NCBI GenBank assembly: GCA_026710545.1
Contig: JAPOQU010000011.1
Span: 1,155-65,154 of the forward strand
Length of the DNA: 64,000 nucleotides
Reading direction: 5' to 3'
DNA from: Gammaproteobacteria bacterium
Lineage (GTDB): Bacteria; Pseudomonadota; Gammaproteobacteria; Eutrophobiales; Eutrophobiaceae
The notes under the pieces: model-generated
The model's input: only the letters and a program-made list of their open reading frames with translations
What the model was told of the DNA's origin: nothing
Database searches by the model: none
Translations under genes and position numbers: made by a program
Part shown: positions 1 to 64,000 of the stretch, one piece after another
How the letters are laid out: every line of letters starts with the position of its first letter
Position numbering within the stretch: position 1 is the first letter of the stretch

Positions 1-9737: not shown

Positions 9738-12179
9738 ATGAAATTATTGAATTACCTGGTTACGGTTCCTGTAATCACCTTATTCTCAGCCGGTATGTTT
9801 CAACTTCAGGCACAGGAGTCTCAGCCTGCTGCAGATAACGTGCTTGAGGAAATTATTACGATTGGTACCCGGACCCGGGACCGCAGTGTTGAAGACAGCC
9901 TGGTCCCGGTGGATATCATTACCGCTGATGACCTGGTCAGGTCGCCCAATATTGCCGGAGAACTGGGTGGCCTGTTACAGGCTGCCGTTGCTTCTTTCAG
10001 CATGCCGCGCCAATCCAACTCCGGCCATACCGATATCGTCAGGTCGGCGCAATTAAGGGGTTTGAGTCCGGACCAGGTGCTGGTCCTGGTGAATGGGAAG
10101 CGGCGCCATGCCAATTCGGTCATCAGTACTGAATCGAAGGTAGGCAGGGGCAGTGCGGCAGTGGATTTCAATAATATCCCCACCAGTGCGATTGAGCGCA
10201 TCGAGGTATTACGGGATGGCGCAGCAGCCCAGTACGGTTCGGATGCCATTGCCGGAGTCATTAACATCGTCCTCAAGGATAATACCGAAGGGGGCAGTAT
10301 CTCGGTTTCGTATGGGGGCCATATCACTGATCTGAAACCGGTCGACAAGAATATCACCGACGGAGAAACGGTGACCGTCAGTGCAAACCACGGGTTTTCT
10401 TTTGCCAACGGCTTCCTTAACCTCAGTGCGGAATACCGTGACAGATCATCGACCAACCGGTCAAGTTTCGACCAGTTGCCGACCATTGGCTTTGCGGAAT
10501 TCATCGCGCCGATCCCTTCCAGCGGGACACCGGAAGCCGCCCCGAATGATGCCCTGGCAGGCATGCGGAACTACCGGGAAGGCGATGGTGAATCAAGTGA
10601 TATAAACCTGATGTATAACGCCGGGTTCGATTTGAGCTCAGGATTCGAGCTATACAGTTTCGGCAGTTACTCGGAGCGTGACGGAGAAGGCTACAATTTC
10701 TTTCGTTATCCGGTCAGCGCAAATAACGTAGCTTCAGTATATCCCAACGGGTTCATGCCGATAAGTGACGCAGACATCACTGACTTCTCCGTAGCCGGCG
10801 GTATCACCGGCGAGTTGTCCGGTGGCTGGCTGGTCGATGCGAGCGTAGTACACGGTTTCAACGAGTTCTCCGACGGTGTAAAGAACACCATCAACTCTTC
10901 GCTGGGCGAGGCGAGCCCGACCGAATTTTACCGGGGCGAGTATGAATATTCGCAGACTGTGCTGAATTTTGATGTTTCCAGGGGGATGGAACTCGGCGCC
11001 ATACCGGTAAATGCCGCTGCAGGCCTGGAGTTTCGATTTGAGGATTACAGCACAAAGGCAGGTGACCCGGAATCCTATATCGCAGGGAACGCCGTAGCCT
11101 GTGCGGTCTGTATCACCTTCGGTAACAGCGATACGGCCAAGATCGGCGCGCAGAGCGGTCCGGGATTGACGCCGGCTGATGAAGTCGATGATGACCGGTT
11201 TTCCTGGTCGGCCTATATCGACCTGGAGTTTGATATTACTGATGACCTGCTGTTCTCAGTGGCGGGCAGGTTTGAAGATTACGATGATTTCGGCGATACG
11301 GTTAACGGTAAGGCTGCAGCCCGGTATGAGCTGTTCCCGGGCTTTGCCGTGCGCGCAAGCGTCAGCACCGGGTTCAGGGCGCCTTCCCTCGCACAGGCTT
11401 TTTTTACCGGCACGACGACCAGTTACGGTACCGGCGGCGCGCTGGTAAGAACATTGAGCCTGCCCGTGACCCATCCGATTGCGCGGGAGAACGGGGCAGA
11501 GGCTCTTGATGCTGAAGAATCACTGAGTAAAAGCATCGGTTTTACCTGGTCCCATGAGAACGGTCTCAGTCTGACCTTTGATTACTTCGAAGTGGATATC
11601 GATGATCGGATTGCACTGTCCCAGAACATACCTGTAGGCGGTGTGCCCGGTGTTGGCGGAGTCCGGTTTTTTACCAATGTTGCAGATACGGAAACCACCG
11701 GATTTGACGTGGTTGCAGCCTACCGGCGCGAGGGCTGGAATCTCTCGGTTGCGTATAACAACACCGATACTGATATCGTCAATAATCCGAACCGGGTGAT
11801 TATGGGTATCGAAGAGCAGAACACCTATGAGACGGCAGCGCCGGAAGATAAGCTGATTCTCACCGGATCATGGTCCAACGAAACCATTTCCGCCCTGGTG
11901 AGAGCGACGCGTTTCGGCGAAACGGAACGGATATTTGATTTCGGCGGGGGTTTTGAGCCGCAGCAGGTCTATGGCGCCGAATGGTCTGTCGATGCCGATC
12001 TTGAATATGCAATTAATGATAACTGGCGTATTTCAGCAGGGGCAAACAACCTGCTTGATGAATACCCTGACTTATCGATATTCGACATCAGCTATTTCGG
12101 CAACCTGCCGTATGACGTTCTTTCGCCTATCGGCGTTAATGGCCGCTTTGTTTACGTGAGGACAAGTTTCAGTTACTAG
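9738..12179 (+). CDS. TonB-dependent outer-membrane receptor
   Basis: Signal peptide, a plug domain (LEEIITIGTR, RIEVLRDGAAAQYGSDAIAGVINIVLK), a long beta-barrel region and a terminal aromatic residue. Confidence 0.9.
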   Translation: MKLLNYLVTVPVITLFSAGMFQLQAQESQPAADNVLEEIITIGTRTRDRSVEDSLVPVDIITADDLVRSPNIAGELGGLLQAAVASFSMPRQSNSGHTDIVRSAQLRGLSPDQVLVLVNGKRRHANSVISTESKVGRGSAAVDFNNIPTSAIERIEVLRDGAAAQYGSDAIAGVINIVLKDNTEGGSISVSYGGHITDLKPVDKNITDGETVTVSANHGFSFANGFLNLSAEYRDRSSTNRSSFDQLPTIGFAEFIAPIPSSGTPEAAPNDALAGMRNYREGDGESSDINLMYNAGFDLSSGFELYSFGSYSERDGEGYNFFRYPVSANNVASVYPNGFMPISDADITDFSVAGGITGELSGGWLVDASVVHGFNEFSDGVKNTINSSLGEASPTEFYRGEYEYSQTVLNFDVSRGMELGAIPVNAAAGLEFRFEDYSTKAGDPESYIAGNAVACAVCITFGNSDTAKIGAQSGPGLTPADEVDDDRFSWSAYIDLEFDITDDLLFSVAGRFEDYDDFGDTVNGKAAARYELFPGFAVRASVSTGFRAPSLAQAFFTGTTTSYGTGGALVRTLSLPVTHPIARENGAEALDAEESLSKSIGFTWSHENGLSLTFDYFEVDIDDRIALSQNIPVGGVPGVGGVRFFTNVADTETTGFDVVAAYRREGWNLSVAYNNTDTDIVNNPNRVIMGIEEQNTYETAAPEDKLILTGSWSNETISALVRATRFGETERIFDFGGGFEPQQVYGAEWSVDADLEYAINDNWRISAGANNLLDEYPDLSIFDISYFGNLPYDVLSPIGVNGRFVYVRTSFSY

Positions 12180-12186
12180 CAAGATC

Positions 12187-13059
12187 ATGTCCGGCCTGGT
12201 AAGAGTGACCTTACTGCTGTTTCTTTTTCCAATAGCTGTTTGCGCCGCCGCGGACGATTTATCAAGCCCTGATTGTGAATTTTTCTACGCGGTATTCCCA
12301 AACAGGGATGCGGCCGGCATGGTCGAGGGAAAAGTGTTTGACGCGGTTTCCGGATTGAGCTGGGAACAGCGCAAAGCGCTGTCACGGACCGAGAGTAAAC
12401 GTCTTGAATCAATCCTGGCCATCAGCCCGGGCCTTGTCAACAGGATAAAGGTCGGGGATATACTGGTTACCCAGGGCGGCTACCAGGGCGTAACCGGCAT
12501 TTCCATCAATGCCCGCCTGGGCATGAGCGCGGATGCTACCGGTAAAGACATTATTTCCCTGGCATCGATGATCGGGTATATCTATTTTCAGGACAGTGTT
12601 CTTTTGTTGTGCCGTGTATCTGTTGCTAATGGTATAAAGCCTGCCGTCATACACACCGTCCTTGACGCCGGCAGTAAGGACTACTTGAACCCGGTATCTG
12701 CGCGGCTGCTGTTCGGCATGATGATGGGATACCTGAACAGGGTTGAATCTGTCGGCTATACCTATGAGCAGGCCAACGATATCTTGCGCGTGCTGGAATT
12801 TGATCGGGTGGACAAACCCAAGAAAAAGGCTTTGTCAAGCATTGCCGGGCATTTGGGTGACTTATCAGGCGGCAAGGTGAAACTTGATATACGGAGCGCC
12901 GAGGTATTTGCGTTTTCCACGGGAAACAAATGGAAGGAATTTCCACAGGGAGGTGACTATATCAGCCGTTTTCCCGGCGACGTGGATAAAGACCTGATAA
13001 AGGCGGAACAAATGGTATTTATCAGGGAATTGATGGTCGAACCGCGCCCGGGCGACTGA
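12187..13059 (+). CDS. hypothetical secreted protein
   Basis: N-terminal signal peptide (LLLFLFPIAVCAAA). I recognise no other motif. Confidence 0.5.
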   Translation: MSGLVRVTLLLFLFPIAVCAAADDLSSPDCEFFYAVFPNRDAAGMVEGKVFDAVSGLSWEQRKALSRTESKRLESILAISPGLVNRIKVGDILVTQGGYQGVTGISINARLGMSADATGKDIISLASMIGYIYFQDSVLLLCRVSVANGIKPAVIHTVLDAGSKDYLNPVSARLLFGMMMGYLNRVESVGYTYEQANDILRVLEFDRVDKPKKKALSSIAGHLGDLSGGKVKLDIRSAEVFAFSTGNKWKEFPQGGDYISRFPGDVDKDLIKAEQMVFIRELMVEPRPGD

Positions 13060-13248
13060 CCGGTTCCCTGGGAACTGGGCTAATCCGGGTTGATCCCCAT
13101 CGCTGCTGTAAACCCTTTTCCAGTTCATCTTTACTCCACTCGGGCAAAACACGTTGGCTCATGATTATCTCCGTGCACGATCATTCACACCAGTGGTTAT
13201 AATATGCTATTAATGGGAAAACAATAACTATCATTGAGGATCATTCCA

Positions 13249-14925
13249 ATGCTATCAGACATAGAGATTGCCCAGCGGGCAAGTAAAAAGCAAATTATTG
13301 ACCTGGCTGCCGAACAGTATGGTATCGGCGGCGAGCACCTGGAGCCTTACGGCCATTACAAGGCCAAGCTGTCGCTGGATTACATCGACAGTCTGCAGGA
13401 CAAGGCCGACGGCAAGCTGATCCTGACCACCGCCATCAGTCCCACGCCGGCGGGGGAGGGCAAGACCACGACCACGGTCGGCCTGGGCGACGCCATGAAC
13501 AGGATCGGCAAACAGACCCTGATCTGCCTGCGCGAACCGTCCCTCGGCCCCTGCTTCGGCGTCAAGGGCGGCGCTGCCGGTGGCGGCTACGCCCAGGTCG
13601 TGCCCATGGAAGACATCAACCTGCACTTTACCGGCGACTTTCACGCCATCGGCGCCGCGCACAACCTGCTCTCGGCCATGCTGGACAACCATATCAACCA
13701 CGGCAACCGCCTCAATCTTGACCCGCGCCTGATCGCCTGGAAACGGGTCGTGGACATGAACGACCGGGCTCTGCGCAAGATCGTTGTCTCCCTGGGCGGT
13801 ACTGCCAACGGTTTCCCGCGGGAAGACGGCTACGATATCACCGTTGCCTCTGAAGTCATGGCCATATTCTGTCTGGCGACATCTCTTGAAGACCTGAAGG
13901 AACGGCTTGGGCGCATCGTCATCGGCTATACCCGCGGCGACAGACAACCTGTGCACGCCCGCGACCTGAACGCCCACGGCGCCATGGCCGCATTGCTGAA
14001 GGACGCCATCAAGCCAAACCTGGTGCAGACCCTGGAGAACAACCTGGCCGTGGTACACGGCGGTCCGTTTGCCAACATCGCCCACGGCTGCAACAGCGTG
14101 ACCGCGACCAAAACCGCCCTGAAACTGGCGGACTACGTGATCACCGAGGCCGGCTTCGGCGCCGACCTGGGCGCGGAAAAGTTCATCGACATCAAGTGCC
14201 GCATGGCCGGACTGAACCCCGCTGCTGTGGTGCTGGTCGCCACCATCCGGGCCATGAAATACCATGGCGGCGTGAACAAGGAAGACCTGAATACGGAGAA
14301 CCTGGCGGCGCTGGACCAGGGTCTGGTCAACCTGGAGCGGCACCTGAACAATATCCAGCAACACTACGGCCTGCCCTGTATCGTGTCCATCAACCACTTC
14401 ACCAACGATACCGACGCCGAGATCAACATGCTGAAGAGCCGGGTTGAAACCCTGGGCGGCAAGGCAGTGGTCGCCCGGCACTGGGCTGCAGGCGGCGCCG
14501 GCGCCGAAGAACTGGCCCGCACCGTTGCAGATGTTGTTGATAACAGCCCCGGCAACCACAGTTACGTCTACGGGGATGATGCTTCCCTGTGGGAAAAAAT
14601 AGAGGCCGTCGCCACGAAGGTGTACGGGGCGGGCAGCGTCACCGCCAACAGCAAGGTCCGGGCGGAGATCGACAAGCTGAACCGGGATTACGGCAGCTTC
14701 CCCGTGTGCATGGCGAAGACCCAGATGTCCTTTTCCGCCGACCCCACCGTGCGCGGCGCGCCGCAGGGTCACAACGTGGAAGTCAGCGAAGTCCGGTTAT
14801 CAAACGGCGCAGGCTTCATCGTCGCCATCGCCGGCAACATGATGACCATGCCCGGCTTGCCGAAAGTTCCGGCAGCCGAGAAAATCGACGTGGACACCGA
14901 GGGCAACATCACCGGCCTGTTCTGA
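13249..14925 (+). CDS. fhs: formate--tetrahydrofolate ligase
   Basis: MLSDIEIAQ..., [15 protein letters not shown] and [10 protein letters not shown]. The start is taken at MLSDIEI. Confidence 0.95.
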
Positions 14926-14936
14926 GCCGTTGCGTC

Positions 14937-14998
14937 GTTCCCGCGCAAGCGGGAACCCGGAATCGTCGTTCCCCTGCCCCTGCTTGCACAGGGGCAGG
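14937..14998. repeat. REP-like hairpin pair downstream of fhs
   Basis: The hairpins are GTTCCCGCGCAAGCGGGAAC (14937..14956) and CCTGCCCC-N10-GGGGCAGG (14973..14998). The CGCGCAAGCGGG core recurs near 53560 and 56480. Confidence 0.7.
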
Positions 14999-15012
14999 CT
15001 CTGGAAACTATC

Positions 15013-15261
15013 TTAACCACGGAGTTTTCCGGAGGCCGTGGCGTCTGCGATCATTTGATCTTTCTGTGTTGTGATATCTGATGTTTCCGACGCGCCGAGG
15101 TCGAATATGATGGAGCGGTCAACACTTCGAGGCATCTCCACCAGGTCCTGGTCTACCAGTCGGCGAATGTATTCGGCAAGCGAAACGCCAAGCGCTAACG
15201 CGCGGGCGCGCACCCGGGTGTGCAATTCTGAATCAAGAGATATTTGTGTACGTACCATCAT
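15013..15261 (-). CDS. ribbon-helix-helix (CopG-like) antitoxin, orphan
   Basis: N-terminus VRTQISLDSELHTRVRARALALGVSLAEYIRRLV is typical of RHH antitoxins. No toxin ORF follows; the REP hairpins occupy that position. Confidence 0.65.
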   Translation of the reverse strand: MMVRTQISLDSELHTRVRARALALGVSLAEYIRRLVDQDLVEMPRSVDRSIIFDLGASETSDITTQKDQMIADATASGKLRG

Positions 15262-15350
15262 AATGCATACATTATAATATCAAATTAATGGTGTATCAAT
15301 ACGCGACAACAAAGCTCATAAAGCGCTATCAAACATCTGCTTGTTATGAT

Positions 15351-15368
15351 ATGATGACATGTCATCAT
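15351..15368. promoter_or_regulatory. perfect 18-bp palindrome upstream of ORF 15388
   Basis: ATGATGACATGTCATCAT lies 20 bp upstream of the start codon. It is a candidate autoregulatory operator. Confidence 0.4.
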
Positions 15369-15387
15369 TTGTAAATTACTTTAATCA

Positions 15388-15804
15388 ATGATGAAACAAG
15401 AAAAAACGAGAGCTTTGCATGTTGATCCTGTTGCCATTCGCCGCGAACAAATGCGCCGGGCGAAACGGCGGCAGCGCGAGCGGGAGAAACAACGTGATCT
15501 CGTACTGTATCAATTGCGTTTACCACGCCAGCTTGCAGGAAAACTGAAGGCAGGTAACAGGCATGCCGATTTTTCTGCTGCACTCCAGGGATTTATCGAC
15601 TATCAGGTGATCTGCATCGACGATTATGAGAATTTGAAATTGCTGGCATGGAATCGTTCCGGACGGTACCTGACTCGTCCTGAAGCATTTCAGCTATACG
15701 AACGCAACTGGCGGTTCATTGACATGAATGGAATGAGTGCAGAGGAGAGCGAACTGATTGGAAAACTGACAAGAGAGTATGGTAATGGTGTCATCAATGC
15801 CTGA
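15388..15804 (+). CDS. hypothetical protein, possibly an antitoxin-like partner of a lost nucleotidyltransferase toxin
   Basis: 138-aa ORF with a basic N-terminus. Its stop overlaps the ATG of a 27-codon stub (15797..15880, MPEFKRPRHHQV...). Confidence 0.35.
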   Translation: MMKQEKTRALHVDPVAIRREQMRRAKRRQREREKQRDLVLYQLRLPRQLAGKLKAGNRHADFSAALQGFIDYQVICIDDYENLKLLAWNRSGRYLTRPEAFQLYERNWRFIDMNGMSAEESELIGKLTREYGNGVINA

Positions 15805-16045
15805 GTTCAAACGTCCCAGGCACCACCAGGTATGGAACGCGCAACAGATGCCTACGGCGAGGTTGTTGCCAAGTCATTAACCAAGGCTATCAGTAAACTG
15901 GGAGATGATTCCCGATACTTCCGGCATTGTATGCGTGAATTGACGATCTCAGATAGCAAACGCCTGCGTAGCGGACTCCGTGCATTATCACAGATGCCCA
16001 ATGGATAGTTTCTTTTTGGTCCCACATAATAGATAATCGGCGTAC

Positions 16046-16122
16046 GCGCCCGTAGCTCAGCTGGATAGAGTACCTGGCTACGAACCAGGCGGTCGGGAGT
16101 TCGAATCTCTCCGGGCGCGCCA
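16046..16122 (+). tRNA. tRNA-Arg (anticodon ACG)
   Basis: A manual cloverleaf fits: acceptor GCGCCCG/CGGGCGC, anticodon stem CCTGG/CCAGG with loop CTACGAA, T-arm GGGAG-TTCGAAT-CTCTC, and an encoded CCA. Confidence 0.95.
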
Positions 16123-16155
16123 TTTCCCAAGGGCTTCCAGCACGATTGCGATAAT

Positions 16156-16503
16156 ATGAATCACCTGAAAAAAATGAGAGTGGATCATATCGGGAGTCTG
16201 TTGCGCCCCCAATCCCTGATCGATGCATTTCTCGAATGTGGACGGGGTGAGATTGATTCCTCGGAGCTTGAAGGACTGCAGGATGATGCGATCCGGGAGG
16301 TTGTAAGAAAACAGGAAGCTGCCGGCGATTTGCTGAGAAGAATTGAGGATGCTCAACAGTACATAGACATCGACCAGTTAGCCATAAGCCCGCAATGCGG
16401 TTTTGCTTCCGGCATCGGCGGCAACCATCTCAGCGAGCAACAGCAATGGCAAAAACTCGAGTTGATGCTGGCGGTTGCCGGGAAGGTTTGGGGTTTATCT
16501 TGA
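16156..16503 (+). pseudogene. MetE-like (cobalamin-independent methionine synthase family) gene with a large in-frame internal deletion
   Basis: The 115-aa ORF joins a family-typical N-terminus (VDHIGSLLRP...DDAIREVVRKQEAAG) directly to a family-typical C-terminus (LAISPQCGFASG...WQKLELM). Roughly 250 aa of catalytic barrel are missing. Confidence 0.6.
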
Positions 16504-16529
16504 TGGTTAGTTGCGTCGTCCAGACCGGA

Positions 16530-17516
16530 TCAACTCGTTCCATAACGTAATCCCATTTCTTTCAGCCAGCGCCGGTACACGTTTGAAACCTTGTCGGCCG
16601 GTTGGTGTAACTCTGCATCGGGGTCCAGAGGCAAACACCTGGGCCGTTGTGATTCCAGTACTGCCTTGTCCTGGTAGAAGATCGTATCCTGAAATTCCCG
16701 GAAATTTTCTTCCGGGTCGCTATGGCCGTAGTTCATGGCAAGGACAAACCAGACGCGGATACGGGTTTCCTCCTTCGGTTGTATCGACATCATTATCAAG
16801 TCGGATGGTTTCTCGCCGGCCGCGCCGGGCTCCTTGGTGAGCATGACGGTCAACGGCCGCAGTACCCGGTAGGAATAGGCGACCTTGGTGCCTTCTTCGC
16901 TGGTCACATTGGCCCGGGGTTGATAAACGGTCGCATTGGTTACGCTGATTTCGCTGCCAATCACCTCGACATCGTAATCGTCCATTTCCGTATAAGGTTC
17001 CTCTCCCAGGTAACCGGTATGTACGAAGGGAAAATGGGACAGGTCCAGAAAATTCTCTACGGCCCTGGGGCCGCTGGTCTCGACGTCGTAGGGCCCGGTA
17101 ATGACCAGGTGATAATCCGCATCCAGGCCATGAAACAGTGGCACGTCGCCTGCCGGTTTACCAAGGCACACCCACACCAGGTCGTATTTCTCCCGCACAT
17201 GCAACCGGGTCGTCCTGGCCCTTTCCGACACAGGGTGGTCGGGATGGGCGGGCATCCTGATGCAGCGGCCGGCGGAATTAAAATGCCAGCCGTGGTAGGG
17301 ACAAACGACCGTGTCGCCATTTCTGATTTCACCCAAAGACAATTTTGAACCACGGTGAGGACAACGGTCCAGCCAGGCATGTAATTCACCGTGACTGCGC
17401 CAGATTAGAATGTCCCGTTCCAGCAATTGTGTTGCGTACTTTTCACCGTCCGCCAATTCCCTGGCATTCGCTACCACATGCCAGTCATTGAGCATAATTG
17501 TGTCGTTTGTCATCAT
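16530..17516 (-). CDS. Rieske [2Fe-2S] non-heme-iron oxygenase (VanA/PaO-like)
   Basis: Rieske motif CPHRGSKLSLG...CPYHGWHF, followed by a catalytic domain of about 200 aa. Confidence 0.8.
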   Translation of the reverse strand: MMTNDTIMLNDWHVVANARELADGEKYATQLLERDILIWRSHGELHAWLDRCPHRGSKLSLGEIRNGDTVVCPYHGWHFNSAGRCIRMPAHPDHPVSERARTTRLHVREKYDLVWVCLGKPAGDVPLFHGLDADYHLVITGPYDVETSGPRAVENFLDLSHFPFVHTGYLGEEPYTEMDDYDVEVIGSEISVTNATVYQPRANVTSEEGTKVAYSYRVLRPLTVMLTKEPGAAGEKPSDLIMMSIQPKEETRIRVWFVLAMNYGHSDPEENFREFQDTIFYQDKAVLESQRPRCLPLDPDAELHQPADKVSNVYRRWLKEMGLRYGTS

Positions 17517-17642
17517 CCGATATCACCCGTATGTAATCCGACCCCTGCATATACGCTACCATATAGGGATTCGTATCTGAAATTCACTTTGTGACCAACC
17601 TTGATAATGTTGATGGTGGGCTGCTGTATAGTCACAACATGG

Positions 17643-17682
17643 TGAACAAAGTTAGTCATTTATAATTGACTAAATTTGTTCA
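17643..17682. promoter_or_regulatory. 16-bp-arm inverted repeat upstream of the ATPase gene
   Basis: TGAACAAAGTTAGTCA-N8-TGACTAAATTTGTTCA (one mismatch), 19 bp upstream of the start at 17701. Confidence 0.4.
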
Positions 17683-17700
17683 TTATGGCAGGCTGGCCTT

Positions 17701-19104
17701 ATGGACCCAAGATTTCTGCCCCATAACAGCCACCTTGACAACCCTGCCGGGTTTGCTGAACAGGATCCTCAATTACGCCTGCTGCAGCGTCAGGTTTATC
17801 AATATCGCTCGGCACTGCTGGATGAATTAGCTGCCGCCTCACCGGGTATTTACACTTTAGGCGGAGGGCGGCAAATCGGCAAATCGACCCTGCTGAAACA
17901 GTGGATGAATGAATTGCTGGCACGGGGTGTCGCGCCCGGATCGATCAGTTTTTTTACCGGCGAACTTATCGATGACCATCACAGCCTCCTCGGGTTGATG
18001 CAGGCTCAACTGGGTGATTCGCACCCAGATTCCGTTAATTTTTTGATAATTGATGAAGTTACCTATATCCGGCAGTGGGATAAGGCAGTTAAATACGCTG
18101 CAGATGCGGGCTTGTTGGAGCATACCGTCATGGTGCTGACCGGTTCGGACCTGGGCTTGATCAGGGATGCGCGCATGCGCTTTCCCGGGCGGCGCGGCAG
18201 CGCGGAGGTGGTGGATTTCCACATGTATCCGCTTTCATTCAGGGAATGTTTGAACCTGAAAAACCCGGACATCAATGTTGATGATATCGTTTTTCAACCC
18301 GGGGAGGTTGAAGCAGGCACTATCGATGCAATTTACGGGGAGTTTGATCGATATTTATTGCATGGCGGATATTTGACAGCCATCAACGACCTGGCCGAAA
18401 ACGGGCTGATCAGTAAAACCACCTTGAATACATACTCCGACTGGATAAGAGGCGATGTGCTGAAACGCGGTAAACAGGAAAATTACCTGCGTGAAATCAT
18501 GGCAGCCATTATCAAACGCTATACTTCACAGGTCACCTGGAACGCCCTGGCGCGTGACCTGTCCATCGACCACCCCAAAACCGTGTCCGATTATATTGAT
18601 GTGCTGGTAAACATGGACGCCGTATTCGTGCAGTCCGCCCTGCTGGAAGACAAGCTGGTTGGCGCACCGAAAAAAGCCAGAAAACTGATGTTCTGCGACC
18701 CGTTTATATTCCATGCCGTACATGCCTGGGTCAAGCCCGTTGCCGATCCTTACAATGCGCAGGTATTGCCGCTCATCCAGGACCCGGAATGGACGTCAAG
18801 ACTGGTCGAGGCCGCCGTGATAACCCATCATCGCCGTTTTTTTCCCACTTACTACATCAAGGCCCGGGGTGAAGTCGATGTCGCCTGTATTAAAAAAGGG
18901 CAATGCTGTCCTGTCGAGGTCAAATGGACCAACCAGTTGCGGCCCAAGGATATCAAACAGATCAGTCAATATCCGCAGGGTGAAATCTGGACAAAAACCA
19001 GGTCCTGGGGGGAGATAAGTGAGGTTAAAACTTACCCTTTGCCGCTGAAACTGCTGCAGACCGGCGAGAATGACGAGTCCAGGGACCGACCCCGCGTCTA
19101 TTGA
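17701..19104 (+). CDS. AAA+ ATPase of the DUF4143/COG1373 type
   Basis: Walker A GGGRQIGKSTLL and Walker B FLIIDEV. The C-terminal part resembles a restriction-endonuclease-like fold (VDVACIKKGQCCPVEVKW). Confidence 0.7.
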   Translation: MDPRFLPHNSHLDNPAGFAEQDPQLRLLQRQVYQYRSALLDELAAASPGIYTLGGGRQIGKSTLLKQWMNELLARGVAPGSISFFTGELIDDHHSLLGLMQAQLGDSHPDSVNFLIIDEVTYIRQWDKAVKYAADAGLLEHTVMVLTGSDLGLIRDARMRFPGRRGSAEVVDFHMYPLSFRECLNLKNPDINVDDIVFQPGEVEAGTIDAIYGEFDRYLLHGGYLTAINDLAENGLISKTTLNTYSDWIRGDVLKRGKQENYLREIMAAIIKRYTSQVTWNALARDLSIDHPKTVSDYIDVLVNMDAVFVQSALLEDKLVGAPKKARKLMFCDPFIFHAVHAWVKPVADPYNAQVLPLIQDPEWTSRLVEAAVITHHRRFFPTYYIKARGEVDVACIKKGQCCPVEVKWTNQLRPKDIKQISQYPQGEIWTKTRSWGEISEVKTYPLPLKLLQTGENDESRDRPRVY

Positions 19105-19364
19105 TTTCTGTAAATATCTTTCCTGTGTCCGACCTTGATGACGTTGATCGTAAGTTGCAGCTTCCATACTGTATAAATGATTCTATATGCACCCTGACGC
19201 AGTCTGAATCTATCATTGCCGGTTAGCTTGCTGGCGCCAGGCGGGAAGGGCTCTGTTGCCAGGCTCTGAATCCGGCGAATTATTTGTTGCCGTATTTTCT
19301 TTTGGGGGATTGCTTCAAGTTCCTTTACTGCGGAAGGCTTGATAAGGATTTTATATTTTTCCAC
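19098..19364 (-). CDS. RelE/ParE-family toxin
   Basis: 88 aa with the pattern LIKPSAVKELEAIPQK...RFRLRQGAYRIIY...VIKVGHRKDIY. It overlaps the upstream antitoxin gene. Confidence 0.8.
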   Translation of the reverse strand: MEKYKILIKPSAVKELEAIPQKKIRQQIIRRIQSLATEPFPPGASKLTGNDRFRLRQGAYRIIYTVWKLQLTINVIKVGHRKDIYRNQ

Positions 19365-19584
19365 GACGTTTCAAATCCTTTACTACGTCTTCAAACACCA
19401 GGTTCGGCTCCTTGGCGCGATTTGATATGGCTTCCAGGTCTTCCGCATCTTCTGCAAGGCTTAACTGCACAGCTTCGTTCACCATGTCCGAGATGGAACG
19501 GTTTGTCTCAACTGACTTCAGGCGCAATGCATGGTGAAGCTCAGGGTATAAATAGATGGTTGCCCGTTTGGATTCTGTCTTCAT
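19351..19584 (-). CDS. RHH-type antitoxin partner of RelE/ParE
   Basis: KRATIYLYPELHHALRLKSVETNRSISDMVNEAV. The start is assigned to the second ATG because the first ATG lies inside the -10 box. Confidence 0.7.
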   Translation of the reverse strand: MKTESKRATIYLYPELHHALRLKSVETNRSISDMVNEAVQLSLAEDAEDLEAISNRAKEPNLVFEDVVKDLKRRGKI

Positions 19585-19591
19585 GTGAGAC

Positions 19592-19620
19592 ATTATAACG
19601 TCATAACGTTATAATGTCAA
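19592..19620 (-). promoter_or_regulatory. consensus sigma-70 promoter (TTGACA-17-TATAAT) for the antitoxin-toxin operon
   Basis: The minus strand reads TTGACAttataacgttatgacgtTATAATgtctcacATG. The ATG is 7 nt after the -10 box, implying a leaderless or near-leaderless mRNA. An 8-bp inverted repeat TTATAACG/CGTTATAA lies within it. Confidence 0.55.
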
Positions 19621-20570
19621 GCACGCTCCCACACTACCTGCTCCGGCCGTTGGTCTCCTTCCGTTCTGCCCGAGATCGGCGCGAGCGGCAGGGAATCGTC
19701 ACCCGGTTCCATGGTAAAGGTGAAATCAAGGGAATACCACGGTCCGGTGACTTCCGGGTGCGGCGCTGGCTCGTTTGCATGATAAACATAATCTCCGATC
19801 AGTGCCCGGGTCACGCCGAACTGTGCGTCGGTTTCCAGGTAGGGGTCATCATTGACGTAAACCTGTGAGATATGCGTTTTATAGCCCGGTTTGTGTACCA
19901 GGAAATGCATGTGCGCGGGCCGCATATTGGCGCGTCCCTGAACCTTGAGCAGGTCGCCGACCGGCCCGTTCACAGGAACCGGGTAGGCTGCGGGTTTCAC
20001 GGTACGGAAATTAATCCGACCGTATTTGTCGGTGCGAAATTTACCGCGCAAGTTCATATCGGCCTGGGTAAGATCCTGGTTCTCATACAGACCTTCCGCG
20101 GAGGTGTTCCATACGTCAACCTCTGCATCGGCAACAGGGTTACCGTCATTATCCTCGACCCGGGCAGTCACGAACAACGGCGTGCCGATGGTGGTTGAAC
20201 GCACGATTGAGCCGCCGTTCTCCGTTACCGGCGAGTGTTCACGCCAGAACGGGCCCAACAGGTTAGCCGTGGTTTCATCCCGGTCGCGGCCGTTGTTCAA
20301 AAGGCAGACCAGTGACGATATACCCATTGTGCCGGCCAGAAGCACCATTTCGTTATGACTTTTGGTCGTCAGTTGCCCCGCTTGCGCGAGGATTGCGCAT
20401 CCCCTGCGAAATTCGGCTTCTGACAGTTGCACTTCACGGGCGAATTCGTGCAGGTGCCGGACCGCCGCAGAGAGCACTTCCCTCAGGCGCGGGTCCTTGA
20501 TCCGCTGCAACTCGCTGAGTACCGCTTCGGTAACTTGTTCCTGGTTTTCGATGATCATTCCGGACTCCAA
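19617..20570 (-). CDS. intradiol ring-cleavage dioxygenase (hydroxyquinol/catechol 1,2-dioxygenase)
   Basis: GPFWREHSP and RPAHMHFLVHKPGYKTHISQVY are intradiol dioxygenase motifs. Confidence 0.85.
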   Translation of the reverse strand: MESGMIIENQEQVTEAVLSELQRIKDPRLREVLSAAVRHLHEFAREVQLSEAEFRRGCAILAQAGQLTTKSHNEMVLLAGTMGISSLVCLLNNGRDRDETTANLLGPFWREHSPVTENGGSIVRSTTIGTPLFVTARVEDNDGNPVADAEVDVWNTSAEGLYENQDLTQADMNLRGKFRTDKYGRINFRTVKPAAYPVPVNGPVGDLLKVQGRANMRPAHMHFLVHKPGYKTHISQVYVNDDPYLETDAQFGVTRALIGDYVYHANEPAPHPEVTGPWYSLDFTFTMEPGDDSLPLAPISGRTEGDQRPEQVVWERA

Positions 20571-20663
20571 TTCAGGAAATATGGATGCAGTAGTAAGAGT
20601 ATGATGTTATCGTTTTTATGGATTATATACGAACCTGAAAAGGGCACTCCCGGGGAAACAACC

Positions 20664-21833
20664 ATGACCGATCGAATTTCCATTACCGAATACCTCGACA
20701 GCATCGCAGCGCTGGCGCCTGCCCATCGAGAACGGGCCGGAGAAGCAGAACAAGAGCGCCGTCTATCACAGCAGACCGTGGACGAACTGGTCGCCGCAGG
20801 CTTGTTCAGAGTCTACCAGTCCGCCCGTTTCGGCGGGCCGGAACTCTCGATGGCAGAGGTAATACCCCTTATTACACAGGTTGGCAGGGCCTGTCCTGCC
20901 ACTGCCTGGGTACTGGCTATCATGCAGATGCACATCTGGATGATAGGGGTGTATCCGCAGCAGGCCCAGGATGAAGTCTTCGAAGATGACAGCAACACCC
21001 TGGTATGCGGCGTACTGCAACCCAGGGCCATGGCAAAACGGGTAGCGGGTGGATATGAACTGGGGGAAACGACATGGCCTTACGCTTCGGGTTGTGATTT
21101 TGCGCGCTGGGCTACGGTGGGCGGCCTGGTGCAAAGGGACGGTGGTCCGCCTGAAATGAGGGTTTTTTTGTTGCCCAGGGATGAGTATGACATTGTCGAT
21201 GACTGGCAGGTGACAGGCCTGCGCGGCACCGGCAGCAAGAGCCTGGCAGGCGGCGGCACGTTTGTTCCGGAACACAGGACAATCAGTTTTATGGACGCCA
21301 TAGCCGGGGAACTGGGTAAAGACCGGTCACCGTTGTTCAAGTCATCGGTGCTGGGCCTGCTTTATCTTAACCTGACCGGGCCGGCCCTGGGCGCCGCGCA
21401 AACGGCGGTCGAGGTTTTTATCGGCCATATTGAAAACCGCAACCTGCCTTTTTCCATACACAAACAGGTTGATGCTGCCCAGGCGCACCGTCTCCTCGGC
21501 GAAGCGATGCTGCAGACGGGTTCGGCGGAACTGATGATGGAGCGTGGCGCAGCCATGGTGCGCGAGAAGGCTGAAGCCGGAGAGCAATTGCCTGTCGTGG
21601 AACGAAACCGGGTGCGGGTCTACAGTTCCGGCGCGGTCAGACAATGCGTTGCGGCAATCGAGTCACTGTTCCTGGCGTCCGGCGGCACCGCTATACAGGA
21701 GACACACCCGTTACAGCAACTCAACCGCGATGCCAAGGCCATGGCCTTGCACGCGGCCCTGGCACACGAGAACAACCTGGAACTCTGGGGCGCCTCAAGA
21801 CTGGGCAAACCACTGAATTCCGAATTCGTCTGA
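20664..21833 (+). CDS. acyl-CoA-dehydrogenase-fold flavin-dependent monooxygenase, oxygenase component
   Basis: About 389 aa with an ACAD-like fold pattern. The context is an adjacent flavin reductase and a ring-cleavage dioxygenase. The start is taken at MTDRISITEYL. Confidence 0.65.
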   Translation: MTDRISITEYLDSIAALAPAHRERAGEAEQERRLSQQTVDELVAAGLFRVYQSARFGGPELSMAEVIPLITQVGRACPATAWVLAIMQMHIWMIGVYPQQAQDEVFEDDSNTLVCGVLQPRAMAKRVAGGYELGETTWPYASGCDFARWATVGGLVQRDGGPPEMRVFLLPRDEYDIVDDWQVTGLRGTGSKSLAGGGTFVPEHRTISFMDAIAGELGKDRSPLFKSSVLGLLYLNLTGPALGAAQTAVEVFIGHIENRNLPFSIHKQVDAAQAHRLLGEAMLQTGSAELMMERGAAMVREKAEAGEQLPVVERNRVRVYSSGAVRQCVAAIESLFLASGGTAIQETHPLQQLNRDAKAMALHAALAHENNLELWGASRLGKPLNSEFV

Positions 21834-21873
21834 TATTTACTGTGTAGCTTCCGGGGCCGGAATTCAGGTCACC

Positions 21874-21897
21874 GGGGACGGACTTAAGTCCGTCCCC
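21874..21897. repeat. 24-nt perfect palindrome GGGGACGGACTTAAGTCCGTCCCC
   Basis: An identical copy lies at 22584..22607. The two copies bracket the flavin reductase gene. Confidence 0.9.
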
Positions 21898-21911
21898 ATT
21901 CCCCAGATGTC

Positions 21912-22538
21912 CTATTCGTCTATCTCTTCCAGCAAGGCGTCTCCCAGGCCGTAGTAGGTGCCGTTGTAATGGTCGTAGGCGTAATGCAGGACGGGCGCCA
22001 GGGACGCCATGCGGTCTTTGGCGGGGGTGTTGTGCAAAGATGTATCGACCCGTACCGCGACGACTTTGCCGTGGATGACTTCGCCCAGCCAGCGGTGTTC
22101 TTCCACCCGCAATAGTTCACATTCATAGTTGGCGGGGCATTCGGCTACTGCCGGCGCGGCTATTTTTACGGAAGGCTCGGGGGTCAGCCCCGAGGCCGCA
22201 AACTTGTCATCGGCCGGAAACACGGTGGTATTCACACCTTCAGCTATTTTCGCGGTGGGTACGTTAACGACGAATTCCCCGGTAGTGGTGATATTCCGGT
22301 AGGTGCGCGATTCCTTGGCGCCGGCAAAGGTGTCGTAATCGCCGATGACCAGGGAGATGATCTTGGGCGTATCTTCGTCCTCTGCCACGTTGGTATACGA
22401 AGGAAAGAACACCAGGCTGTAAGGCGCCACGTGGGGTTTGCCCGCATCATCTGCGCTGGAGATAAGGAACGCGGGCAGCGCCGGCCAGTACTCCAGGCCG
22501 AACAGGTCTTTTACGGATAATTCGGTTTTATCAGTCAT
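21912..22538 (-). CDS. flavin reductase-like (FMN-binding split-barrel) protein
   Basis: 208 aa with a flavin-reductase-domain pattern (GKPHVAPYSLVFF...). The context is the two-component monooxygenase. Confidence 0.6.
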   Translation of the reverse strand: MTDKTELSVKDLFGLEYWPALPAFLISSADDAGKPHVAPYSLVFFPSYTNVAEDEDTPKIISLVIGDYDTFAGAKESRTYRNITTTGEFVVNVPTAKIAEGVNTTVFPADDKFAASGLTPEPSVKIAAPAVAECPANYECELLRVEEHRWLGEVIHGKVVAVRVDTSLHNTPAKDRMASLAPVLHYAYDHYNGTYYGLGDALLEEIDE

Positions 22539-22583
22539 GATTACTCGGTCTTTTTTTACTGTTAATTATTCCCGGATTCATCC

Positions 22584-22607
22584 GGGGACGGACTTAAGTC
22601 CGTCCCC
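22584..22607. repeat. 24-nt perfect palindrome GGGGACGGACTTAAGTCCGTCCCC (second copy)
   Basis: Identical to the copy at 21874..21897. Confidence 0.9.
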
Positions 22608-22623
22608 TAGGCAAGTCCGTCAT

Positions 22624-23907
22624 CTACCAGGTCTTCTTCGGGTCATAGTCCTGCCCGTCCGGCGACCAGCCTTGCATCCTGGCCCAGCCCTGGCGCTGCT
22701 GTATGCCGCGCATGCGCTTGTTGGCCAGCATGCGCCATTTCGATACGGTCATGTCGGGGCGGATCAGTTTTTCCTGGTGCCAGAAATCTTCGTATTGATA
22801 CACATGGTGGATCTGTTCCCGTCCGAATGCATCGAAGTTGTTGAAACCCCATTCGGCGCCGTCACCCATGGGCGCGGCCTGGTCCGTTGCCGCCTTCCAG
22901 GTGACCGGTATGTATTCTTCCCGGCACGCCTTGTAGAAGGCTTCTGCTTCCTCATCCGAATTCACTTCGGTGGCATGGCAGATAAAATACATATGATGGT
23001 CTTCGTCGATGGGCGTAAACCACTCGAAGTGCAGCACCCCGGGGGCCGGCCACCAGTCCACCTCCAGTCCGCAGGGCAGATAAATACCCACTACGGTCTC
23101 CTGGGGCACATCCGGGGGAGGGATGTTGTCCGGGTCCAGGTTCACCGCGTTCACGGTCTCGCCCTCGATCTCCGTCGTCCAGACCGTGTAGTCATCCACC
23201 TTGACAATGCCCCAGGGACCCTCGTCGTTATCGATGATCTCCAGTGAATCCGGCGTTTTCGGGAAGCTGGAAAGAGGCATGCTGGCATCGGTGAAATCGA
23301 ATATGCCGGCCTTGCGGTGGGCGTACAGGTGTGCGGCGTCGAAACCATTCTCCGCGGCGATACGCCAGTTGGCCCGGAACTTGTTGCGCGCAACCGGGTG
23401 GAACGCCAGTTTGGGCCGCAGGAATTTCGGCTGCAGGTCCTGTTCTATGGGCGGCGGCGGGTCCATGTCGCCCATGAACACAAAGACAACCCCGTTGATC
23501 TCCTGCACGTGATAAGTCTTGTGCTTGAGCCTGCCAATCAGCCTGCTGTCCGGGTCGGTAACGATCTGCACGAGCATCCCATCCCGCACATCGATGGTAA
23601 AACCATGGAACCAGCAGGTCACCGTGTTTTTGGTGTAGCATTCGGGCCGGGCTGAAAAGGCCGCGCCGCGGTGCGGGCAGCGATCAGCGATGGCGTACAC
23701 ATCGCCGTCAACCCGTTTGAACAGGATCCGTTCCCCCATTATCATCTCACCCTTGCATTTCCCTTCTTCCAGTTCATGGCCGAACAACGCAGCATACCAG
23801 TGGTTGCGCAGACCCAGTTCCGCCTTCAGGTAGTCGGGATACGGTTCAAGGCGTTTGTTCGCGCCGTCGATGTTATCTTCCATCTCCCGGATCGGTGTAT
23901 CAGTCAT
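22624..23907 (-). CDS. Rieske ring-hydroxylating oxygenase, alpha subunit
   Basis: Rieske motif CPHRGAAFS...CWFHGF plus a large C-terminal catalytic domain. Confidence 0.8.
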   Translation of the reverse strand: MTDTPIREMEDNIDGANKRLEPYPDYLKAELGLRNHWYAALFGHELEEGKCKGEMIMGERILFKRVDGDVYAIADRCPHRGAAFSARPECYTKNTVTCWFHGFTIDVRDGMLVQIVTDPDSRLIGRLKHKTYHVQEINGVVFVFMGDMDPPPPIEQDLQPKFLRPKLAFHPVARNKFRANWRIAAENGFDAAHLYAHRKAGIFDFTDASMPLSSFPKTPDSLEIIDNDEGPWGIVKVDDYTVWTTEIEGETVNAVNLDPDNIPPPDVPQETVVGIYLPCGLEVDWWPAPGVLHFEWFTPIDEDHHMYFICHATEVNSDEEAEAFYKACREEYIPVTWKAATDQAAPMGDGAEWGFNNFDAFGREQIHHVYQYEDFWHQEKLIRPDMTVSKWRMLANKRMRGIQQRQGWARMQGWSPDGQDYDPKKTW

Positions 23908-24102
23908 GCGTTACAATCCCCCTCTTTGTTAATCCAGCTCCTGCACTGTATGTGTATTGTGCGACCTGACCCCAAAACCCGCATGGTAACATCCGTAGCA
24001 GATCATGGAAATCCGCATTCGGATCAGTTCTCGTAGATTGTATTGACCACACATACCTTGTCAGGTAGATTGGTTTGACATACTGAATGTGGGGAGGAGG
24101 TT

Positions 24103-26688
24103 ATGAATCACTTTTTTTCAGGCCGTTTCGGCATCGGCAGTCCGTTACTTGTCTTGTTACTCGTCGTAATCCCTGCCCAACCGGTCCTTTCCCAGAGCGG
24201 CCTGCTTGAGGAAGTCATCGTCACCGCGCAGAAACGCGAGCAATCCATCCAGGATGTGGGCATTGCCATCACGGCGATCAGCGGCGAGCAGATGGAAGCG
24301 CTGGGAATTGCCAACAGCATCGAGATAGCCCGTTATTCGCCCGGCGTCTCCATGTCCGGCGGCGGCGGCGACCAGCGCAACGAGTTTACCATCCGCGGCG
24401 CGACCCAGAACGATTTTGCCGACCATGCCGAGGCGCCCAATGCCATGTACGTGGACGAGGTCTACCAGGCGGCCCAGCAGGCCCAGTTGTTCGCCAACTT
24501 CGATATGCAGCGGGTGGAAATACTGAAAGGCCCGCAAGGCACCCTGTTCGGCCGCAACGCGACCGGCGGGCTGGTCCACTTCGTTACCAACAAGCCCTCA
24601 CAGGAATCCGAAGCATTCGCTGATTTGACCTACGGTTCCTATGATACGGTCAGGGCGGAAGGCGCAGTGAGCGGCGGCCTGTCGGACACCTTGTCGGCCA
24701 GGCTTTCCGGGGTCTTCATCTACCATGACGATCTCATCGACAACCCGTTCACCCCGGAAGACATGCCGCCGGTACCCGGCCTGCTGCAGGCCGTCGGCCG
24801 GCCCGCGACATTCAACCCCGATGTCGACGTACATGACAAGTACGGCGAGGAGACCTGGGGTCTGCGCGGCCAGTTGTTATTCGAACCCAATGAGGACGTG
24901 GAATTTCTGCTGTCGGCCAACTACGGCGAACAGGAATGGGCGCCCGCGGCCTATAACAGTATCCCCACGGTCGCATTCGTGGATGACACCGACGGCGACG
25001 GTGTGTTCGACGATACGGTGAATACTGCGTTCCAGCGCGATGTGCGCACCACCTGTGAAATGATCAGGGTCACCGACGGCGGCTGTGAAAACTCCATATT
25101 TGACGGCGACCTGGACGGTGTGCGCCCCAATGACCAGGGCGACCTGTTCGGGTTTTTCGACCCGGACCCGATCCACGATTTTGCCGGCCCCAACGACCAC
25201 GCCCCCCACCCGGGCAACGAGGTGGAGATGTATAACATCTCAGGCAAGCTGACCTGGGACCTGGACTTCGCCAGGCTGGTATCGGTGAGCGCGTTTTCCA
25301 ACATCAAGCACCGGCAATCACTGGACGTGGGCGATGCCCCGGTGCCGCAGTTCATCTATTTCCGGCAGACCGATATGGACTGGTTCTCACAGGAAATCCG
25401 CCTGGAAGGCGAGGCCGATCGCATGCGCTGGATCGCCGGCGCCTATTACCTTAATATCGATGCAAAGGCCGCCCAGGGCCTCGCGGACACCATCGGCGGG
25501 CTGAACATTTTCGGCGGTTATTTCTTTGGCCCGGTACTCAACTCCACTAACGGCATTCCGTTTTTTGTGCCGGGTATAGGCGGGACTCCGCTTAACATCC
25601 TCACGGGCGAGACCGGTTTTAACCAGGGCGACCTGTACCTGGAGGCAACCACGGATACGGACCTGGTGACCGATTCCTATTCCCTGTTCGGCCACGTCGA
25701 TTTCGACCTGACCGACCAGTTGATGGTCACGGCCGGGTTCCGCGGCATTATCGAAGAGAAGGACTTCACCTTCACCAACCGGTTGTACCGCAACGTCAGG
25801 GATGGCTACCCTGACGGCGCGCAGTTTGCCGGGGCCGAGCCGCTGAGCCTCATCTTTGTGCCGGGCGTGCCGTTCGAGTTTCTTGCCCCGTATGAGGACA
25901 AGACCTCGGACTTCCTCTGGTCGGGCAAGCTGCAACTCAACTACTCGCCCAACGACGACCTGCTTGTTTATGCCGGCGTTAACCGCGGCGTAAAGGCGGG
26001 CAACTTCAACGGTCCCCTGCTGACCACGCTGACCCAGGATGAATACGGGTACAAGGAAGAGGTCCTGTGGTCATACGAGGCCGGTTTCAAATCCACCCTG
26101 TTCGGCGGCAAGGCCCGTTTCAATGTGTCCGCGTACTATTACGACTACAACGATTACCAGGCATTCCAGTTTGTCGGCACCTCCGGCGCGGTGTTCAACG
26201 CCGATGCCGAATACTGGGGTTTCGAGGCGGAGTTGATCGCCAACCCGGTGGAGAATGCGGACATCTGGCTGGGTTTCAGTTACATAGACCCCGAAGTGAA
26301 AGACCTGGAGGTGGCGGACAACACGTTCAGGGACATCGAACCGACCTTCACCCCGCAGGTCCAGTTTTCCGGGGTCGGCCGTTATACCGTGCCCAACGTC
26401 ATTATGGGCGGTTCGGTCACGCTGCAACTGGACGGCACCTATGCCTCGTCCAGTTTCAGCAACATCAACAATTTTGACAGCCATATCATGCCTGCAAGCT
26501 GGATCGGCAATGCCCGCGTCCAGTGGAGCAGCGCGGACGGGCGTTATTCCATCGCAGGATTCGTAAAGAACTTCTCCAACTCGCGCACCCAGACGACCAC
26601 ATTCGACCTGGCGACCATCGGCGGGGCGGACGAGATATCCTTTGAGAAACCGCGCTGGGGCGGCGTCAATGTGAGGGTGAGTTATTAA
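24103..26688 (+). CDS. TonB-dependent outer-membrane receptor
   Basis: Signal peptide, a plug (LLEEVIVTAQKREQSIQDV..., RVEILKGPQGTLFGRNATGG), a barrel region and a terminal aromatic residue. Confidence 0.9.
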   Translation: MNHFFSGRFGIGSPLLVLLLVVIPAQPVLSQSGLLEEVIVTAQKREQSIQDVGIAITAISGEQMEALGIANSIEIARYSPGVSMSGGGGDQRNEFTIRGATQNDFADHAEAPNAMYVDEVYQAAQQAQLFANFDMQRVEILKGPQGTLFGRNATGGLVHFVTNKPSQESEAFADLTYGSYDTVRAEGAVSGGLSDTLSARLSGVFIYHDDLIDNPFTPEDMPPVPGLLQAVGRPATFNPDVDVHDKYGEETWGLRGQLLFEPNEDVEFLLSANYGEQEWAPAAYNSIPTVAFVDDTDGDGVFDDTVNTAFQRDVRTTCEMIRVTDGGCENSIFDGDLDGVRPNDQGDLFGFFDPDPIHDFAGPNDHAPHPGNEVEMYNISGKLTWDLDFARLVSVSAFSNIKHRQSLDVGDAPVPQFIYFRQTDMDWFSQEIRLEGEADRMRWIAGAYYLNIDAKAAQGLADTIGGLNIFGGYFFGPVLNSTNGIPFFVPGIGGTPLNILTGETGFNQGDLYLEATTDTDLVTDSYSLFGHVDFDLTDQLMVTAGFRGIIEEKDFTFTNRLYRNVRDGYPDGAQFAGAEPLSLIFVPGVPFEFLAPYEDKTSDFLWSGKLQLNYSPNDDLLVYAGVNRGVKAGNFNGPLLTTLTQDEYGYKEEVLWSYEAGFKSTLFGGKARFNVSAYYYDYNDYQAFQFVGTSGAVFNADAEYWGFEAELIANPVENADIWLGFSYIDPEVKDLEVADNTFRDIEPTFTPQVQFSGVGRYTVPNVIMGGSVTLQLDGTYASSSFSNINNFDSHIMPASWIGNARVQWSSADGRYSIAGFVKNFSNSRTQTTTFDLATIGGADEISFEKPRWGGVNVRVSY

Positions 26689-26723
26689 GCCGAAGTCCCT
26701 ATGGGGACAGGTTCACAGGTTGC

Positions 26724-26748
26724 GGGGACAGATTTGAAATCTGTCCCC
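26724..26748. repeat. palindrome GGGGACAGATTTGAAATCTGTCCCC
   Basis: Belongs to the GGGGAC(A/G)GA...TC(T/C)GTCCCC hairpin family. It lies immediately 3' of the receptor gene. Confidence 0.85.
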
Positions 26749-26781
26749 TGTTAACAGGACCAGCCAGCGTCACATGAACTC

Positions 26782-28119
26782 ATGAAAACCACGATCATTC
26801 AAGGTGGAACCCTCCTCACCGCCGATCCTGTACAACCGCTGTTGAAGGACGGCCACATCAGGATAGACGACGGCATCATCACGGCCGTCGGAACAGGCGC
26901 AGGCCCGGACGTGCCGGGAGCAGCGGCCATCGACGCCCGCAACAAGCTGGTCATCCCCGGTTTCGTCAATGCCCATACCCACCTGTGCATGACCCTGGGC
27001 CGTTCCCTGGGCGCCGACCGTACCCTGCTGCAGTGGCTGGCCGAGGCGCAACTGCCGTTCATGGGACAGATGGATGCCGAAGACTATGCGCTGGCCGTTA
27101 CCCTGGGCGCCATCGAGAACCTCAAGGCCGGCAATACCACCGTATGCGAGATCTTCTTCTCGTCACGCTATACCGACGGCGCCGATGCGCTGGCCGCCGC
27201 GGCCCTGGACGAGACGGGGATACGCGCCTTGCTGTTCCGCTGTTCCAGCGATGAGGAGTTTGCCCCGGGCTTTATCGAAACGACCGGCGAGATCGATGCC
27301 CGCAGCAAGGCGCTGCTGCAAAACTGGCGCGCCCATGACCGGGTCGGGATAGGGGTAGGTCCCCTGGTGCCCTGGACCGCCACCGACGAGTACTGGGCCG
27401 ACACCTGCGCGTTGCGGGACGACGGAGTGGGTGTCCACCTGCATACCGCGGAAACGCCTGAATACAACGACCTGATGTTGGCGCGCACCGGGAAACGCAA
27501 CGTTGAATTCCTCGCCGACGCCGGTGTGTTGAACGAGCGAGTCATGCTGAACCACTGCATCTACCTGGCCGATGCCGAGATTGAGGCCATTGCCGCCCAC
27601 GGCGCGCACGTGGTGCACGATCCCACCTCGAACATGATCCTGGCCTCCGGCAACGCCCCCGTATTGAAGCTGCGCCAGGCTGGGGTCACCGTCGGGCTGG
27701 CCTGTGACGGCCCGGCCTGCAACAATACCCAGGATATGTTCGAGGTAATGAAGGACGCGGCGCTGCTGCAGAAAGTCACCACCCGGGATCCCGTGTCGCT
27801 GACCGCCCGGGACGTGTTTGCCATGGCCACCATAGAAGGCGCCAAAGCCTGCGGCAAGGCGGACCGGATCGGCAGCCTCAGCACCGGCAAGCTGGCGGAC
27901 GTCACCATCGTCGACACCCTGGCCAGCCACCTGCGGCCCATCCACGACCCGTTCGCGACCCTGGTCTATTCTGCCCGCGCCGCGGACGTGGAAACCGTGC
28001 TGGTCGGCGGAAACGTTGTCGTACAGGATAAGCAAGTGCTTACCATGGATGAAGCAGAGATCATTCACAAGGCCCAGTTGCGCGCCGACGAGCTGAGAAG
28101 GTCCGCCGGCCTTAACTGA
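26782..28119 (+). CDS. amidohydrolase-superfamily deaminase/chlorohydrolase-like enzyme
   Basis: Metal-binding motif PGFVNAHTHL, then HLHTAET and a C-terminal GKLADV pattern. Confidence 0.75.
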   Translation: MKTTIIQGGTLLTADPVQPLLKDGHIRIDDGIITAVGTGAGPDVPGAAAIDARNKLVIPGFVNAHTHLCMTLGRSLGADRTLLQWLAEAQLPFMGQMDAEDYALAVTLGAIENLKAGNTTVCEIFFSSRYTDGADALAAAALDETGIRALLFRCSSDEEFAPGFIETTGEIDARSKALLQNWRAHDRVGIGVGPLVPWTATDEYWADTCALRDDGVGVHLHTAETPEYNDLMLARTGKRNVEFLADAGVLNERVMLNHCIYLADAEIEAIAAHGAHVVHDPTSNMILASGNAPVLKLRQAGVTVGLACDGPACNNTQDMFEVMKDAALLQKVTTRDPVSLTARDVFAMATIEGAKACGKADRIGSLSTGKLADVTIVDTLASHLRPIHDPFATLVYSARAADVETVLVGGNVVVQDKQVLTMDEAEIIHKAQLRADELRRSAGLN

Positions 28120-28156
28120 ACTTAATCCACCATCCACTCACGTTGTAAAGACAGCT

Positions 28157-28434
28157 ATGCGCGTTAGTATCTTATTGCCTGTTGTCATCACGTCATGCCT
28201 GTTCCTCTGCGCCTGTGACCGCAGCGAAGCGCCGCAGGGCGGCAGCACAGCCGGGGCCGCGGGGGTCAGCGACGAGCGCCTGGTGAATGCCGATGCGGAG
28301 CCCCACAACTGGCTGAACCACGGACGTACCTGGAGAAAACCGAAACCGACGCCATCCATGCCTACGTTATCAAGCGCGCTCACGACCCGGAATATATGCC
28401 CGCTAGCCTGAAGCCGGTCAGCGCGACACATTGA
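28157..28434 (+). pseudogene. remnant of a PQQ-dependent dehydrogenase gene (N- and C-termini only)
   Basis: Lipoprotein signal (LFLCAC) plus DERLVNADAEPHNWLNHGRTW, a typical quinoprotein N-terminus. After a frameshift this is followed by a C-terminal-like ETDAIHAYVIKRAHD... segment. The propeller of about 500 aa is absent. Confidence 0.55.
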
Positions 28435-28508
28435 TTTGTTGCGGCGCCGACGTTTAAATATTATACTTTAGTAAAACTTTGTAGACGATCTTGTATGACT
28501 GGAGAAGC

Positions 28509-28769
28509 ATGATGACACAACTCGCAATCAGGCAATCGGGAGGCGCCAATATCATCAGTATCCCGAAAGCAATCCTGAAGACGCTAGGCCTCGAGGTAGG
28601 TTCGACGCTGAACCTGTCACTGGAAGATAGCCGGATAGTACTGACTCCCGCAGCCAAGGAACCTACCTTGGAAGAATTGCTGGCAAGGAGCCCCAGGGAA
28701 AACTTCGGACTGACCGACGAGGATCGGGAATGGCTCTCTGAGGCTCCGGCCGGCAAGGAACTGATTTGA
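28509..28769 (+). CDS. mazE: MazE/PemI-type (AbrB/SpoVT fold) antitoxin
   Basis: LAIRQSGGANIISIPKAILKTLGLEVGSTLNLSLEDSRIVLTP. Its stop overlaps the mazF start. Confidence 0.8.
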   Translation: MMTQLAIRQSGGANIISIPKAILKTLGLEVGSTLNLSLEDSRIVLTPAAKEPTLEELLARSPRENFGLTDEDREWLSEAPAGKELI

Positions 28770-29098
28770 CTTACACGCCGGACAAGGGAGACATCGTCTG
28801 GCTTGACTTCGACCCCAGCAGCGGCAACGAGATAATGAAGCGCCGCCCGGCCTTCGTCATATCCAGGAAGGCATTCAACGATCATACCGGAATGGCCGTC
28901 GTGGCCCCGATTACCAGTACCATCCGCAACACCAGGCTGGAAGTAATACTGCCCGATAACTTGAAGACGAATGGTTCGATACTGGTTTACCAGTTAAAGT
29001 CACTCGACATCGTGCAACGCCAGGTAAAATTTATCGAGCAGGCCCCCCGGGAAACCACCAAGCAGGCCACAACACTCGCCAGTATCATCATTCAGTAA
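28766..29098 (+). CDS. mazF: MazF/PemK-family endoribonuclease toxin
   Basis: YTPDKGDIVWLDFDPSSGNEIMKRRPAFVIS...VVAPITS. The apparent start is a TTG overlapping the mazE stop. Confidence 0.85.
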   Translation: MTYTPDKGDIVWLDFDPSSGNEIMKRRPAFVISRKAFNDHTGMAVVAPITSTIRNTRLEVILPDNLKTNGSILVYQLKSLDIVQRQVKFIEQAPRETTKQATTLASIIIQ

Positions 29099-29140
29099 CG
29101 GTAACCCGGAAGACGAATCCGGTTCGCCCCAGGTAAGGTT

Positions 29141-30289
29141 TCATAATTTCAACAGTTCACAGAACCTGGTTAAAGGAAGAACCCTCGCCTTCAACTCCGC
29201 CCGTTCGTAGTCCCTGTCCTCCGTGTGCACCTGGTAATAATACGGGATGTCGGTACGCTGCGAGAAATAAGCTATGTTCCTGCTCAGGTTCCTATTCCCT
29301 GTTTTGCACTCGACCGCAAACAGCGGTTTATCGTTCTCAACTACCACGAAGTCCAGTTCTCTCCCTATTGCATCCCTGACAAACCTCAATTCCATTTCAC
29401 TGCCTTCGGTATCCTCACGGAAATGGCAGTACTTCAGCAAATGCGACGCTACCAGGTTTTCAAAACGGGCGCTCTCATCCCCGCACAGCGACCAATCCCA
29501 CAGGTACAGCTTGCGTTCCTTTTTCACGGCCCGAAGGCGGGGCAGCCCGTAGGGAGATATCCTGAAACAGTAATACAGGTTCTCCAGGATCGTAATCCAG
29601 CGGTCCACGGTTTCGTAGGCTACCGACAGGTCCTGTTTCAGCTTATTCAGAGAAAGGATGGAGGAAACCTTGTCGGGCAACATCCGCACAAGCAGGTCCA
29701 GTTGAGAGACCTCCTTCACGTTTTCCAGGTTTATCAGATCCTCCTGTATTACCCGGCTTTGCCTCTCCCGCTGCCACCTCTTCCAATGGCGCGCGTTCTG
29801 TTTCAAAAACGGCTCGGGAAAACCGCCATAGCGCAACAGGACAGACAAGTCCGAGCGGGTCGGCTTGTTGTTCAATTCATACAACGAAAACGGGTGCAGG
29901 CGGTAGTAGTGATAACGTCCCTGTAATGAATCACCCCCCCTCCTGTAATGATCCAGCCGCGCAGATCCGGTGATAAGAAAGCGCTTTGTGGACTTGAATT
30001 TATCGTAAAAACCCTTGACCAGGTTGCGCCAGTGCCTGTATTTATGTATCTCGTCGAATATCAGCAGCGATTGATCTGCGGGCAGACCACCGTCCAGGAG
30101 CATCCGCTGGGTTTCATAAAGGTCCCAGTTAAGGTATGCAGGGTGGGATTCATCAGCGCCTTCGAGCAGGCTGAGCGCAAGCGTCGTCTTGCCGACCTGC
30201 CTCGGCCCGCCCAGGAAAACTATTTTCTCGGCCAGGTCCTGGTTGATGGAGGCTGTCAGGTACCGGTTCAGCAATGTCATTTCCGCCAT
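29141..30289 (-). CDS. AAA+ ATPase of the DUF4143/COG1373 type (second copy of the family)
   Basis: Walker A GGPRQVGKTTLA and Walker B LLIFDEIHK. The C-terminal motif ELDFVVVENDKPLFAVECK is restriction-endonuclease-like. Confidence 0.7.
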   Translation of the reverse strand: MAEMTLLNRYLTASINQDLAEKIVFLGGPRQVGKTTLALSLLEGADESHPAYLNWDLYETQRMLLDGGLPADQSLLIFDEIHKYRHWRNLVKGFYDKFKSTKRFLITGSARLDHYRRGGDSLQGRYHYYRLHPFSLYELNNKPTRSDLSVLLRYGGFPEPFLKQNARHWKRWQRERQSRVIQEDLINLENVKEVSQLDLLVRMLPDKVSSILSLNKLKQDLSVAYETVDRWITILENLYYCFRISPYGLPRLRAVKKERKLYLWDWSLCGDESARFENLVASHLLKYCHFREDTEGSEMELRFVRDAIGRELDFVVVENDKPLFAVECKTGNRNLSRNIAYFSQRTDIPYYYQVHTEDRDYERAELKARVLPLTRFCELLKL

Positions 30290-30522
30290 GGAACGTTAAC
30301 GTAAATTTTAGAGTACACTCTATAATAATCGTGTTAAGTTCAGAGTCAACCTGAAATATTACATATACTGACCTTATTCACCACTTAATCAGCAAACCCA
30401 TGACATGCTACAATTTATCTGCTATGCATAACCACCACAGTTATGCTTTAACCTGGTAAACGAAGACTTTAAACTCAACCCAAATATGTCTGTGATTCAT
30501 TGCTGCGAGTTGACTGAAAAAA

Positions 30523-31122
30523 ATGACAGAAAATAATTTTCAGGTAAGACTCGCAACAGCCTATCCGGGTGCACAACCAGTTCAGTCATCCAAAGGGACG
30601 ACATTAAAGGCCGAAATATCAACTGATCAAGGTCGTAAAGACGCATTTGTAAAATTAATCAGTATTGATGACATAGCCAGAGAAGCGCTTTGTGCAGTAT
30701 TGGCAAGGAAACTTCAACTTCCCATGTTGCAGCCCTATTATGTTCATGTTGATCCCAGTGTCTTAGGTGATTACCGTGCAGGAAATATTCATGACATAGC
30801 TTTTGGTCTTGAAGCTGAAGAGGCGCCCACATTTCGAGTAATCCATCAGTTGACGGAAGAAGAGATTTCAGGATGGAGTGATGTTTTACGCGTCGCAGTA
30901 TTCGATGAGTGGATTTATAATCGGGACAGAATTCCGACCAACCTGATATTTACTGGTAAAGGGCGTTTTCGATTGATTGACCACGATGAAGCTTTGCCAA
31001 ATTACGCGTCCCCAGATGCCTGTTCAAATGCACAGCTTTTACAACACCTGGCGCGCAACAAATCGGAAATAGAGTTGCATCAGATGCGGAGGAAGGCTTT
31101 TGAGAGTATTGAAGAATATTAG
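30523..31122 (+). CDS. HipA-like / PI3-4-kinase-fold mini-kinase, interrupted by an in-frame TAG (the frame continues to 31320)
   Basis: Catalytic-loop-like FDEWIYNRDRIPTNLIF and RLIDHDEAL. After the TAG at 31120..31122 the same frame stays open for 65 more codons, ending in TAATG shared with the next gene. Confidence 0.5.
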   Translation: MTENNFQVRLATAYPGAQPVQSSKGTTLKAEISTDQGRKDAFVKLISIDDIAREALCAVLARKLQLPMLQPYYVHVDPSVLGDYRAGNIHDIAFGLEAEEAPTFRVIHQLTEEEISGWSDVLRVAVFDEWIYNRDRIPTNLIFTGKGRFRLIDHDEALPNYASPDACSNAQLLQHLARNKSEIELHQMRRKAFESIEEY

Positions 31123-31319
31123 TCAGTAAATTGGGGTGAAATCTATAAGCTCCTGCTCCCGGATAACTTGCCAGGGGGCGCACCAATTTTCGACAAATTC
31201 ATACAATTTCTCAGTGTCCGTAGTGAACACATGCGTGCTATCATTACTCAAAGTCTGGGTATTAAACAACAAGAATTAAATCTTTCGATACCAGGCAAGA
31301 CCGTCAGAGAGGGGGACTA

Positions 31320-32165
31320 ATGTCAGCATCGTATCCAGAATTACCCGGTTACGGTTTTTCATGGAGGAGTATTCAGATCGAACCTGTCCCAGTCTCAGGT
31401 GAGAGGATAACTTTGGGAGCGATTGTTAAAGGAGACAACCAGGAATTGCTCGCTGCAAAAGTAGTTTCAAAACCTCATTTGAGAAAAATCTATGGCCGTG
31501 AATTCGGTGCTCGAATTGCAGAGGCTCTGAGTTTGTGTATCAACCATGCCGAAAAATATTACTCAACAAACCCACTGTCAAATAAGTGGTCACCTCCCCT
31601 GGACAGATTTTATGTCGGAGAATTGCATTCCTCCGTTGCTGAAAACATTGAGGAGGGTCTGTCAAGAGCGGCCAGGCAATCCTCCTCTTTCAGTGTTTCT
31701 CTTGAAGAGGAAAAAACCGGATCAAGCACAAGTCCCGCCGTGTCTGCACCCAAATCCTGGCAGAAAGCGATAAGGCAGGTCGTAACAGACGAACGAGAAG
31801 AATTCCTGAATTATTTTGAAAAAAGCGTACCAGTCCGGGACTCAGGCGTACCGTTAACATTCAGTTTTCTGTCCAGTAACTATGCTGCGCAGTTCGATGC
31901 AATTACAGAAACAAAACAAATCCAGAGAGTATTGGTTAGAGCCCAGAGTAAGCTATGGCAGCTCGATCGGCTCAGGGATGAGAGCGCCCTGATTCATCCG
32001 AAATTCTGTGAGTTGTTGCTGCAAATACCGGATAGTGATGAAACCTCTGAAGTCAGTGAATTTGTAGAGGAGTTGGATTACGAAGCCTCCAGAAGAGAGT
32101 TAGGTTTATTCTCTACTACTTCACCGGTCGATGCTGCAAGACATTTGATTGAAAAAGCAGCTTGA
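31320..32165 (+). CDS. hypothetical protein (the N-terminus is reminiscent of DUF3037), partner of the mini-kinase
   Basis: 281-aa ORF whose ATG overlaps the TAA of the extended kinase frame. The N-terminal pattern is WRSIQIEPVPVSGERITLGAIV. The DUF3037 assignment is from memory and unverified. Confidence 0.35.
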   Translation: MSASYPELPGYGFSWRSIQIEPVPVSGERITLGAIVKGDNQELLAAKVVSKPHLRKIYGREFGARIAEALSLCINHAEKYYSTNPLSNKWSPPLDRFYVGELHSSVAENIEEGLSRAARQSSSFSVSLEEEKTGSSTSPAVSAPKSWQKAIRQVVTDEREEFLNYFEKSVPVRDSGVPLTFSFLSSNYAAQFDAITETKQIQRVLVRAQSKLWQLDRLRDESALIHPKFCELLLQIPDSDETSEVSEFVEELDYEASRRELGLFSTTSPVDAARHLIEKAA

Positions 32166-32170
32166 GCACC

Positions 32171-32992
32171 ATGAAACCGGAAGACCATCCCCCTCAGGAG
32201 CCCGTATCCGACTTTGCCAGGGACTACAACAGGTACGTACTGGAAATAGCGGCGGAAATCGGAGGCGCTGAAGACAGCTATGGCCTGAATCCCTACCAGA
32301 GCGTGTTGTATTACCCGGCGCCGAAACCGGACGGCAACGTGTTCATCATGATCCACGGCGGCGGCTGGACCAGCGGATACAAGGAGTGGATGGCATTCAT
32401 GGCGCCGGTATTCAACCAGGCGGGTATCGGCTTCGTCAGCATCGGTTACAGGCTGGCCCCGGCCCACGTTTTCCCGGCAGGACTGGATGATTGCATGAGC
32501 GGGCTGAAATGGGTTTACGACAACATCGATAAGCTTAACGGCGACCGCACTCGCCTGTTCATATCCGGCCACTCCGCCGGCGGCCATCAGACCAGCCTTA
32601 TGGCTGTACGCAGGGACTGGCAGGAAAACTATGGCTTGCCCGTGGACGTCGTACGCGGTTGCCTGCCCGTCTCCGGCGTGTTCGACTTTCGCGAAGGCTC
32701 GGGCCTGTCCATGCGCCCGCGCTTCCTGGGCCCGGAGGGCAATGAGGATGCCGCCAGCCCCATCTGCAATATCCAGGGTACGCCACCACCGTTCTTCCTG
32801 TCCTGGGGCAGCAGGGACTTCCCCCACCTGATCACCCAGGCGCAGAAGATGGAACAGGCTTTACGCGCCGCAGGGGGTGAGACTACCAGCCTGGAACTTG
32901 AGGGCTGCGACCACCTGCAGGCCAACCTGGCCTGCGGCGACCCGGACGGACCCTGGGCGGGAAGGGTGATGGAGTGGATCAGGGGACATTGA
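32171..32992 (+). CDS. alpha/beta-hydrolase esterase/lipase-family protein
   Basis: Oxyanion motif HGGGW and nucleophile elbow GHSAGG. GC-rich like the core genes. Confidence 0.8.
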   Translation: MKPEDHPPQEPVSDFARDYNRYVLEIAAEIGGAEDSYGLNPYQSVLYYPAPKPDGNVFIMIHGGGWTSGYKEWMAFMAPVFNQAGIGFVSIGYRLAPAHVFPAGLDDCMSGLKWVYDNIDKLNGDRTRLFISGHSAGGHQTSLMAVRRDWQENYGLPVDVVRGCLPVSGVFDFREGSGLSMRPRFLGPEGNEDAASPICNIQGTPPPFFLSWGSRDFPHLITQAQKMEQALRAAGGETTSLELEGCDHLQANLACGDPDGPWAGRVMEWIRGH

Positions 32993-33029
32993 TACGTCCA
33001 TCACAGACTCCCGTATTCTGTACCTGGAA

Positions 33030-33130
33030 GCGCAGGACTGCGATGAAAACGGCAGCTGTCCGGTCGGCGGTGGCAATCTCAGTGCACGGCATGTCATCCA
33101 TGGCGTAGGCCCGCGCAAGGGAGAGGGGAT
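33030..33130 (+). pseudogene. macro-domain gene fragment 1 (internal piece)
   Basis: Encodes QDCDENGSCPVGG..GNLSARHVIHGVGPRKGEG, alignable by eye to codons ~54-96 of the intact macro gene at 42148..42672. Confidence 0.7.
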
Positions 33131-33170
33131 TGATAGTATCTCTTTGCAGCACCGTCCCTGGTTCATCGAG

Positions 33171-33605
33171 TTAAAAAAATAATGCCGGGTTTACGTTGAA
33201 ACGTTTACTTAATGCTTCGATATGATTACGCGTAAACCTGCGTTCACCGTGTAAAATTCTGGATACCAGTGATTTACTCCCAATCTCAGGCAGGTCTGCA
33301 ACGCCGAGTTTATGTTGTTCCATAATGACTTTAAGCGTTGCTATGCCGCTGTCGAGTTTTTCAATTCGGTCATTAAAAGACTTAAACTCGGGCGATTTAT
33401 CCTCCCAGCGAGCGATAGAAGCAGAAAGGACGTCAATGAGTGGTTGCTGGTTGTCATAGTCCTCTATTAATTCGTCCATGAGGGCCAATGCCTGTGCGTA
33501 ATCAGCCTCATTGCTGATGTGGCTGATAAAAGGCGCCTGGTTGAATAGTTCAAAGGCATGTTCTTTGATGGCAGCAAATCCCATATCAGCTTGCCTGTTT
33601 TGCAT
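33171..33605 (-). CDS. higA: HigA-family HTH antitoxin
   Basis: C-terminal XRE-type HTH (LGVADLPEIGSKSLVSRILHGERRFTRNHIEAL). It lies downstream of and overlaps higB. The start is uncertain (33605 or 33584). Confidence 0.75.
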   Translation of the reverse strand: MQNRQADMGFAAIKEHAFELFNQAPFISHISNEADYAQALALMDELIEDYDNQQPLIDVLSASIARWEDKSPEFKSFNDRIEKLDSGIATLKVIMEQHKLGVADLPEIGSKSLVSRILHGERRFTRNHIEALSKRFNVNPALFF

Positions 33606-33897
33606 AGCGTCTGGAGAGCTTGTCATATTCAGCATGATTGACAATGTGTTTTACGTACATACGATTATCATTAAACCCAATGAAGGCGATCAAACGCAGG
33701 TTGTTTCCTCCTATATCGATGACCCACCATTTATCCTTATGCTTGAAGTTGTCCAGTGACGGAAATACTTTATTCAAATCTTCCGGACGTTTGAACTCAC
33801 CTTTGCGCAGAACTTTATAAGTCCTTTCAATCGCTGCTGCGTCATTCGGATATTTGCTTGCGGCAGCATTAAAAATCTTCCTGGATATAATGTGCAA
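33586..33897 (-). CDS. higB: HigB-family mRNA interferase toxin
   Basis: MHIISRKIFNAAASKYPNDAAAIE...WVIDIGGNNLRLIAFIGF..MYVKHIVNHAEYDK is the typical HigB pattern. Confidence 0.8.
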   Translation of the reverse strand: MHIISRKIFNAAASKYPNDAAAIERTYKVLRKGEFKRPEDLNKVFPSLDNFKHKDKWWVIDIGGNNLRLIAFIGFNDNRMYVKHIVNHAEYDKLSRRYAKQAS

Positions 33898-34057
33898 TTA
33901 GAGTTCCCTGTATTTTGAGTTTCCTTTTTGTCAACTATAGGTGAGAGAACGCTCTTTTGTCAAGAAAAAGAAAATCATTGAATCAACGGGGTCCGACTCG
34001 GTTGATTTGCTTGACTCCGGGGACGGATAAAGTGGCATTGATGTCGTCTTTGCAATA

Positions 34058-34572
34058 ATGCAGATGCTATTCAATGATAAAACCCTGGAGCTTGCCGAAG
34101 GCGATATAACAGATCTCAACATCGACGCCATCGTCAATGAGGCAAACTCCTCGCTCATTTTAGGCGCAGGAGTGGCCGGCGCCATTCGCGCCAAAGGCGG
34201 TCCCAGGAATGCGATGAAATCGGCGGCTGTCCGGTAGGCGGCGCGGTGATCACCACCAGCGGCAATCTCAAGGCGCGGTACGTGATCCATGCCGCCGGCC
34301 CGCGCAAGGGAGAAGGGGACGAGGAGGAAAAACTCAGGAACGCCACACTGAGCAGCCTAAGAGTCGCAGATGAGAACGGCCTGAAAAGCATCGGGTTCCC
34401 GGCCATCAGCACCGGTGTATTCGGGTTTCCGATTGAGCGCTGCGCGGAGATCATGCTTTCCGCTACGATGGATTACCTGCAGGGAGAAACCGGGCTGGTG
34501 AGGGTGGTTTTCTGTTTGTATGGGGTGGAGGCGTTTGGGGTTTTTGAGGGGGGTTTGAAGGAGTTCCAATGA
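34058..34572 (+). pseudogene. macro-domain gene copy 2, frameshifted
   Basis: Near full-length paralogue of 42148..42672. About 10 nt are deleted near 34206 (GGTCCC^AGGAATGC versus GGCCCTGCCATCCAGCAGGAATGC), which breaks the frame. The distal part reappears as ORF 34246..34572. Confidence 0.85.
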
Positions 34573-34869
34573 AGCCGCAAAAACTTGCCGAATACGCCGG
34601 TATGATTAGAAAAGCGGCGCTGACCAGCTAAATCTCTGCTTTCGATTTCAGGACGACGATGTCCTGTATGTATTGATTTTCGCTGAAGCTCCGGAGGCGA
34701 ATGTCCCATTAGTTTGTCAATGGATACCACATATTACGTCTCGACCAGTGTCTGACTGGCATAGGGGATGTTCGAGATCATCTACAGTGCCTCTGTCTAT
34801 TTCTTGCCCCTGTGCTCCAAGAACAAATAATATTTACTACTCTGCTGTTTAATGTCTTATTATGTCTTA

Positions 34870-34913
34870 AATTTATTCAATAAATTAATGTAATGTCTAT
34901 TTAGTTACATTAA
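34870..34913. promoter_or_regulatory. two AT-rich palindromes in the promoter region of the small-ORF/XRE operon
   Basis: AATTTATTcAATAAATT (34870..34886) and TTAATGTAA-N11-TTACATTAA (34885..34913). ATGTCTTA direct repeats lie at 34852 and 34862. Confidence 0.4.
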
Positions 34914-34963
34914 ATTATGATTAATAATGTGCCTACAGTTTAAATCAATCAGGAGGCAAAACT

Positions 34964-35179
34964 ATGAAAATCAGCGACCACGCAGTATTGCGGTACCTGG
35001 AACGTTTCAAGGGTATTGACGTGGAAGAAACACGCCGATCCCTTGCCAGGGTAATGGACACACCCAGAATGAACGACGTAATAGAATTTGCTGGTCAGGC
35101 CCGTTGTAAGGTTAAGAAAGCCGATGGCATCTTTTGTGTTCAGGATGGCACACTGACCACATGTTATCCCAGCAACTAA
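34964..35179 (+). CDS. small hypothetical protein, possibly DUF4258-like toxin
   Basis: 71 aa. The N-terminal ISDHAVLRYLERFKGIDVEE resembles the HA..R..eRgI signature of DUF4258. This is from memory and low confidence. Confidence 0.35.
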   Translation: MKISDHAVLRYLERFKGIDVEETRRSLARVMDTPRMNDVIEFAGQARCKVKKADGIFCVQDGTLTTCYPSN

Positions 35180-35217
35180 ATTATATAACAGTAATCAACT
35201 ATGGACATAAGCACACT

Positions 35218-36597
35218 ATGAAAATCAACCCGGCACAATTAAAGTCATTGCGTATTCAGAGCGGACTGTCTCACAAGCAGCTTTACGAAAAGTCCAAAGT
35301 CTCAGAGCGGCAGATTTCTCGAATCGAGTCCTCTGGCACATACTATGATGCGCGCGAATACACGGCAGAGCGTCTTGCCCGTGCACTGGGCGTAGCGGTG
35401 GATACGCTTGCCGACAACGTGACAGTTGACTCTGGCCAGGTGGACGGCACAGTTAGGAATTACCAAAGTATCCATCCTAAACGTCTCAAAGATCTACGCA
35501 CACGGAAGAAGTTCTCCCGTCGCAAACTTGCAAAAAAATCCGGACTTTCAGAAAAACAGATTAGCCGAGTTGAAACCTCAGAAACAAATGTGCCGGTGCG
35601 CATGAATACCATGATTAAGCTGGCTTCTGCGCTGGGAGTTGAGGCCGAAATGTTGCTTGACGACCCCTCAACTCTTGACCCGTTACCGGTGCCCCCCTCA
35701 CAGGATGTCCAACTCAGTATTAAGATCAGTCCTCAGGTTCGTCTTGCCTACGACTTGGTGAAGCATCGTTATGGTCCAAGTCAGAAGGACATCATCAATC
35801 TAGCGCCTCTTCTTTTCGTCCTGTTGGCCGAAGGCAGTCTTTCCTGGCGCCGGCAGTGGCTCGAGGAAACAAAAGCTGCTATGGAACGTTTGGAACAGCT
35901 TACTAGCGAGCGCGACATGTTTAACTCCGAAGAACTGGATTTGGAATGGGATGAGAGTTTCGAGGCAGAGCAGGAATCAATAAAGAAAAAAGAACTTTTA
36001 GGTGACGAAATCCTGTCTGGGAAAGGCTACTGGGATTCCTCTGATCATATGGAAACCCCGTTTCTGGATTACGTGACCAGACTCACGAAAGAACTCAATA
36101 TATCTGTTATGGTCGATTCCATTTTGGGTAATGATGTGAAGAACATGATTAATGAAGATTTTGGTCCTGGAATTGACCTCAAAGAGAAGCGGAGAGACCA
36201 ATTTATACGACAGCATGGTGAAATGCCCGATGATACAAACCAATTCAATAGCCCACATATATCATGGAAGCTGGCTGAAAGACATACTCAAAATGATAAT
36301 GTGCTTGGTGACATTTTCAATAATTTCGATATTGATTGGTGCATTATTAACTATCTCATTTGCCCGGATTCTCTGATTGAAATATCAGGCAAGTCCTTAG
36401 AGGGGCTGTTTGCCCTGATCAGGGGTGACGTGCGCGTGCCGCAGATCCCCTCAGATCTGATGACAGAGACGGCAAAAGACAAACGTATTGAGTGGCTTGA
36501 AAGCAGGATGAGTACTGAGACACAGCAGTTAGCTGCACGCTACCGGGAGCTTTTTGCAAAAGATTATGGATGTGATCTTAATGGTGACACACGATGA
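35218..36597 (+). CDS. XRE-family protein with two tandem HTH domains and a ~300-aa C-terminal domain of unknown function
   Basis: Two copies of the pattern LK.LR...GLS.KQL..KS.vSE.QISRiEsS (about residues 6-40 and 95-130). The start is taken at MKINPAQLKSL. Confidence 0.7.
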   Translation: MKINPAQLKSLRIQSGLSHKQLYEKSKVSERQISRIESSGTYYDAREYTAERLARALGVAVDTLADNVTVDSGQVDGTVRNYQSIHPKRLKDLRTRKKFSRRKLAKKSGLSEKQISRVETSETNVPVRMNTMIKLASALGVEAEMLLDDPSTLDPLPVPPSQDVQLSIKISPQVRLAYDLVKHRYGPSQKDIINLAPLLFVLLAEGSLSWRRQWLEETKAAMERLEQLTSERDMFNSEELDLEWDESFEAEQESIKKKELLGDEILSGKGYWDSSDHMETPFLDYVTRLTKELNISVMVDSILGNDVKNMINEDFGPGIDLKEKRRDQFIRQHGEMPDDTNQFNSPHISWKLAERHTQNDNVLGDIFNNFDIDWCIINYLICPDSLIEISGKSLEGLFALIRGDVRVPQIPSDLMTETAKDKRIEWLESRMSTETQQLAARYRELFAKDYGCDLNGDTR

Positions 36598-36775
36598 AAC
36601 AAAGAACGAATATAAGCGACCATGCAGTATTGCGGTACCTTTCGTACTGTATGTAGGCAATCTGGACTTTGCTGATGGCCCCAGGCAATTCTCAAGTGCT
36701 CCCGGACTAACATCCCTTCTCTCCTGGAGTGAAGGGCAGGATGAGAGGGAAAAAACGCTACCGGAGTTCCTTGCT

Positions 36776-37972
36776 CTAGTATACGGTTTTCCAGTCGTCG
36801 CCGGGCATGATGCGTCGCATGAAGCCGTCAAACAGTGGTACCGTGAACGTTGTGTCACCATGGCTGGGACTCCAGATCATTCCTTTGGCGATAAGCTGGC
36901 TGCGGACGGGAGCCAGCGACGTCACTCCGCGCTCCAGTACGTCAGCGATGAAACCTGAACGGTGAGACCCTGGGCCCAATTCCGCCATAGCGCGCAGGTA
37001 ACGCTTTTCGGAAGGCGTCAGTCGATCAAAGCGTACGCGAAAGAAACCTTCGTCCAATGCGGCAACCGCGCACCGAGACGCTATTTCCACGTCTTTCAGT
37101 GTGATGGGGGATGACTCGGCGATATCCCATGCCTGTTTGCCCCATTCCTGTAAAAAATAAGGATAACCCTGTGTTTGCGAAATGATGTAATCCAGCGCAT
37201 CTGTGTCTATGCTTTCACCTTCGGCCTCAGCGGGTCTGCTGACGGCAATACGCGCCGCAGCCGGAGCTAATGGGCCTACCTCAGGAAAATCGAACAAGCG
37301 TTCGGCATAGGATTTCGCTTTTCCCATGCGCCCGCGCAACTGCGGCAACCCCGCTCCTGCGAGTACCACCGGCAAGCGACGCTGGGCGGTACGATGCAGC
37401 GCCGTAATCAAGGCCGCCAATTGGTCTTCATCGACGTATTGCAACTCATCAACAAAAAGCGCCAGACCCGTCCCGGCGCTCGCGGCTGCCTGGCCGGACA
37501 CTTCAAGCAGCGCCTGCAAGTCCAGTTCCAAATCACCATTGTCTGCAAGTCCAGGTTCTGAGTCGAAATCCAGTCCAACTTCAATGTCGTTATATTTAAA
37601 CTTTAACGCAGTGGCGAAGCCGGCCAACCCGCGCAGGGCTCTTTGTGCCAATTCCCTTGCCTGTTCAATAACAGACAAGCGCAATAACGCTCGACGTAGT
37701 TGCGGCGCAAGAATGGCAGGCAGGGAACGTCCCTCAGGCGCCTCAATACGGAGAGTCTGAATAGCGGAAGCCTCAGCATCGTCACACATCTTGTCCAGCA
37801 GTACGGTCTTTCCGACACCACGCAGCCCCACCAGTAGCAGACTCTTGGATGGCCGCCCAAGCCGCGTACGTTCCAGGACGATACGCATCCGTTCCAGTAG
37901 TTCATCACGTCCAGCCAATTGCGGAGGTGGCGTGCCGGCGCTTGGTGTAAAGGGGTTTCTGACAGGGTCCAT
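36776..37972 (-). CDS. AAA_16/Orc1-Cdc6-like P-loop ATPase
   Basis: FTPSAGTPPPQLAGRDELL..., Walker A GLRGVGKTVLL and Walker B LALFVDELQY. Confidence 0.65.
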   Translation of the reverse strand: MDPVRNPFTPSAGTPPPQLAGRDELLERMRIVLERTRLGRPSKSLLLVGLRGVGKTVLLDKMCDDAEASAIQTLRIEAPEGRSLPAILAPQLRRALLRLSVIEQARELAQRALRGLAGFATALKFKYNDIEVGLDFDSEPGLADNGDLELDLQALLEVSGQAAASAGTGLALFVDELQYVDEDQLAALITALHRTAQRRLPVVLAGAGLPQLRGRMGKAKSYAERLFDFPEVGPLAPAAARIAVSRPAEAEGESIDTDALDYIISQTQGYPYFLQEWGKQAWDIAESSPITLKDVEIASRCAVAALDEGFFRVRFDRLTPSEKRYLRAMAELGPGSHRSGFIADVLERGVTSLAPVRSQLIAKGMIWSPSHGDTTFTVPLFDGFMRRIMPGDDWKTVY

Positions 37973-37989
37973 GGCAGAATTATAGCTAA

Positions 37990-38026
37990 TTTAGCAAGTT
38001 TATGGAAATTTCATAAACTTGCTAAA
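37990..38026. promoter_or_regulatory. perfect 15-bp-arm inverted repeat immediately upstream of the ATPase start
   Basis: TTTAGCAAGTTTATG-gaaattt-CATAAACTTGCTAAA, located 18 bp from the start codon at 37972. Confidence 0.5.
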
Positions 38027-38185
38027 TTCGATCAAATCGGCTGTTCAGGTAAATTTCCTCAAGAATTTCTATAAATTCGTCATCAAATATTGACAATAGA
38101 TCAAGCAGCGCAGTCCCGCGTTTTTCAGGCAACGTATGGACTACAAGATTACCGTCTTTGTTACAACTGTGTTTTTCCTGATGTG
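38022..38185 (-). pseudogene. vapB antitoxin remnant (frameshifted, 5'-truncated)
   Basis: The nucleotide stretch GACAATAGATCAAGCAGCGCAGTCCCGCGTTTTTCAGG matches GACAATGCATTAAGCAGCGCAGTCCCGCGATTTTCAGG of the intact vapB (40921..41175). It translates to ...HTLPEKRGTALLDLLSIFDDEFIEILEE. Confidence 0.7.
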
Positions 38186-38234
38186 ACCAAGTGGCGGTTC
38201 TGCCCCTGTTTTCTTGCTGGTCGACTTAAAATTG

Positions 38235-38278
38235 TGCCAATATCGTGCCAGTATTATGCCAGTATCGTGCCATCTATG
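38235..38278. repeat. four direct repeats with 11-bp period upstream of the Fic-like gene
   Basis: TGCCAATATCG / TGCCAGTATTA / TGCCAGTATCG / TGCCATCTATG. Confidence 0.6.
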
Positions 38279-38293
38279 TGTAGTTGATACGCC

Positions 38294-39175
38294 TTGCCAG
38301 GCAGGCTTGAAGGAAACACCTATTCGCTCATGGACACACAGAACCTGATTGAAGCCGGCAGGCTCGCCGAAGGAAAAGACCCTTTTGAGGCGACGATGAT
38401 CCTGAACCACAAACGCGCCATAGAGATGTTGGTTCAGGAGGTGGAATACGTGGATTTCAACATGTATACCTTCCTGAGCCTGCACGCCGTATTGTCGGAC
38501 AGTTTAATGAGCGACCCGGATGACAGCGGGCGCTTGCGGAACAAGATCGTTGAGATAGGCGGGTCTGTTTACATGCCGTTGGCGGTCCCCCAACAGGTAG
38601 AGCAGTATTTCAGGCTGATTCTGGACAAGGCAAAGGCCATCGACGACCCGTTTGAGCAGGCGTTTTTCCTGATGGTTCATATCCCGTACCTGCAGCCTTT
38701 TACCGATGTCAATAAGCGGGTGGCGCGGCTGGGCGCCAACATCCCGCTGATCAAAAACAGGCTGTGTCCGTTATCGTTCGTTGGCGTCCCCAAAAAAATC
38801 TATATTGAAGGGATGCTGGGCGTGTACGAACTGAACCAGCCCGACCTGCTGATGGACGTGTTCGTCTGGGCCTATGAACGGTCATGCCAACGGTACAATC
38901 TCTCAAAGGACCCTGCCGTCAAGCCCGATCCGTTCAGGCATAAATACAGGCCGATAATTGAATCAGTCATAAGCCGCATCGTCAAGGACAGGCTTGCATC
39001 CACTGCGGAATCCATTGCAAGCCTGACAGAAGGCCGTGTCCCTGATGAAGATATCGACAGGTTCATTGCTCTGGTTGACGATGAATTGCGCCGCCTGCAT
39101 GAGGCGGCACTGGCGCGATACAGGCTTCGGGTACCGGAATTTATCGAGTGGAAACAGATGCAGTCGGCGCGGTGA
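38294..39175 (+). CDS. Fic/Doc-family protein with a degenerate active-site motif, probably N-terminally truncated
   Basis: QPFTDVNKRVAR sits at the position of the Fic motif HPFx(D/E)GNGRxxR and resembles the Doc variant HxFxDxNKR, but with Gln for the catalytic His. The ORF begins at a TTG inside the LEGNTYSL helix. Confidence 0.6.
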   Translation: MPGRLEGNTYSLMDTQNLIEAGRLAEGKDPFEATMILNHKRAIEMLVQEVEYVDFNMYTFLSLHAVLSDSLMSDPDDSGRLRNKIVEIGGSVYMPLAVPQQVEQYFRLILDKAKAIDDPFEQAFFLMVHIPYLQPFTDVNKRVARLGANIPLIKNRLCPLSFVGVPKKIYIEGMLGVYELNQPDLLMDVFVWAYERSCQRYNLSKDPAVKPDPFRHKYRPIIESVISRIVKDRLASTAESIASLTEGRVPDEDIDRFIALVDDELRRLHEAALARYRLRVPEFIEWKQMQSAR

Positions 39176-39438
39176 TCACCGGCAGCGGCAACCTCAAGGT
39201 GCGGTACGTCATCCATGCCGTCGGTCCGCACAAGGGAGACGGGGACGAGGAGGAAAAACTCAGGAACGCGACACTGAACAGTCTGAAAGTCGCAGATGAA
39301 AATGGCCTGAAAAGCATCGGGTTTCCGGCCATCAGCACCGGTGTATTCGGTTTCCCGATTGAACGCTGCACGGAGATTATGCTTTCCAATACGATAAGCT
39401 ACCTGCAAAAAGAAACTGGCTCTGGTAGTATCCAATGA
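39163..39438 (+). pseudogene. macro-domain gene fragment 3 (3' two-thirds), abutting the Fic-like gene
   Basis: Encodes AVITGSGNLKVRYVIHAVGPHKGDGDEEEKLRNATLNSLKVADENGLKSIGFPAISTGVFGFPIERC... Confidence 0.85.
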
Positions 39439-39854
39439 CATAGTTTCTGGCAAATATGGTCATTCTTCAGCAGATAACAGTCATCCTGTTATTCAAACTT
39501 GCCGGAGCATCAGTATTTTTCTGGCGATATGGTATCATCCATCAGGAGTTAGGATATTCTTTGCTGATACCGATGATAGGTGGTAAATCAATTTTTAATT
39601 TTTTTGTGAAATACGGCTACACTCTTTAGGTGAGAATTTCGCAGGTCACGAGAGATAACCTTCTAAAGAAGGTAGGTTGTATGATACTGATTACCAAAAT
39701 TGTTGTTGAAACACCAAAGACAACATACCGAAGGTTCTTTCAAAACATAATAGTTGCATGACGGACGGAAATTCCAGCGTCAATTCACAAATTTCTGAAC
39801 AGAGCTACGAATAAAAGATGGAATGAGTCTGATGCTAAAGCTGAAATAGCTTAC

Positions 39855-40256
39855 TTGGTAAATAATTTTGATCCTGCGCAATTATTTCATATTGAACAGG
39901 CGATTAATCATGGCATTTCGTTGGTTACTGAATGGCTCCCCAAGTATAAATTTAAGGATTGGAAAGTTACAGAAGCAAAGGGAGATACAGTTACCTCACA
40001 GATGAAGAAAGATCGAGCTAAAAAAATTGCCCAAGTACTCGGAAATGCAAAAAAGTGGCACTCACATGGACGCGGCATTTCAATGAAAGATCTATCAGGT
40101 CCAGAAATTAAGTTAAAAATCGACAACTTCGGAGATGACGAAAATTTAAACCAGTTGATAAGACATTATCATGGTCTGTGTGTTGATTATTATACAAATA
40201 AAAGTGGTATTCGAGGTTATATCCATTCACCACAGGGTATGAGGAGGGTGTTATGA
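39855..40256 (+). pseudogene. probable C-terminal fragment of an SDH-family Clp-fold serine protease gene
   Basis: The segment KKIAQVLGNAKKWHSHGRGISMKDL...NLNQLIRHYH resembles the C-terminal third of that family (from memory). The catalytic N-terminal part is absent. Confidence 0.4.
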
Positions 40257-40447
40257 AAAAAGAAAGTCAACTCAAAAATAAGCAACAGGAAAATCCTTAT
40301 GAAAAGGTTTTTGATGATGCTAACCGCTTGCTCAAGCAGTTCAGCGACTTGGAATACCTGCATAATATTCCTGATATTCATAAGCCTGAGCGCCCAGGCA
40401 TCCCATTCCCGTACGGCAGCAATGCTAAAAGACCTTATAATTTTTAA
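40253..40447 (+). CDS. small hypothetical protein
   Basis: 64-aa ORF with an ATGA overlap onto the preceding ORF. No motif recognised. Confidence 0.3.
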   Translation: MKKESQLKNKQQENPYEKVFDDANRLLKQFSDLEYLHNIPDIHKPERPGIPFPYGSNAKRPYNF

Positions 40448-40460
40448 ATAGGGAATCAAA

Positions 40461-40517
40461 TGCCCGGTCGGCGGCGCGCTGCTCACCGCTGGCGACAATC
40501 TCAAGGCGCGTCACGTC
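40461..40517 (+). pseudogene. macro-domain gene fragment 4 (57 nt)
   Basis: Encodes CPVGGALLTAGDNLKARHV. It ends at and overlaps the vapC stop codon. Confidence 0.7.
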
Positions 40518-40924
40518 CAGTCCACCCAATCCTCAAATGACAACCCCTTTATCCGGTTAAATTCTTTAGTGTTGTGGGTGACGAGTATTACATCTTCTGC
40601 AAGGGCATGGCAGGCAATCCACAAATCATTCGCGCCGACAGGCATGCCGCTTTCCTTAAGGTAGGTAAAATGAGCGGCATATTGTTCACATAAAGTACGA
40701 TTAACGTGATAAATCACGGGAACCTGCCTGACTAATTGACCCAGTTGGCGCAATACCCTGTGTTTGCGCGTACTGCGCTCTGCTCCTTTAAGCATTTCCG
40801 CATAGGTAAAAAAAGACATGCATAGCTGGGCATCCTCTCCCAGCTTGTTGAAGCGTTGCGCTACTGACACAGGCCTGTTCTTGAGCAGGTAAATCAGGAT
40901 ATTCGTATCCAGCATATACCTCAT
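40511..40924 (-). CDS. vapC: VapC PIN-domain ribonuclease toxin
   Basis: MLDTNILIYLLKNRP..., a 137-aa PIN pattern. It overlaps vapB by 4 nt. Confidence 0.85.
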   Translation of the reverse strand: MRYMLDTNILIYLLKNRPVSVAQRFNKLGEDAQLCMSFFTYAEMLKGAERSTRKHRVLRQLGQLVRQVPVIYHVNRTLCEQYAAHFTYLKESGMPVGANDLWIACHALAEDVILVTHNTKEFNRIKGLSFEDWVDWT

Positions 40925-41175
40925 AAGTCTTCCCTTTCCTGCACTGTAGGCTGAGTCCGATAATTTTCTTCAAGTATTTCAACAAACTCATCATCAAACG
41001 CTGACAATGCATTAAGCAGCGCAGTCCCGCGATTTTCAGGTATTGCATGGATCACAAGGTCGCCATCTCTATTCCGGGTAATTTCAACTTGTGAAGTATT
41101 CAATCTGAATTCCTGCGGAATACGTACCGCCTGGCTATTGCCGTTCATGAATACCCGGCTATTTAATGTAGTCAT
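40921..41175 (-). CDS. vapB: VapB (AbrB/SpoVT-type) antitoxin
   Basis: FMNGNSQAVRIPQEFRL is the swapped-hairpin motif. It lies directly upstream of vapC. Confidence 0.8.
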   Translation of the reverse strand: MTTLNSRVFMNGNSQAVRIPQEFRLNTSQVEITRNRDGDLVIHAIPENRGTALLNALSAFDDEFVEILEENYRTQPTVQEREDL

Positions 41176-41271
41176 CTAAATCTCTTGTGTGTACACTTCT
41201 GTGTGTATTCTAGGTAGGAAACGATCAAAACACAAGTAGCTTGTTCGGTGTTTTGACCGGATTTATGTAAA

Positions 41272-41362
41272 TGGAATCGCTGGACTGCGACCACCTGCAG
41301 GCCAACCTGGCCTGCGGGGACCAGGACGGACCCTGGGCAGGCAGGGTGAAAGAGCGGATCAG
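41272..41362 (+). pseudogene. duplicated 3' fragment of the esterase gene
   Basis: GACTGCGACCACCTGCAGGCCAACCTGGCCTGCGGGGACCAGGACGGACCCTGGGC closely matches 32897..32958 at the 3' end of the intact esterase gene. Confidence 0.8.
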
Positions 41363-41424
41363 GCCTGTTAAGCCGTCCTCGCTACCATGCGTTTCTCAGC
41401 TTAGTACCTGTGTTTTCATATCAT

Positions 41425-41829
41425 CTACTTTCTATTCCTGCCAATAATGAAAGTCGAGGCAAGACCAATAACCACACTGCTTCCTATGACCATGGCCGCC
41501 CATTGCAACCCTGAAATTGCAATATAACCGCCTGTTAAAATTCCCAGTGAACAGATAATTAACGCAAAGATATGCCCTCTCTTGGCTTCTTTGTATTCAT
41601 TGGAGATGATCAGTTGTTCCGTATCATGGCGATGGCCGGTTTCTCTTTCCGCCATTGCGATAATACGCTCAGCGGCGCCCGGCGTTATCTGGTTATACTT
41701 TTCCAGCGTATCAGGTGGAGGAATAGGGCCACTGAACTGCTCCGTGACCTGAATAACTTGCTGTTTATTTTGTCGTTGTACGGTTGACTGTCTTTTTTTG
41801 ACAGGTGCTTTACCTTGTCGTCCTCTCAT
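41425..41829 (-). CDS. DUF2335-like membrane protein
   Basis: PPPDTLEKYNQITPGAAERIIAMAERETGHRH followed by two TM helices. The family call is from memory. Confidence 0.55.
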   Translation of the reverse strand: MRGRQGKAPVKKRQSTVQRQNKQQVIQVTEQFSGPIPPPDTLEKYNQITPGAAERIIAMAERETGHRHDTEQLIISNEYKEAKRGHIFALIICSLGILTGGYIAISGLQWAAMVIGSSVVIGLASTFIIGRNRK

Positions 41830-42004
41830 GCTCGTACTTCCCTGTCGCGGTTCTTATATCATTACCTATGCGTTCCCAATCATGGTAAAGCGCTTCTGCT
41901 GCGGACTGTTGCAAAAACCTTTCTCTCATCTTTGATGACGTATCCGGATGTAACTGCAATACAGATGTTGCTCCTCGCAACCAGTTCTTTAATTTTTCGC
42001 CCAT
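41810..42004 (-). CDS. small hypothetical protein
   Basis: 64-aa ORF overlapping the start of the DUF2335-like gene. No motif recognised. Confidence 0.3.
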   Translation of the reverse strand: MGEKLKNWLRGATSVLQLHPDTSSKMRERFLQQSAAEALYHDWERIGNDIRTATGKYEHERTTR

Positions 42005-42147
42005 AACAATAAGTTGATTTCAACTGTCCGTACCTTAGTAATTATACCAATGCTTCAATCATATTCAATAACCACTACGGCCACTGGACAGAACGGACAA
42101 CGAAGTGGATAAGGGGGCGCAGATGTAATATTCTGGAAGAAGGCAAA

Positions 42148-42672
42148 ATGCAAATACAAATCAACAATAAAACCCTGCAACTCGCCGAAGGCGATATCAC
42201 CGAACTCCACACCGACGCCATCGTCAATGCGGCCAATACCTCGCTCATATTAGGCGCGGGAGTGGCCGGCGCCATTCGCGCCAAAGGCGGCCCTGCCATC
42301 CAGCAGGAATGCGATGAAATCGGCGGCTGTCCGGTAGGCGGCGCGGTAATCACCGGCGGCGGCAACCTCAAGGCGCGGCACGTCATCCATGCCGTCGGCC
42401 CGCGCAAGGGAGAAGGGGACGAAGAGGAAAAACTCAGGAACGCGACACTCAACAGCCTGAGAGTCGCAGACGAAAACGGCCTGAAAAGCATCGGGTTTCC
42501 GGCCATCAGTACGGGCGTTTTTGGTTTTCCGATTGAACGCTGCGCGGAGATCATGCTATCCGCCACGATAGATTACCTGCGGGGAGAAACCGGGCTGGTG
42601 AGAGTGGTTTTCTGTTTGTATGGGGAGGAGGCGTTCAGGGTTTTTGAGGGGGTTTTGGAGAAAATCCATTAA
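42148..42672 (+). CDS. stand-alone macro-domain protein (YmdB-like O-acetyl-ADP-ribose deacetylase family), the intact copy
   Basis: [42 protein letters not shown] and GFPAISTGVFGFP. Confidence 0.85.
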   Translation: MQIQINNKTLQLAEGDITELHTDAIVNAANTSLILGAGVAGAIRAKGGPAIQQECDEIGGCPVGGAVITGGGNLKARHVIHAVGPRKGEGDEEEKLRNATLNSLRVADENGLKSIGFPAISTGVFGFPIERCAEIMLSATIDYLRGETGLVRVVFCLYGEEAFRVFEGVLEKIH

Positions 42673-42677
42673 ATGGA

Positions 42678-44492
42678 TTGGGCTCTATTGATGTACTATC
42701 ATTGAGAACCGTGAACTATTATTCAGAAAATGCGCCGAGTCTGGTCTCAAAGTATAATTCCCTGAAGCCCGAATCTCTGCACGCGTCCTGGTTCAGTTTA
42801 ATTCCAGATGACCCGGGCATTGCCCTAGACATAGGCGCTGGCAGTGGGCGCGATGCATACTGGCTGGCTGAAAAAGGCTGGGACGTGATTGCCGTTGAGC
42901 CATGCAGGGAGTTTCGGGAACTGGCCAAACCGCGGGAACTGGCCAAACCGGATAGTCATGCTAACGTCATATGGCAGGATGATGAACTGCCCGAACTGAA
43001 ATCCCTCCGTACTGCCGGTCATCGATTCAATTTGATATTGTTGAGCGCCGTATGGATGCATGTATTGCCGAACAAGAGAGAGCGAGCATTCCGTATCATC
43101 AGCGAACTACTGGCGCCAGGAGGAATTCTGGTATTCACGCTACGTTACGGCACTGATGAGCGGGAAAACCTTGACAGAGGTTTCCATCCGGTCAGTAGTG
43201 GAGAACTGGAAAAATACGCTAAACAGCGTGCTTTGGCGCAGGTGTTTTATGAAGGATCAGAGGACCATCTGGCCAGGTCAAACGTTCGCTGGGAGACTCT
43301 GGTCTTTCAATTGCTGGACGATGGCACGGGCAGCCTGCCGCTGTTGCGCCACATCATCGTCAATGACGACAAGTCAGCCACCTATAAGTTGGGTTTGTTG
43401 CGCGCCTTGATACGTATAGCGGAAGGGGCACCGGGGATGGTGACCAAGCGTACCGATGATACTGTTGAGATACCCTTTGGATTAGTCGGGTTATACTGGA
43501 TCAAGCTCTATATGCCCCTGGTGCTGAAACACGGCCTTATCCAGTCTCCAAGCCATAAACCATTGGAGAAAAAAGGGCTTGGTTTCGCAAAAGAACATTT
43601 CTATCAGTTAGCGAGGTTTTCGTCGTTTGACCTGCGAATTGGCGCAATGTTTGACGCTGAGCACACCCGCCCCGTAGTTGGCGCAATCAGGGACGTTTGT
43701 AAAAATATTCAGGATATGCCTGCGAACTACATTACTTACCCCGGCAGAAGCGATCAGGTTTTTAACTGTGAAAGGCAAACGGTACGTTCAAAAAACGACA
43801 AGCCCTGGCGCATCGATAAGCAAACTCTGGCTGATTTTGGAGTCTTCGTAATACCAGCCAGCGTATGGCAATGTCTGGGACAATATGCCTGCTGGTTGGA
43901 ACCGGTTATCATCAACGAGTGGGCAAGGCTGATGCAGGGATACGATATAAAAAATAATGATTACAAATTCGGTGTCCCGCAATGGGCCATTTCGGGTCGG
44001 CACATCGCCGACCAGAGTCCTGATTCCAGGAAGGATTATTGCGAGGCGTTGCAATGGGAGGAAGGTCACCGTGATACCGAACCGGTACGCAAACGAGTGC
44101 AGGAGCTTCGGCAAAACGGCGAATCTGTCTATTGTGTCTGGACCAACGCAAGGCTGAAAGAGCGTTATGAGGTTGATCATTGCTTCCCCTGGAGTCGATG
44201 GTACAACAACGATCTCTGGAATTTGATGCCTGCGAGCACAACGGCTAACGGGAAAAAAAGAGAGAAGTTGCCGTCAGCGCCTTTATTGCATCACTCCCAA
44301 GGCCGTATTACAGACTGGTGGAACTCGGCTTATATTAACGGCAGGATGAAAGAACAATTCCTGCTGGAAGCCGCATCCACTCTACCTTTGGTGGATGATG
44401 GGATGATGGATTTGACTGCCATTTTTGAAGCCGTGATGCACCAGCGTGCAAAATTGAAAGCGAATCAACAATTAGCGGAGTGGTTGGGCTGA
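42678..44492 (+). CDS. fusion protein: class-I SAM-dependent methyltransferase + unknown central domain + C-terminal HNH nuclease
   Basis: SAM motif I is LDIGAGSGRDAYWLAEKGWDVIAVEP. The HNH motif is YEVDHCFPWSRWYNNDLWNLMPASTTANGKKREKLP. The apparent TTG start lies 5 nt after the macro stop. Confidence 0.7.
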   Translation: MGSIDVLSLRTVNYYSENAPSLVSKYNSLKPESLHASWFSLIPDDPGIALDIGAGSGRDAYWLAEKGWDVIAVEPCREFRELAKPRELAKPDSHANVIWQDDELPELKSLRTAGHRFNLILLSAVWMHVLPNKRERAFRIISELLAPGGILVFTLRYGTDERENLDRGFHPVSSGELEKYAKQRALAQVFYEGSEDHLARSNVRWETLVFQLLDDGTGSLPLLRHIIVNDDKSATYKLGLLRALIRIAEGAPGMVTKRTDDTVEIPFGLVGLYWIKLYMPLVLKHGLIQSPSHKPLEKKGLGFAKEHFYQLARFSSFDLRIGAMFDAEHTRPVVGAIRDVCKNIQDMPANYITYPGRSDQVFNCERQTVRSKNDKPWRIDKQTLADFGVFVIPASVWQCLGQYACWLEPVIINEWARLMQGYDIKNNDYKFGVPQWAISGRHIADQSPDSRKDYCEALQWEEGHRDTEPVRKRVQELRQNGESVYCVWTNARLKERYEVDHCFPWSRWYNNDLWNLMPASTTANGKKREKLPSAPLLHHSQGRITDWWNSAYINGRMKEQFLLEAASTLPLVDDGMMDLTAIFEAVMHQRAKLKANQQLAEWLG

Positions 44493-44551
44493 AGTTTGTG
44501 TTTGCAACTCCCGAAGCGGCGCTTATATTTACTTGGTTTTGCTTGGATTGT

Positions 44552-45394
44552 CTACTTGTGACAAGCTAAACAAACCTTTGTCTGTCCATATAAATCATCA
44601 ATATCCAGCGGGTCGTAATCAGGCCGTAGTGGATTAGGTTGTATTTTGGCGCGCATACGTAGAAGACGTTGTTCGTGTTCCTGCTGGATTTGCTGTACCC
44701 GCTCGGGTTTTTCCAGTTCTTCCAGTGGTTCGCCTTGACTCCAAGTGAATGGGGAACCTTGGTCCAGAGAATTTTTTTCGTAAGCTTTGGCTTCCTTAAA
44801 TGCTTCGGGATGGTGTTCTTTCAATCGGACCCATTCGATTTTCTGCTGGAAAAAACAGAATGTACACCCGCTACGGGTTCGCCATGCATAGTATGTCGGC
44901 AAACCAAGGCCCGCTCCGTCAAGAATTTCAAGCACGCCAAGCTTATCAATGCCTGTTTCCCTAAAAGGTAGTCGTACTATAAGCCGCTCGTTTTTGGATG
45001 CATAGCCTTCGCGATATTCCTCATCCGAACGGATAGCGACATAGCTGTAGATCGTTTCCCCGTCTTCAAGCTTGGGGCGCAGCCAGTGTTCGAATGGCCG
45101 CAGTTTCAGTTGTCTGGTACACCAGCGGCTTTGCGGTGACGGCAGAAAATCATTGTACTGCTTAAGCCAGAAGTCGAATTCCCGGTCTGGATTCAGTCGT
45201 AAGATCGGCTGCCCCAGAAAACCTTCCAGGCGCCCGAGATATTCATACACTTCCGGCAGTTCTTTACCGGTGTCCGTGAAAAAATATTCAATATCCAGTT
45301 CCGGGTGATGTTGCCGCATATATACGGCCAAGGCCGCACTGTCTCGACCACCTGACAAGCCCAACACATGCCGCTCATTGGCAACGATACTCAT
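44552..45394 (-). CDS. PP-loop ATP pyrophosphatase of the PAPS-reductase family (DndC/SspD/BrxP-like)
   Basis: PP-loop LSGGRDSAA, RWCTRQLK, the Cys cluster SGCTFCFF and a C-terminal CLAC. Its ATG overlaps the stop of the upstream ATPase (ATGA). Confidence 0.75.
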   Translation of the reverse strand: MSIVANERHVLGLSGGRDSAALAVYMRQHHPELDIEYFFTDTGKELPEVYEYLGRLEGFLGQPILRLNPDREFDFWLKQYNDFLPSPQSRWCTRQLKLRPFEHWLRPKLEDGETIYSYVAIRSDEEYREGYASKNERLIVRLPFRETGIDKLGVLEILDGAGLGLPTYYAWRTRSGCTFCFFQQKIEWVRLKEHHPEAFKEAKAYEKNSLDQGSPFTWSQGEPLEELEKPERVQQIQQEHEQRLLRMRAKIQPNPLRPDYDPLDIDDLYGQTKVCLACHK

Positions 45395-48300
45395 GACGCT
45401 GTCTGTTCCTTTTGCTTTGAATCATTGGGTTCGTTTGCTGCTTGTTTGAGATAGCGGGCGCTTAATTCCGCCAAGGCTGCAAGGATTATATTGCGGCGTC
45501 TTTCCCCACTGCGCTCAAGTGTTTTATCTACCCGTTTGATCAACTCGTCCACTTGAGTACGTTCCAGGTCGGTAACGACAAATTCATCGTGAAAAGGTGT
45601 GGGTCTGTTATCCATTCCAACCACCACGGCCATGGCATGGCGTTTGTCCGGTCGTCCTTTTACCCGAGCGAATGTTTCAGCCCGGAGGAATTTTTGCGCC
45701 AGTTCAGCAATCTCGATTGCTGTCCGATCAAGATCGGGATCAATCCAGTTACGGGGCGGCTTGCTTGCTGCCAAGCTGGCTATGCTCTCGAAGCTTGCGT
45801 CACTGTTACTGAACTGTGCAAGCCTTCCGATAAATGCCTCAAGCTTGAAGTCTCCGACTGCCTGGCTGATATTCTTCGCACGCTCATGCAATTCCGCCAG
45901 GGATTGTTGGGACATATTGGGCACTTGCAACTCTTCAAACATAATGTGGCGTAATCGACGTAGCATCGAAGGATAGGCTTGTACCAATTCCTCCAGGCCA
46001 TCACGAATATTATCGACAACGTGGGGTAGCGAGTTCTCGTCTATTTTGGTGATATGCTCTCCCAGTGTTGCGGGAATGTCGTCAAACAGAAACTTGTTCG
46101 GATCCCGTGCGTGCTTGAACATGTTTCTGATACGCACCGCATTGGCTGATAGCCGCATCGTCCGTTTGGTCCATTGTGGTAATTGATCGTAAATTGCTAC
46201 GAGGCCGCGGGCAACGTCAATCGGTTCAAGTTGAGTAAGCTGGTTGGTTTCATCCAGGTCCCGGACGATTGCCGCCATTTCTGACAACAACCTTCGAGCA
46301 ATGTCGGATAAATCCATCCACCTGATTTGGATGGTGCGTGCATCTTTTGCCAGGTAGTCAACGTCCACGTCGTCAAATCGAGGTTTGAACAACCCTTCCC
46401 GGTAGATCGCCAGTTTATCCCGTTGGGATAATATGAATGCGACAGAGAGAATCGGCAGTAGTCCGTCTTTAACGCCAAATGGCGGTTTAAGCCAGAGAGC
46501 ATACAAGTCTGAGACAGCTATAGTTGTTTCTTTTATGTTATTGATTGCAGCGTCCCACATTGGTACTAAATTACAGGGATCCATGCTTTCCAGAGGGGAC
46601 ATGAATTGCCACCTGTCCTGGTTTTGACGATACAGTCCGGACGTTTTTAATATCGATTCAAGCAAACCGACTTCCGGAGGAAATTTTTCGATACCCAGCC
46701 GTGGTTCTCCTTCGTTCAAAACCATATGTCGCAATAAACTGTTTTGTGCAGCTACTGCACTGCTTGAGGGTTTTTGGCGGTTTAACAACTCGTTATGCAG
46801 GCGCGGAGATTTGTTAAAGCGAAGGCTTGCCAATTCCGATGCAAGGTAATTAAGATCGGCTCGCCGCAAATGTCGTCCGTCGTGTGTTCTGCTGAACCAC
46901 TCAGCAGTATCGAATGTCTTGAGCAACTCTTCCTCAATAAGGGATTGCAAGGCCCCATGACGCTCCGAAATCTCCCGTTTCGCCACAGGGTCGCCTGTCA
47001 AATCGGGATTTTCTTTATTCACCAACTGCAATGCAAATAATTCACGGGCTAGCGGAATAATGGACCAGGAAATCCTGGACAGACCTATAGTGCTATCCCA
47101 TAGGCCAGGATGGTTTGCTGCCTCCCGGCATCGTTCCCTTGCTTCTTCTTCACTTTCATCCGCAGTCGGAAGCGCAAGTAAAAACTGGCCTATGGTGCCA
47201 TTTTCCGGCTTGAAACAAGTCACAGCCTCAATCAGCTCACTGAGTGACGTAATGTTGACCTCAAACCAGCGCAGTGCCCCTGTCTCGTGGTAATGGCGCT
47301 TGGCCAGGACAGGATGTAAGCCCACAAGCGATTTAAGTTCCATTAAATCGATCTCATCTATTTCTTTCAGGGCTGACCGGGTGGCTTGGTCAATATCAAA
47401 ATCACTTCCCGCATAGATGGCGTGTACGCCAAGGAATTTTTTGAAAATGGTGAGTGACCATTTATCCAGTTGCGACAGGGCTTCCTCAAGCTCCCGGAAG
47501 GGTATTTCACGAAAGCAGGTTTTCAATATGTCAGAGTTCGCAACGATCCCTGAGCGTTCTTTGAATAAGTCCAACACCGCGATGGTTTTCATCAGCTTGA
47601 CATGAATTTCGTCGCCGCCTTGAGCTTCGCACCGCTCAAGCGCTTCGGCCGCCAAAGCCCAGCGATGTCCGTCTGGCGAGGCCAGGATAGACGGTTCCAG
47701 GTTGGCGCGCAGGTAGTCCCAGAGCAGGTCAGGGGTGTACAATTTTGCAGCCTCGGCGTGTTTCAGAAAATCCTGAAATCCGTACAACTCTGCCGAGTTC
47801 AGAAAGCTGAACAGGCTGCGTTGGTTCTGCCCGAAACGGCGACGCGAGATGGGTCCGAGTAAGCAGGTAACGACCGGGTGTAAGGGGCAGCATCCGAGAA
47901 GCTTGGAGGCAAGTCGCTCAGCGTCAGGCGTATTGTTCCGTTGGACAGCTATGGCTACATCAGTGCAGAGCTTGTCCATGCCTTCAGGCTGGTAATCACT
48001 CTCAATTGCGCGGGAAATCAGTTCTACCTGTTCTTCACCCGTGACACTGATAACAAGATCAATGAAGCGTCCTTGTACCTTGGCCCATTCATCACGTATC
48101 TCGTGTGAAAGACGGTGGGTATATGCCTCAAATGATTGGTGCAATATGCCGATTATAAGCAAACGCCCTTCACTCCGTGACGCAGCTTCGGCAAGCTGCT
48201 GAAAAACATAAATATCTGAACCATCTCTCACCGCGGCCTCAAGGAATTTGCCCATTTCATCAATAAACAACACAAGGCCGCCGTAGGTTTCGGGCCTGTA

Positions 48301-48774
48301 TTTGGCGGCATTCATGAGTGAGGTGACCAGCTTGCTTTCGGTCCAACCTCCACGGGGTCGACGCGCTACGACCTCGTTTTGTAAAAGGGTTTCACCAATA
48401 ACGCTGACAGGATCATCTCGTGTGCCAACGACCGGAACAATGCGCCATCCTTCAAGGCCGAGCGGTAACGCTTTTCCGACATCATTGGTCAGTTCCGGTC
48501 CAAATACTTTCTCCGCGTGCTCGCGCATAGATAGGTTGCCATTCAACAATGCGCCTAACGCAAGGACCAGGCTTGACTTTCCGCTACCGTAAGGACCCGT
48601 CCAGGTAAATGCCCCTTGCCCGGTTTCGGAGATATGGTTTGCCATGGTTTTCAGAACGTCGGCGAAGGACTGTGGGCAAATATACCCTTCCAAGGCTGAA
48701 CCATCAGTCAGGTCTGTGTCTATGCGTACTGATCTGAGAAAGCGGCTTGCAATATGGACACGTTCGTTCGGCAT
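45391..48774 (-). CDS. 1127-aa P-loop ATPase (BrxC/SspC-like architecture)
   Basis: Walker A FTWTGPYGSGKSSLV and Walker B GGLVLFIDEMGKF, followed by a helical region of about 850 aa. The family assignment is by architecture only. Confidence 0.6.
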   Translation of the reverse strand: MPNERVHIASRFLRSVRIDTDLTDGSALEGYICPQSFADVLKTMANHISETGQGAFTWTGPYGSGKSSLVLALGALLNGNLSMREHAEKVFGPELTNDVGKALPLGLEGWRIVPVVGTRDDPVSVIGETLLQNEVVARRPRGGWTESKLVTSLMNAAKYRPETYGGLVLFIDEMGKFLEAAVRDGSDIYVFQQLAEAASRSEGRLLIIGILHQSFEAYTHRLSHEIRDEWAKVQGRFIDLVISVTGEEQVELISRAIESDYQPEGMDKLCTDVAIAVQRNNTPDAERLASKLLGCCPLHPVVTCLLGPISRRRFGQNQRSLFSFLNSAELYGFQDFLKHAEAAKLYTPDLLWDYLRANLEPSILASPDGHRWALAAEALERCEAQGGDEIHVKLMKTIAVLDLFKERSGIVANSDILKTCFREIPFRELEEALSQLDKWSLTIFKKFLGVHAIYAGSDFDIDQATRSALKEIDEIDLMELKSLVGLHPVLAKRHYHETGALRWFEVNITSLSELIEAVTCFKPENGTIGQFLLALPTADESEEEARERCREAANHPGLWDSTIGLSRISWSIIPLARELFALQLVNKENPDLTGDPVAKREISERHGALQSLIEEELLKTFDTAEWFSRTHDGRHLRRADLNYLASELASLRFNKSPRLHNELLNRQKPSSSAVAAQNSLLRHMVLNEGEPRLGIEKFPPEVGLLESILKTSGLYRQNQDRWQFMSPLESMDPCNLVPMWDAAINNIKETTIAVSDLYALWLKPPFGVKDGLLPILSVAFILSQRDKLAIYREGLFKPRFDDVDVDYLAKDARTIQIRWMDLSDIARRLLSEMAAIVRDLDETNQLTQLEPIDVARGLVAIYDQLPQWTKRTMRLSANAVRIRNMFKHARDPNKFLFDDIPATLGEHITKIDENSLPHVVDNIRDGLEELVQAYPSMLRRLRHIMFEELQVPNMSQQSLAELHERAKNISQAVGDFKLEAFIGRLAQFSNSDASFESIASLAASKPPRNWIDPDLDRTAIEIAELAQKFLRAETFARVKGRPDKRHAMAVVVGMDNRPTPFHDEFVVTDLERTQVDELIKRVDKTLERSGERRRNIILAALAELSARYLKQAANEPNDSKQKEQTAS

Positions 48775-48997
48775 TATCGGCTTGGTTTCTCTACAGGGAC
48801 TCTATCGTAATTGGAGAATATGTACGGAAGCGTCCTTTCTTCTTGATATTGAAATTGCGAACAACTTATTTCAAGTTCAATTTTAATGTCTGGGATATGT
48901 TATAGTCAATCTGTGATCGCAGGTTTTTCTCGCGTTTTGCATATGGCGTCCTGGCTCTGTCCAAAGTAGGGTTTTATATTCTACCTGATTGAACTAA

Positions 48998-50203
48998 ATG
49001 AGAATTTCAGAAACCATCTATTTCGATCATCAAGCTACGACTCCCGTTGACCAGCGCGTTTCAGACCGCATGCTGCCTCATTTCAGCGAAACCTTCGGCA
49101 ACTCCCACTCCGCAGATCATGTTCTAGGCTGGAAAAGCTCTCAGGCTGTGGAGCAGGCGGCAGTCCAAGTAGCGAGTCTGGTCAGCGCCGACCCCGATGA
49201 GATCATTTTCACGTCAGGCGCCACGGAAGCGAATAACATGGCCTTGCTCGGTCTTGCTCGACGTGTGCATCCTGAAAGCAGGAGGCGGCGGTTTATCCTC
49301 AGCGAAATTGAACACAAGTGCGTACTTGCAGCCGGGCGGGCTATTTCTGACCAACTTGGTTTTCCCGTAGATCATCTACCTGTCGACAATGAAGGCCACG
49401 TCCTGTTGACGTCTTTGGAAAATGCCTTGGATGAAGACGTACTCGCCGTTTCCATCATGGCGGTAAATAATGAAATCGGCACAATTCAGGACATCCAAAA
49501 AATTTCCGAACTGGTCAGGAATGCAGGCGCCATATTTCATTGCGACGCAGCCCAGGCCCCTATTTCCGTAGACATGCGGGGAATTGTCGAGCATGTGGAC
49601 ATGTTGAGTCTATCCGCCCACAAGATGTACGGGCCAAAAGGCATCGGCGCGCTCTACATCCGTCGGGAGTTACAGGATCGCCTGGAACCGCTTATCTACG
49701 GCGGGGGACAGCAGAACGGTTTACGCTCAGGCACCGTCCCTACGGCCTTGTGCGTCGGCATGGGTGCGGCCGCCGAACTTCTGAGTGGCTATGAGGCAAT
49801 GCAAAAACATACTCTCCTGTGCCAAAGACGGGACCGCTTTCTCGAAAAATTGTCGGACTTGCCCTGGGCCATCCGATTGAACGGCCCCACCGGAGAATCC
49901 CGCCATCCCGGCAATGCCAATATTTGCTTCGAAGGTTTCTACGCCCAGGATATTTTACAAGTGCTTCAACCCCATCTTGCCGCTTCTACCGGGTCGGCCT
50001 GCACGTCCGGCATTCCGGAACCTTCCCACGTTCTCAAAGCCATAGGTCTGTCCCTTGAAGATGCCGAAGCATCCATCCGCTTCAGTCTTGGCTTTGACAC
50101 TACAGACGAAGATATTGATGATGCGGTAAACTTGATAGACAATGCGCTTAATAGACTTTCGGCCACGCAGATTAAGGCTTCAGCGATGGCCGGCGTCGGC
50201 TAA
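48998..50203 (+). CDS. class-V PLP-dependent cysteine desulfurase (IscS/NifS/DndA/SspA-like), stand-alone
   Basis: FDHQATTP, SGATEANN, PLP-lysine motif SAHKMYGPKG and active-site Cys in STGSACTSG. There are no isc or suf neighbours. Confidence 0.85.
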   Translation: MRISETIYFDHQATTPVDQRVSDRMLPHFSETFGNSHSADHVLGWKSSQAVEQAAVQVASLVSADPDEIIFTSGATEANNMALLGLARRVHPESRRRRFILSEIEHKCVLAAGRAISDQLGFPVDHLPVDNEGHVLLTSLENALDEDVLAVSIMAVNNEIGTIQDIQKISELVRNAGAIFHCDAAQAPISVDMRGIVEHVDMLSLSAHKMYGPKGIGALYIRRELQDRLEPLIYGGGQQNGLRSGTVPTALCVGMGAAAELLSGYEAMQKHTLLCQRRDRFLEKLSDLPWAIRLNGPTGESRHPGNANICFEGFYAQDILQVLQPHLAASTGSACTSGIPEPSHVLKAIGLSLEDAEASIRFSLGFDTTDEDIDDAVNLIDNALNRLSATQIKASAMAGVG

Positions 50204-50222
50204 AATATGATTCAAATAGTGG

Positions 50223-50264
50223 ATTCCGGTCCCTGCTTTCGCAGGGATAAACTTAAACCGGAAT
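50223..50264. repeat. nested REP-like inverted repeat
   Basis: ATTCCGGT...ACCGGAAT encloses TCCCTGCTTTCGCAGGGA. The CTGCTTTCGCAG core recurs near 53545. Confidence 0.7.
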
Positions 50265-50301
50265 GACATGAGATAAATAATCCCGATAAAGGAGAAAACC
50301 A

Positions 50302-50748
50302 ATGCGATATCTGCACACCATGCTCCGGGTCTCCGACCTGGACAAGACCATGTCTTTTTTCTGTGACGTCATGGGCATGCGGGAAGTGCGGCGCATGGAA
50401 AGCGATAAGGGACGTTTTACCCTGGTATTCCTGGCCGCGCCCGGTGACGTGGAAGGGATGGAAGGGCCGGGCCAGCCGGCGCCGGTGCTGGAGTTGACCC
50501 ATAACTGGGACCCGGAGGAATACACCGGCGGGCGTAATTTCGGTCATGTCGCTTTTGAGGTGGATGATATTTATGACACCTGTCAGAAGATTGCGGACAG
50601 CGGTGTGACCATCAACCGGCCACCACGGGATGGTCACATGGCATTCCTGCGTACGCCGGATAATATCTCCATTGAGTTGTTGCAGAAAGGCGGGCCGCGT
50701 ACGCCTCAGGAGCCATGGGCATCTGCTGAGAATGTTGGAGTCTGGTAA
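50302..50748 (+). CDS. gloA: lactoylglutathione lyase (glyoxalase I)
   Basis: [26 protein letters not shown]...LELTHNW...[10 protein letters not shown]. Confidence 0.85.
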
Positions 50749-50756
50749 CAGACCCC

Positions 50757-52298
50757 TTATTTCATCAGTTTCTGATCCAGCAGCAGGTTCAGGGTAAAGC
50801 GCACCCCGAAGCCGGTGGTGTCGGTGGGGATGTGGGCCAGGCCGCCCTTGTTGTTGCCGGCGGACAGGTCAACGTGGATCCACGGGCAGTCGTGCTTGAC
50901 GAAACGCTGCAGGAAACGCGCCCCGAGGATATGGTCCACGCCGGGGTCGCTGCTGCATTGCTTTGTATCCGCGAACTTGCTCTCCAGCGCCTCGTCGTAA
51001 TCTTCGTCCATGGGGAACGGCCAGACCCGTTCGCCGCTGTCCACGCCTGCCTTGACCATCCGGGGCAGAAACTCTTCCTGGTTGGTGAACACGCCGCTGT
51101 AGGCCTTGCCGATGGCATACACGCAGGCGCCGGTCAGCGTGGCGTAATCCATGATCAGTTTCGGTTTGTTGCGCGAGGCCAGTGTCAGGGTGTCCGCCAG
51201 CACCATCCTGCCTTCGGCATCGGTGTGGACGACCTCGATGGTGGTGCCGTCCAGCGCGGTCACTATATCGCCGGGGTTGTAGGCGTCCGGGCCGATGTGG
51301 TTGGTGCAGATAGCCAGCCAGCATTCAACCGGAAACGGCGCCCTGATCCGGGTCAGCGCCGCCAGGGCGCCAAGCGCCACCGCGCTGCCTTCCATGTCCT
51401 CGTGCATGCCCATCATGTAGTTATGGGGTTTCAGGTTGACGCCGCCGGTGTCGAAACAGATGCCCTTGCCCACCAGGGCCAGGGCGTTTTCGGAGGTCGG
51501 ATCGTCAGGCGTATAGCGCAGGCGCAGGATACCGCCATCCTTTTCCGGGCTGCCCTGGGCGACGGCCAGGAACGCGCCCGCCTTCTTCTTTTCAAGCTGG
51601 GCGATGCTGAAGAACTGGCTTTTCCAGCCGTATTCCCTGGCCAGTTGTGCGATGCGCTTGCGGTACAGAGCCGGTGTGAGTTCATTGTGGGGCAGGGCGG
51701 TCAGGTAACGGGCCAGGGCATTGCCCTCGTCTTCCGCGAAGGTGCGCTCGAACCCGTATTTGTCCGGCACCCCGTGCAGGTGGACCCGTTCCAGCCTGGT
51801 GCCTTTCTTGTCCTTGCTGTGGTAGTCGGGCATTTCCGCATCGGCCGCCAGCGCCGCCGCCAACAGCGCCTCCGCCACCCGCGCGGATTTTTTCGCGCTG
51901 AAGCCGATGACGGCAATCCCCAGTTCGGTCGCCTGGTAGTCGTCGTGGCCGCCGGCCAGTTTGCGCGCCAGGGTGAGGAGTTCGAAAGAGGACAGGTCCG
52001 GTTTGACGGTGGAGAGCGCCACGCGCCCGGCCTTGTCATTGGGCAGGTCGGTCAGCAGCAGGGGGGCGCTGTCGTCTTCGTCCCGGCGCAACCGTTTATA
52101 ACGTTTTTGCAGGACATCGTGGTAGGGAAATGACGGCCATTGACCCTTTGTACCCGGTTCCCTGACGACGATTATCCAGTGCTCAAGCGCATCAAACCGG
52201 GCAGTGTCCGGCAGTTCTGCGGAATGCTGTAGCTGTGCCTGTTGCATAGCTTGCCAATATAACAGGAAGCCGATGAAAAGGGACAGGGAGATAGTCAC
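50757..52298 (-). CDS. M17-family leucyl aminopeptidase
   Basis: GKGICFDTGGVNLKP and the M17 signature HTDAEGRMVLADTL. Confidence 0.85.
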   Translation of the reverse strand: MTISLSLFIGFLLYWQAMQQAQLQHSAELPDTARFDALEHWIIVVREPGTKGQWPSFPYHDVLQKRYKRLRRDEDDSAPLLLTDLPNDKAGRVALSTVKPDLSSFELLTLARKLAGGHDDYQATELGIAVIGFSAKKSARVAEALLAAALAADAEMPDYHSKDKKGTRLERVHLHGVPDKYGFERTFAEDEGNALARYLTALPHNELTPALYRKRIAQLAREYGWKSQFFSIAQLEKKKAGAFLAVAQGSPEKDGGILRLRYTPDDPTSENALALVGKGICFDTGGVNLKPHNYMMGMHEDMEGSAVALGALAALTRIRAPFPVECWLAICTNHIGPDAYNPGDIVTALDGTTIEVVHTDAEGRMVLADTLTLASRNKPKLIMDYATLTGACVYAIGKAYSGVFTNQEEFLPRMVKAGVDSGERVWPFPMDEDYDEALESKFADTKQCSSDPGVDHILGARFLQRFVKHDCPWIHVDLSAGNNKGGLAHIPTDTTGFGVRFTLNLLLDQKLMK

Positions 52299-52332
52299 TT
52301 TTTAACGGATTCCTGCTTGCGCAAGAAAGCAA

Positions 52333-52477
52333 ATTTGGGACAACCATAAATTACATGAGCGTTTTAAATTTATGGTTGTCCCAAACTCTCATGATCAGAT
52401 CTCTGCACACCCCGACAGCATGTAACTCAGCTTGCTGGGGACAGAATTAATTCTGTCCCCGAATTTACACAGCAAAT
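52333..52477. repeat. hairpin + 99-bp conserved element (copy A)
   Basis: The hairpin is GGACAACCATAAATT...AATTTATGGTTGTCC. It is followed by a 99-bp unit (52379..52477) that recurs at 61971..62069 with 2 mismatches and contains GGGGACAGAATTAATTCTGTCCCC. Confidence 0.85.
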
Positions 52478-52633
52478 TAAGCACTCCGGCAGGAAAGATC
52501 TGGATAAAACGCTGGATAATCAGCTTCGATCAGCTATACTTTATCTTGAGTAAACGGGCGACCCGGATTTATCCGGGTCCCCCGGATAGTTGCGGATTGC
52601 CTACCCTTGAAATCAACTCTTGAGGTAGCGATC

Positions 52634-53005
52634 ATGAGCGTAAATTATCAACTCATTGCTGGTATTGATTCTGTCCACAGGGCAGAGAAAAATGAAGATG
52701 GCTGGTACACGATAGTCAGGGACGGCGAAGTCAACCGTGGTGACCTGGTTACTGACAAGTACCGGAACCTGACCTTTGCGGTCACGGGCTTTGGTGCTCC
52801 CTTCTACGTTGCCGAGATCCGTATCGAGGATGCGGTGGAAGGTTATTACTCTTCCGTCATTGTTGACTACCATGAGGCGGTCAATAATTTCGACAGTTTC
52901 GAGAAAATAACGGTCTGCCTGGCATTCCTGGAACCGGTGCGTCACCTTCACAGTGTCCAACAGCAACGCGACATGCCCGTCGCGCTTGCATCAGGTTGGA
53001 GCTGA
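52634..53005 (+). CDS. hypothetical protein
   Basis: 123-aa ORF starting MSVNYQLIAG. No motif recognised. Confidence 0.4.
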   Translation: MSVNYQLIAGIDSVHRAEKNEDGWYTIVRDGEVNRGDLVTDKYRNLTFAVTGFGAPFYVAEIRIEDAVEGYYSSVIVDYHEAVNNFDSFEKITVCLAFLEPVRHLHSVQQQRDMPVALASGWS

Positions 53006-53088
53006 CCGGCGGAAAAGGCGATCTTACGGTCGCCTTTTTTTATGCCGGAAGCGTTGTTTTGCGCTATTATTTGATCGCTATTGCTTCC

Positions 53089-53113
53089 GGGGACAGACCT
53101 TAGGTCTGTCCCC
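53089..53113. repeat. palindrome GGGGACAGACCTTAGGTCTGTCCCC
   Basis: Member of the GGGGACNGA hairpin family. Confidence 0.85.
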
Positions 53114-53147
53114 GGAGTCCAGAAGTTTTTTCAAAGGAGTATAGGAA

Positions 53148-53495
53148 ATGAAACGGATATATTACATAGTGTTCCTGTTGTTTATTCTTGGCCAGGGAAA
53201 GGTGGTTTCCGGCGCCGCCCTGCTGACGGGCGTCACCCGCCTGTCCTGTGAAGCCCTGCTGTGCCTGTCATCGCCGGCGCGGCCCGGGGCCTGTAACCCG
53301 GCGCTGTCCCATTATTTTGCCATCAGGAAGTTCACCTGGCCGGCGACGTTTGCGGCGCGGCTGAGATTCCTGAACAAGTGTCCGACGGCTACGCCGGGAC
53401 TGGCCCGGGAAGTGGCAAAGGGGGCGCCCCGGAAGTGGGAGGATGGGCCTGGGGTTACTTCGCCGGGGACAGCCGTCAGGACTGTCCCGCGTTAA
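53148..53495 (+). CDS. TrbM-like conjugal-transfer periplasmic protein
   Basis: Signal peptide plus LLTGVTRLSCEALLCLSSPARPGACNPALSHYFAI...RLRFLNKCP, which matches the cysteine pattern I recall for TrbM. Confidence 0.55.
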   Translation: MKRIYYIVFLLFILGQGKVVSGAALLTGVTRLSCEALLCLSSPARPGACNPALSHYFAIRKFTWPATFAARLRFLNKCPTATPGLAREVAKGAPRKWEDGPGVTSPGTAVRTVPR

Positions 53496-53529
53496 TAAAG
53501 GGTCGCCTATGGCGGCTGTGTGTTTCACT

Positions 53530-53615
53530 GGGTTCCTGCTTCCTGCTTTCGCAGAGCCTGTCACGCGCAAGCGGGGAAATGACGATGCACAGGAACGACG
53601 ATAAGAGCGGAACGA
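53530..53615. repeat. REP-like element cluster
   Basis: Contains CCTGCTTTCGCAGAG and ACGCGCAAGCGGGGAAATGACG, cores shared with 14937, 50230 and 56480. Confidence 0.6.
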
Positions 53616-53632
53616 CATAGAGGGGGGTAGGT

Positions 53633-55288
53633 TCAGTCCAGGTATGTGGGTTCCACGGCCACCCAGGCGGTATGGATAATCTCGGCCAGCCGTCCCGGCA
53701 TCTTTGCCATGGCCACCCTGGACGGCAGCATCATCAGGGTGTTCGGGTGGATGTAGTACACGTCCTCCTGGGTGATCAGGTTCCTGTCGGCATAGACTTC
53801 GCCGCCGGCCTTGTTGATGTCCACGTTCATGCGGTAACGGCTGGCCTGTTTCGTGCCGCTCTGCCGGGCCGCGTATTCGGCAGTTTCAAAGTCATTGGGC
53901 TGGTAGTACAGGGACATCTTGCAGTTGTTCTCCACGCTGTATTCAAGGGCTTCGATGTTGACCAGGCGCCGGTTGACGGATTTCAGGTCGCCCAGGCTCT
54001 GGTAGGCAATGGCGATATGGCAGTCGAAGCCGGTGATGGTCGCCAGCATGTCCCCGAGAATATCGGTGGCGAGGAACTTGACTTCGTCTATGGCTATGAA
54101 CAGGTGACTGGCGCGTTCGCGGCGCCTGTGCATGCGCGTCGCCGCCTGCAGCAGGCACAGCAGGAATACCTGGGTGGCGCGTTTGACAACCGGGTCGGTC
54201 GCCGACGAGCGTACGTACAGGACGGCGTTCTCCCGTAGCACACGCTCGATATCGACTCCCTTGCTGCGTCCGGGCCTCAGTGCGGACAGGGCCAGCAACT
54301 CCCGGGTCAGGTTAGTGACGGTCGGCGGTGGTTTCGTTGAGGCCCTCAGCAGTTTCGGCAAATCAATAAGTTCCCTGTTCCACTTGTCGAACACGGATTC
54401 CAGGAATTCCCGCTCCCCTATCTTGTAGAAATCCGCCGTGTCGCCCCGCTCCGACAGGTTATAGGCGTGCATCAACCGTGTCTTGACCTCCCGCTCGGTG
54501 CCGGTCCTGAACGGCGACCACTTCCCCGGCAGTTCGCCGTTGAAATCCACGGTAACCAGCCGCCTGCCGCTGTCTTCGCAGGCTTTTCGCATTATCCCCA
54601 ATGCGTGCCGGTCCGGCTTGACGTCAAAGAAGACCGTACAAAACCCCTGGCGCACGGACTGGTCCAGTTGCACGCCGAATAACACCCCCTTGCCGCTCTG
54701 GGTGGCGCCTACCATCCGCTGGTTCCACAACTTCCAGTCATCCGCGGCGACGTGCAGGGGAGTGTTGTCCTGGCGCAGTCCCATGAATATGTTCCCGGCC
54801 CGGTAGTATTTCCCGGGCAGGAACTGTTTTTTCCGGAACCGGTCGGCCTCACTGCGTATATCGGAAACCTGGTCGCCGCGTTGCGATACCCGCCTGAATA
54901 TGTACCAGGACGAGAAGCGCGGGTACAGGTAGCGCAGGAATACGACCCGGGTAAGCGCGCCGCCCAGCAGTCCCCCCGCAATCAGGCCCCACATCCTGCC
55001 GGCCTGGTCAATGACGACTATGTTTACTATAGTGCCGGCAGCCGTAAGATCCCCGGTAACACCGGCCGCCAGGAACCACAGGATCAGGGGGAAACCCGGG
55101 AACAACATAAGGAACAGGAGCAGCAGGACCCGGCGCGCGTGCATCAGCAGGTGTTCAGCCGATGTCAGTTCCCTTTCCGATGTCAGCGGCAGGAAGCCGA
55201 TAACGGTATTGGTATAAAGAATTGCGGCAAAGCACACCCAGAACCAGGGGTCGCTCCAGTTTGCCAGTCGGGGCAGAAGATCATCCAT
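53633..55288 (-). CDS. type IV secretion coupling protein (TraD/TraG/VirD4 family)
   Basis: N-terminal TM helices, Walker A MVGATQSGKGV and Walker B HLFIAIDEV. The start is set at MDDLLPRL because the longer ORF (to 55459) overlaps the divergent gene. Confidence 0.7.
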   Translation of the reverse strand: MDDLLPRLANWSDPWFWVCFAAILYTNTVIGFLPLTSERELTSAEHLLMHARRVLLLLFLMLFPGFPLILWFLAAGVTGDLTAAGTIVNIVVIDQAGRMWGLIAGGLLGGALTRVVFLRYLYPRFSSWYIFRRVSQRGDQVSDIRSEADRFRKKQFLPGKYYRAGNIFMGLRQDNTPLHVAADDWKLWNQRMVGATQSGKGVLFGVQLDQSVRQGFCTVFFDVKPDRHALGIMRKACEDSGRRLVTVDFNGELPGKWSPFRTGTEREVKTRLMHAYNLSERGDTADFYKIGEREFLESVFDKWNRELIDLPKLLRASTKPPPTVTNLTRELLALSALRPGRSKGVDIERVLRENAVLYVRSSATDPVVKRATQVFLLCLLQAATRMHRRRERASHLFIAIDEVKFLATDILGDMLATITGFDCHIAIAYQSLGDLKSVNRRLVNIEALEYSVENNCKMSLYYQPNDFETAEYAARQSGTKQASRYRMNVDINKAGGEVYADRNLITQEDVYYIHPNTLMMLPSRVAMAKMPGRLAEIIHTAWVAVEPTYLD

Positions 55289-55418
55289 ATTCCTGTCAGC
55301 CGGCACTCCGTACGCCGGCTTCCTCCTGTTATTTCCATCAGCCTTGAATTTTAGCAGGATTTTTGGGATATTACCCCAAATTTCCAGGAACAGGTATGGA
55401 TATGGATAAAGGACAATC

Positions 55419-56417
55419 ATGTTAACCGCGTTAACCAGCGCCGACTGGGAACTGGTCAAATTCTATCTCTCCCCCATCCAGCCCCTCATGGATAACGACC
55501 AGGTGACCAATATCATGGTCAACCGTTATGACGACATCTGGGCGGACGACCTGGAGCGGGGGATGTATAAAACCACGCTTGCCTTCCCCGATGATGCCGC
55601 GGTCGCCACCTTGATCGAACAGATTGCCAATGCGCTGGCGCAGTATTTCGAACCGGCCCGGACGCCTGTCATCAATGCCCGCCTGCCTGACGGCAGCCGG
55701 GTCTGTGCGACCCTGCCGAGCGCCACGCCTTCAGGTTGTACCTTGTCGATTCGCCTGCACCGGCGCCGCGGTCTCGACCTGGAACACCTGGTAAAGAGCC
55801 ATACCATCGATGCGGCAATGAAAGACGTGTTGCTGGATGCCGTCGAACGCGGCGATAATCTCCTGGTTTCCGGCGCCACCAACAGCGGCAAAACCACCTT
55901 GTTGAATGCCTTGTCCTTTGCCATTCCGCAGCGAGAACGGATCGTGGTCTGTGAGGATGTGACCGAGATCAGGCTCAACGCGCCCAATGCCATACAAATG
56001 GAGGCGCAACGACAAGATCCCGGGGATACTCCCTCTCTCAGCCTCGCAATACTTCTCGCGACCTCCCTGCGCCAGAGACCGGACCGGATCATCGTCGGGG
56101 AGATCAGGGAACCGGATGCCGCCGAGGTGTTCTTCCAGGCGCTGAATACGGGCCACCGCGGCGTGTACACGACAATACATGCGAACAACGCCAGGGCCGC
56201 GCTCAAGCGCCTCGTCAGCCTGACAATGGGCAGTTCAACATTGCCTTTCGAGGTGATCGAAGCCGAATACCTGCACAACCTGGACCTGGTTCTGCACATG
56301 GACTACCTTGAAGCCAGGGGGGTCAGGCGCCTGACGGAGATATGCGTTGTCGAGGCGGGAGAGTTGCTGCCCCGTTACGTTTACGACGCGGCTGATGATG
56401 CATGGCAGGAGAAGTGA
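55419..56417 (+). CDS. VirB11/TrbB/CpaF-family secretion ATPase
   Basis: Walker A LVSGATNSGKTTLLNAL, Walker B RIIVGEIR and His box TTIHAN. Confidence 0.8.
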   Translation: MLTALTSADWELVKFYLSPIQPLMDNDQVTNIMVNRYDDIWADDLERGMYKTTLAFPDDAAVATLIEQIANALAQYFEPARTPVINARLPDGSRVCATLPSATPSGCTLSIRLHRRRGLDLEHLVKSHTIDAAMKDVLLDAVERGDNLLVSGATNSGKTTLLNALSFAIPQRERIVVCEDVTEIRLNAPNAIQMEAQRQDPGDTPSLSLAILLATSLRQRPDRIIVGEIREPDAAEVFFQALNTGHRGVYTTIHANNARAALKRLVSLTMGSSTLPFEVIEAEYLHNLDLVLHMDYLEARGVRRLTEICVVEAGELLPRYVYDAADDAWQEK

Positions 56418-56433
56418 GTTGAAAATGCCGGCA

Positions 56434-56506
56434 TCGTCGTGCCGTTGGAAGTGATTCCGTCTGCGCAGGGCCGCCCCCCGCGCAAGCAGGGGAATGACGA
56501 TAGCGT
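56434..56506. repeat. REP-like element
   Basis: CCCCGCGCAAGCAGGGGAATGACGATAGCG carries the shared CGCGCAAGC(G/A)GGG...ATGACG core. Confidence 0.6.
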
Positions 56507-56555
56507 GGATACTGCGGTATACTGTGCGTTTGACTGTCAACCTTAGTCCCTGCCG

Positions 56556-57968
56556 ATGGCAACCGAGAAAAACACAGTAAAGCCCTGGGGCGGGCGGTTC
56601 AGCGAAGATACGGACCGGTTCGTGGAGGAGTTTACCCAATCCGTGTCTTTCGACCGGCGCCTGGCCCCTTACGACATTCAGGGCTCTATCGCCCACGTGG
56701 CGATGCTCGCGCGCGTCGGCGTGTTGACGGAGGACGAATCCGGGCAAATCAGCGGCGGGCTGAGCGCCATCCTGTCCGAGATTGAGGCTGGAAAATTCAC
56801 CTGGCGGCAGGAACTGGAAGACGTCCACATGAATATCGAGGCTGCGCTGGTCGAGCGGGTCGGTGAAGTCGGAAAAAAAGTGCATACCGGCCGCTCGCGT
56901 AACGACCAGGTCGCTACGGACCTGCGCCTGTTCCTGCGTGCCGAAGTGGATAACATCCAGTCATTATTACTGCAGAATATGGATACTCTGGTCACACTGG
57001 CCGAGCAGGAGTCCGCCAGTCTGATGCCGGGGTATACACACCTGCAAGCGGCGCAACCGATCACGTTCGGCCACCATATACTGGCCTGGTACGAAATGTT
57101 GAAGCGGGACCGGCAACGGCTCGGGGATTGCCTGGAACGCATCAACGTGTTGCCGCTGGGAGCTGCGGCGCTCGCCGGTACGCGCTTTCCCATAGACCGA
57201 TCGGTGAGCGCCGATCTGCTGGGGTTTTCTGCGCTGGCGGGAAATTCGATCGATGCCGTGAGCGACCGGGATTTCATCATCGAGTTCTGTGCCGCCGCAG
57301 CGCTTATCATGCTGCACTTGTCCCGGTTTTCCGAAGAATTGATTCTGTGGTTGTCACCGGGGTTCGGCTTCATCGATATCGACGATGCGTTCTGTACCGG
57401 TTCCTCCATCATGCCGCAAAAGAAGAACCCGGACGTGGCGGAACTGGTGCGCGGCAAGACCGGCCGGGTTTATGGTGACCTGATGACCATGCTGACCATC
57501 ATGAAGGGGCAGCCGCTGGCTTACAACCGCGATAACCAGGAAGACAAGGAAAGCCTGTTCGACGCGGTGGATACGGTCAAGCTGTGCCTAGAGGCTTACC
57601 TGGGCCTGGTTCCCTCCATACGGGTCAATCGCAAGGCCATGCTGGCTGCCGCGCAGAAAGGCTACCTGACCGCAACAGACCTGGCGGATTACTTGGTCAT
57701 GAAGGGCGTACCGTTCCGGGAGGCGCATGCTGTTGTCGGCAATCTCGTCCAGTATGCCATCCGGCAGGGAAGCGAGATGGAAGACCTTGAACTGTCCGAA
57801 CTCAAGCAATTCCACGAGGGGATTGAAGCCGACGTATACGATTACCTGACGCTGCAGGGTTCCGTTTCAGCCCGGGACCATGCAGGCGGGACCGCCCCCG
57901 CCAGGGTCCGGGAGGCCGTAGCCGAGGCGCGCCGTTACCTCGCTACGCTCACTGCCGATGATGGCTGA
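56556..57968 (+). CDS. argH: argininosuccinate lyase
   Basis: WGGRFSE..., the fumarate-lyase signature [12 protein letters not shown], and a 470-aa length. Confidence 0.95.
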
Positions 57969-58033
57969 AGTTCAATATTCCTGATTTCCCATCGGGATCT
58001 GCTGACTGCGCGCTTGCTACCCCTGGCGGATTG

Positions 58034-60172
58034 ATGAACCTCCTGAAGAACCTGGTGAAACTGCTGTTCTGGCTGGCCGGTCTTGCCGTTATCGCGGCCG
58101 CGGCTGCGGTTATCCTGGTCTCGACTATCGATCCCAATGAGCACAAGGACTGGATCACGGCCAGGATCCAGGATGAGACGGGCCGCAGCATCACCCTGGA
58201 CGGGCCGCTGGCCATCACCTTGTACCCCTGGCTGGGGGTGGAAGCCCAACAGGTCAGTGTTGCCAATGCCGAAGGGTTCGGCGCCGAACCGTTAGCCTAC
58301 CTGGACTACGTCAAGCTGCGTGTCAGGACACTCCCGCTGTTACGCGAGGAATACGAGGTGGATACGATTGCCGTTAAGGGCGCCGTTCTTAACCTGGCCC
58401 GCAACGGGCAAGGCAGCGCAAACTGGGATGACCTCGACGGTGTGGACGAAGCCGCTGGCGCGGCAGGTGACGAGGCGCTGCTGCCCCTGGCTGCAGTTGC
58501 CCTGGGCGGCGTCGCCATCGAAGACGCCAGGATCGTCCTTGACGATCAGCAGGATGGAGTGCGCTACGAAGTGTCCGGCCTCGACGTATCGACGGCTGAA
58601 CTGAAATACGGTGAACCCGTTGATGTCAACCTGAATTTCCGCGGCAGCAGCAACAAACCGGCGCTGGAAGCCGTTGTGGCATTGGCCGGCAACATCACCT
58701 ATGCAACCGATGGACAACAGTTTGCCATCGCTCCGCTGGACATCAATGCCGAAATCGAGGGTGGGAACATCCCCGGCGGGAGGACCTCGGCGCGGTTGTC
58801 GGCCACGCTGGACGTGAACCTGGATGAGGAGACGCTGGTCCTGGACAGGTTTACCCTGGAGGGTCTGGGACTTGAGACTTCAGGCAACGTCGAGGTAAAC
58901 GATATTTTCGCCGACCCTGCCGCCAGCGGCGAGCTGGAGGTCCTGCCTTTCAACCTACGCCGGCTTGCGCGGCAACTCAAACAGGAACTGCCCGCAACTC
59001 AGGGCGATGACACCTTTACCAGGGTGTCCCTGGCCGGCCGCTTTGACCGGACCGCGCACGGCCTGAACCTGGACCAACTGGAACTGCAGTTGGATGATAC
59101 GCGCCTGACCGGCGAGTTCATGCTGGACAACGAGGCATCCGGACCAGTTGTGCAATTCGACCTGGACATTGATCAAATCGACCTGGACCGTTACCTGCCG
59201 CCTGCATCGACGAAAGCCGGCAGGCTTGCCGCGGTTCCCGTAGTCGCAGCCGCTTATGCGGATATGGATGGCGATGTGAATATCGACAGGCTGATTGTCG
59301 CAGATGCGCGTCTTGACGGGTTCAGGTTACACCTGAAAGCGCGCAACGGCGTGGTGCAGGCGGAGCCGTTGGCAGCTGCCCTGTACGAAGGCAGGTTGTC
59401 CGCCGATATCAGCCTGGACACGAACCCGACCGTGCCGGTGCTCACGCTCAACGCGAACCTGGCGGATATCCAGGCCGAACCTCTGCTCATGGACGTAAAA
59501 GGCAAGGCGCGCCTGCGCGGAAGGGGGAATTTCAGCGCCGCATTGACTGCGGAGGGAGCAAGCATCGCCGCCATGAAACGCAGCCTGGAAGGCGCGCTGA
59601 GCCTGACATTTACCGAAGGCGCTATTGCCGGATTCAACCTGGGCCGGGCACTGCGCCAGTGGAAACAGTTCAGCAAGGGCAGGATTGTGAACCTGGAGGA
59701 AACCGCGGCTACCGATTTCACCGAATTCTCCGGCAATCCCGTGGCAAGAAACGGCATAATCCGGATGGATGACCTGGTTCTGAAGGCGCCGGCATTTCGC
59801 CTGCAGGGCGCGGGCGTACTGGCGAACCTGCATACCGATACCATCGACTACCAGGCAGTGGCGACGGTCGTCAACACCGCCAAAGGCGCCGGCGCAAAAG
59901 AACTGGCCGACCTGGAAGGACTGCAACTGCCCCTCAAGGTTGAGGGCGCCCTTGATGACCCGAAAATAAGACTGGCCTGGGAAGACATACTGTCCGGGTT
60001 GCTGATAGAGAAGGTCCTGGATGTTCTCGATTTGCCGCTACCCGGCCGGGAACAGCCCGAAGCTTCGGAAACTGACACAGAAACGGAAGAGGAATCCGAT
60101 TTTGACCCGGTTAAAGAGTTACTGAAAGAGGGTCTTAAAGAAGGGTTGAAAGGCATTTTCAAGAAAAACTGA
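58034..60172 (+). CDS. asmA: AsmA-family outer-membrane biogenesis protein
   Basis: N-terminal anchor helix, a long beta-rich repetitive body and a C-terminal acidic tail. Its size and pattern fit AsmA. Confidence 0.7.
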   Translation: MNLLKNLVKLLFWLAGLAVIAAAAAVILVSTIDPNEHKDWITARIQDETGRSITLDGPLAITLYPWLGVEAQQVSVANAEGFGAEPLAYLDYVKLRVRTLPLLREEYEVDTIAVKGAVLNLARNGQGSANWDDLDGVDEAAGAAGDEALLPLAAVALGGVAIEDARIVLDDQQDGVRYEVSGLDVSTAELKYGEPVDVNLNFRGSSNKPALEAVVALAGNITYATDGQQFAIAPLDINAEIEGGNIPGGRTSARLSATLDVNLDEETLVLDRFTLEGLGLETSGNVEVNDIFADPAASGELEVLPFNLRRLARQLKQELPATQGDDTFTRVSLAGRFDRTAHGLNLDQLELQLDDTRLTGEFMLDNEASGPVVQFDLDIDQIDLDRYLPPASTKAGRLAAVPVVAAAYADMDGDVNIDRLIVADARLDGFRLHLKARNGVVQAEPLAAALYEGRLSADISLDTNPTVPVLTLNANLADIQAEPLLMDVKGKARLRGRGNFSAALTAEGASIAAMKRSLEGALSLTFTEGAIAGFNLGRALRQWKQFSKGRIVNLEETAATDFTEFSGNPVARNGIIRMDDLVLKAPAFRLQGAGVLANLHTDTIDYQAVATVVNTAKGAGAKELADLEGLQLPLKVEGALDDPKIRLAWEDILSGLLIEKVLDVLDLPLPGREQPEASETDTETEEESDFDPVKELLKEGLKEGLKGIFKKN

Positions 60173-60187
60173 CTTATAATTGAAAAC

Positions 60188-60757
60188 ATGCGCCTGTTAT
60201 TATTACTCTACCTGGCTTTCTACGGCATCTCGTCAAGCGCCGGCGAGATAAAATCTGCAAACGTCGAGCACAAGGGCAAAGATTACCGGTTGGACCTCGT
60301 CATGGAGATCGAGGCCGGACGGGAGGGGATCGTGGCGCTCCTGATGGACCACGAAAATTTCAAACAACTCAGCGAAGTAATGCTCGAATCGGGTCTGGTT
60401 GACGATGCGCCCGAGGACAAGACCCGGCGCCGGCTCGTCGTCAAAACCTGCATCGTGTTCTTCTGTTTCAAGGTCGTAATGGTGGAAGATATTGAACGGC
60501 CTTTCGACGATAGACTCCTGGCAATCATGGTCCCGGAACAAAGTGATTTCAAGTACGGCAGGACGGAATGGCAGATCGAGCCGCTCGGTCCGGGCCGCAG
60601 TGAGATTAACTATAGTTTCCACCTACGGCCTGATTTCTGGATACCGCCCGCAATCGGCCCGTTTTTTATCAAGCGCAAAATGGTCAGGGAAGCCAAGGAA
60701 AGCATTCTTAAAATGGAGAGCCTGGCCGCCGGCGCTTACAGCGAGGGGACGAGATAG
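60188..60757 (+). CDS. SRPBCC/START-like secreted protein
   Basis: Signal peptide plus a domain of about 150 aa whose pattern resembles polyketide-cyclase/SRPBCC folds. Weak call. Confidence 0.4.
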   Translation: MRLLLLLYLAFYGISSSAGEIKSANVEHKGKDYRLDLVMEIEAGREGIVALLMDHENFKQLSEVMLESGLVDDAPEDKTRRRLVVKTCIVFFCFKVVMVEDIERPFDDRLLAIMVPEQSDFKYGRTEWQIEPLGPGRSEINYSFHLRPDFWIPPAIGPFFIKRKMVREAKESILKMESLAAGAYSEGTR

Positions 60758-60771
60758 ATATCCGGAGATTT

Positions 60772-60841
60772 GGGGCCAGAGCAAAATTCATCAATACCTG
60801 TATTCCAACCACCCACATCAGATGAATTTTACTCTCACCCC
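60772..60841. repeat. imperfect inverted repeat of the GGGG(T/C)CAGAG(T/C)AAAA family
   Basis: GGGGCCAGAGCAAAATTCATC ... GATGAATTTTACTCTCACCCC (3 mismatches). Confidence 0.7.
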
Positions 60842-60869
60842 AAACATCAAGCATCCTGACTGAGCGCTG

Positions 60870-61934
60870 ATGCCTGAGCTTGCCGCTGCATTACTGCCCT
60901 GGTTCAAACTGCACGGCCGGCATGATCTCCCCTGGCAGCAGGAACCCGGTCCATACCGTGTCTGGGTCTCCGAGATCATGTTGCAGCAGACCCAGGTGAA
61001 AACCGTGATACCTTATTTCAACCGCTTTGTTGAGCGGTTCCCGGATACCCGCGCCCTGGCCGATGCGCCCCTGGACCAGGTGCTGCATCTCTGGACCGGA
61101 CTGGGGTATTACGCCCGGGCCAGGAATCTGCACCGGGCCGCGCAGGTTATCGTGCGCGATTTCGCCGGCAGCCTGCCTCCTGACCTGGATGCATTGATGG
61201 ACTTGCCCGGCATCGGGCGTTCGACCGCAGGGGCCATACTCGTCCTTGGCCATGGCCGGCGCGCTCCCATTCTCGACGGCAACGTAAAACGGGTGCTGAC
61301 CCGCTGCTATGGAATATACGGATGGCCGGGCCGCAGAGAGGTGAACGAACGCCTGTGGGAACTGGCCGAACGGGAGACTCCGCACCGGGAAACGGCGGCC
61401 TACACCCAGGCGATCATGGACCTGGGCGCTACGGTCTGTACCCGTTCGAAGCCGCGTTGCGCCGCTTGCCCCCTGGTATCGGCTTGCCACGCGCACCGGT
61501 ATGGTGAGCAACCACTGTTGCCGACCGGGAAAGCAAAAAAATCGCTGCCGGTACGGCAGGTCATATTTGCCCTGCTGGAAAACGAACAGGGAGAAGTCCT
61601 GCTGCAAAAGCGCCCCCCTGCCGGTGTCTGGGGAGGGTTATGGAGTTTTCCCGAATACCGATCACAAGAGGAACTCTCGGGCTGGATAAGCTCGCGGGCC
61701 TCCCTGGTTTCGGATGAAATGACGACGCTGCCGCAGCTGCGCCATAGTTTCAGTCACTTTCATCTCGATATCACCCCGGTCAGGGGCATGATACGGGATA
61801 AGACTGTTACAATAGGGGATAATGAAACTTACCTATGGTATGCGCCGGAACACGGGCCGGAGATTGGCATGGCCGCGCCGGTGAAGGCATTGATCCGGGA
61901 TTTCTGGGGTCAGAGTAAAAATATTCACAGGTAA
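60870..61934 (+). CDS. mutY: A/G-specific adenine DNA glycosylase
   Basis: LPWQQ..PYRVWVSEIMLQQTQV, the HhH-GPD segment LPGIGRSTAGAIL, the Fe-S cluster CxxxxxxCxxCxxxxxC and a C-terminal NUDIX-like domain. Confidence 0.9.
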   Translation: MPELAAALLPWFKLHGRHDLPWQQEPGPYRVWVSEIMLQQTQVKTVIPYFNRFVERFPDTRALADAPLDQVLHLWTGLGYYARARNLHRAAQVIVRDFAGSLPPDLDALMDLPGIGRSTAGAILVLGHGRRAPILDGNVKRVLTRCYGIYGWPGRREVNERLWELAERETPHRETAAYTQAIMDLGATVCTRSKPRCAACPLVSACHAHRYGEQPLLPTGKAKKSLPVRQVIFALLENEQGEVLLQKRPPAGVWGGLWSFPEYRSQEELSGWISSRASLVSDEMTTLPQLRHSFSHFHLDITPVRGMIRDKTVTIGDNETYLWYAPEHGPEIGMAAPVKALIRDFWGQSKNIHR

Positions 61935-62069
61935 ACTGCGCCGGCTGGTTGTTGAATATTTTTACTCTGACCCCAAACTCTCATGATCAGGTCTCTGCAC
62001 ACCCCGACGGCATGTAACTCAGCTTGCTGGGGACAGAATTAATTCTGTCCCCGAATTTACACAGCAAAT
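61906..62069. repeat. perfect 21-bp-arm hairpin + 99-bp conserved element (copy B)
   Basis: The arms are GGGGTCAGAGTAAAAATATTC (61906..61926, inside the last mutY codons) and GAATATTTTTACTCTGACCCC (61954..61974). The 99-bp unit follows at 61971..62069. Confidence 0.9.
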
Positions 62070-62095
62070 AGTTTATACACAGGAGAGAAACCGAC

Positions 62096-62368
62096 ATGAC
62101 ACGAAGCGTCAACTGCATAAAACTGGACCGGGAAGGGGAAGGGCTGGTTGCGCCACCCTATCCGGGCGATCTGGGCAAACGCATCTATGAAAACGTCTCG
62201 AAGGAAGCCTGGCAGATGTGGCTGTCACACCAGACCATGCTGATCAACGAATACCGCCTGACCCCGTTCGAACCGAAGGCGCGAACGTTCCTGGAAGAGG
62301 AAATGGAGAAATTCTTCTTCGGCGACGGTTCGGAGAAACCGAAGGAGTTCGTACCTCTCAGTTCTTAA
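62096..62368 (+). CDS. yggX: Fe(II)-trafficking / oxidative-damage protection protein YggX
   Basis: [10 protein letters not shown]...[32 protein letters not shown]. It occupies the classical position downstream of mutY. Confidence 0.85.
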
Positions 62369-63725
62369 CCTGTTCCCCCTGCACCCAGACCCGGGTGATA
62401 TTGCGGCGTTCGGCGTTGTAGACAATTTTCTGCAATATATCGTCGCCGGTATCCATCTCTTCCCAGATGATGAGATTGGTATCGGCTACCGAGGTATCGA
62501 CGACTATGGCGTCGAACGCGTAATCCTTCAGGAACTTGCCCACTTTCAGGCCGAGCGCCTCGCCCCCTCCCGCCGTTGCCATCCAGAAGGCCTCGCGGAA
62601 ATCGATCCGGGCGCCGGGCGTGCCGCGTTCGGTTGCTCCCAGATCTGCATTGACGCCATCCTCCCGCGCACGGGATGCGGTGACCGCCATTTCACAGTTA
62701 TGCAGGATGCCGGGGTTGGCCCCGCCCGCTATGTCCGTGCCCAGTCCGACCTGTAACTCCCGGTCCAGCGCTTCGCGCGCCGGAAAGACCGCGTTCGAGA
62801 AATACAGGTTCGACAACGGACAGTGCGAAATACCGGTTTCTCTTTCCTTGATGACCCCCATGTCATCGTCATCGATGAAGTTGCAATGGGCCAGTACCGT
62901 CTGCGGGGTCAGCAGGCCGAACCCGTCCAGGCTCAGGGTATCGGTTTTTCCGCAACGCTCCAGGACGTACGCATGCTCCCAATCGCCTTCGGAACAATGG
63001 GTCTGGACATGGCAACCGGTGCGCGTTGCAATTTCGCCCAGTCCCTGCAGCATTTCGTCCGTACAACTGGGAATAAATCTCGGGGTGACGACGGGCAGGA
63101 CCAGTCCATGGCTGTTGCCGGGCATACCCTGCACCTGTTCTATGAAGTTCTGCGTGTCATCGAGCCCCTGCCCGGTACTGGCGTCCCGGTAATAGTCCGG
63201 GCATTGATCAGGGTTATCCATGGCGATCTTGCCGACCAGGGCCCGCTGCCCCTTCTCCAGGCAAATCTCTGCCAGGCGTGTTGATGCCTCCAGGTGTATC
63301 GTGGCGTAGTACATCGCCGTCGTCGTTCCGTTGGCGACCAGGGTATGGACGAGGTTTTCGTAAACACGCCGGGCAAAATCCGTATCGGCGTACCTGGCCT
63401 CCAGGGGAAACGTGTAGTTCATCAGCCATTCGTCCAGCGGCCGGTCCAGCGCCTTGCCGAGTTGCGGCCATTGCGGCGCATGGACGTGGGTGTCCACCAG
63501 GCCGGGCAACAGGTACTCCCCGGCTGACAGCACCTCCAGCTTGCCGGCCTCTCTCGCCATGTGTTCCAGTTTTCCGTAGTCCGGCTGACCGGGGCCGGAC
63601 ACCGCGGCGACCCGGCCCCCGTTGTCCACTGCGATTAATGCATCTTGCAGTACTTCAATATCACCGGCGGCCGGCGCATGTATCAGGGTGCCGCGTAGCG
63701 CGAGCTTTATCTCTTCTTGTGTCAT
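62358..63725 (-). CDS. guaD: guanine deaminase-like amidohydrolase
   Basis: [18 protein letters not shown]...[13 protein letters not shown]...GTTTAMYY is the typical guanine deaminase N-terminal pattern. Confidence 0.65.
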
Positions 63726-63928
63726 GGCGTTGTGTCCCCTTCGTATCAGGATGAACGGCGCCAGGCGATCCAGGCCGTTCTTTTCTGTGCATTATGCTTT
63801 CCCGGTACGCCAGTTTACCAGCACCCCGCCTGCTGGTTAACAATCTCCCGCTTGACGGGGAACGCGGAGTCGGATTTAATACATGCCTTTATTTCACGCC
63901 GCCTTATCAGCGGCGCTCCCACCGCTAT

Positions 63929-64000
63929 GGCCAGGTAGCTCAGTAGGTAGAGCAGGGGACTGAAAATCCCTGTGTCGGCAGTTCGATTCTGTCCCTGGCC
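63929..64000 (+). tRNA. tRNA-Phe (anticodon GAA), cut by the window end just after the acceptor stem
   Basis: Acceptor GGCCAGG/CCTGGCC, anticodon arm GGGGA-CTGAAAA-TCCCT and T-arm GGCAG-TTCGATT-CTGTC. Confidence 0.9.

Follow-up and report, generated by a model that had tools for sequence, protein, structure and literature searches.

The locus described here lies within a 64-kb stretch of gammaproteobacterial DNA, the whole of which is referred to below as the window. It comprises two consecutive genes (Table 1): a gene for a HipA-like kinase, interrupted by a TAG codon, and a gene for a 281-aa partner protein, which is intact and preceded by a Shine-Dalgarno-like sequence of its own. The gene upstream of the kinase encodes an AAA_14/DUF4143 ATPase and has the opposite orientation. 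A scan of the locus for promoters and terminators gave results at chance level, and a search of Rfam gave no match. The coordinates reported previously for the TAG, for the open frame that follows it and for the TAATG overlap were all confirmed by direct reading. After the TAG, the same frame continues for 65 sense codons (SVNWGEIYKLLLPDNLPGG...GKTVREGD) up to the TAA, and the kinase motifs quoted earlier, FDEWIYNRDRIPTNLIF and RLIDHDEAL, are found in the ORF that precedes it.

Table 1. Features of the kinase/partner locus, in window coordinates.
Feature	Coordinates	Strand	Remarks
Truncated kinase ORF	30523..31122	+	ATG 30523, 199 codons, TAG 31120-31122; read directly
Premature TAG, kinase codon 200 (nonsense mutation, from comparison with homologues)	31120..31122	+	Read directly; homologous codons are sense codons
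Original C-terminal coding part of the kinase, 65 codons, now untranslated	31123..31317	+	Counterpart of residues 201-265 in all full-length homologues
Shine-Dalgarno-like purine-rich run GAGAGGGGGA	31307-31316	+	Read directly
Ancestral kinase stop, TAA	31318-31320	+	Final A is the A of the partner ATG 31320-31322 (TAATG overlap)
Partner gene, intact, 281 aa	31320..32165	+	ATG 31320, TGA 32163-32165

The preliminary description held a 65-codon open continuation to be unlikely by chance, which is true only in a mild sense. Given the local base composition, the probability of such a run is about 0.019, and stop-to-stop runs of at least 65 codons make up 7.7% of all those in the surrounding island; it is homology that is decisive instead. 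The proposed translational coupling of the two genes applies to the ancestral gene but not to the present allele, in which translation stops at the TAG, 197 nt ahead of the ATG of the partner. An overlapping or abutting stop/start junction is found in most of the orthologous kinase/partner loci.

Pairings of HipA-like kinases with DUF3037 proteins have been reported as PDC-M66, as DS-6/HipAD and in the Retron-Sda1 operon (PMC12548924, PMC13092281), which confirms the pairing of DUF3037 proteins with short HipA-family kinases suggested in the preliminary description. DS-6, renamed HipAD, corresponds to the PADLOC candidate PDC-M66 and consists of a HipA-like kinase and a DUF3037/DUF1829 protein (WP_000389051.1 and WP_000210934.1 in Escherichia coli; PMC13092281). 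The sequences of both proteins, DS-6A and DS-6B, were taken from the DefensePredictor supplement. The assignment of the window ORF to the HipA-like kinases is borne out by two curated models: it matches the Pfam family HipA_2 (PF20613) with E=1.1e-10 and 41.6 bits, passing the gathering threshold of 27, and the PADLOC model PDC-M66A with E=5.6e-8 (6e-15 for DS-6A itself). The HipA_2 match of the truncated protein covers profile positions 36-171 of 240, and that of the fused sequence extends only to position 182. Alignment to the validated DS-6A kinase with hhalign gives a probability of 94% with the catalytic Asp aligned, and Foldseek matches to CotH, VPS34 and CtkA indicate a protein-kinase-like fold. 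No solved relatives were found when the PDB was searched by sequence with profiles of the kinase, the partner and DS-6B.

The conserved residues of catalytic type (K44, E54, D135-R136-x-P138-x-N140 and D153-H154-D155) are all encoded within the first 199 codons. Among 54 homologues, K44, D135, R136, P138, N140, D153 and H154 are invariant and D155 is conserved in at least 90%; the window kinase has all of them. D135 aligns with the Asp of the NADR motif in DS-6A, the likely site of the D139A mutation, which abolishes defence by DS-6 (PMC13092281). The HipA_2 domain is nonetheless interrupted in the window, where the TAG at codon 200 takes away 65 of the 265 residues.

Of the 85 database homologues of this kinase, about 80 have a length of about 265 aa in one uninterrupted protein and align to 95-100% of the fused sequence, and the orthologous proteins, once aligned, continue past position 200 with a conserved extension. 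Codon-level tests were made with two intact orthologues, L005 and L006, which share 78% and 72% protein identity, respectively, with the window kinase; the nearest intact orthologue is a third protein, P0001. At codon 200, L005 has CAG and L006 has AAG, and across the orthologues the aligned residue may be Q, K, L, R, C, N, E or A. Over codons 201-250 the dN/dS ratio is 0.16-0.23, against 0.28 between two intact genes. The divergence of the extension is no greater than that of the same region between intact pairs, and only four window-specific substitutions are found in its 65 codons, three of them in the disordered tail. Since the homologues read through codon 200, and since the extension is conserved, under purifying selection and confidently modelled, the TAG is, on these comparisons, a nonsense mutation in a 265-aa kinase. 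It involves a single base, most simply CAG to TAG, and the lack of secondary lesions indicates that it is recent. The very recent nonsense mutation put forward as one of two options in the preliminary description is thus the one favoured here. An artefact of sequencing or assembly, with a sense codon in reality at position 200, would need a single-base difference only, but is exceedingly improbable: the same TAG is present in four independent contigs (JGI 3300027532, ERZ27241795, ERZ27241796 and SRR8092710), which come from four samples and three data sources and match the window at 100% identity for 1.4-2.0 kb, and this is why the TAG is taken as real.

The other option was that the TAG is a site of programmed or tolerated read-through, partly suppressed so that a little full-length kinase is made, the leaky stop limiting the dosage of a toxic enzyme. 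In its favour, the 65 downstream codons are perfectly intact and still close in the coupling overlap, codon 200 is a variable position, so that any inserted residue should be tolerated, and the TAG allele is the only one seen for the strain, in five identical copies from five assemblies. However, an intact extension is expected equally from a recent mutation, and none of the 85 homologues stops at codon 200, which for this reason is not a conserved recoding site. TAG also ends 8 of the 38 other long ORFs in the window; it is a normal stop codon there, and a global reassignment of TAG was rejected on the same count. The folding of the 120-nt segment that starts with the TAG is not better than that of shuffled sequences (z=+0.82), and no suppressor tRNA is encoded within the window, whose two tRNAs are Arg-ACG and Phe-GAA. 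Read-through or suppression is therefore left without support, given the homologues, the ordinary use of TAG and the absence of downstream structure, and is considered quite unlikely. The broken kinase is a case of ordinary gene decay which does not need any special mechanism.

The consequences of the nonsense mutation depend on the segment that is lost. In the extension, residues F229, L230 and R233 are invariant in two alignments (A1 and A5), and W204 is invariant in A1 and conserved in at least 90% of the sequences in A5. The AlphaFold model of the orthologue P0001 has pLDDT values of 94-98 at residues 191-240 and of 85 at residues 241-250, with helices at 204-210, 220-234 and 237-245 followed by a disordered tail. 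In this model, the removed segment is the part of the kinase predicted with the highest confidence. The 199-aa product, with all its catalytic motifs kept, would probably be inactive or unstable, which would leave the strain with a dead or crippled kinase and an orphan partner. A functional truncated protein, either as a mini-kinase or as a decoy that binds the partner, possibly with a C-terminal peptide, initiated at TTG 31168, complementing it in trans, is improbable. It would agree with the position of all catalytic-type motifs before residue 156, with the existence of a 50-codon ORF that has this TTG start and spans most of the lost helices, and with the persistence of the allele across samples. 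Against this, the lost segment combines the top model confidence with invariant residues, the TTG ORF bears no gene-like mark, and no homologue is naturally split at codon 200. The short kinase homologues found are frameshifts, deletions, or truncations at start codons or contig ends.

The partner belongs to a family with 135 close homologues and 602 clusters at 50% identity, and it matches the phage family phrog_21150 over its full length (E=8.6e-28). According to the structure model and Foldseek searches, it is composed of an N-terminal domain with a W-x5-EP-x-x-SGER motif and a C-terminal domain whose fold is restriction-endonuclease-like. Searches of Pfam, NCBIfam and PADLOC for the partner family gave no match. 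The suggestion that this protein resembles DUF3037 at its N-terminus does not hold: neither the window partner nor 39 close or 72 distant relatives match DUF3037 (PF11236) in Pfam or PDC-M66B in PADLOC, a profile made from 39 relatives of DS-6B does not detect the partner, and the N-terminal resemblance alone is not significant. Unfiltered cross-searches between the profiles of the partner family and the DS-6B family gave nothing better than E=0.1. A signal appears only when profile is compared with profile, nothing being obtained by hhalign with the single DS-6B sequence. In that comparison, the two proteins align collinearly (18-275 against 10-259) with a score of 37.0 and P=2.4e-4, at a probability of only 44%; a 125-sequence partner profile gives a score of 35.3 and a probability of 34%, and the maximum score in 70 column shuffles used as control was 20.4. 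The C-terminal half is the source of this signal (score 34.2), the DUF3037 half alone reaching a non-significant 14.2. At the level of sequence profiles, there thus appears to be a weak link between the partner and the DUF3037/DUF1829 protein of DS-6 (PDC-M66), for which the nuclease-like domain at the C-terminus is mostly responsible.

Wherever the available sequence suffices, the partner gene is found immediately downstream of the kinase gene (31 genome loci and 80 kinase-seeded metagenome loci). Both proteins belong to phage protein families, and the pair is also found on plasmids and temperate-type phages. Pairs of phrog_3162 and phrog_21150 are present in Alteromonas phage P24 and Acinetobacter phage vB_AbaS_qsb1, and plasmid copies in Cupriavidus pHG1, Rahnella PRA1 and a Marinobacter plasmid, with E=1e-17 to 5e-29 for the kinase profile and E=2e-46 to 3e-85 for the partner profile. 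These copies adjoin repressor, HicAB and antirepressor genes. The window locus is chromosomal; it shares synteny with related genomes and is not a fresh acquisition. In the window, the pair lies between MazEF, a PDC-S01-type ATPase and HigB. Two decayed genes are also seen near the pair, one for a PQQ dehydrogenase, with an internal deletion, and one for a macro-domain protein, with a frameshift. In general, the distribution of the pair is patchy, with frequent loss.

A toxin/antitoxin model predicts strongly one-sided loss, and for this purpose the decay of each gene was tallied. The kinase is broken or absent beside an intact partner in four loci, namely the window, L029 (three frameshifts), L031 (no kinase) and L033 (kinase stub only). 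The reverse is found in two distinct loci, where an apparently intact kinase lies beside a partner with an in-frame stop (L085) or a frameshift (L105/L106). In addition, the P0062 kinase is frameshifted, P0085 is a deletion chimera, and in several loci both genes are decayed or fused. The pattern is therefore not cleanly one-sided.

In the Retron-Sda1 operon, deletion of the kinase gene abolishes defence and deletion of the DUF3037 gene is toxic (PMC12548924). By analogy with such systems, whose partner is a DUF3037 protein, unlike that of the window, the function best supported for the pair is that of a toxic kinase neutralised by its partner, and the kinase-based toxin or abortive-infection pair of the preliminary description may be regarded as a reasonable reading. 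The intact module would work like the validated HipA-like kinase/DUF3037 systems, that is, DS-6 (HipAD, PDC-M66) and the Retron-Sda1-linked pair: the kinase would be a growth-arresting toxin, restrained by the downstream protein and freed when a phage infects the cell. Decay that removes the toxin half would then be of a kind that cells tolerate. A housekeeping or signalling kinase with its substrate or regulator, the kinase happening to be a pseudogene in this strain, would fit the lack of a detectable DUF3037 domain in the partner, the synteny of a locus which is not freshly acquired, and the kinases kept beside broken partners. This is nevertheless unlikely, given the presence of the pair on temperate-type phages and plasmids by repressor, HicAB and antirepressor genes, the membership of both proteins in phage protein families, the match of the kinase to the defence-candidate model PDC-M66A, the position of the window pair between MazEF, the PDC-S01-type ATPase and HigB, and the patchy distribution with frequent loss. 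Overall, the locus is quite probably a two-gene module made up of a HipA_2 kinase of about 265 aa, hit by a recent nonsense mutation, and a partner of about 281 aa, toxin-like by analogy. A stronger combination, in which the pair is a distinct, widespread and uncurated kinase toxin or anti-phage system, with the partner as a very remote relative of DUF3037/DUF1829 proteins, and in which the TAG allele is at the same time a leaky, read-through-throttled toxin, is very unlikely.

These results have implications for the annotation of defence systems. HipA_2-type kinases related to DS-6/PDC-M66 are very often paired with a partner family of about 280-300 aa which is not a recognisable DUF3037 protein and which is named by no curated database. 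This family escapes Pfam, NCBIfam and PADLOC alike, so that such loci would go unreported by current defence-system finders, and if the family works like DS-6, kinase-based toxin/defence modules outnumber those that are annotated. Natural toxin-dead alleles such as the present one would also be ready-made controls, because one base change (TAG to CAG) should restore activity.

Canonical HipBA is a type II toxin-antitoxin system in which HipA, a protein of about 440 aa in E. coli, is the kinase toxin (cited in PMC13092281) and HipB, encoded upstream, is the antitoxin with a helix-turn-helix (HTH) domain. The window kinase shares with HipA the protein-kinase-like or PI3-4-kinase-like core, with the D-x-x-x-x-N motif and a downstream Asp motif, but it is about 175 aa shorter and its Pfam match is to HipA_2 only. 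No HipB-like HTH antitoxin accompanies it, the window partner being encoded downstream and having no HTH match. Identity with canonical HipBA was ruled out on the basis of the HipA_2 match, the oppositely oriented upstream ATPase gene and the downstream position of the partner.

The Retron-Sda1 pair has the same order, kinase then partner, and is preceded by an HTH gene, as are the copies of the Marinobacter plasmid and of phage P24. It differs from the window pair in that its partner is a true DUF3037 protein; moreover, the window pair has no retron reverse transcriptase, retron ncRNA or HTH gene. With DS-6, the likeness extends to the kinase gene being first, to overlapping stop and start codons (4 nt in DS-6, TAATG in the window), to the sizes of the proteins (249 and 275 aa in DS-6, 265 and 281 aa in the window), to the match of both kinases to PDC-M66A, and to a two-domain partner with a nuclease-like C-terminal domain (assigned to DUF1829 in DS-6B). 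In contrast, DS-6B matches PDC-M66B (3.8e-16) and the window partner does not, a partner of the DS-6B type occurs in none of the 80 kinase-seeded loci, and the window kinase is truncated. The phage and plasmid pairs of phrog_3162 and phrog_21150, whose annotations go no further than hypothetical protein or HipA family kinase, are true members of the same families and have the same overlapping arrangement. Their kinases are intact and the pairs are carried by mobile elements; the window copy, in contrast, is broken and lies on a chromosome, in synteny with related genomes.

The coordinates of the two genes and both kinase motifs named in the preliminary description are confirmed by direct reading of the sequence (table below). 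The call of a HipA-like kinase is also borne out, since the 199-aa product passes the gathering cut-off of Pfam HipA_2 (PF20613, E=1.1e-10) and also matches the PADLOC defence-candidate model PDC-M66A (E=5.6e-8). The open continuation behind the TAG had been considered unlikely by chance. It is indeed open, but by itself this is weak evidence: a run of 65 codons has P ~0.02 from base composition alone, and in the surrounding island 7.7% of the runs from stop to stop reach 65 codons or more. Therefore, the case for a nonsense allele rests on homology.

Features of the kinase-partner locus and its surroundings (window positions)
Feature	Position	Strand	Remarks
PQQ-dependent dehydrogenase remnant	28157-28411		comparison with the syntenic locus L005 (706-aa PQQ protein)
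MazE/MazF	28491-29098		
AAA_14/DUF4143 ATPase	29141-30289	minus	PADLOC PDC-S01, E=8.6e-47
Kinase ORF, truncated	30523 (ATG) to TAG 31120-31122	+	199 codons, read directly
Extension in the kinase frame	ends TAA 31318-31320	+	65 sense codons, read directly
Partner ORF	31320 (ATG) to 32165	+	281 codons; first base of ATG is last base of the kinase-frame TAA
GC-rich esterase gene (BD-FAE/Abhydrolase_3)	start TTG 32162 or ATG 32171		overlaps or lies 5 nt past the partner TGA
HigB toxin and overlapping downstream 157-aa ORF	33171-33897	minus	no Pfam match for the 157-aa ORF
Macro-domain gene, N-terminal piece	34058-34237		59-aa ORF, typical macro N-terminus
Macro-domain gene, second piece	34246-34572		108-aa ORF, different frame, Macro profile positions 47-118

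A search with the fused kinase sequence, with X at the stop, retrieved 85 homologues (identity up to 87%), of which some 80 cover 95-100% of the query as one protein of roughly 265 aa (range 261-300). When aligned, the orthologous kinases run through the stop position, a variable column occupied by Q, K, L, R, C, N, E or A, and the extension is conserved, its residues W204, F229, L230 and R233 being invariant or nearly so. In two loci with related genes, codon 200 reads CAG (L005) and AAG (L006), and one C-to-T transition would be enough to give the TAG. The broken ORF is therefore a gene for a kinase of 265 aa, interrupted by a nonsense mutation. The Cellvibrio japonicus kinase (P0079, 240 aa, on 40 contigs) ends in ...KARIPEM, some 25-30 residues short of relatives such as P0082, and may represent a further case of C-terminal truncation, here fixed in a cultured species.

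Four more contigs from four samples (JGI 3300027532, ERZ27241795, ERZ27241796 and SRR8092710) encode precisely the same 199-aa product, each being 100% identical to the window across 1.4-2.0 kb, and an assembly error as the source of the TAG is therefore excluded. Two independent metagenome contigs with the TAG allele, L001 (window 30131-32151) and L002 (30185-32151), both end at 32151, just before the partner/esterase junction, which points to variation between strains, or to a branch in the assembly graph, at this junction. The proposal of a very recent mutation holds as well. Identity between the window kinase and that of the nearest intact orthologue, P0001, is 88% over the N-terminal and 82% over the C-terminal part (87 and 80% for the intact pair P0003/P0004), and the divergence of the extension from its orthologues is not above that among intact C-termini. 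Window-specific changes affect 4 of the 65 extension positions, three of them in the disordered tail, and dN/dS over codons 201-250 is 0.16-0.23 between the window and intact genes (0.28 between two intact genes), so nearly all of the divergence predates the loss of translation. Read-through or suppression, the other option put forward for the TAG, finds no backing: none of the 85 homologues has a stop at this position, 8 of the other 38 long ORFs of the window end in TAG, the two tRNAs of the window are both ordinary, the RNA 3' of the TAG is no more stably folded than its shuffled versions (z=+0.82), and an Rfam search of the region gives no match. As far as the sequence alone can tell, low-level leakage could yield some full-length kinase; the TAG itself is an ordinary pseudogenising mutation of recent date rather than a recoding site.

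An AlphaFold2 model of P0001, the closest intact orthologue (mean pLDDT 84.6, pTM 0.84), has a protein-kinase-like/PI3-4-kinase-like fold with Foldseek matches to CotH, VPS34 and CtkA. The TAG position is the exact end of helix 182-200 in this model, and the helices removed are 204-210, 220-234 and 237-245. The model is most confident at residues 191-240 (pLDDT 94-98; 85 for 241-250), and the lost segment is predicted to be a structural part of the kinase.

Toxin-antitoxin and defence genes abound in the mosaic-GC stretch that surrounds the module. Collinearity with L005 extends through the amidohydrolase gene and resumes 138 nt upstream of the kinase, the MazEF and ATPase genes of the window occupying the place of the L005 amidase and MFS transporter; as judged from this synteny, the kinase locus is not a recent acquisition. 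Compared with L005, the PQQ-dehydrogenase gene has suffered an internal loss of ~1.86 kb, its start being joined to the last ~80 nt, and the macro-domain gene (34058-34572) appears frameshifted; this region of the genome therefore carries several decayed genes. Given the position of the esterase start, kinase, partner and esterase lie head to tail in the window and in L009, while in L006, L007 and L010 the esterase is found on the other, upstream side of the pair. The 72%-identical relatives have a 216-aa ORF in the direction of the kinase and 77 nt ahead of it (L006 5273-5923, L007 2167-2817 and L008 143-793), with no Pfam match and a weak phrog_26838 match; it is absent from the window and L005.

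The association of kinase and partner is essentially absolute. The kinase is directly upstream, unless visibly decayed, in 31 partner-seeded genome loci, and among 80 metagenome loci seeded with the kinase, at identities down to 24%, a family partner follows directly wherever the contig continues, with a DS-6B-type protein (the second gene of the DS-6 system discussed below) in 0 of the 80. The pair is also found on plasmids (Cupriavidus pHG1, a Rahnella plasmid and, beside HicAB, a phage-like Marinobacter plasmid) and in Alteromonas phage P24 and Acinetobacter phage vB_AbaS_qsb1, where it has HTH or Arc-type regulator genes as neighbours. An HTH gene occupies the position of the 216-aa ORF in phage P24 and the Marinobacter plasmid. 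Single ORFs matching both profiles occur in L068 (2932-4485, 517 aa), which could be a natural fusion, and in L110-L113 (~2902-4125, 407 aa), which looks like a deletion product.

The partner has 135 close homologues, and its family comprises 602 clusters at 50% identity by profile search. Pfam, NCBIfam and PADLOC give no match for the partner, 39 close relatives or 72 distant relatives. The partner has a full-length match to phrog_21150, a family of unknown function (E=8.6e-28), and the kinase matches phrog_3162. The partner gene is preceded by a purine-rich ribosome-binding sequence of its own, GAGAGGGGGA (31307-31316). The structure model of the partner is good at residues 142-281 only, a C-terminal domain with weak, consistent Foldseek matches to restriction-endonuclease-like folds (XPF/Mus81/ERCC4 and Card1/Can2 in the PDB; a restriction endonuclease, a DUF1828 protein and ERCC4 proteins in BFVD). 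This domain has no invariant acidic or lysine residue across the wider family, and the near-invariant residues cluster in an N-terminal motif, W15...E21-P22...S26-G27-E28.

DUF3037 proteins had been named as partners of short HipA-family kinases, which is correct as biology. The combination corresponds to the PADLOC candidate PDC-M66, validated as DS-6 and renamed HipAD, in which the kinase mutation D139A abolishes defence (PMC13092281); a second validation comes from the Retron-Sda1 operon, in which deletion of the kinase leaves no defence and deletion of the DUF3037 gene causes toxicity (PMC12548924). In the window, kinase and partner form an operon whose genes overlap at their junction; the recent nonsense mutation deprives the kinase of a conserved structural segment, and the partner gene is intact. 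The truncated kinase is probably inactive. By analogy with DS-6 and the Sda1-linked pair, the intact kinase would act as a growth-arresting toxin restrained by the partner, and phage infection would release it from this restraint. A toxic kinase predicts that kinase loss with the partner kept should dominate, and the decay pattern only leans that way. The kinase is broken or absent and the partner intact in the window, L029 (three frameshifts), L031 (no kinase) and L033 (stub only), with the frameshifted kinase P0062 counted apart; the partner is broken and the kinase apparently intact in L085 (in-frame stop) and L105/L106 (frameshift); and both genes are decayed or fused in L036, L038, L110-L113 and P0085. 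L085 (3445-4356), a remote relative within the pair family and known from a single metagenome contig, would be the mirror image of the window allele, its partner being cut by a single in-frame stop (...PPYLAR*VKDAKAKLWDL...). P0085 (316 aa), from a closely related strain, is a deletion chimera with half of each gene gone, in which the kinase up to ...DRIPNNLI is in frame with partner residue ~31 (TLGAIVKG...).

For comparison with DS-6, the sequences of its kinase (DS-6A) and DUF3037/DUF1829 protein (DS-6B) were taken from the published supplement, and they match PDC-M66A at 6e-15 and PDC-M66B at 3.8e-16, respectively. The suggestion that the partner is itself a DUF3037 protein does not hold, given the lack of Pfam and PADLOC matches and the negative unfiltered HMM cross-searches between its family and that of DS-6B. 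Profile-profile comparison of the two gives a full-length collinear, modest alignment (score 37.0, P=2.4e-4, probability 44%; score 35.3 with a 125-sequence partner profile), to be compared with at most 20.4 for 70 column-shuffled profiles and 12-18 for reversed or unrelated ones. When the DS-6B template is split, it is the C-terminal half, DUF1829-like in DS-6B, that carries the signal (34.2), and the DUF3037 half alone is not significant (14.2). Remote homology of the partner with DS-6B, at least in the C-terminal domain, is thus plausible at the profile level. The interest, which is modest, lies in a partner family without Pfam, NCBIfam or PADLOC match and not in the stop codon. The module belongs with the known HipA-like kinase/DUF3037-type systems as a divergent variant: it differs from DS-6 in a partner outside DUF3037, while it has the same architecture and its kinase family aligns to DS-6A with a probability of 94%.

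Follow-up and report, generated by a model that had tools for sequence, protein, structure and literature searches.

Minimal mobile elements of Neisseria are variable whole-gene cassettes residing between specific conserved genes (Saunders & Snyder 2002, definition quoted in PMC3787668). As far as they are described in that text, these elements carry no mobility genes, the alleles of their flank genes are non-vertical, and homologous recombination in the flanks is given as the means of exchange (PMC3787668). Core defence hotspots have been described as cDHS1 of Pseudomonas aeruginosa (PMC10250203) and as the defence-island hotspots of E. coli (PMC10121019). Transduction together with homologous recombination was proposed as the transfer route for such hotspots; the transfer is expected to be scar-free, and the build-up of hotspots was called enigmatic (PMC10250203). 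Chromosomal toxin-antitoxin spots are small, high-turnover and often eroded, toxin first, and have been tied to Tn3-type transposases and res-like palindromes (PMC13617665).

We analyzed a DNA stretch of 64,000 nucleotides (the window) from an uncultured gammaproteobacterium and compared one of its loci with 14 related loci of uncultured Gammaproteobacteria (L numbers), which come from metagenome-assembled genomes and are not all independent. The basal order derived from these 14 loci is esterase gene, 19-nt spacer, macro-domain gene and methyltransferase-HNH (MT-HNH) gene. The window locus shares with minimal mobile elements, within the definition quoted above, the cassettes, the conserved flanks, the non-vertical flank alleles and the lack of mobility genes. 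The host is different, and so is the outcome: in place of the clean replacements of that definition, the locus shows stacked alleles, with diverged pieces of the two flank genes amid the cargo. As in core defence hotspots, the core-gene flanks are consistent, size and content vary, the cargo includes defence and toxin-antitoxin genes, and no mobile element is recognisable; unlike cDHS1-type hotspots, the locus has explicit scars, small toxin-antitoxin pairs dominate the cargo, and an Ssp module occupies the neighbouring slot. Our main reading, with a probability of roughly 0.6, is that the locus is an iterated, recombinase-free cargo hotspot of the minimal mobile element or core defence hotspot kind, in which alleles were stacked by import. 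Hotspots of this kind are known already; the unusual point is how legible the scars are. The features are the following.

32162..32992, + strand: alpha/beta-hydrolase (esterase) gene, intact (Pfam BD-FAE/Abhydrolase_3), conserved left flank of the hotspot
33019..33033: vapB upstream cassette-end remnant, 15 nt, abutting stub A (14/15 match)
33032..33128, + strand: macro stub A (BLASTN 73.9%, one gap)
33171..33897, - strand: HigBA toxin-antitoxin cassette (HigA 33171-33644, HigB 33586-33897; HigB PF09907, E=1.5e-24)
~34017..34057, + strand: degenerate esterase-tail remnant and basal spacer, before macro copy B
34058..34572, + strand: macro copy B, full-length pseudogene (BLASTN 34052-34568, 87.1% over 527 columns)
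34573..34712, + strand: flank 3' of copy B, with homology to the post-macro sequence of L001 and L007 (AbiE-type allele)
34964..36597, + strand: small ORF (71 aa) and dual-HTH XRE-type protein (487 aa; Pfam HTH_3/HTH_31, twice)
36776..37972, - strand: AAA_16 (STAND-like) ATPase gene (Pfam AAA_16, E=1.5e-17)
37977..38037: near-perfect AT-rich palindrome (inverted repeat) at the ATPase gene start
38049..38165, - strand: vapB internal fragment (80% to 40961-41058)
38294..39175, + strand: Fic-domain gene (Pfam Fic; PADLOC SoFic/PDC-S04)
39162..39426, + strand: macro stub C, open frame (BLASTN 39162-39419, 86.8%, gapless; to 39426 via relatives)
39855..40256, + strand: SDH/ClpP-like serine protease gene, C-terminal fragment, 133-aa ORF (C-terminal ~112 residues)
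40461..40517, + strand: macro stub D (BLASTN 82.5%)
40511..41175, - strand: VapBC cassette (VapC 40511-40924, VapB 40921-41175; Pfam PIN and MazE_antitoxin)
41282..41363, + strand: esterase 3'-end stub (esterase nt 741-822; 90.2% to 32902-32983)
41425..42004, - strand: cargo cassette of a DUF2335 membrane-protein gene and a 64-aa ORF (Pfam DUF2335)
42104..42147, + strand: degenerate esterase-tail remnant and type-1 spacer, directly 5' of the intact macro gene
42148..42672, + strand: macro-domain gene, intact, 174 aa (Pfam Macro, E=4e-42)
42678..44492, + strand: SAM methyltransferase-HNH fusion gene (Pfam Methyltransf_23/11 and HNH_4), conserved right flank

A BLASTN search of the window with the intact macro gene and its flanks, run as a self-comparison, yielded exactly four matches besides 42148-42672, all on the + strand and at 73.9-87.1% nucleotide identity, in agreement with the sequence-only reading of one macro gene in five same-strand copies. 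Two details of that reading require correction: stub C was extended to 39438, but its homology stops near 39426, and all copies were estimated to be 85-90% identical, whereas stub A is at ~74%. Stub A spans macro nt 156-273 with an in-frame 18-nt deletion at nt 189-206, and has an esterase-end remnant (GGGGA/ATTGATAGTAT) after it; copy B spans nt 1-525 and carries a frameshifting 10-nt deletion at nt 144-156; stubs C and D span nt 189-452 and nt 181-237, respectively. The last four codons and the stop of the Fic gene fall inside stub C, and stub D provides the final two codons and the stop of vapC (...DWVDWT* here vs ...DWVD* in relatives). The intact gene matches the NCBIfam models for ADP-ribose-binding protein and O-acetyl-ADP-ribose deacetylase, all below curated cut-offs. 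The esterase stubs, the vapB fragment, the 15-nt remnant at 33019-33033 and the DUF2335/64-aa ORF cassette had been missed. The allele closest to the esterase stub at 41282-41363 is that of L002 (91.4%); L001-L003 and L007 align with the segment 34025-34057 at the end of their esterase gene and in the spacer, and 42104-42147 is 84% identical to L005 8580-8623, i.e., the L005 esterase end and spacer. The 15-nt remnant matches the exact right end of the L005 VapBC cassette. The vapB fragment at 38049-38165 is 75-82% identical to vapB of L004, L005, L006 and L009, and would represent the scar of a deleted VapBC cassette.

Between the copies, the same reading had placed HigBA, a small ORF/dual-HTH/ATPase/Fic group, a protease fragment and VapBC, and the Pfam, PDB and tblastn matches agree. 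HigA matches PDB 5ifg (E=5.6e-33). The protease fragment aligns by tblastn with L005 11172-11507 (38% identity, E=8e-22), where the full protease matches PF01972 and its gene comes after macro; the small-ORF/dual-HTH pair is 81% identical in nucleotides to L007 12451-14349, likewise downstream of macro. The DUF2335/64-aa ORF cassette, which has VapBC on one side and the intact macro gene on the other, is 89% identical to L004 2953-3242, and L005 also has remnants of it. L005 keeps the first codons of the AAA_16 ATPase gene as a stub. The palindrome at 37977-38037, present only in the window and in L005 and not repeated, is probably a promoter or operator and not a junction repeat.

The esterase gene was found in 14/14 relatives (78-92% nucleotide identity). 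The esterase-macro interval is variable, from the 19-nt spacer of the empty state (L001-L003 and L007) up to several kb of differing cargo, including VapBC, HigBA, TacAT, DUF2442, DUF2335 and AAA-ATPase remnants; the cargo after macro comprises AbiE, SDH protease, the small-ORF/dual-HTH pair, and IS21 or Ssp modules. This comparison bears out the proposal of an iterated insertion hotspot. Of the 14 relatives, 8 have macro or esterase stubs, counting L009, in which IS21 splits the macro gene. The macro stubs are those of L001 (nt 7-299), L007 (nt 81-132), L004 (nt 448-482) and L163 (nt 1-131); esterase tails, ranging from ~8 to 82 nt, were detected by scan in 6/14 relatives and by eye in L004. 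In L006, VapBC is bracketed by a perfect 28-nt direct repeat of the esterase tail, an arrangement that also suits site-specific or single-crossover insertion. The loci L165 and L166, from one sample, are 98% identical upstream, split inside an esterase-tail stub and then carry wholly different cargo, suggesting a recent event at the locus. As these two are strain variants coexisting in one sample, and the relatives are metagenome-assembled genomes, the array could be an artefact in which the assembler concatenated coexisting variants of a hypervariable locus. We consider this very improbable: assemblers join at long identical repeats, whereas the junction partners here share merely 0-5 nt, the copies are 74-88% identical and cut at different points, ORFs cross the junctions (vapC and fic end in macro stubs), and similar stubs are found in several independent assemblies.

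The macro stubs have diverged as functional genes. Compared to the intact gene, their dS is 0.33-0.51 and their dN/dS is 0.20-0.27 (0.34 and 0.20 for copy B; 0.40 and 0.20 for stub C), and the stubs are otherwise open-frame; for macro orthologues of other species, dS is 0.29-0.56 and dN/dS is 0.10-0.18. Divergence at the level of cross-species orthologues, under purifying selection, suggests that the stubs are imported functional alleles that were recently truncated, and not local duplicates; recent local duplication had been discounted in the sequence-only reading as well. Each stub retains neighbours seen beside macro in some other genome. For example, copy B, the 140 nt downstream of it and the small-ORF/dual-HTH pair together correspond to an L007/L001-type allele (window 34025-34712 aligns with L001 9968-10676, at 83.5%, and with L007 9968-10663), and stub C with the protease fragment matches an L005-type allele. 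The stub of L163 is 77% identical to the full copy of L163 itself vs 89% to the L009 allele. A donor allele more than 90% identical to any window stub was not found, so that import is deduced from divergence and not observed. Between genomes, cargo is closer than core: VapBC is 94.3% identical to that of L009 vs 85.8% for the esterase, and HigBA/HigA is 94% identical to the L004/L005 copies vs 87.5%. With L002, the closest relative, identity is about 92-97% (92.6-96.7%) in the outer flanks and 91.6% in the esterase, whereas it falls to 77.6-81.7% in the macro/MT-HNH block, so that the resident block is itself a replaced allele.

A purely vertical history, in which a long ancestral array with old macro and esterase duplications underwent lineage-specific erosion in the absence of repeated import, is improbable on these data. 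Junctions common to several loci (vapB upstream end-HigA in L004/L005; esterase tail-TacA in L006/L163/L009) do suggest shared ancestry of parts of the array, and erosion is widespread, with truncated HigB, TacT, VapC and AAA-ATPase genes in the relatives. The truncation of HigB, TacT and VapC resembles the toxin-antitoxin spots of PMC13617665; unlike in those spots, Tn3-type transposases and res-like palindromes were not found at the junctions, and the lone palindrome lies at a gene start. However, the dN/dS of the copies indicates that they were functional for most of their separate history, and four or five adjacent functional macro paralogues are unlikely. In addition, the stubs of different genomes are not mutually orthologous, the closest relatives L002 and L003 are in the empty state, and neither the greater similarity of cargo than of core flanks nor the excess divergence of the macro/MT-HNH block from L002 is expected from descent alone.

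Alternatively, the stubs could be att-like remnants of site-specific integration, with a recombinase acting in trans on small non-autonomous cassettes and att at the esterase 3' end and/or at macro nt ~156-189; every cassette would carry a copy of the target segment, and tandem accretion would leave the stubs. As in integrase-driven islands (tRNA/protein-gene 3' ends, tandem accretion) and integron arrays, partial target copies of the same orientation punctuate the cargo: all stubs are directly oriented and placed between cargo modules, the L006 cassette has its 28-nt repeats, and the L165/L166 switch point is inside an esterase tail. Furthermore, the left ends of stubs A, D and C are at macro nt 156, 181 and 189, and internal deletions border the same positions (that of B ends at nt 156, that of A starts at nt 189). 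The breakpoint clustering claimed earlier is thus real for these left ends, but weakly significant (any three of four within 33 nt, P ~0.04) and not seen in the relatives, with left ends at nt 1, 7, 81 and 448; the coincidence may reflect a segment that is rich in GC and in CGG/GGCGG repeats. Unlike in integrase islands and integrons, there is no integrase, fixed att core or attC here, and stub ends vary (esterase ~8-82 nt; macro nt 1, 7, 81, 156, 181, 189, 448), with a divergence of 10-26%. The stubs are 77-90% identical to the resident copy and have no identical core, and the 3'-type macro stubs are upstream of the intact gene, whereas an element restoring a 3' end would leave them on the other side.

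Integrase or transposase domains were absent from the 55 scanned window proteins (nearly all non-nested ORFs of at least 150 aa), as the sequence-only reading had maintained for recombinases, and neither the window nor most of the related loci yielded a recombinase. The scan for attC R''...R' consensus pairs found 0 vs 3.8 expected by chance, the best dif/pdif-like candidates had at least 6 mismatches in 22 arm bases, and no common junction motif was seen; the attC-like or recombinase-site motifs that the sequence-only reading had suggested looking for at the junctions were not found. Junction microhomology is 0-5 nt (e.g., GGGGA, TGGAA), with few junctions for which both parent sequences are known. 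Taken with the variable ends, these results make site-specific integration improbable. Between the two mechanisms suggested earlier, repeated integration at one macro site is not supported, as stub ends differ by genome and the esterase is also stubbed; import of whole alleles by flank homology is compatible with the data, fitting the orthologue-level divergence, the purifying selection, the kept neighbours and the replaced macro/MT-HNH block.

Allele stacking by homologous recombination and an illegitimate join, followed by erosion, is the best reading of the locus. Homology-facilitated illegitimate recombination was reportedly described in Acinetobacter by de Vries and Wackernagel and in pneumococcus by Prudhomme et al., both in 2002. 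Knowledge of this process comes from transformation in the laboratory, where recipient DNA is usually deleted. As in that process (the term is used in PMC6382021), a homologous anchor and a microhomology join would place foreign DNA beside a homologous gene without a recombinase; unlike in the documented cases, the stacking here would be natural and repeated, with partial duplicates of the anchor gene. DNA of a related lineage would arrive with its own version of the locus. One end would be fixed by ordinary homologous recombination in a conserved flank, and the other by an illegitimate join where the partners share 0-5 nt. With this join in or beside macro or the 3' end of the esterase in the resident allele, part of that allele would be kept beside the import, so that alleles would stack and not replace one another. 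Small deletions would later trim unselected DNA, often up to the stop codon of a kept gene. One difficulty is that the 5' part of macro is missing from stubs A, C and D alike, so that explaining each stub by a single simple step requires further deletions. What we infer is how the DNA entered, by which pathway it recombined, and in what direction and order the events took place. The macro and esterase fragments would be the scars of such imports, by which lineages of this clade of uncultured Gammaproteobacteria may swap alternative cargo, chiefly toxin-antitoxin pairs of types II and IV together with defence-like genes, at the esterase/macro/methyltransferase-HNH locus.

When the intact macro gene (42148-42672), extended by 200 nt on either side, was used as a BLASTN query against the window, we obtained four further matches, every one on the + strand, in agreement with the five copies or fragments that a sequence-only reading had placed in this region. 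Positions within the gene (macro nt) and indels were taken from global alignments:

33032-33128, + strand: copy A, 73.9% identity, macro nt 156-273, 18-nt in-frame deletion at nt 189-206
34052-34568, + strand: copy B, 87.1% identity, macro nt 1-525, 10-nt frameshifting deletion at nt 144-156
39162-39419, + strand: copy C, 86.8% identity, macro nt 189-452, no indels within the BLASTN match
40461-40517, + strand: copy D, 82.5% identity, macro nt 181-237, no indels

Self-comparison of the window revealed scars of other genes as well. The end of the esterase gene, which is the left flank of the hotspot (32162-32992), is repeated at 41282-41363 (90% identity to 32902-32983), and part of vapB recurs at 38049-38165. 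Both full-length macro copies have degenerate esterase-end remnants and the intergenic spacer directly upstream (approximately 34017-34057 and 42104-42147). These esterase stubs (leftover fragments), the vapB piece and a cassette consisting of a DUF2335 gene and a 64-aa ORF, located between VapBC and the intact macro gene, were absent from the earlier list. The genes that the list did place between the macro copies are as described there, with domain, structure and homology matches in agreement: HigB and HigA (the latter on the basis of PDB 5ifg, E=5.6e-33); a 71-aa ORF, a dual-HTH protein, an AAA_16 ATPase and a Fic protein; the C-terminal fragment of an SDH/ClpP-type protease; and VapC with VapB. 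Downstream of the macro gene are the methyltransferase-HNH fusion gene (MT-HNH, the right flank), SspD and SspC of the phosphorothioate system (PADLOC, E=2e-135 and E=0) and a cysteine desulfurase gene that is transcribed divergently within this Ssp module. Upstream of the esterase are a HipA_2-like kinase gene, an unknown gene and an AAA_14/DUF4143 ATPase gene.

Related loci were collected in two ways. A one-genome-per-species scan yielded eight close relatives (L001-L007 and L009) from uncultured Gammaproteobacteria, with macro proteins 84-94% identical to that of the window, and esterase homologues yielded six more loci within L161-L167; the two esterase clusters comprise 92 and 175 sequences. 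It should be noted that these 14 loci are not all independent, because L161/L162 and L165/L166 are near-duplicate pairs. Across them, cargo between the two genes is variable: the esterase and the macro gene are separated by as little as a 19-nt spacer or as much as several kb, with at least eight kinds of cargo. The simplest state is the esterase, the 19-nt spacer, the macro gene and then MT-HNH; the whole region occupies ~3.3 kb in L002 versus ~20 kb in the window, and in L001, L003 and L007 the macro gene also directly follows the esterase. The other arrangements are:

L009, esterase-macro interval: VapBC; an IS21-family element (IstA/IstB, 10435-12994) splits the macro gene at ~nt 430
L006, esterase-macro interval: VapBC, then TacAT
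L005, esterase-macro interval: ATPase stub, palindrome, VapBC, truncated HigA; after macro: full SDH protease
L004, esterase-macro interval: truncated VapB, HigA, truncated HigB, macro stub, DUF2335 remnant, 64-aa ORF, esterase-tail stub, TacA
L161/L162, esterase-macro interval: DUF2442 pair
L163, esterase-macro interval: DUF2442 pair, macro stub, VapBC, esterase tail, TacA
L001, after macro: AbiE, then macro stub
L007, after macro: AbiE, macro stub, small-ORF/dual-HTH pair
L165: without macro and MT-HNH; helicase/HATPase/PLD genes and SspDCB

Macro stubs in the relatives comprise nt 7-299 (L001), 81-132 (L007), 448-482 (L004) and 1-131 (L163), and esterase tails lie downstream of cargo in L006, L009, L163, L165 and L166 (scan) and in L004 (by eye). 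Outside this clade, the window neighbours were not found near macro homologues in any of the remaining ~150 loci, and a JGI metagenome scan with the macro protein added no close relatives (best match 75% identical). An exact-protein look-up showed that the intact macro protein is not on record. The 174-aa protein has matches of 56-79% identity in distant MAGs (Planctomycetota, Desulfobacterota, Nitrospinota, KSB1 and Asgard archaea; loci L010-L160), and because such identity is unusually high for so distant groups, it suggests that the macro gene itself may be horizontally widespread.

The neighboring intervals vary, too. The Ssp module (44552-50203) is present in some relatives and absent in others: in L001-L006 and L161-L163, which are without it, the sequence of window position 50258 directly follows MT-HNH. 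In L007, L009 and L165, PLD/HATPase/helicase genes adjoin SspD; neither SspB (DUF4007) nor an SspE/FGH-type partner was seen in the window. The HipA_2-like kinase and the unknown 281-aa gene (30523-32165), flanked by the DUF4143 ATPase gene on one side and the esterase on the other, occur only in the window and L163 (83% nucleotide identity). The variable presence of the Ssp module and the HipA_2-like pair shows that the window holds several adjacent variable slots.

Several features lie elsewhere in the window. A HipA_C kinase gene is at its start (24-1058), an RTX-repeat (HemolysinCabind) protein gene at 3333-5306 contains internal diverged DNA repeats (3590-4788), a second AAA_14/DUF4143 ATPase gene (17701-19104) is near a tRNA-Arg (16046), and, with the copy at 29141-30289, the window has several dispersed PDC-S01-type ATPase genes. 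Two direct copies of a 98-nt repeat (98% identical) lie ~9.6 kb apart, at 52334-52477 and 61905-62069, with a different hairpin before each copy and a GGGGACAGAATTAATTCTGTCCCC hairpin inside each; the repeat resembles a small intergenic element. Between its copies are housekeeping genes (argininosuccinate lyase, AsmA, MutY-like). Genes for a TraG/TraD-like coupling protein and a VirB11/T2SSE-type ATPase (53633-56417) are accompanied by a TrbM-family gene in L161-L163; the relatives share this conserved set, so it could be the fixed vestige of a conjugative element.

In codon-by-codon comparisons to the intact macro gene, stubs A-D had dS of 0.33-0.51 and dN/dS of 0.20-0.27; for macro orthologues of other species, dS was 0.29-0.56 and dN/dS was 0.10-0.18. 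The stubs keep an open frame, two deletions aside. Recent local tandem duplication, which the sequence-only reading had already rejected, is ruled out by the dS and dN/dS values, the dS from the intact gene being as large as between species. Together with the retained open frame, these values indicate that the stubs diverged as functional genes at between-species distance and were truncated recently; that they are ancient pseudogenes is unlikely.

Copy B, together with the 140 nt downstream of it and the small-ORF/dual-HTH pair, matches the L007/L001-type allele (81-83%), the protease fragment follows stub C as in L005, and MT-HNH follows the intact macro copy as in L002, L003 and L006. Each stub thus stands with neighbors seen beside the macro gene in another genome, and the window is therefore a concatenation of four or more truncated locus versions. 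The L163 stub is 89% identical to the L009 allele versus 77% to the full copy of L163 itself. No near-identical donor allele for the stubs was found among the related loci.

The flanking genes also show non-vertical alleles. Compared to L002, the closest relative, the window is 96.7% identical at 28.0-28.3 kb, 93.1% in the DUF4143 ATPase gene, 91.6% in the esterase and 92.6% from 50.26 kb onward, whereas the macro/MT-HNH block is only 77.6-81.7% identical, against 92.6-96.7% for the outer flanks; the macro gene of L161 is a mosaic. Between genomes, cargo is more alike than the core genes: VapBC matches that of L009 at 94.3% identity (esterase 85.8%), and HigA matches that of L004/L005 at 94% (esterase 87.5%). 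A plasmid source of these cassettes is unsupported, as BLASTN of VapBC and HigBA against plasmids gave only weak matches (66-73%) to generic HigB/PIN genes. A purely vertical history of the locus fails: it is contradicted by the dN/dS of the stubs, by their non-orthology, by cargo that is more alike than the core, and by the empty state of L002 and L003. A probable recent exchange is seen in L165 and L166, two contigs of one sample (ERZ25766727) with identical esterase proteins and 98% identity from the esterase through TacA. They part inside the esterase-tail stub, with wholly different cargo beyond: SspFGH-like genes and SspDCB in L165, and the spacer and MT-HNH with no macro gene in L166. 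Within this single community the hotspot is polymorphic between strains, and the split looks like a recent crossover in the esterase-tail stub.

Repeated integration of cassettes at one site in the macro gene had been the other explanation offered at the outset. We found no integrase, transposase or resolvase domains in 55 window proteins (nearly all non-nested ORFs of at least 150 aa), in line with the earlier remark that no recombinase is visible, and no tyrosine recombinase domain (IntI of integrons) among the proteins scanned. The suggested search for attC-like or recombinase-site motifs at the junctions came out empty. A consensus-pair scan, which is not a structure model, gave 0 RYYYAAC...GTTRRRY pairs in 30-51 kb on both strands, versus 3.8 expected from shuffles; no hairpins were found at cassette boundaries. 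The best dif/pdif (XerC/XerD) candidates had 6-9 mismatches per 22 arm bases, with none at a junction. No fixed att core was found at module boundaries: esterase tails are ~8-82 nt long, macro stubs end at many positions, and the stubs share 74-90% identity with the resident gene. The window hotspot is also without transposase, terminal inverted repeats or a short fixed target-site duplication; IS21 copies are present only in L005, L009 and L164, at or near the hotspot, and the sole clear IS event is the split macro gene of L009. Thus, site-specific integration fails: the stub ends are variable, the stubs are diverged by 10-26%, neither motif nor recombinase was found, and 3'-type stubs upstream of the intact gene have the wrong geometry.

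Junctions were read where at least one parent sequence is known. They share no motif, and their overlaps are 0-5 nt, for example GGGGA (macro nt ~270/esterase end) and TGGAA (vapB upstream end/esterase nt ~741), with both parents known for few of them. Several junctions coincide exactly with a retained ORF's end: stub D supplies the last two codons and the stop of vapC, and stub C the last four codons and the stop of fic. This fits deletions trimming up to selectively retained sequence. The only large palindrome, AT-rich, near-perfect and ~58 nt long (37977-38037), directly precedes the start codon of the AAA_16 ATPase gene. It was rejected as a junction repeat, being confined to this gene start in the window and L005; in L005 (8660-8715) it is perfect, and only the first few AAA_16 codons survive beside it.

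The breakpoint clustering noticed earlier stands within the window, where three left ends (macro nt 156, 181 and 189) fall within 33 nt (P ~0.04 for any three of four), the copy B deletion ends at nt 156 and the copy A deletion begins at nt 189. It was not seen in the relatives, where stub left ends lie elsewhere (nt 1, 7, 81 and 448); therefore, macro nt 156-189 is not a general insertion site. This segment is GC-rich with repeated CGG/GGCGG units, and is putatively prone to slippage and illegitimate joining.

The mechanism that fits best is allele stacking, i.e., the import of whole alleles through flank homology, which was the second possibility raised initially. DNA of a related lineage would enter carrying its own version of the locus. 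One side of it would undergo homologous recombination in a conserved flank; the other would be joined illegitimately, within or next to the resident macro gene or the esterase 3' end. Because the join falls there, part of the resident allele would survive and erode later. Left-anchored and right-anchored models fit equally well, so no single order or direction of events is favored. Misassembly of the stub array is unlikely, given junctions without long identical repeats and comparable stubs in independent assemblies.

The locus corresponds to a minimal mobile element by the definition as quoted in PMC3787668: content varies between the same conserved flanks (14 loci), the variable region (window 29-50 kb, and the other large ORFs) is without mobility genes, and flank alleles are non-vertical. 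Homology-facilitated illegitimate recombination, which requires RecA and foreign DNA uptake and leaves a short-microhomology joint beside a homologous anchor, is a candidate pathway; the junctions read here overlap by 0-5 nt, few of them having both parents known. Unlike an integron cassette array, the window lacks IntI and, by the consensus-pair scan, attC features. Erosion of TA pairs matches that in PMC13617665, whose Tn3/res association has no counterpart at this locus. For core defence hotspots of P. aeruginosa, the build-up has been called enigmatic, and flank recombination is expected to leave no scars (PMC10250203); our locus is similar, yet carries scars. Legible scars from both flanking genes are the unusual feature, rather than a new kind of machinery.

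We consider it improbable that the esterase-tail/spacer/macro-5' repeat is a portable homology handle, such that a cassette between two diverged copies of it circularizes through RecA recombination and, once transferred, re-enters by a single crossover. If so, a TA/defence cassette circle could enter any genome with an esterase-macro junction, stub arrays would be the normal product and not accidents, and the whole would be a recombinase-free, homology-addressed cassette system, integron-like in function without an integrase.

How recombinase-free defence/TA hotspots are assembled is an open question. Here, the scars are diverged, recently truncated pieces of both flank genes, still joined to neighbors from other genomes, and their retention would provide a readable record of whole-allele import across species-level divergence and of stacking. 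The mechanism thereby becomes testable with population genomes or transformation experiments.

Follow-up and report, generated by a model that had tools for sequence, protein, structure and literature searches.

Gene content of the locus

The locus lies between positions 42678 and 50203 of a 64-kb stretch of gammaproteobacterial DNA, referred to here as the window, and contains four open reading frames, whose coordinates in the ORF listing are given with each gene below. The initial annotation had reported these ORFs, a series of sequence motifs and an ATGA overlap between two of the genes, all of which were confirmed in the translations and the DNA sequence, and Pfam agreed with its domain calls (Aminotran_5, PAPS_reduct, and a methyltransferase combined with an HNH domain). 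The very strong profile matches of the four ORFs indicate that they are real genes rather than chance reading frames.

The sspA gene (48998..50203, + strand) encodes a 401-residue class-V cysteine desulfurase that supplies sulfur to the Ssp system and has the motifs SAHKMYGPKG and GSACTSG. SspA draws sulfur from cysteine as a persulfide; it is an optional component of Ssp, since IscS can take its place. The assignment is based on PADLOC (SspA, 1.1e-130; DndA, 3e-127), Pfam (Aminotran_5, 5.6e-80), a match to SspA in the PDB (6M4J, 8.6e-60) and gene position, ~98 bp from a glyoxalase gene, an arrangement shared by L087 and L088, two relatives with canonical loci. The sspC gene (45391..48774, - strand) encodes a BrxC/ORC-like P-loop ATPase of 1127 residues with a Walker A motif, GPYGSGKS(S), at residue 60 and a Walker B motif, (LV)LFIDEMG, at approximately residues 167-169. 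SspC is the BrxC-like ATPase of the Ssp family, and the protein matches the PADLOC SspC profile PDLC02780 over positions 3-1044 of 1045 (E=0, 1311 bits), scoring lower against the PADLOC BrxC profile (356 bits, 7.9e-107). Its stop codon overlaps the start of sspD as ATGA (tcATGAgt). The sspD gene (44552..45394, - strand) encodes a PAPS-reductase-type PP-loop ATP pyrophosphatase/sulfurtransferase of 280 residues, which covers the whole PADLOC SspD profile (2.1e-135, positions 1-277 of 277), matches Pfam PAPS_reduct (8.4e-6) and contains SGGRDS, RWCTRQLK, SGCTFCFF and CLAC. All three ssp genes are full length with intact motifs.

Judged from their sequences, SspA, SspC and SspD form a DNA-phosphorothioation core, as had been proposed for the desulfurase, giant ATPase and PP-loop enzyme. 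This core had been put forward as a candidate undescribed locus, but full-length PADLOC matches (1e-130, E=0 and 2e-135) identify it as canonical SspA, SspC and SspD; the profile searches bore out the PP-loop/desulfurase pair and showed the ATPase to be SspC, which had gone unrecognised. The interval 42678-50203 is not, then, a new four-gene system, as three of its genes are described Ssp machinery.

The fourth gene, MTase::HNH (42678..44492, + strand), begins with TTG and encodes 604 residues. It is a neighbour of the ssp genes and not part of them. Its product consists of a TehB-like class I SAM methyltransferase (Pfam Methyltransf_23/11/25, residues 42-163), a helical middle domain and a Cas9-type HNH_4 nuclease (residues 493-532), in which D500, H501, N510/N511, N515, N524 and K527 are invariant across 40 sequences. 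The AF2 model (pLDDT 84) gave TehB as the top Foldseek match (1.6e-7); for the middle domain Foldseek found nothing significant in the PDB, and the C-terminal 395 residues (210-604) matched only Cas9-HNH, weakly (E>=0.08). Directly upstream lies a Macro-domain gene (42148..42672, + strand; Pfam Macro, 4.2e-42).

Loss of sspB and history of the cassette

At the same chromosomal site, relatives have sspA and sspB-sspC-sspD together with SspE-type or DndB-like effectors. The full sspABCD-sspE set is present in the closest of these (L087), in the order glyoxalase-sspA, sspB-sspC-sspD, SspE (SspB, 4.5e-109; SspE, E=0), and both L088 and L089 have a DUF4007 gene upstream of sspC with effectors other than those of L087. 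SspB is the DUF4007 subunit responsible for DNA binding and nicking. Phosphorothioation by Ssp systems is single-stranded and falls at 5'-CpsCA-3' in genomic DNA. In the window, sspB is reduced to a 3' remnant of its last ~33 codons (~100 nt; 48775..48874, - strand; blastn and tblastn), which now contains a stop codon in frame and lacks 1 nt. Alignment with L087 runs up to its position 6984 and resumes at 7903 (blastn), so that a segment of ~0.92 kb (L087 6985-7902), comprising a 48 bp leader and ~290 of the 323 sspB codons, has been deleted at a junction at ~48871-48874 with TTGA microhomology. Searches of the whole 64 kb in six frames with three SspB sequences (tblastn and hmmsearch) returned only an 18-residue C-terminal match at 48789-48842; outside this stretch, the genome may still encode another sspB or the BrxP of a type 4 BREX system. 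The neighbouring ORFs scanned gave no DUF4007 or SspB match with Pfam or PADLOC. Among the related loci whose upstream sequence extends far enough, sspB is present in 74 of 75, and the sole exception belongs to the window's own lineage. The small gene content, previously read as a minimal and possibly new variant, is therefore due to a secondary ~0.92-kb deletion of sspB and not to a distinct architecture.

Immediately upstream of the junction, and now ~100 nt upstream of sspC, lies a promoter-like site (TTGACT-18 nt-TAAAAT; 48880..48909, - strand; 10/12 consensus positions), which alignment shows to be conserved upstream of the intact sspB of L087. We infer from the consensus match that this is the retained former sspB promoter; the deletion would have placed sspC-sspD directly behind it.

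The deletion junction is common to the window, L086 and L171, so that the sspB-less sspC-sspD allele is found in three diverged lineages. In a sliding-window comparison with L086, a tract spanning sspD, sspC and the junction (44391..48912) is 96-100% identical, while the flanking backbone is 67-90% identical. Likewise, dS between the two is 0.06-0.07 for sspC and sspD, 0.67 for sspA and 0.83 for MTase::HNH. The high-identity tract points to the sspB-less allele having been exchanged recently between diverged genomes. The ssp cassette as a whole behaves as a presence/absence segment (44474..50257, blastn boundaries): in L006-L009 and L012 the site separating MTase::HNH from glyoxalase is empty (blastn), L010 keeps a remnant of 153 bp from the 3' end of sspA (corresponding to window 49997-50149) and L005 one of 59 bp from the 3' end of sspD (corresponding to window 44556-44614).

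The sspC gene has a dN/dS of 0.12 against L171 (p=7e-42), with 136 synonymous and 61 non-synonymous changes since the shared deletion, and of 0.20 against L086 (p=2e-11); for sspD the value against L086 is 0.02. This purifying selection on sspC implies that the sspB-less allele is not simply dead.

Comparison with known systems

The SspABCD-SspE system is known from Vibrio cyclitrophicus FF75 and E. coli 3234/A (Xiong et al. 2020, as described in PMC8092258 and PMC12839542). By profile, the window's SspA, SspC and SspD are clear orthologs of its components, and the arrangement, in which sspA is transcribed away from the operon and sspC overlaps sspD, is also shared. Unlike this system, the window has a 100-nt remnant in place of sspB and no SspE, SspFGH or DndB-like effector in 64 kb: tblastn with the relatives' SspE, DndB-like, PLD, HATPase and helicase proteins gave nothing at E<=1e-3, and none of the neighbouring ORFs scanned with PADLOC matched an Ssp effector. 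Despite the missing sspB and effector, sspC and sspD are still constrained by purifying selection. The absence of any known partner for restriction is shared with orphan sspBCD modules, as 83.9% of 2,678 sspBCD loci lack sspE/sspFGH (PMC8092258); these orphan modules, however, keep sspB, the subunit held essential for nicking and DNA recognition.

Type 4 BREX consists of BrxP-BrxC-PglZ-BrxL (PMC12914056, PMC12839542). SspC of the window is homologous to BrxC, and SspD to that portion of BrxP which is a PAPS reductase (partial match, 2.6e-9), but the Ssp profiles score far better, the 280-residue SspD has no fused DUF4007 and neither PglZ nor BrxL was found among the ORFs profile-scanned from 29 to 50 kb. 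With DndABCDE the window shares a cysteine desulfurase, SspA scoring nearly equally on DndA, and a PAPS-reductase-family sulfurtransferase, although its DndC match is marginal (PADLOC 1.9e-5, NCBIfam 5.6e-4) and no profile matches to the ABC ATPase DndD, DndE or DndB occur near the locus. The absences noted in the initial annotation (DndB/D/E, DUF4007/SspB, SspE, PglZ and BrxL) thus hold for the surroundings of the locus in profile scans and tblastn.

ScoMcrA-type HNH enzymes, which restrict DNA in a PT-dependent manner, combine wHTH/SBD, SRA and HNH domains (PMC10853773). MTase::HNH similarly ends in an HNH nuclease and adjoins PT genes, but it has neither SBD/wHTH nor SRA (Pfam, Foldseek), its N-terminus is a TehB-like SAM methyltransferase of the small-molecule type, and its family is generally unlinked to PT loci.

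Interpretation of the locus

The best explanation is probably that an Ssp-type PT module with a deleted sspB and an unrelated Macro and MTase::HNH pair lie side by side, both in a variable defence-island slot adjoining glyoxalase I and peptidase M17. The alternative, in which the four genes together constitute a single minimal modification-restriction system of the PT type and MTase::HNH replaces the SspB nickase or the SspE effector, is in our view highly improbable. The gene does converge on sspD, in the place taken by SspE in L087, its HNH domain could nick DNA, and the sspB-less allele, itself under purifying selection, adjoins it in both lineages with visible context; these two lineages, however, share one backbone and are not independent. 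Other partners of Ssp are to be expected, since no effector is known for 83.9% of sspBCD loci (PMC8092258). TehB-like methyltransferases recur in other ssp operons: in ~10 of 85 loci, one with ~25% identity to the MTase domain lies between sspC and sspD, and a methyltransferase and PLD nuclease pair adjoins sspA in Nitrococcus mobilis, so that there may be a functional link between Ssp and methyltransferases of this type. Against the four-gene system, MTase::HNH, placed by the initial annotation where a nickase or effector would be expected, shows no similarity to SspB (hhalign probability 0.3%; no Foldseek match, though the PDB holds SspB 6JUF/6LB9), contains no SspB-like DNA-binding module (HTH and two wHTH; hhalign, Foldseek) and carries no PT-reading SBD or SRA domain. 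Its family is present in at least 569 species, and the co-occurrence check proposed with the four-gene model found sspC within 10 kb in none of 80 sampled species-level loci. An intact sspD or cysteine desulfurase was likewise found within 10 kb of none of the 80, the nearest approaches being a 199-residue SspD-like match (L050) and the 55-residue sspA remnant of L010; plasmid homologs have no ssp or dnd neighbours. Conversely, none of 81 SspC-relative loci of other lineages (L087-L090, L091-L170) has a full-length MTase::HNH; in L097, an unrelated locus, a degenerate, pseudogene-like fragment adjoins sspA. Elsewhere the neighbours of the family are type IV restriction genes, McrC, NERD and dGTPase. 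MTase::HNH is retained after ssp loss in L005, L010, L006-L009 and L012, and its dS of 0.83, against 0.06, shows that it does not travel with sspCD. In L005-L009 and L012 the Macro gene still precedes MTase::HNH without an ssp cassette, being adjacent in four of these closest relatives and 2-2.5 kb away in two. This pair is conserved backbone, made up of widespread, uncharacterised, stand-alone defence-island genes.

Two further alternatives concern the cassette itself. It could be an inert, decaying remnant, non-functional after losing its effector and sspB and heading for loss, a reading in line with the reported need for SspB in ssDNA PT (PMC8092258, PMC12914056), with the remnants and empty sites of sister lineages and with the stop and indel in the sspB remnant itself. 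We consider this very unlikely, as the three remaining genes are full length with intact motifs, sspC and sspD are under purifying selection (dN/dS 0.12 and 0.02) and the sspB-less tract was apparently exchanged between diverged genomes only recently. Alternatively, an intact SspB or a DUF4007-fused BrxP encoded elsewhere could serve SspC and SspD in trans, in which case sequence-specific PT would still be made. Persistence of the normal function would be the simplest account of the selection on sspC and sspD, sspA/iscS are known to act from distant loci (PMC8092258), and some genomes carry both dnd and ssp clusters (PMC12914056). On the other hand, no SspB is encoded in the 64-kb window, sspBCD occurs in only ~3% of genomes (PMC12914056) and all three sspB-less lineages would need a second locus, while the overlap of sspB with sspC in the operon of essentially every relative suggests a tight cognate pairing. 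We rate complementation in trans as unlikely, albeit next most likely after SspB-independent activity of the cassette.

SspB-independent activity has to be set against the published view of sspBCD as the minimal PT set and of SspB nicking as essential (PMC12914056, PMC8092258), which counts against autonomous PT synthesis by SspACD. Nonetheless, TdpC of the TdpABC system is described in PMC12914056 as making PT alone, as a single gene without a dedicated nickase; its likeness to the window is one of analogy only, but it makes PT synthesis without a nickase chemically conceivable. Our best guess for the sspB-less module is that sulfur transfer from SspA to SspD and on to DNA would continue without the SspB nick, and that the choice of sites would be relaxed or come from another factor.

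The novelty of the locus is modest, and consists in an sspC-sspD pair without sspB, carried by three diverged lineages, whose sspC is under purifying selection. Taken together, the spread of this allele between diverged genomes and the selection acting on it suggest that sspC-sspD still does something without sspB.

The phosphorothioation core and the loss of sspB

The four open reading frames of the locus lie exactly where the initial annotation placed them: a methyltransferase-HNH fusion (MTase::HNH) at 42678..44492(+), sspD at 44552..45394(-), sspC at 45391..48774(-) and sspA at 48998..50203(+). All of the motifs quoted for them are present in the translations, the sspC stop overlaps the sspD start as ATGA, and Pfam bears out the domain calls (Aminotran_5, 5.6e-80; PAPS_reduct, 8.4e-6; and, in the 604-aa fusion protein, a class I SAM methyltransferase domain at residues 42-163 and HNH_4 at residues 493-532). 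The 1127-aa ATPase has no significant Pfam family; in the PADLOC defence-system profiles it is SspC, end to end (PDLC02780, E=0, 1311 bits), with BrxC a distant second (356 bits). The 280-aa protein matches SspD over its full length (2.1e-135; BrxP 2.6e-9, DndC 1.9e-5), and the desulfurase matches SspA (1.1e-130; DndA 3e-127). These identities place the core in the published Ssp single-strand DNA phosphorothioation (PT) system. The proposal of a sulfur-based PT core therefore stands; by its profile matches, that core is a known system and not an undescribed one. Membership of type 4 BREX and of Dnd was rejected on profile scores and absent partner genes. The Ssp identity was missed from the raw sequence because NCBIfam contains no SspC or SspD models and public records label their homologs 'ATP-binding protein' or 'hypothetical'. 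A PDB search returned no sequence relative of SspC; for SspD the sole match among solved structures is a 270-aa 'PptA' chain (PDB 21fy chain C, E 6.8e-7), in an entry where another chain has the sequence of E. coli IscS (1p3w). The literature searched yielded no paper on 'PptA' or 21fy.

The minimal PT operon has been defined as sspBCD, in which SspB (DUF4007, comprising two wHTH domains and an HTH) is the subunit that binds and nicks DNA, and nicking by it is reportedly essential (PMC8092258, PMC12914056, PMC12839542, PMC10853773). Three relatives with SspC 66-77% identical to ours (L087, L088 and, from Nitrococcus mobilis, L089) have the order sspA / DUF4007-sspC-sspD, and the first two of them occupy the same chromosomal position as the window, beside glyoxalase I and peptidase M17 genes. 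L087 encodes SspB (4.5e-109) and, downstream, SspE (PADLOC E=0); L088 has a DndB-like protein and further genes downstream, and L089 a PLD/HATPase/helicase set. The window was searched for the effectors of these relatives and none was found. A 97% identical relative, L086 (from the MAG ERZ25067264), has the gene order of the window and likewise no sspB.

Alignment with L087 accounts for this absence. The minus strand of the window aligns through the 5' end of sspA and the intergenic region to L087 position 6984, and the alignment restarts at L087 7903, approximately 100 nt before the sspB stop, running into sspC. The deletion of ~0.92 kb, with TTGA microhomology at its junction (window ~48871-48874), takes 48 bp of leader together with some 290 codons of sspB (323 in all), and the remnant at 48775-48874 is interrupted by an in-frame stop and has lost 1 nt. 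A six-frame search of the whole 64 kb by tblastn and HMM, built from three SspB sequences (--max), matched only an 18-aa remnant and found no SspB elsewhere. Among SspC-relative loci in a metagenome scan, counting those whose upstream sequence extends over 1.1 kb or more, sspB lies directly upstream in 74 of 75, the sole exception being L086. What had been read as a distinct, minimal gene set is instead the product of an sspB deletion. Directly upstream of the junction a conserved promoter-like site survives (TTGACT-18-TAAAAT; minus strand, 48909 to 48880); given this consensus match, sspC and sspD are probably still transcribed.

An independent methyltransferase-HNH family

The MTase::HNH family has 1974 matches at E<=1e-5 and is represented in at least 569 GTDB species from the Gammaproteobacteria, Latescibacterota and Gemmatimonadota, as well as on alphaproteobacterial plasmids and chromids, labelled only as 'class I SAM-dependent methyltransferase'. 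In an AF2 model of the full-length protein (pLDDT 84, pTM 0.85), Foldseek matches are dominated by the methyltransferase domain with TehB at the top; the N-terminal domain is nearest to TehB and other small-molecule class I methyltransferases (1.6e-7), not to DNA methyltransferases. A model of residues 210-604 (pLDDT 83) gave only weak Cas9-type HNH matches (E>=0.08), and in the PDB, which includes SspB as 6JUF and 6LB9, Foldseek found no match for it to SspB, BrxA, FokI or ScoMcrA-SBD. The idea that the middle domain conceals an SspB/BrxA-like wHTH triad was rejected, with an hhalign probability of 0.3% against the SspB profile and no SspB match from Foldseek. Across 40 sequences neither the SAM-binding motif DIGAGSGRD nor the HNH residues vary, which makes activity of both domains probable. 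The protein represents a large, unannotated family in which a TehB-like methyltransferase is joined to a Cas9-type HNH nuclease.

The initial annotation had joined this gene to the core as a new four-gene, sulfur-based restriction-modification system, and had named co-occurrence across genomes as a check. That check failed: sspC lies within +-10 kb of MTase::HNH in none of 80 loci, although one (L050) contains an SspD-like fragment and another (L010) a 55-aa sspA remnant. The closest relatives (L005-L009 and L012) share the backbone Macro - MTase::HNH - glyoxalase - peptidase M17; in the window the Macro gene (42148..42672, +) lies directly upstream of the fusion, and a Macro gene accompanies MTase::HNH only in these closest relatives. 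L006-L009 and L012 have an empty site exactly at the equivalent of window 44474-50257. Between MTase::HNH and glyoxalase, L010 retains 153 bp of the sspA 3' end (11756-11908) and L005 59 bp of the sspD 3' end (6859-6917). On the strength of these remnants and empty sites, the ssp cassette was lost from this site repeatedly and stepwise, while MTase::HNH stayed. SspC-relative loci of other lineages contain no full-length MTase::HNH. The only other adjacency to sspA outside the lineage of the window is in L097, from a TARA metagenome, where a complete sspABCD has, as the immediate neighbour of its sspA, a frameshifted and truncated copy (4559-5606, minus strand) that is 59% identical over 170 aa and lacks the HNH part.

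We conclude that MTase::HNH is an independent neighbour of the Ssp genes, a bystander and not a part of the system. Clustering of the neighbours across the 80 loci revealed no universal partner gene. The best candidate partner is a type IV PLD-SF2 helicase-DUF3427 protein of ~1033 aa, found in 15/80 loci (e.g. L024 4082-7183 and L078 6810-10001, with 13 others), which matches the PADLOC 'type IV methyl-directed restriction enzyme' at 3e-252. Its gene abuts MTase::HNH, mostly on the same strand and often with start/stop overlap, and the two may form a two-gene module. The other neighbours are likewise genes typical of defence islands, among them McrC/DUF3578, a NERD nuclease together with a dGTPase, and HNH genes accompanied by IS elements. 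MTase::HNH is accordingly a candidate stand-alone defence gene, often located beside type IV restriction genes.

A functional link between MTase::HNH and SspA, SspC and SspD, as four coupled genes, is the alternative to be weighed, and we consider it improbable. The gene is convergent with sspD, in the place that SspE takes in L087, and it adjoins sspCD in both sspB-less lineages with visible context; these two lineages, however, share one backbone and are not independent. Further hints come from methyltransferases in other ssp loci. In ~10/85 of these (L094, L098, L107, L112, L116 (7067-8272), L117, L120, L129, L141 and L152), a ~1.2-kb insert between sspC and sspD encodes a TehB-like methyltransferase (Methyltransf_25/23; TehB 7.6e-5); in L116 its gene is at 7628-8272. 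These TehB-like proteins, of ~215 aa, are 23-28% identical to the methyltransferase domain of the window (E 6e-6 to 6e-11). Most of the inserts also encode a ~175-186-aa protein with an N-terminus that reads as hydrophobic and no Pfam family, and the embedded methyltransferase may be an undescribed Ssp accessory. In Nitrococcus mobilis (L089 4482-5863; L090 2-1254), the sspA gene of a complete sspABCD locus has as direct neighbours a Methyltransf_23-type methyltransferase of ~218 aa and, after it, a PLDc_2 nuclease of 198 aa, a pair that can be regarded as analogous to the fused gene. Furthermore, 83.9% of sspBCD loci are without a known effector (PMC8092258).

The boldest form of coupling would make the sspB-less SspACD a functional derived system with MTase::HNH in the role of SspB, its HNH domain nicking DNA and its methyltransferase acting on or sensing the PT sulfur. 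The closest structural relatives of the TehB-like domain methylate chalcogen nucleophiles. We consider this form very unlikely. With a published Ssp core and no sspC at any of the 80 loci, the four-gene system is not upheld, and MTase::HNH is best treated as a neighbour.

The surrounding defence island

The locus belongs to a defence island at 29-50 kb of the window. The interval 29141-39175 contains an AAA_14+DUF4143 gene (PADLOC PDC-S01, 8.6e-47), a HipA-like kinase fragment (PDC-M66A), a capH/RmrA-like 487-aa protein with two HTH domains, a 398-aa AAA_16/STAND-like ATPase and a SoFic/PDC-S04-like Fic gene (38294-39175). A truncated second Macro copy follows (39148-39438, +; 96 aa), clearly similar to Macro 42148-42672. 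Between the two copies lie a DUF2335 gene and a PIN toxin gene with an adjoining small putative antitoxin gene, whose L086 counterparts have PIN and MazE_antitoxin domains. This layout suggests that an insertion or duplication split an ancestral Fic-Macro-MTase::HNH arrangement, as seen in L005. Just past the peptidase M17 gene, at 53633-56417, are conjugation/T4SS-type genes (a TraG/VirD4-like 608-aa and a VirB11/T2SSE-like 332-aa ORF); relatives have a TrbM gene in the syntenic region, and in L087 an integrase is encoded farther out. Possibly the entire region is an integrative element.

Persistence and exchange of the sspB-less allele

Three diverged copies share the deletion junction, namely those of the window (which is identical to L001), of L086 and of L171, a further sspB-less relative. 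Next to the junction, L171 and the window show visible sequence differences, and we take this to mean that the deletion is older than their split. Between these two, sspC has gained 136 synonymous and 61 non-synonymous differences since the shared deletion (dS 0.20, dN/dS 0.12, binomial p=7e-42); against L086 it has 44 and 30 (dN/dS 0.20, p=2e-11), and dN/dS for sspD is 0.02. Judging from these substitution patterns, sspC and sspD are kept intact by selection without a linked sspB, and the allele is not simply dead.

The allele has also moved. Across the tract 44391-48912 the window and L086 are 96-100% identical, versus 67-90% in the flanks; correspondingly, dS is 0.06-0.07 for sspC and sspD, as against 0.67 for sspA, 0.83 for MTase::HNH and 0.59 for the peptidase M17 gene. 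The sspB-less sspCD tract has therefore, by this pattern of divergence, been recently exchanged between diverged backbones. A less radical reading than the replacement of SspB is that SspC and SspD may hold a selectable activity independent of it.

The remaining novelty of the locus is this natural, selection-maintained sspB-less sspCD allele, to which the MTase::HNH family and the ssp-embedded methyltransferases add two side leads. An allele that has lost sspB, and is nonetheless exchanged and under purifying selection, challenges the view of sspBCD as the minimal functional set and provides a natural test for SspB-independent activity of SspC and SspD.

What the first reader, a model, noticed from the sequence alone, without database searches (positions are those of the whole stretch)
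42678..44492. SAM-methyltransferase / unknown 260-aa domain / HNH fusion placed 5 nt after the macro-domain gene
The N-terminal ~200 aa carry a small-molecule-type class-I MTase motif (LDIGAGSGRD...VIAVEP). I do not see DPPY/NPPY-type DNA-MTase motifs. The C-terminal ~100 aa are a clear HNH (DHCFPWSRW...NLMP...ANGKK). The middle region (about residues 215-480, including ATYKLGLLRALIRIAEG) matches nothing I can name and could be a DNA- or modification-sensing module. The gene starts only 5 nt after the macro gene stop, so the two may be co-transcribed. That would link an ADP-ribose-processing domain to the nuclease.
Basis: partly seen in the sequence, partly recalled or inferred. Interest (0 to 1): 0.6.

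Follow-up and report, generated by a model that had tools for sequence, protein, structure and literature searches.

The report
Methyltransferase–HNH nuclease tied to DNA phosphorothioation
This gene encodes a real, widespread but unstudied three-part enzyme (a small-molecule-type methyltransferase, a domain with no known relatives and a Cas9-type DNA-cutting domain), and several independent clues link it to sulfur modification of the DNA backbone and not to the neighbouring macro-domain gene.

Summary
The ORF 42678..44492 (+, 604 aa) is real. It has a class-I SAM methyltransferase domain of the TehB/UbiG/thiol type, a ~270-aa central domain and an HNH_4 nuclease. It belongs to a family of over 1000 proteins across many phyla, annotated only as "methyltransferase".

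The central domain is the best conserved part. It matches nothing in Pfam, NCBIfam, PADLOC, PDB sequences or Foldseek (PDB and BFVD), even with a good model (pLDDT 88.5).

The macro link is not supported as functional. Macro is adjacent only in the window's own clade and near 0 of 157 other loci.

The family has no conserved neighbour. Three observations tie it to DNA phosphorothioation (PT):
- The downstream genes are sspD, sspC and sspA, and the gene sits in the position that SspE holds in a canonical relative.
- This ssp cassette lacks SspB. SspB was missing in 3 of 3 ssp cassettes next to the gene and present in 22 of 22 elsewhere. SspC/D in the SspB-less Vicinamibacterales pair are under purifying selection.
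- The closest non-fused relatives of the MTase domain lie beside Dnd PT clusters in 7 of 7 cases, often with an HNH gene.

Best reading: a PT-linked conflict nuclease, possibly the DNA-recognition and nicking partner of SspACD. No biochemistry exists.

The parts
42678..44492 (+). Whole gene: MTase - central domain - HNH fusion protein, 604 aa, TTG start. GTG at 42711 is a possible alternative start.
42711..43307 (+). Class-I SAM methyltransferase domain (about aa 12-210) of the TehB/UbiG/thiol-MTase type. SAM-binding motifs are invariant: D51, G53, G57, E74, D102 and LSAVWMH at 121-128.
   Evidence: Pfam; NCBIfam; PDB sequence searches; Foldseek, TehB E 5.7e-8; alignment
42915..42950 (+). Perfect 18-bp tandem duplication (CGGGAACTGGCCAAACCG x2), in frame, giving RELAKP x2. 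It is absent from all 21 aligned homologues.
43314..44060 (+). Family-specific central alpha/beta domain (about aa 213-461). It is the most conserved part of the family (DDGTGSLPLLRHIIVNDDKSATYKLGLLRAL, IPFGLVGLYW, QYACWLEP) and has no detectable homologue.
43962..44030 (+). 23-aa insertion (about aa 429-451, YKFGVPQWAISGRHIADQSPDSR), found only in the window's closest relatives. Model confidence is low here.
44061..44300 (+). HNH_4 (Cas9-type) nuclease domain with its preceding helix (about aa 462-541). D500, H501, N515 and N524 are invariant.
44301..44489 (+). Conserved C-terminal helical extension (about aa 542-604; WW547-548, LPL569-571, HQR...QQLxEW).
42148..42672 (+). Macro-domain gene, 5 nt upstream. 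It is a syntenic neighbour only within the window's clade.
44552..45394 (-). sspD (PAPS-reductase-like ATP pyrophosphatase), convergent with the gene across a 59-nt gap.
   Evidence: PADLOC SspD E 2.1e-135
45391..48774 (-). sspC (BrxC-like ATPase, 1127 aa). No sspB lies upstream; only 223 bp separate it from sspA.
   Evidence: PADLOC SspC E 0
48998..50203 (+). sspA (cysteine desulfurase), divergent from sspC.
   Evidence: PADLOC SspA E 1.1e-130
44474..50257 (.). Extent of the ssp cassette as a variable insertion. It is absent from L001-L003, where the gene abuts the glyoxalase gene. L004 retains a 153-nt sspA remnant at the same site.

Best explanation
The gene encodes a member of a large, uncharacterised family of single-chain enzymes. 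Each has a SAM methyltransferase of the TehB/thiol type, a family-specific central domain that I infer to be the nucleic-acid recognition module, and a Cas9-type HNH nuclease. The family has no obligatory partner gene, so it must be able to work alone. I read it as a DNA-conflict (restriction-like) nuclease whose chemistry belongs to the DNA phosphorothioate (PT) world. Proposed mechanism: the central domain positions the protein on DNA and the HNH domain nicks or cuts. The MTase either acts on a sulfur nucleophile connected with PT (the PT sulfur itself or a sulfur-transfer intermediate) or couples nuclease activity to SAM. In this window the protein occupies the effector (SspE) position of an sspA/sspC/sspD cassette that has no sspB. 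It most likely serves that cassette as its nuclease and DNA-recognition partner. Shown: the domain architecture, conservation of the catalytic residues, the lack of a conserved neighbour, the absence of SspB, the positional equivalence to SspE, and the Dnd association of the MTase subfamily. Inferred: DNA binding by the central domain, any PT-directed activity, and any cooperation with SspACD. The macro gene upstream is a clade-specific syntenic neighbour and not part of the system.
For: 1. Architecture and conserved catalytic residues.
2. No conserved neighbour in 80 loci; the largest flanking cluster is in 8 of 80. Recurrent defence-type neighbours (HKD-helicase-DUF3427 type IV/PbeA-like) are in 4-5 of 80.
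3. The neighbours in the window are SspD, SspC and SspA. In L188, which has the same sspA<>sspBCD layout, the gene convergent to sspD is SspE (E 2.5e-227). That is the slot and orientation this gene has in the window.
4. SspB/DUF4007 is absent from the whole genomes G000, G034 and G038, while the positive controls G028 and G035 match. SspB is absent in 3 of 3 ssp cassettes adjacent to the gene (window, L055, L067) and present in 22 of 22 complete cassettes elsewhere. Fisher p = 4.3e-4, or 3.6e-3 if counted as two events. The closest relatives of both cassettes have SspB.
5. The SspB-less SspC and SspD of L055 and L067 are under purifying selection (dN/dS 0.31 and 0.19, dS 0.2-0.3).
6. The adjacency recurs in the window's lineage: L195 has SspD 92% identical right after an 89%-identical copy of the gene.
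7. The closest non-fused relatives of the MTase domain (38-39% identity over the whole domain, E 5e-37 and 2e-33, with shared family motifs) lie beside Dnd PT clusters in 7 of 7 cases. Three of these have an adjacent HNH gene, and one of those HNH domains is homologous to the window's (hhalign probability 95%).
8. PT writers are over-represented in carrier genomes: SspD in 10 of 48 and DndC in 6 of 48, against SspD baselines of 1.5% and 3%.
Against: 1. Only 2 of 160 other family loci have ssp genes within 10 kb, none has dnd genes, and 33 of 48 carrier genomes have no PT writer. PT cannot be an obligatory resident partner.
2. In the window's clade the slot between the gene and the glyoxalase gene is a cargo hotspot. 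It holds unrelated cargo in other genomes: an AAA_16 ATPase, a PhdYeFM-PIN pair, or nothing. The ssp adjacency here could therefore be incidental.
3. Remnants of ssp genes next to the gene (L004, L058, L059) show that these cassettes decay.
4. The central domain shows no similarity to SspB (hhalign 1.3%) or to any known PT reader.
5. The adjacent cases amount to only two independent events.
6. The carrier enrichment is confounded by taxonomy and habitat.
7. There are no expression, modification or biochemical data.
Confidence: 0.5

Rival explanations
1. The protein is a stand-alone restriction-like or abortive-infection nuclease unrelated to phosphorothioation. Its MTase domain is a SAM sensor or acts on some other substrate. 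The ssp cassette landed beside it only because the site is a cargo hotspot, and the SspB-less cassettes are simply decaying.
For: The family has no conserved neighbour. 158 of 160 other loci lack ssp. Cargo in the same slot varies among clade members. Remnants of ssp genes lie beside the gene in L004, L058 and L059. 33 of 48 carriers have no PT writer.
Against: SspB loss is confined to the adjacent cassettes, 3 of 3 against 0 of 22. SspC and SspD are intact and under purifying selection in the SspB-less state. The MTase subfamily's non-fused relatives are in Dnd loci in 7 of 7 cases, which a PT-unrelated function does not explain.
Confidence: 0.3
2. The protein is a type IV-like enzyme that attacks PT-modified foreign DNA. 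An active PT writer of matching specificity next to it would be self-toxic, so loss of sspB was selected and the adjacent cassettes are disabled.
For: Most carriers lack PT writers, as expected for an enzyme aimed at foreign PT-DNA. SspB is missing in exactly the adjacent cassettes. ssp remnants lie beside the gene. Reader-HNH enzymes such as ScoMcrA cut PT-DNA (PMC3009677, listed).
Against: Eight carrier genomes keep a complete sspBCD elsewhere and six keep DndC. A trans-acting nuclease would not distinguish near from far. SspC/D remain under purifying selection after sspB loss. The related MTases sit with PT writers and not apart from them. No similarity to the sulfur-binding domain was found.
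Confidence: 0.1
3. One reading: the macro gene and this gene form a functional pair that links ADP-ribose processing to the nuclease.
For: The gap is 5 nt in the window and in L230, and there is a 7-nt overlap in L194. The adjacency is kept in several clade members. No terminator-like site lies between the genes.
Against: Macro is near the gene in 3 of 80 genome loci, all in the closest clade, and in 0 of 80 metagenome loci. Within the clade the two genes are separated by insertions in L001, L003 and L195. L231, at 69% identity, has no macro.
Confidence: 0.05
4. The protein is a housekeeping or metabolic methyltransferase with an accessory nuclease-like domain and has no role in genetic conflict.
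For: It is conserved as a backbone gene in the window's clade. Its annotation everywhere is simply 'methyltransferase'.
Against: Its distribution across phyla is patchy, it occurs on plasmids, and its contexts are variable and often defence-rich. The HNH catalytic residues are invariant.
Confidence: 0.05

Closest known systems
SspE (DUF262 NTPase + DUF1524 His-Me nuclease), the PT-sensing effector of SspABCD-SspE
   Same: It occupies the same genomic slot and orientation, convergent to sspD (L188). It has the same general plan: an N-terminal cofactor-binding enzymatic domain and a C-terminal His-Me/HNH-type nuclease.
   Different: There is no sequence relationship: no SspE, DUF262 or DUF1524 hits. 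The N-terminal domain is a SAM methyltransferase and not an NTPase. The family is mostly found without ssp genes.
SspB (DUF4007), the DNA-binding/nicking component regarded as essential in sspBCD
   Same: SspB is missing from the cassettes that adjoin this gene. The protein could supply DNA recognition and nicking.
   Different: No detectable homology (hhalign 0.7-1.3%; no Pfam hit). The gene is not in the sspB position in the window; it lies convergent, downstream of sspD.
Reader-HNH type IV restriction enzymes (ScoMcrA/SprMcrA: sulfur-binding wHTH domain, with or without SRA, plus HNH)
   Same: An HNH nuclease preceded by a putative nucleic-acid reader domain, with a link to PT systems.
   Different: The central domain does not match the sulfur-binding domain by sequence profile or Foldseek. 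The HNH is the Cas9-type HNH_4. An N-terminal MTase is present.
TehB / UbiG / thiol-type class-I SAM methyltransferases
   Same: These are the best structural and profile matches of the N-terminal domain. Relatives also carry TPMT hits.
   Different: Here the domain is fused to a nuclease. It forms its own subfamily, with the LSAVWMHV and R..V.W.T motifs, shared only with the Dnd-locus membrane MTases.
Dnd-locus membrane-anchored MTase (about 340 aa), with or without an adjacent HNH gene. I found no description of it in the literature.
   Same: Same MTase subfamily at 38-39% identity. It is often paired with an HNH gene, and one of these HNH domains is homologous to the window's.
   Different: The genes are separate. 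It has an N-terminal transmembrane segment in place of the central domain, and it always sits beside dnd genes.
Type IIG single-chain restriction-modification enzymes (MmeI/Eco57I class)
   Same: One polypeptide combines a methyltransferase fold with a nuclease.
   Different: There is no amino-MTase (D/N/S)PP(Y/F/W) motif and no N6_Mtase hit. The nuclease is HNH and not PD-(D/E)XK, and the domain order is reversed.

Membership tests
Class-I SAM-dependent methyltransferase (Methyltransf_11/23/25) | Rossmann-like fold with a GxGxG SAM loop, an acidic residue after strand 2 and an acidic residue after strand 3 | tested here: met
   Pfam E 4.5e-12 to 1e-9. D51/G53/G57, E74 and D102 are invariant. 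Foldseek to TehB E 5.7e-8.
DNA amino-methyltransferases (N6A/N4C) | Catalytic (D/N/S)PP(Y/F/W) motif IV and a target-recognition domain | tested here: not met
   The motif-IV position reads LSAVWMH. No N6_Mtase or related Pfam/NCBIfam hit.
HNH_4 (Cas9-type HNH nuclease, PF13395) | beta-beta-alpha-Me core with a D-H general base and two Asn residues | tested here: met
   Pfam E 1.1e-8; 80 of 80 members hit. D500, H501, N515 and N524 are invariant. Foldseek top hits are Cas9 HNH domains, though weak (E 0.03).
SspB / DUF4007 | Sequence or profile similarity to DUF4007 | tested here: not met
   No Pfam hit in 80 members. hhalign probability 0.7% and 1.3%.
SspE | DUF262 NTPase plus DUF1524 nuclease | tested here: not met
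   No PADLOC SspE or Pfam hits. A true SspE scores E 2.5e-227 in L188.
SspABCD modification system (minimal set sspBCD, PMC12914056) | SspB, SspC and SspD encoded together | tested here: not met
   SspC, SspD and SspA are present and full length. SspB is absent from the locus and from the 100%-complete genome.
ScoMcrA-type SBD-HNH type IV restriction enzymes | N-terminal sulfur-binding winged-helix domain | tested here: inconclusive
   No PDB sequence hit to these entries at E<=10 with the family profile. None appears among the 50 Foldseek matches listed. Small winged-helix domains can escape both methods.
PT-dependent or PT-partnered nuclease (functional class) | Activity that depends on, or is stimulated by, phosphorothioate in DNA | not testable with these tools
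   Only genomic association is available.
Macro-linked operon | Macro adjacency conserved across independent lineages | tested here: not met
   3 of 80 and 0 of 80 loci, all within the closest clade. L231 lacks it.

The most novel reading that the evidence does not exclude
The protein is a new kind of PT-system component that replaces SspB, and perhaps also SspE. In this reading its central domain is a new DNA-recognition fold that directs both SspC/SspD-dependent sulfur insertion and HNH nicking. Its thiol/chalcogen-type methyltransferase would S-methylate the phosphorothioate sulfur or a persulfide intermediate. That would be a previously unknown enzymatic chemistry on the DNA backbone, shared with the membrane-anchored MTases of Dnd loci.
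Probability: 0.12. Interest if true: 0.9.

Novelty: new variant of a known kind. Interest (0 to 1): 0.66.

Why it matters
The family is large (over a thousand proteins across many phyla and on plasmids), yet databases call it only "methyltransferase", and I found no paper describing it. It joins a nuclease to a methyltransferase type that is not known to act on DNA, through a well-conserved domain with no detectable relative.

Current definitions treat sspBCD as the minimal Ssp gene set. The SspB-less ssp cassettes that sit only beside this gene challenge that definition. The consistent placement of the sister MTases inside Dnd clusters gives a concrete, testable hypothesis for an undescribed accessory activity in DNA phosphorothioation.

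If the PT link proves wrong, the protein is still a good candidate for a new single-gene defence nuclease.

Tried and rejected
- Central domain as SspB/DUF4007: rejected (Pfam none, hhalign 0.7-1.3%).
- Central domain as a known fold: Foldseek against the PDB and BFVD with a pLDDT-88.5 model returned only weak HNH matches. The full-length model returned only MTases.
- PDB sequence and profile searches found only MTases and Cas9 HNH.
- Macro gene as a family-wide partner: rejected.
- Any conserved neighbour: none found.
- Dnd genes near the fused family: none in 160 loci.
- The family in phages: no full-length copy.
- HNH partners of the Dnd-locus MTases as ScoMcrA relatives: no match. Their N-terminal parts do not match the central domain.
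- Promoter and terminator scan at the junctions: nothing above chance.
- Reconstructing the sspB deletion from the sspA-sspC spacer: no homology to related spacers.
- Literature searches for the fusion and for S-methylation of PT: nothing found.
Full report
**Observation**

The ORF 42678..44492 (+) is present as described: 604 aa with a TTG start, 5 nt after the stop of a macro-domain gene (42148..42672).
- Pfam places class-I SAM methyltransferase models at aa 42-163 (E 4.5e-12 to 1e-9) and HNH_4 at aa 493-532 (E 1.1e-8). Nothing is assigned in between.
- NCBIfam and PADLOC add only weak TehB/UbiG/CpaM-type MTase, mad2-MTase and Cas9-HNH similarities.
- Most homologues begin at the position of V12, so GTG at 42711 is a possible alternative start.
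- The window copy carries a perfect, in-frame 18-bp tandem duplication (42915-42950, RELAKP x2) that no aligned homologue has.

**The family**

The three-part architecture is not a local accident.
- A word-indexed search returned more than 120 full-length homologues at 53-89% identity, named at most "SAM-dependent methyltransferase".
- Pattern scans found 491 confirmed loci in species-representative genomes and 524 in metagenomes. The phyla include Gamma- and Alphaproteobacteria, Latescibacterota, Gemmatimonadota, Acidobacteriota, Thermodesulfobacteriota and Cyanobacteria.
- An exhaustive HMMER search with the central+HNH part alone (aa 205-604) gave 129 representative clusters at E<=1e-30. 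In nearly all of them the match starts near residue 190 of a 560-590-aa protein, so the MTase is almost always attached. A few divergent members have an N-terminal part without a Pfam MTase hit.
- Nine plasmid or chromid records carry full-length copies, all annotated as methyltransferase. No phage does.
- In alignments, the SAM-binding residues, the HNH residues D500/H501/N515/N524 and above all the central region are invariant or nearly so.

**The domains**

- *MTase.* Its closest solved structures are TehB, UbiG, phosphoethanolamine and thiol methyltransferases. The motif-IV position reads LSAVWMH, so it is not a DNA amino-methyltransferase.
- *Central+HNH model.* A model built on an 80-sequence alignment is of high quality (pLDDT 88.5, pTM 0.89). 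Foldseek against the PDB and the viral BFVD library returned only weak matches of the C-terminal part to Cas9-type and phage HNH domains (best E 0.03-0.06).
- *Central domain.* None of 80 members has any Pfam family there. The central domain (about aa 213-461) therefore has no detectable relative by sequence, profile or fold. DNA binding is my inference from its position before the nuclease and is not shown.

**Macro gene**

Among the 80 genome loci, macro lies nearby only in the three closest relatives. Among 80 metagenome loci it never does.

Within the window's clade the conserved backbone is esterase - macro - this gene - glyoxalase - peptidase M17.
- L230 shows the compact form with the same 5-nt gap, and L194 a 7-nt overlap.
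- L228 and L229 have a few hundred bases between the two genes.
- L001, L003 and L195 have inserted cargo or macro fragments between them.
- A 69%-identical relative sits in an unrelated context.

Co-transcription here is plausible, and no terminator-like site separates the genes. A functional link to ADP-ribose has no comparative support.

**Neighbours in general**

Clustering all flanking ORFs of 80 loci found no partner in more than 8 loci. The only recurrent defence-type neighbour is an HKD/PLD-nuclease-SF2-helicase-DUF3427 protein of the type IV restriction/PbeA-like kind, in 4-5 loci. The family is therefore a stand-alone module in variable, sometimes defence-rich, contexts.

**The ssp cassette**

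Downstream of the gene lie sspD (44552..45394, -; PADLOC E 2.1e-135), sspC (45391..48774, -; E 0) and sspA (48998..50203, +; E 1.1e-130). These are components of the single-strand DNA phosphorothioation system.

*Variable cargo.* Synteny shows that the block of about 44474-50257 is variable cargo.
- In L001-L003 the gene abuts the glyoxalase gene.
- L004 keeps a 153-nt sspA remnant at the same place.
- Other clade members carry an AAA_16 ATPase, a PhdYeFM-PIN pair or a small ORF there.
- L195, with an 89%-identical copy of the gene, again has SspD (92% identical) right after it.

*No SspB.* The cassette is unusual because it has no SspB.
- Only 223 bp separate sspA from sspC.
- The 100%-complete genome has no DUF4007 by HMM or by protein search, while positive-control genomes match.
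- The literature treats sspBCD as the minimal modification set, and BrxP as an SspD-SspB fusion (PMC12914056).

*The SspE slot.* In L188, with the same sspA<>sspB-sspC-sspD layout, the gene convergent to sspD is SspE (E 2.5e-227). In the window that slot and orientation are taken by the gene under study.

**SspB is missing only beside this gene**

Of 160 other family loci, two (L055 and L067, both Vicinamibacterales) have sspC-sspD within 10 kb, divergent from the gene. They also lack SspB, both locally and genome-wide. L058 and L059 keep a 104-aa SspC N-terminal remnant in the same position. The SspB-less arrangement was therefore ancestral to four species-level genomes.

In contrast, SspB sits directly upstream of sspC in all 22 other complete ssp loci examined:
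- 8 in carrier genomes but far from the gene;
- 6 from a 400-genome survey of the window's class;
- 8 from a 300-genome survey of Vicinamibacterales.

These include the closest relatives of both SspB-less cassettes (SspD 82-90% identical). Fisher's exact p is 4.3e-4, or 3.6e-3 if the Vicinamibacterales cases count as one event.

Between L055 and L067, dN/dS is 0.31 for SspC, 0.19 for SspD and 0.17 for the gene itself, with dS 0.2-0.3. SspC and SspD have therefore been maintained by selection without SspB.

A simple incompatibility model, in which the nuclease attacks PT-DNA, fits poorly. Eight carriers keep a complete sspBCD and six keep DndC elsewhere in the genome.

**The MTase subfamily lives in Dnd clusters**

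A tblastn search of plasmids with the whole protein found, after the full-length members, hits to the MTase domain only.
- Two of these are about 340-aa proteins with N-terminal transmembrane helices. Their C-terminal MTase is 38-39% identical to the window's across the whole domain (E 5e-37 and 2e-33) and shares the family-specific motifs.
- Both lie inside Dnd loci, directly after a DGQHR/DndB-type gene. One of these genes matches TIGR04172, "DNA phosphorothioation-associated DGQHR protein 1", at E 4.4e-139.
- This membrane-MTase family has at least 421 members.
- Five diverse members sampled (Hoeflea, Brevundimonas, Nostoc, an unnamed 7.3-Mb genome, Sphingobium) are all directly beside DndB/DndC/DndD/DndE(/DndA) clusters.
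- In three of them the immediate neighbour is a 320-340-aa HNH protein. One of these (L223, HNH_4) is homologous to the window's HNH region (hhalign probability 95%, E 4e-8), but not to the central domain.
- A stand-alone copy in Azospirillum is in an unrelated context, and one lies in an E. coli phage next to the integrase.

The window protein therefore looks like a fused counterpart of an "HNH + MTase" pairing that accompanies PT writers. I found no description of this in the PT literature that I could search.

**Genome-level co-occurrence**

SspD is present in 10 of 48 carrier genomes and DndC in 6 of 48, so 15 of 48 have one or the other. SspD baselines are 6 of 399 in the window's class and 10 of 301 in Vicinamibacterales.

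The odds ratio is about 12. However, all SspD-positive carriers belong to non-gammaproteobacterial phyla, so taxonomy, habitat and general richness in defence genes confound this figure. Two thirds of carriers have no PT writer, so the family must also function without resident PT.

**Interpretation**

The most economical reading is that the family is a self-sufficient conflict nuclease whose unusual MTase belongs to a PT-associated subfamily. In this window, and in the Vicinamibacterales loci, it has become the nuclease and DNA-recognition partner of an Ssp cassette that dispensed with SspB. I give this about 0.5.

The main rival, at about 0.3, is that the ssp adjacency is a hotspot coincidence and the cassettes are on their way to decay, as the remnants in L004, L058 and L059 show. 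That rival does not explain the selective maintenance of SspC/D or the 7 of 7 Dnd association of the sister MTases.

The boldest reading not excluded is that the thiol-type MTase methylates the PT sulfur or a sulfur-transfer intermediate. Nothing tests this yet.

Earlier AI notes from this scan on the same family in other genomes reached similar general conclusions. Some guessed a PT or SAM-sensing role. I treated them as leads only. The SspB pattern, the SspE-slot equivalence and the Dnd-locus MTase survey were established here.

**Verdict**

The novelty lies in an undescribed family with an unknown central domain and in converging genomic evidence for a role in DNA phosphorothioation. Biochemistry is needed.

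Noticed in passing
window 44552-50203: The sspA / sspC-sspD cassette has no sspB (DUF4007). Only 223 bp separate sspA from sspC, and the 100%-complete genome has no DUF4007 anywhere. Current definitions treat sspBCD as the minimal set.
   Followed up: yes
window 39148-39438: A truncated, near-identical duplicate of the middle of the macro gene lies about 3 kb upstream of the intact copy. The segment between them carries a VapBC pair (40511-41175) and a membrane-protein gene (41425-41829).
   Followed up: partly
window 42915-42950: A perfect 18-bp in-frame tandem duplication (RELAKP x2) inside the MTase domain, unique to this copy among 22 aligned sequences.
   Followed up: yes
L004 11756-11908; L058 and L059 9524-9832: Remnants of ssp genes lie directly beside the family gene in other genomes: a 153-nt sspA 3' end in L004, and a 104-aa SspC N-terminus in L058 and L059. 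Adjacent cassettes are therefore gained and lost.
   Followed up: partly
L092 13047-17317 (-); L094 10217-14487 (-): A conserved pair of proteins of about 633 and 790 aa, with no PADLOC match, lies convergent to sspD in two canonical sspA<>sspBCD loci, where SspE sits in L188. These may be undescribed Ssp effectors.
   Followed up: no
L219 4572-5591; L221 6587-7588; L223-L227 8001-~9100: A family of at least 421 membrane-anchored class-I MTases (about 340 aa) lies directly beside Dnd phosphorothioation clusters in 7 of 7 cases examined. In 3 of the 7 an HNH gene is adjacent. I found no description of this in the literature.
   Followed up: partly
L218 2336-3519 (Escherichia phage phi458, Orf2-Orf3): A 200-aa stand-alone relative of the same MTase subfamily (34% identity) lies with an unknown 194-aa ORF right next to the phage integrase, in a moron-like position.
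   Followed up: no
L017, L018, L020, L025, L031 and others (neighbours of the gene): An HKD/PLD-nuclease-SF2-helicase-DUF3427 protein of about 1030 aa (PADLOC mREase_IV/PbeA-like) is the only recurrent defence-type neighbour of the family. It is immediately adjacent in 4-5 of 80 loci.
   Followed up: partly
P0177, P0263, P0269 (representative-library hits): Divergent family members of 524-575 aa have the central+HNH part, but their 160-180-aa N-terminal region gets no Pfam MTase hit. This may be a degenerate or replaced N-terminal domain.
   Followed up: no
L215 (G533:C1, ~9869-10519): An orphan SspD (61% identical to L055's) with no SspC or SspB within 10 kb, in a Vicinamibacterales genome.
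   Followed up: no
L067 6986-8680 (-): A DrmD-like (SNF2 helicase C-terminal) ORF lies between sspC and the family gene, where L055 has them directly divergent.
   Followed up: no
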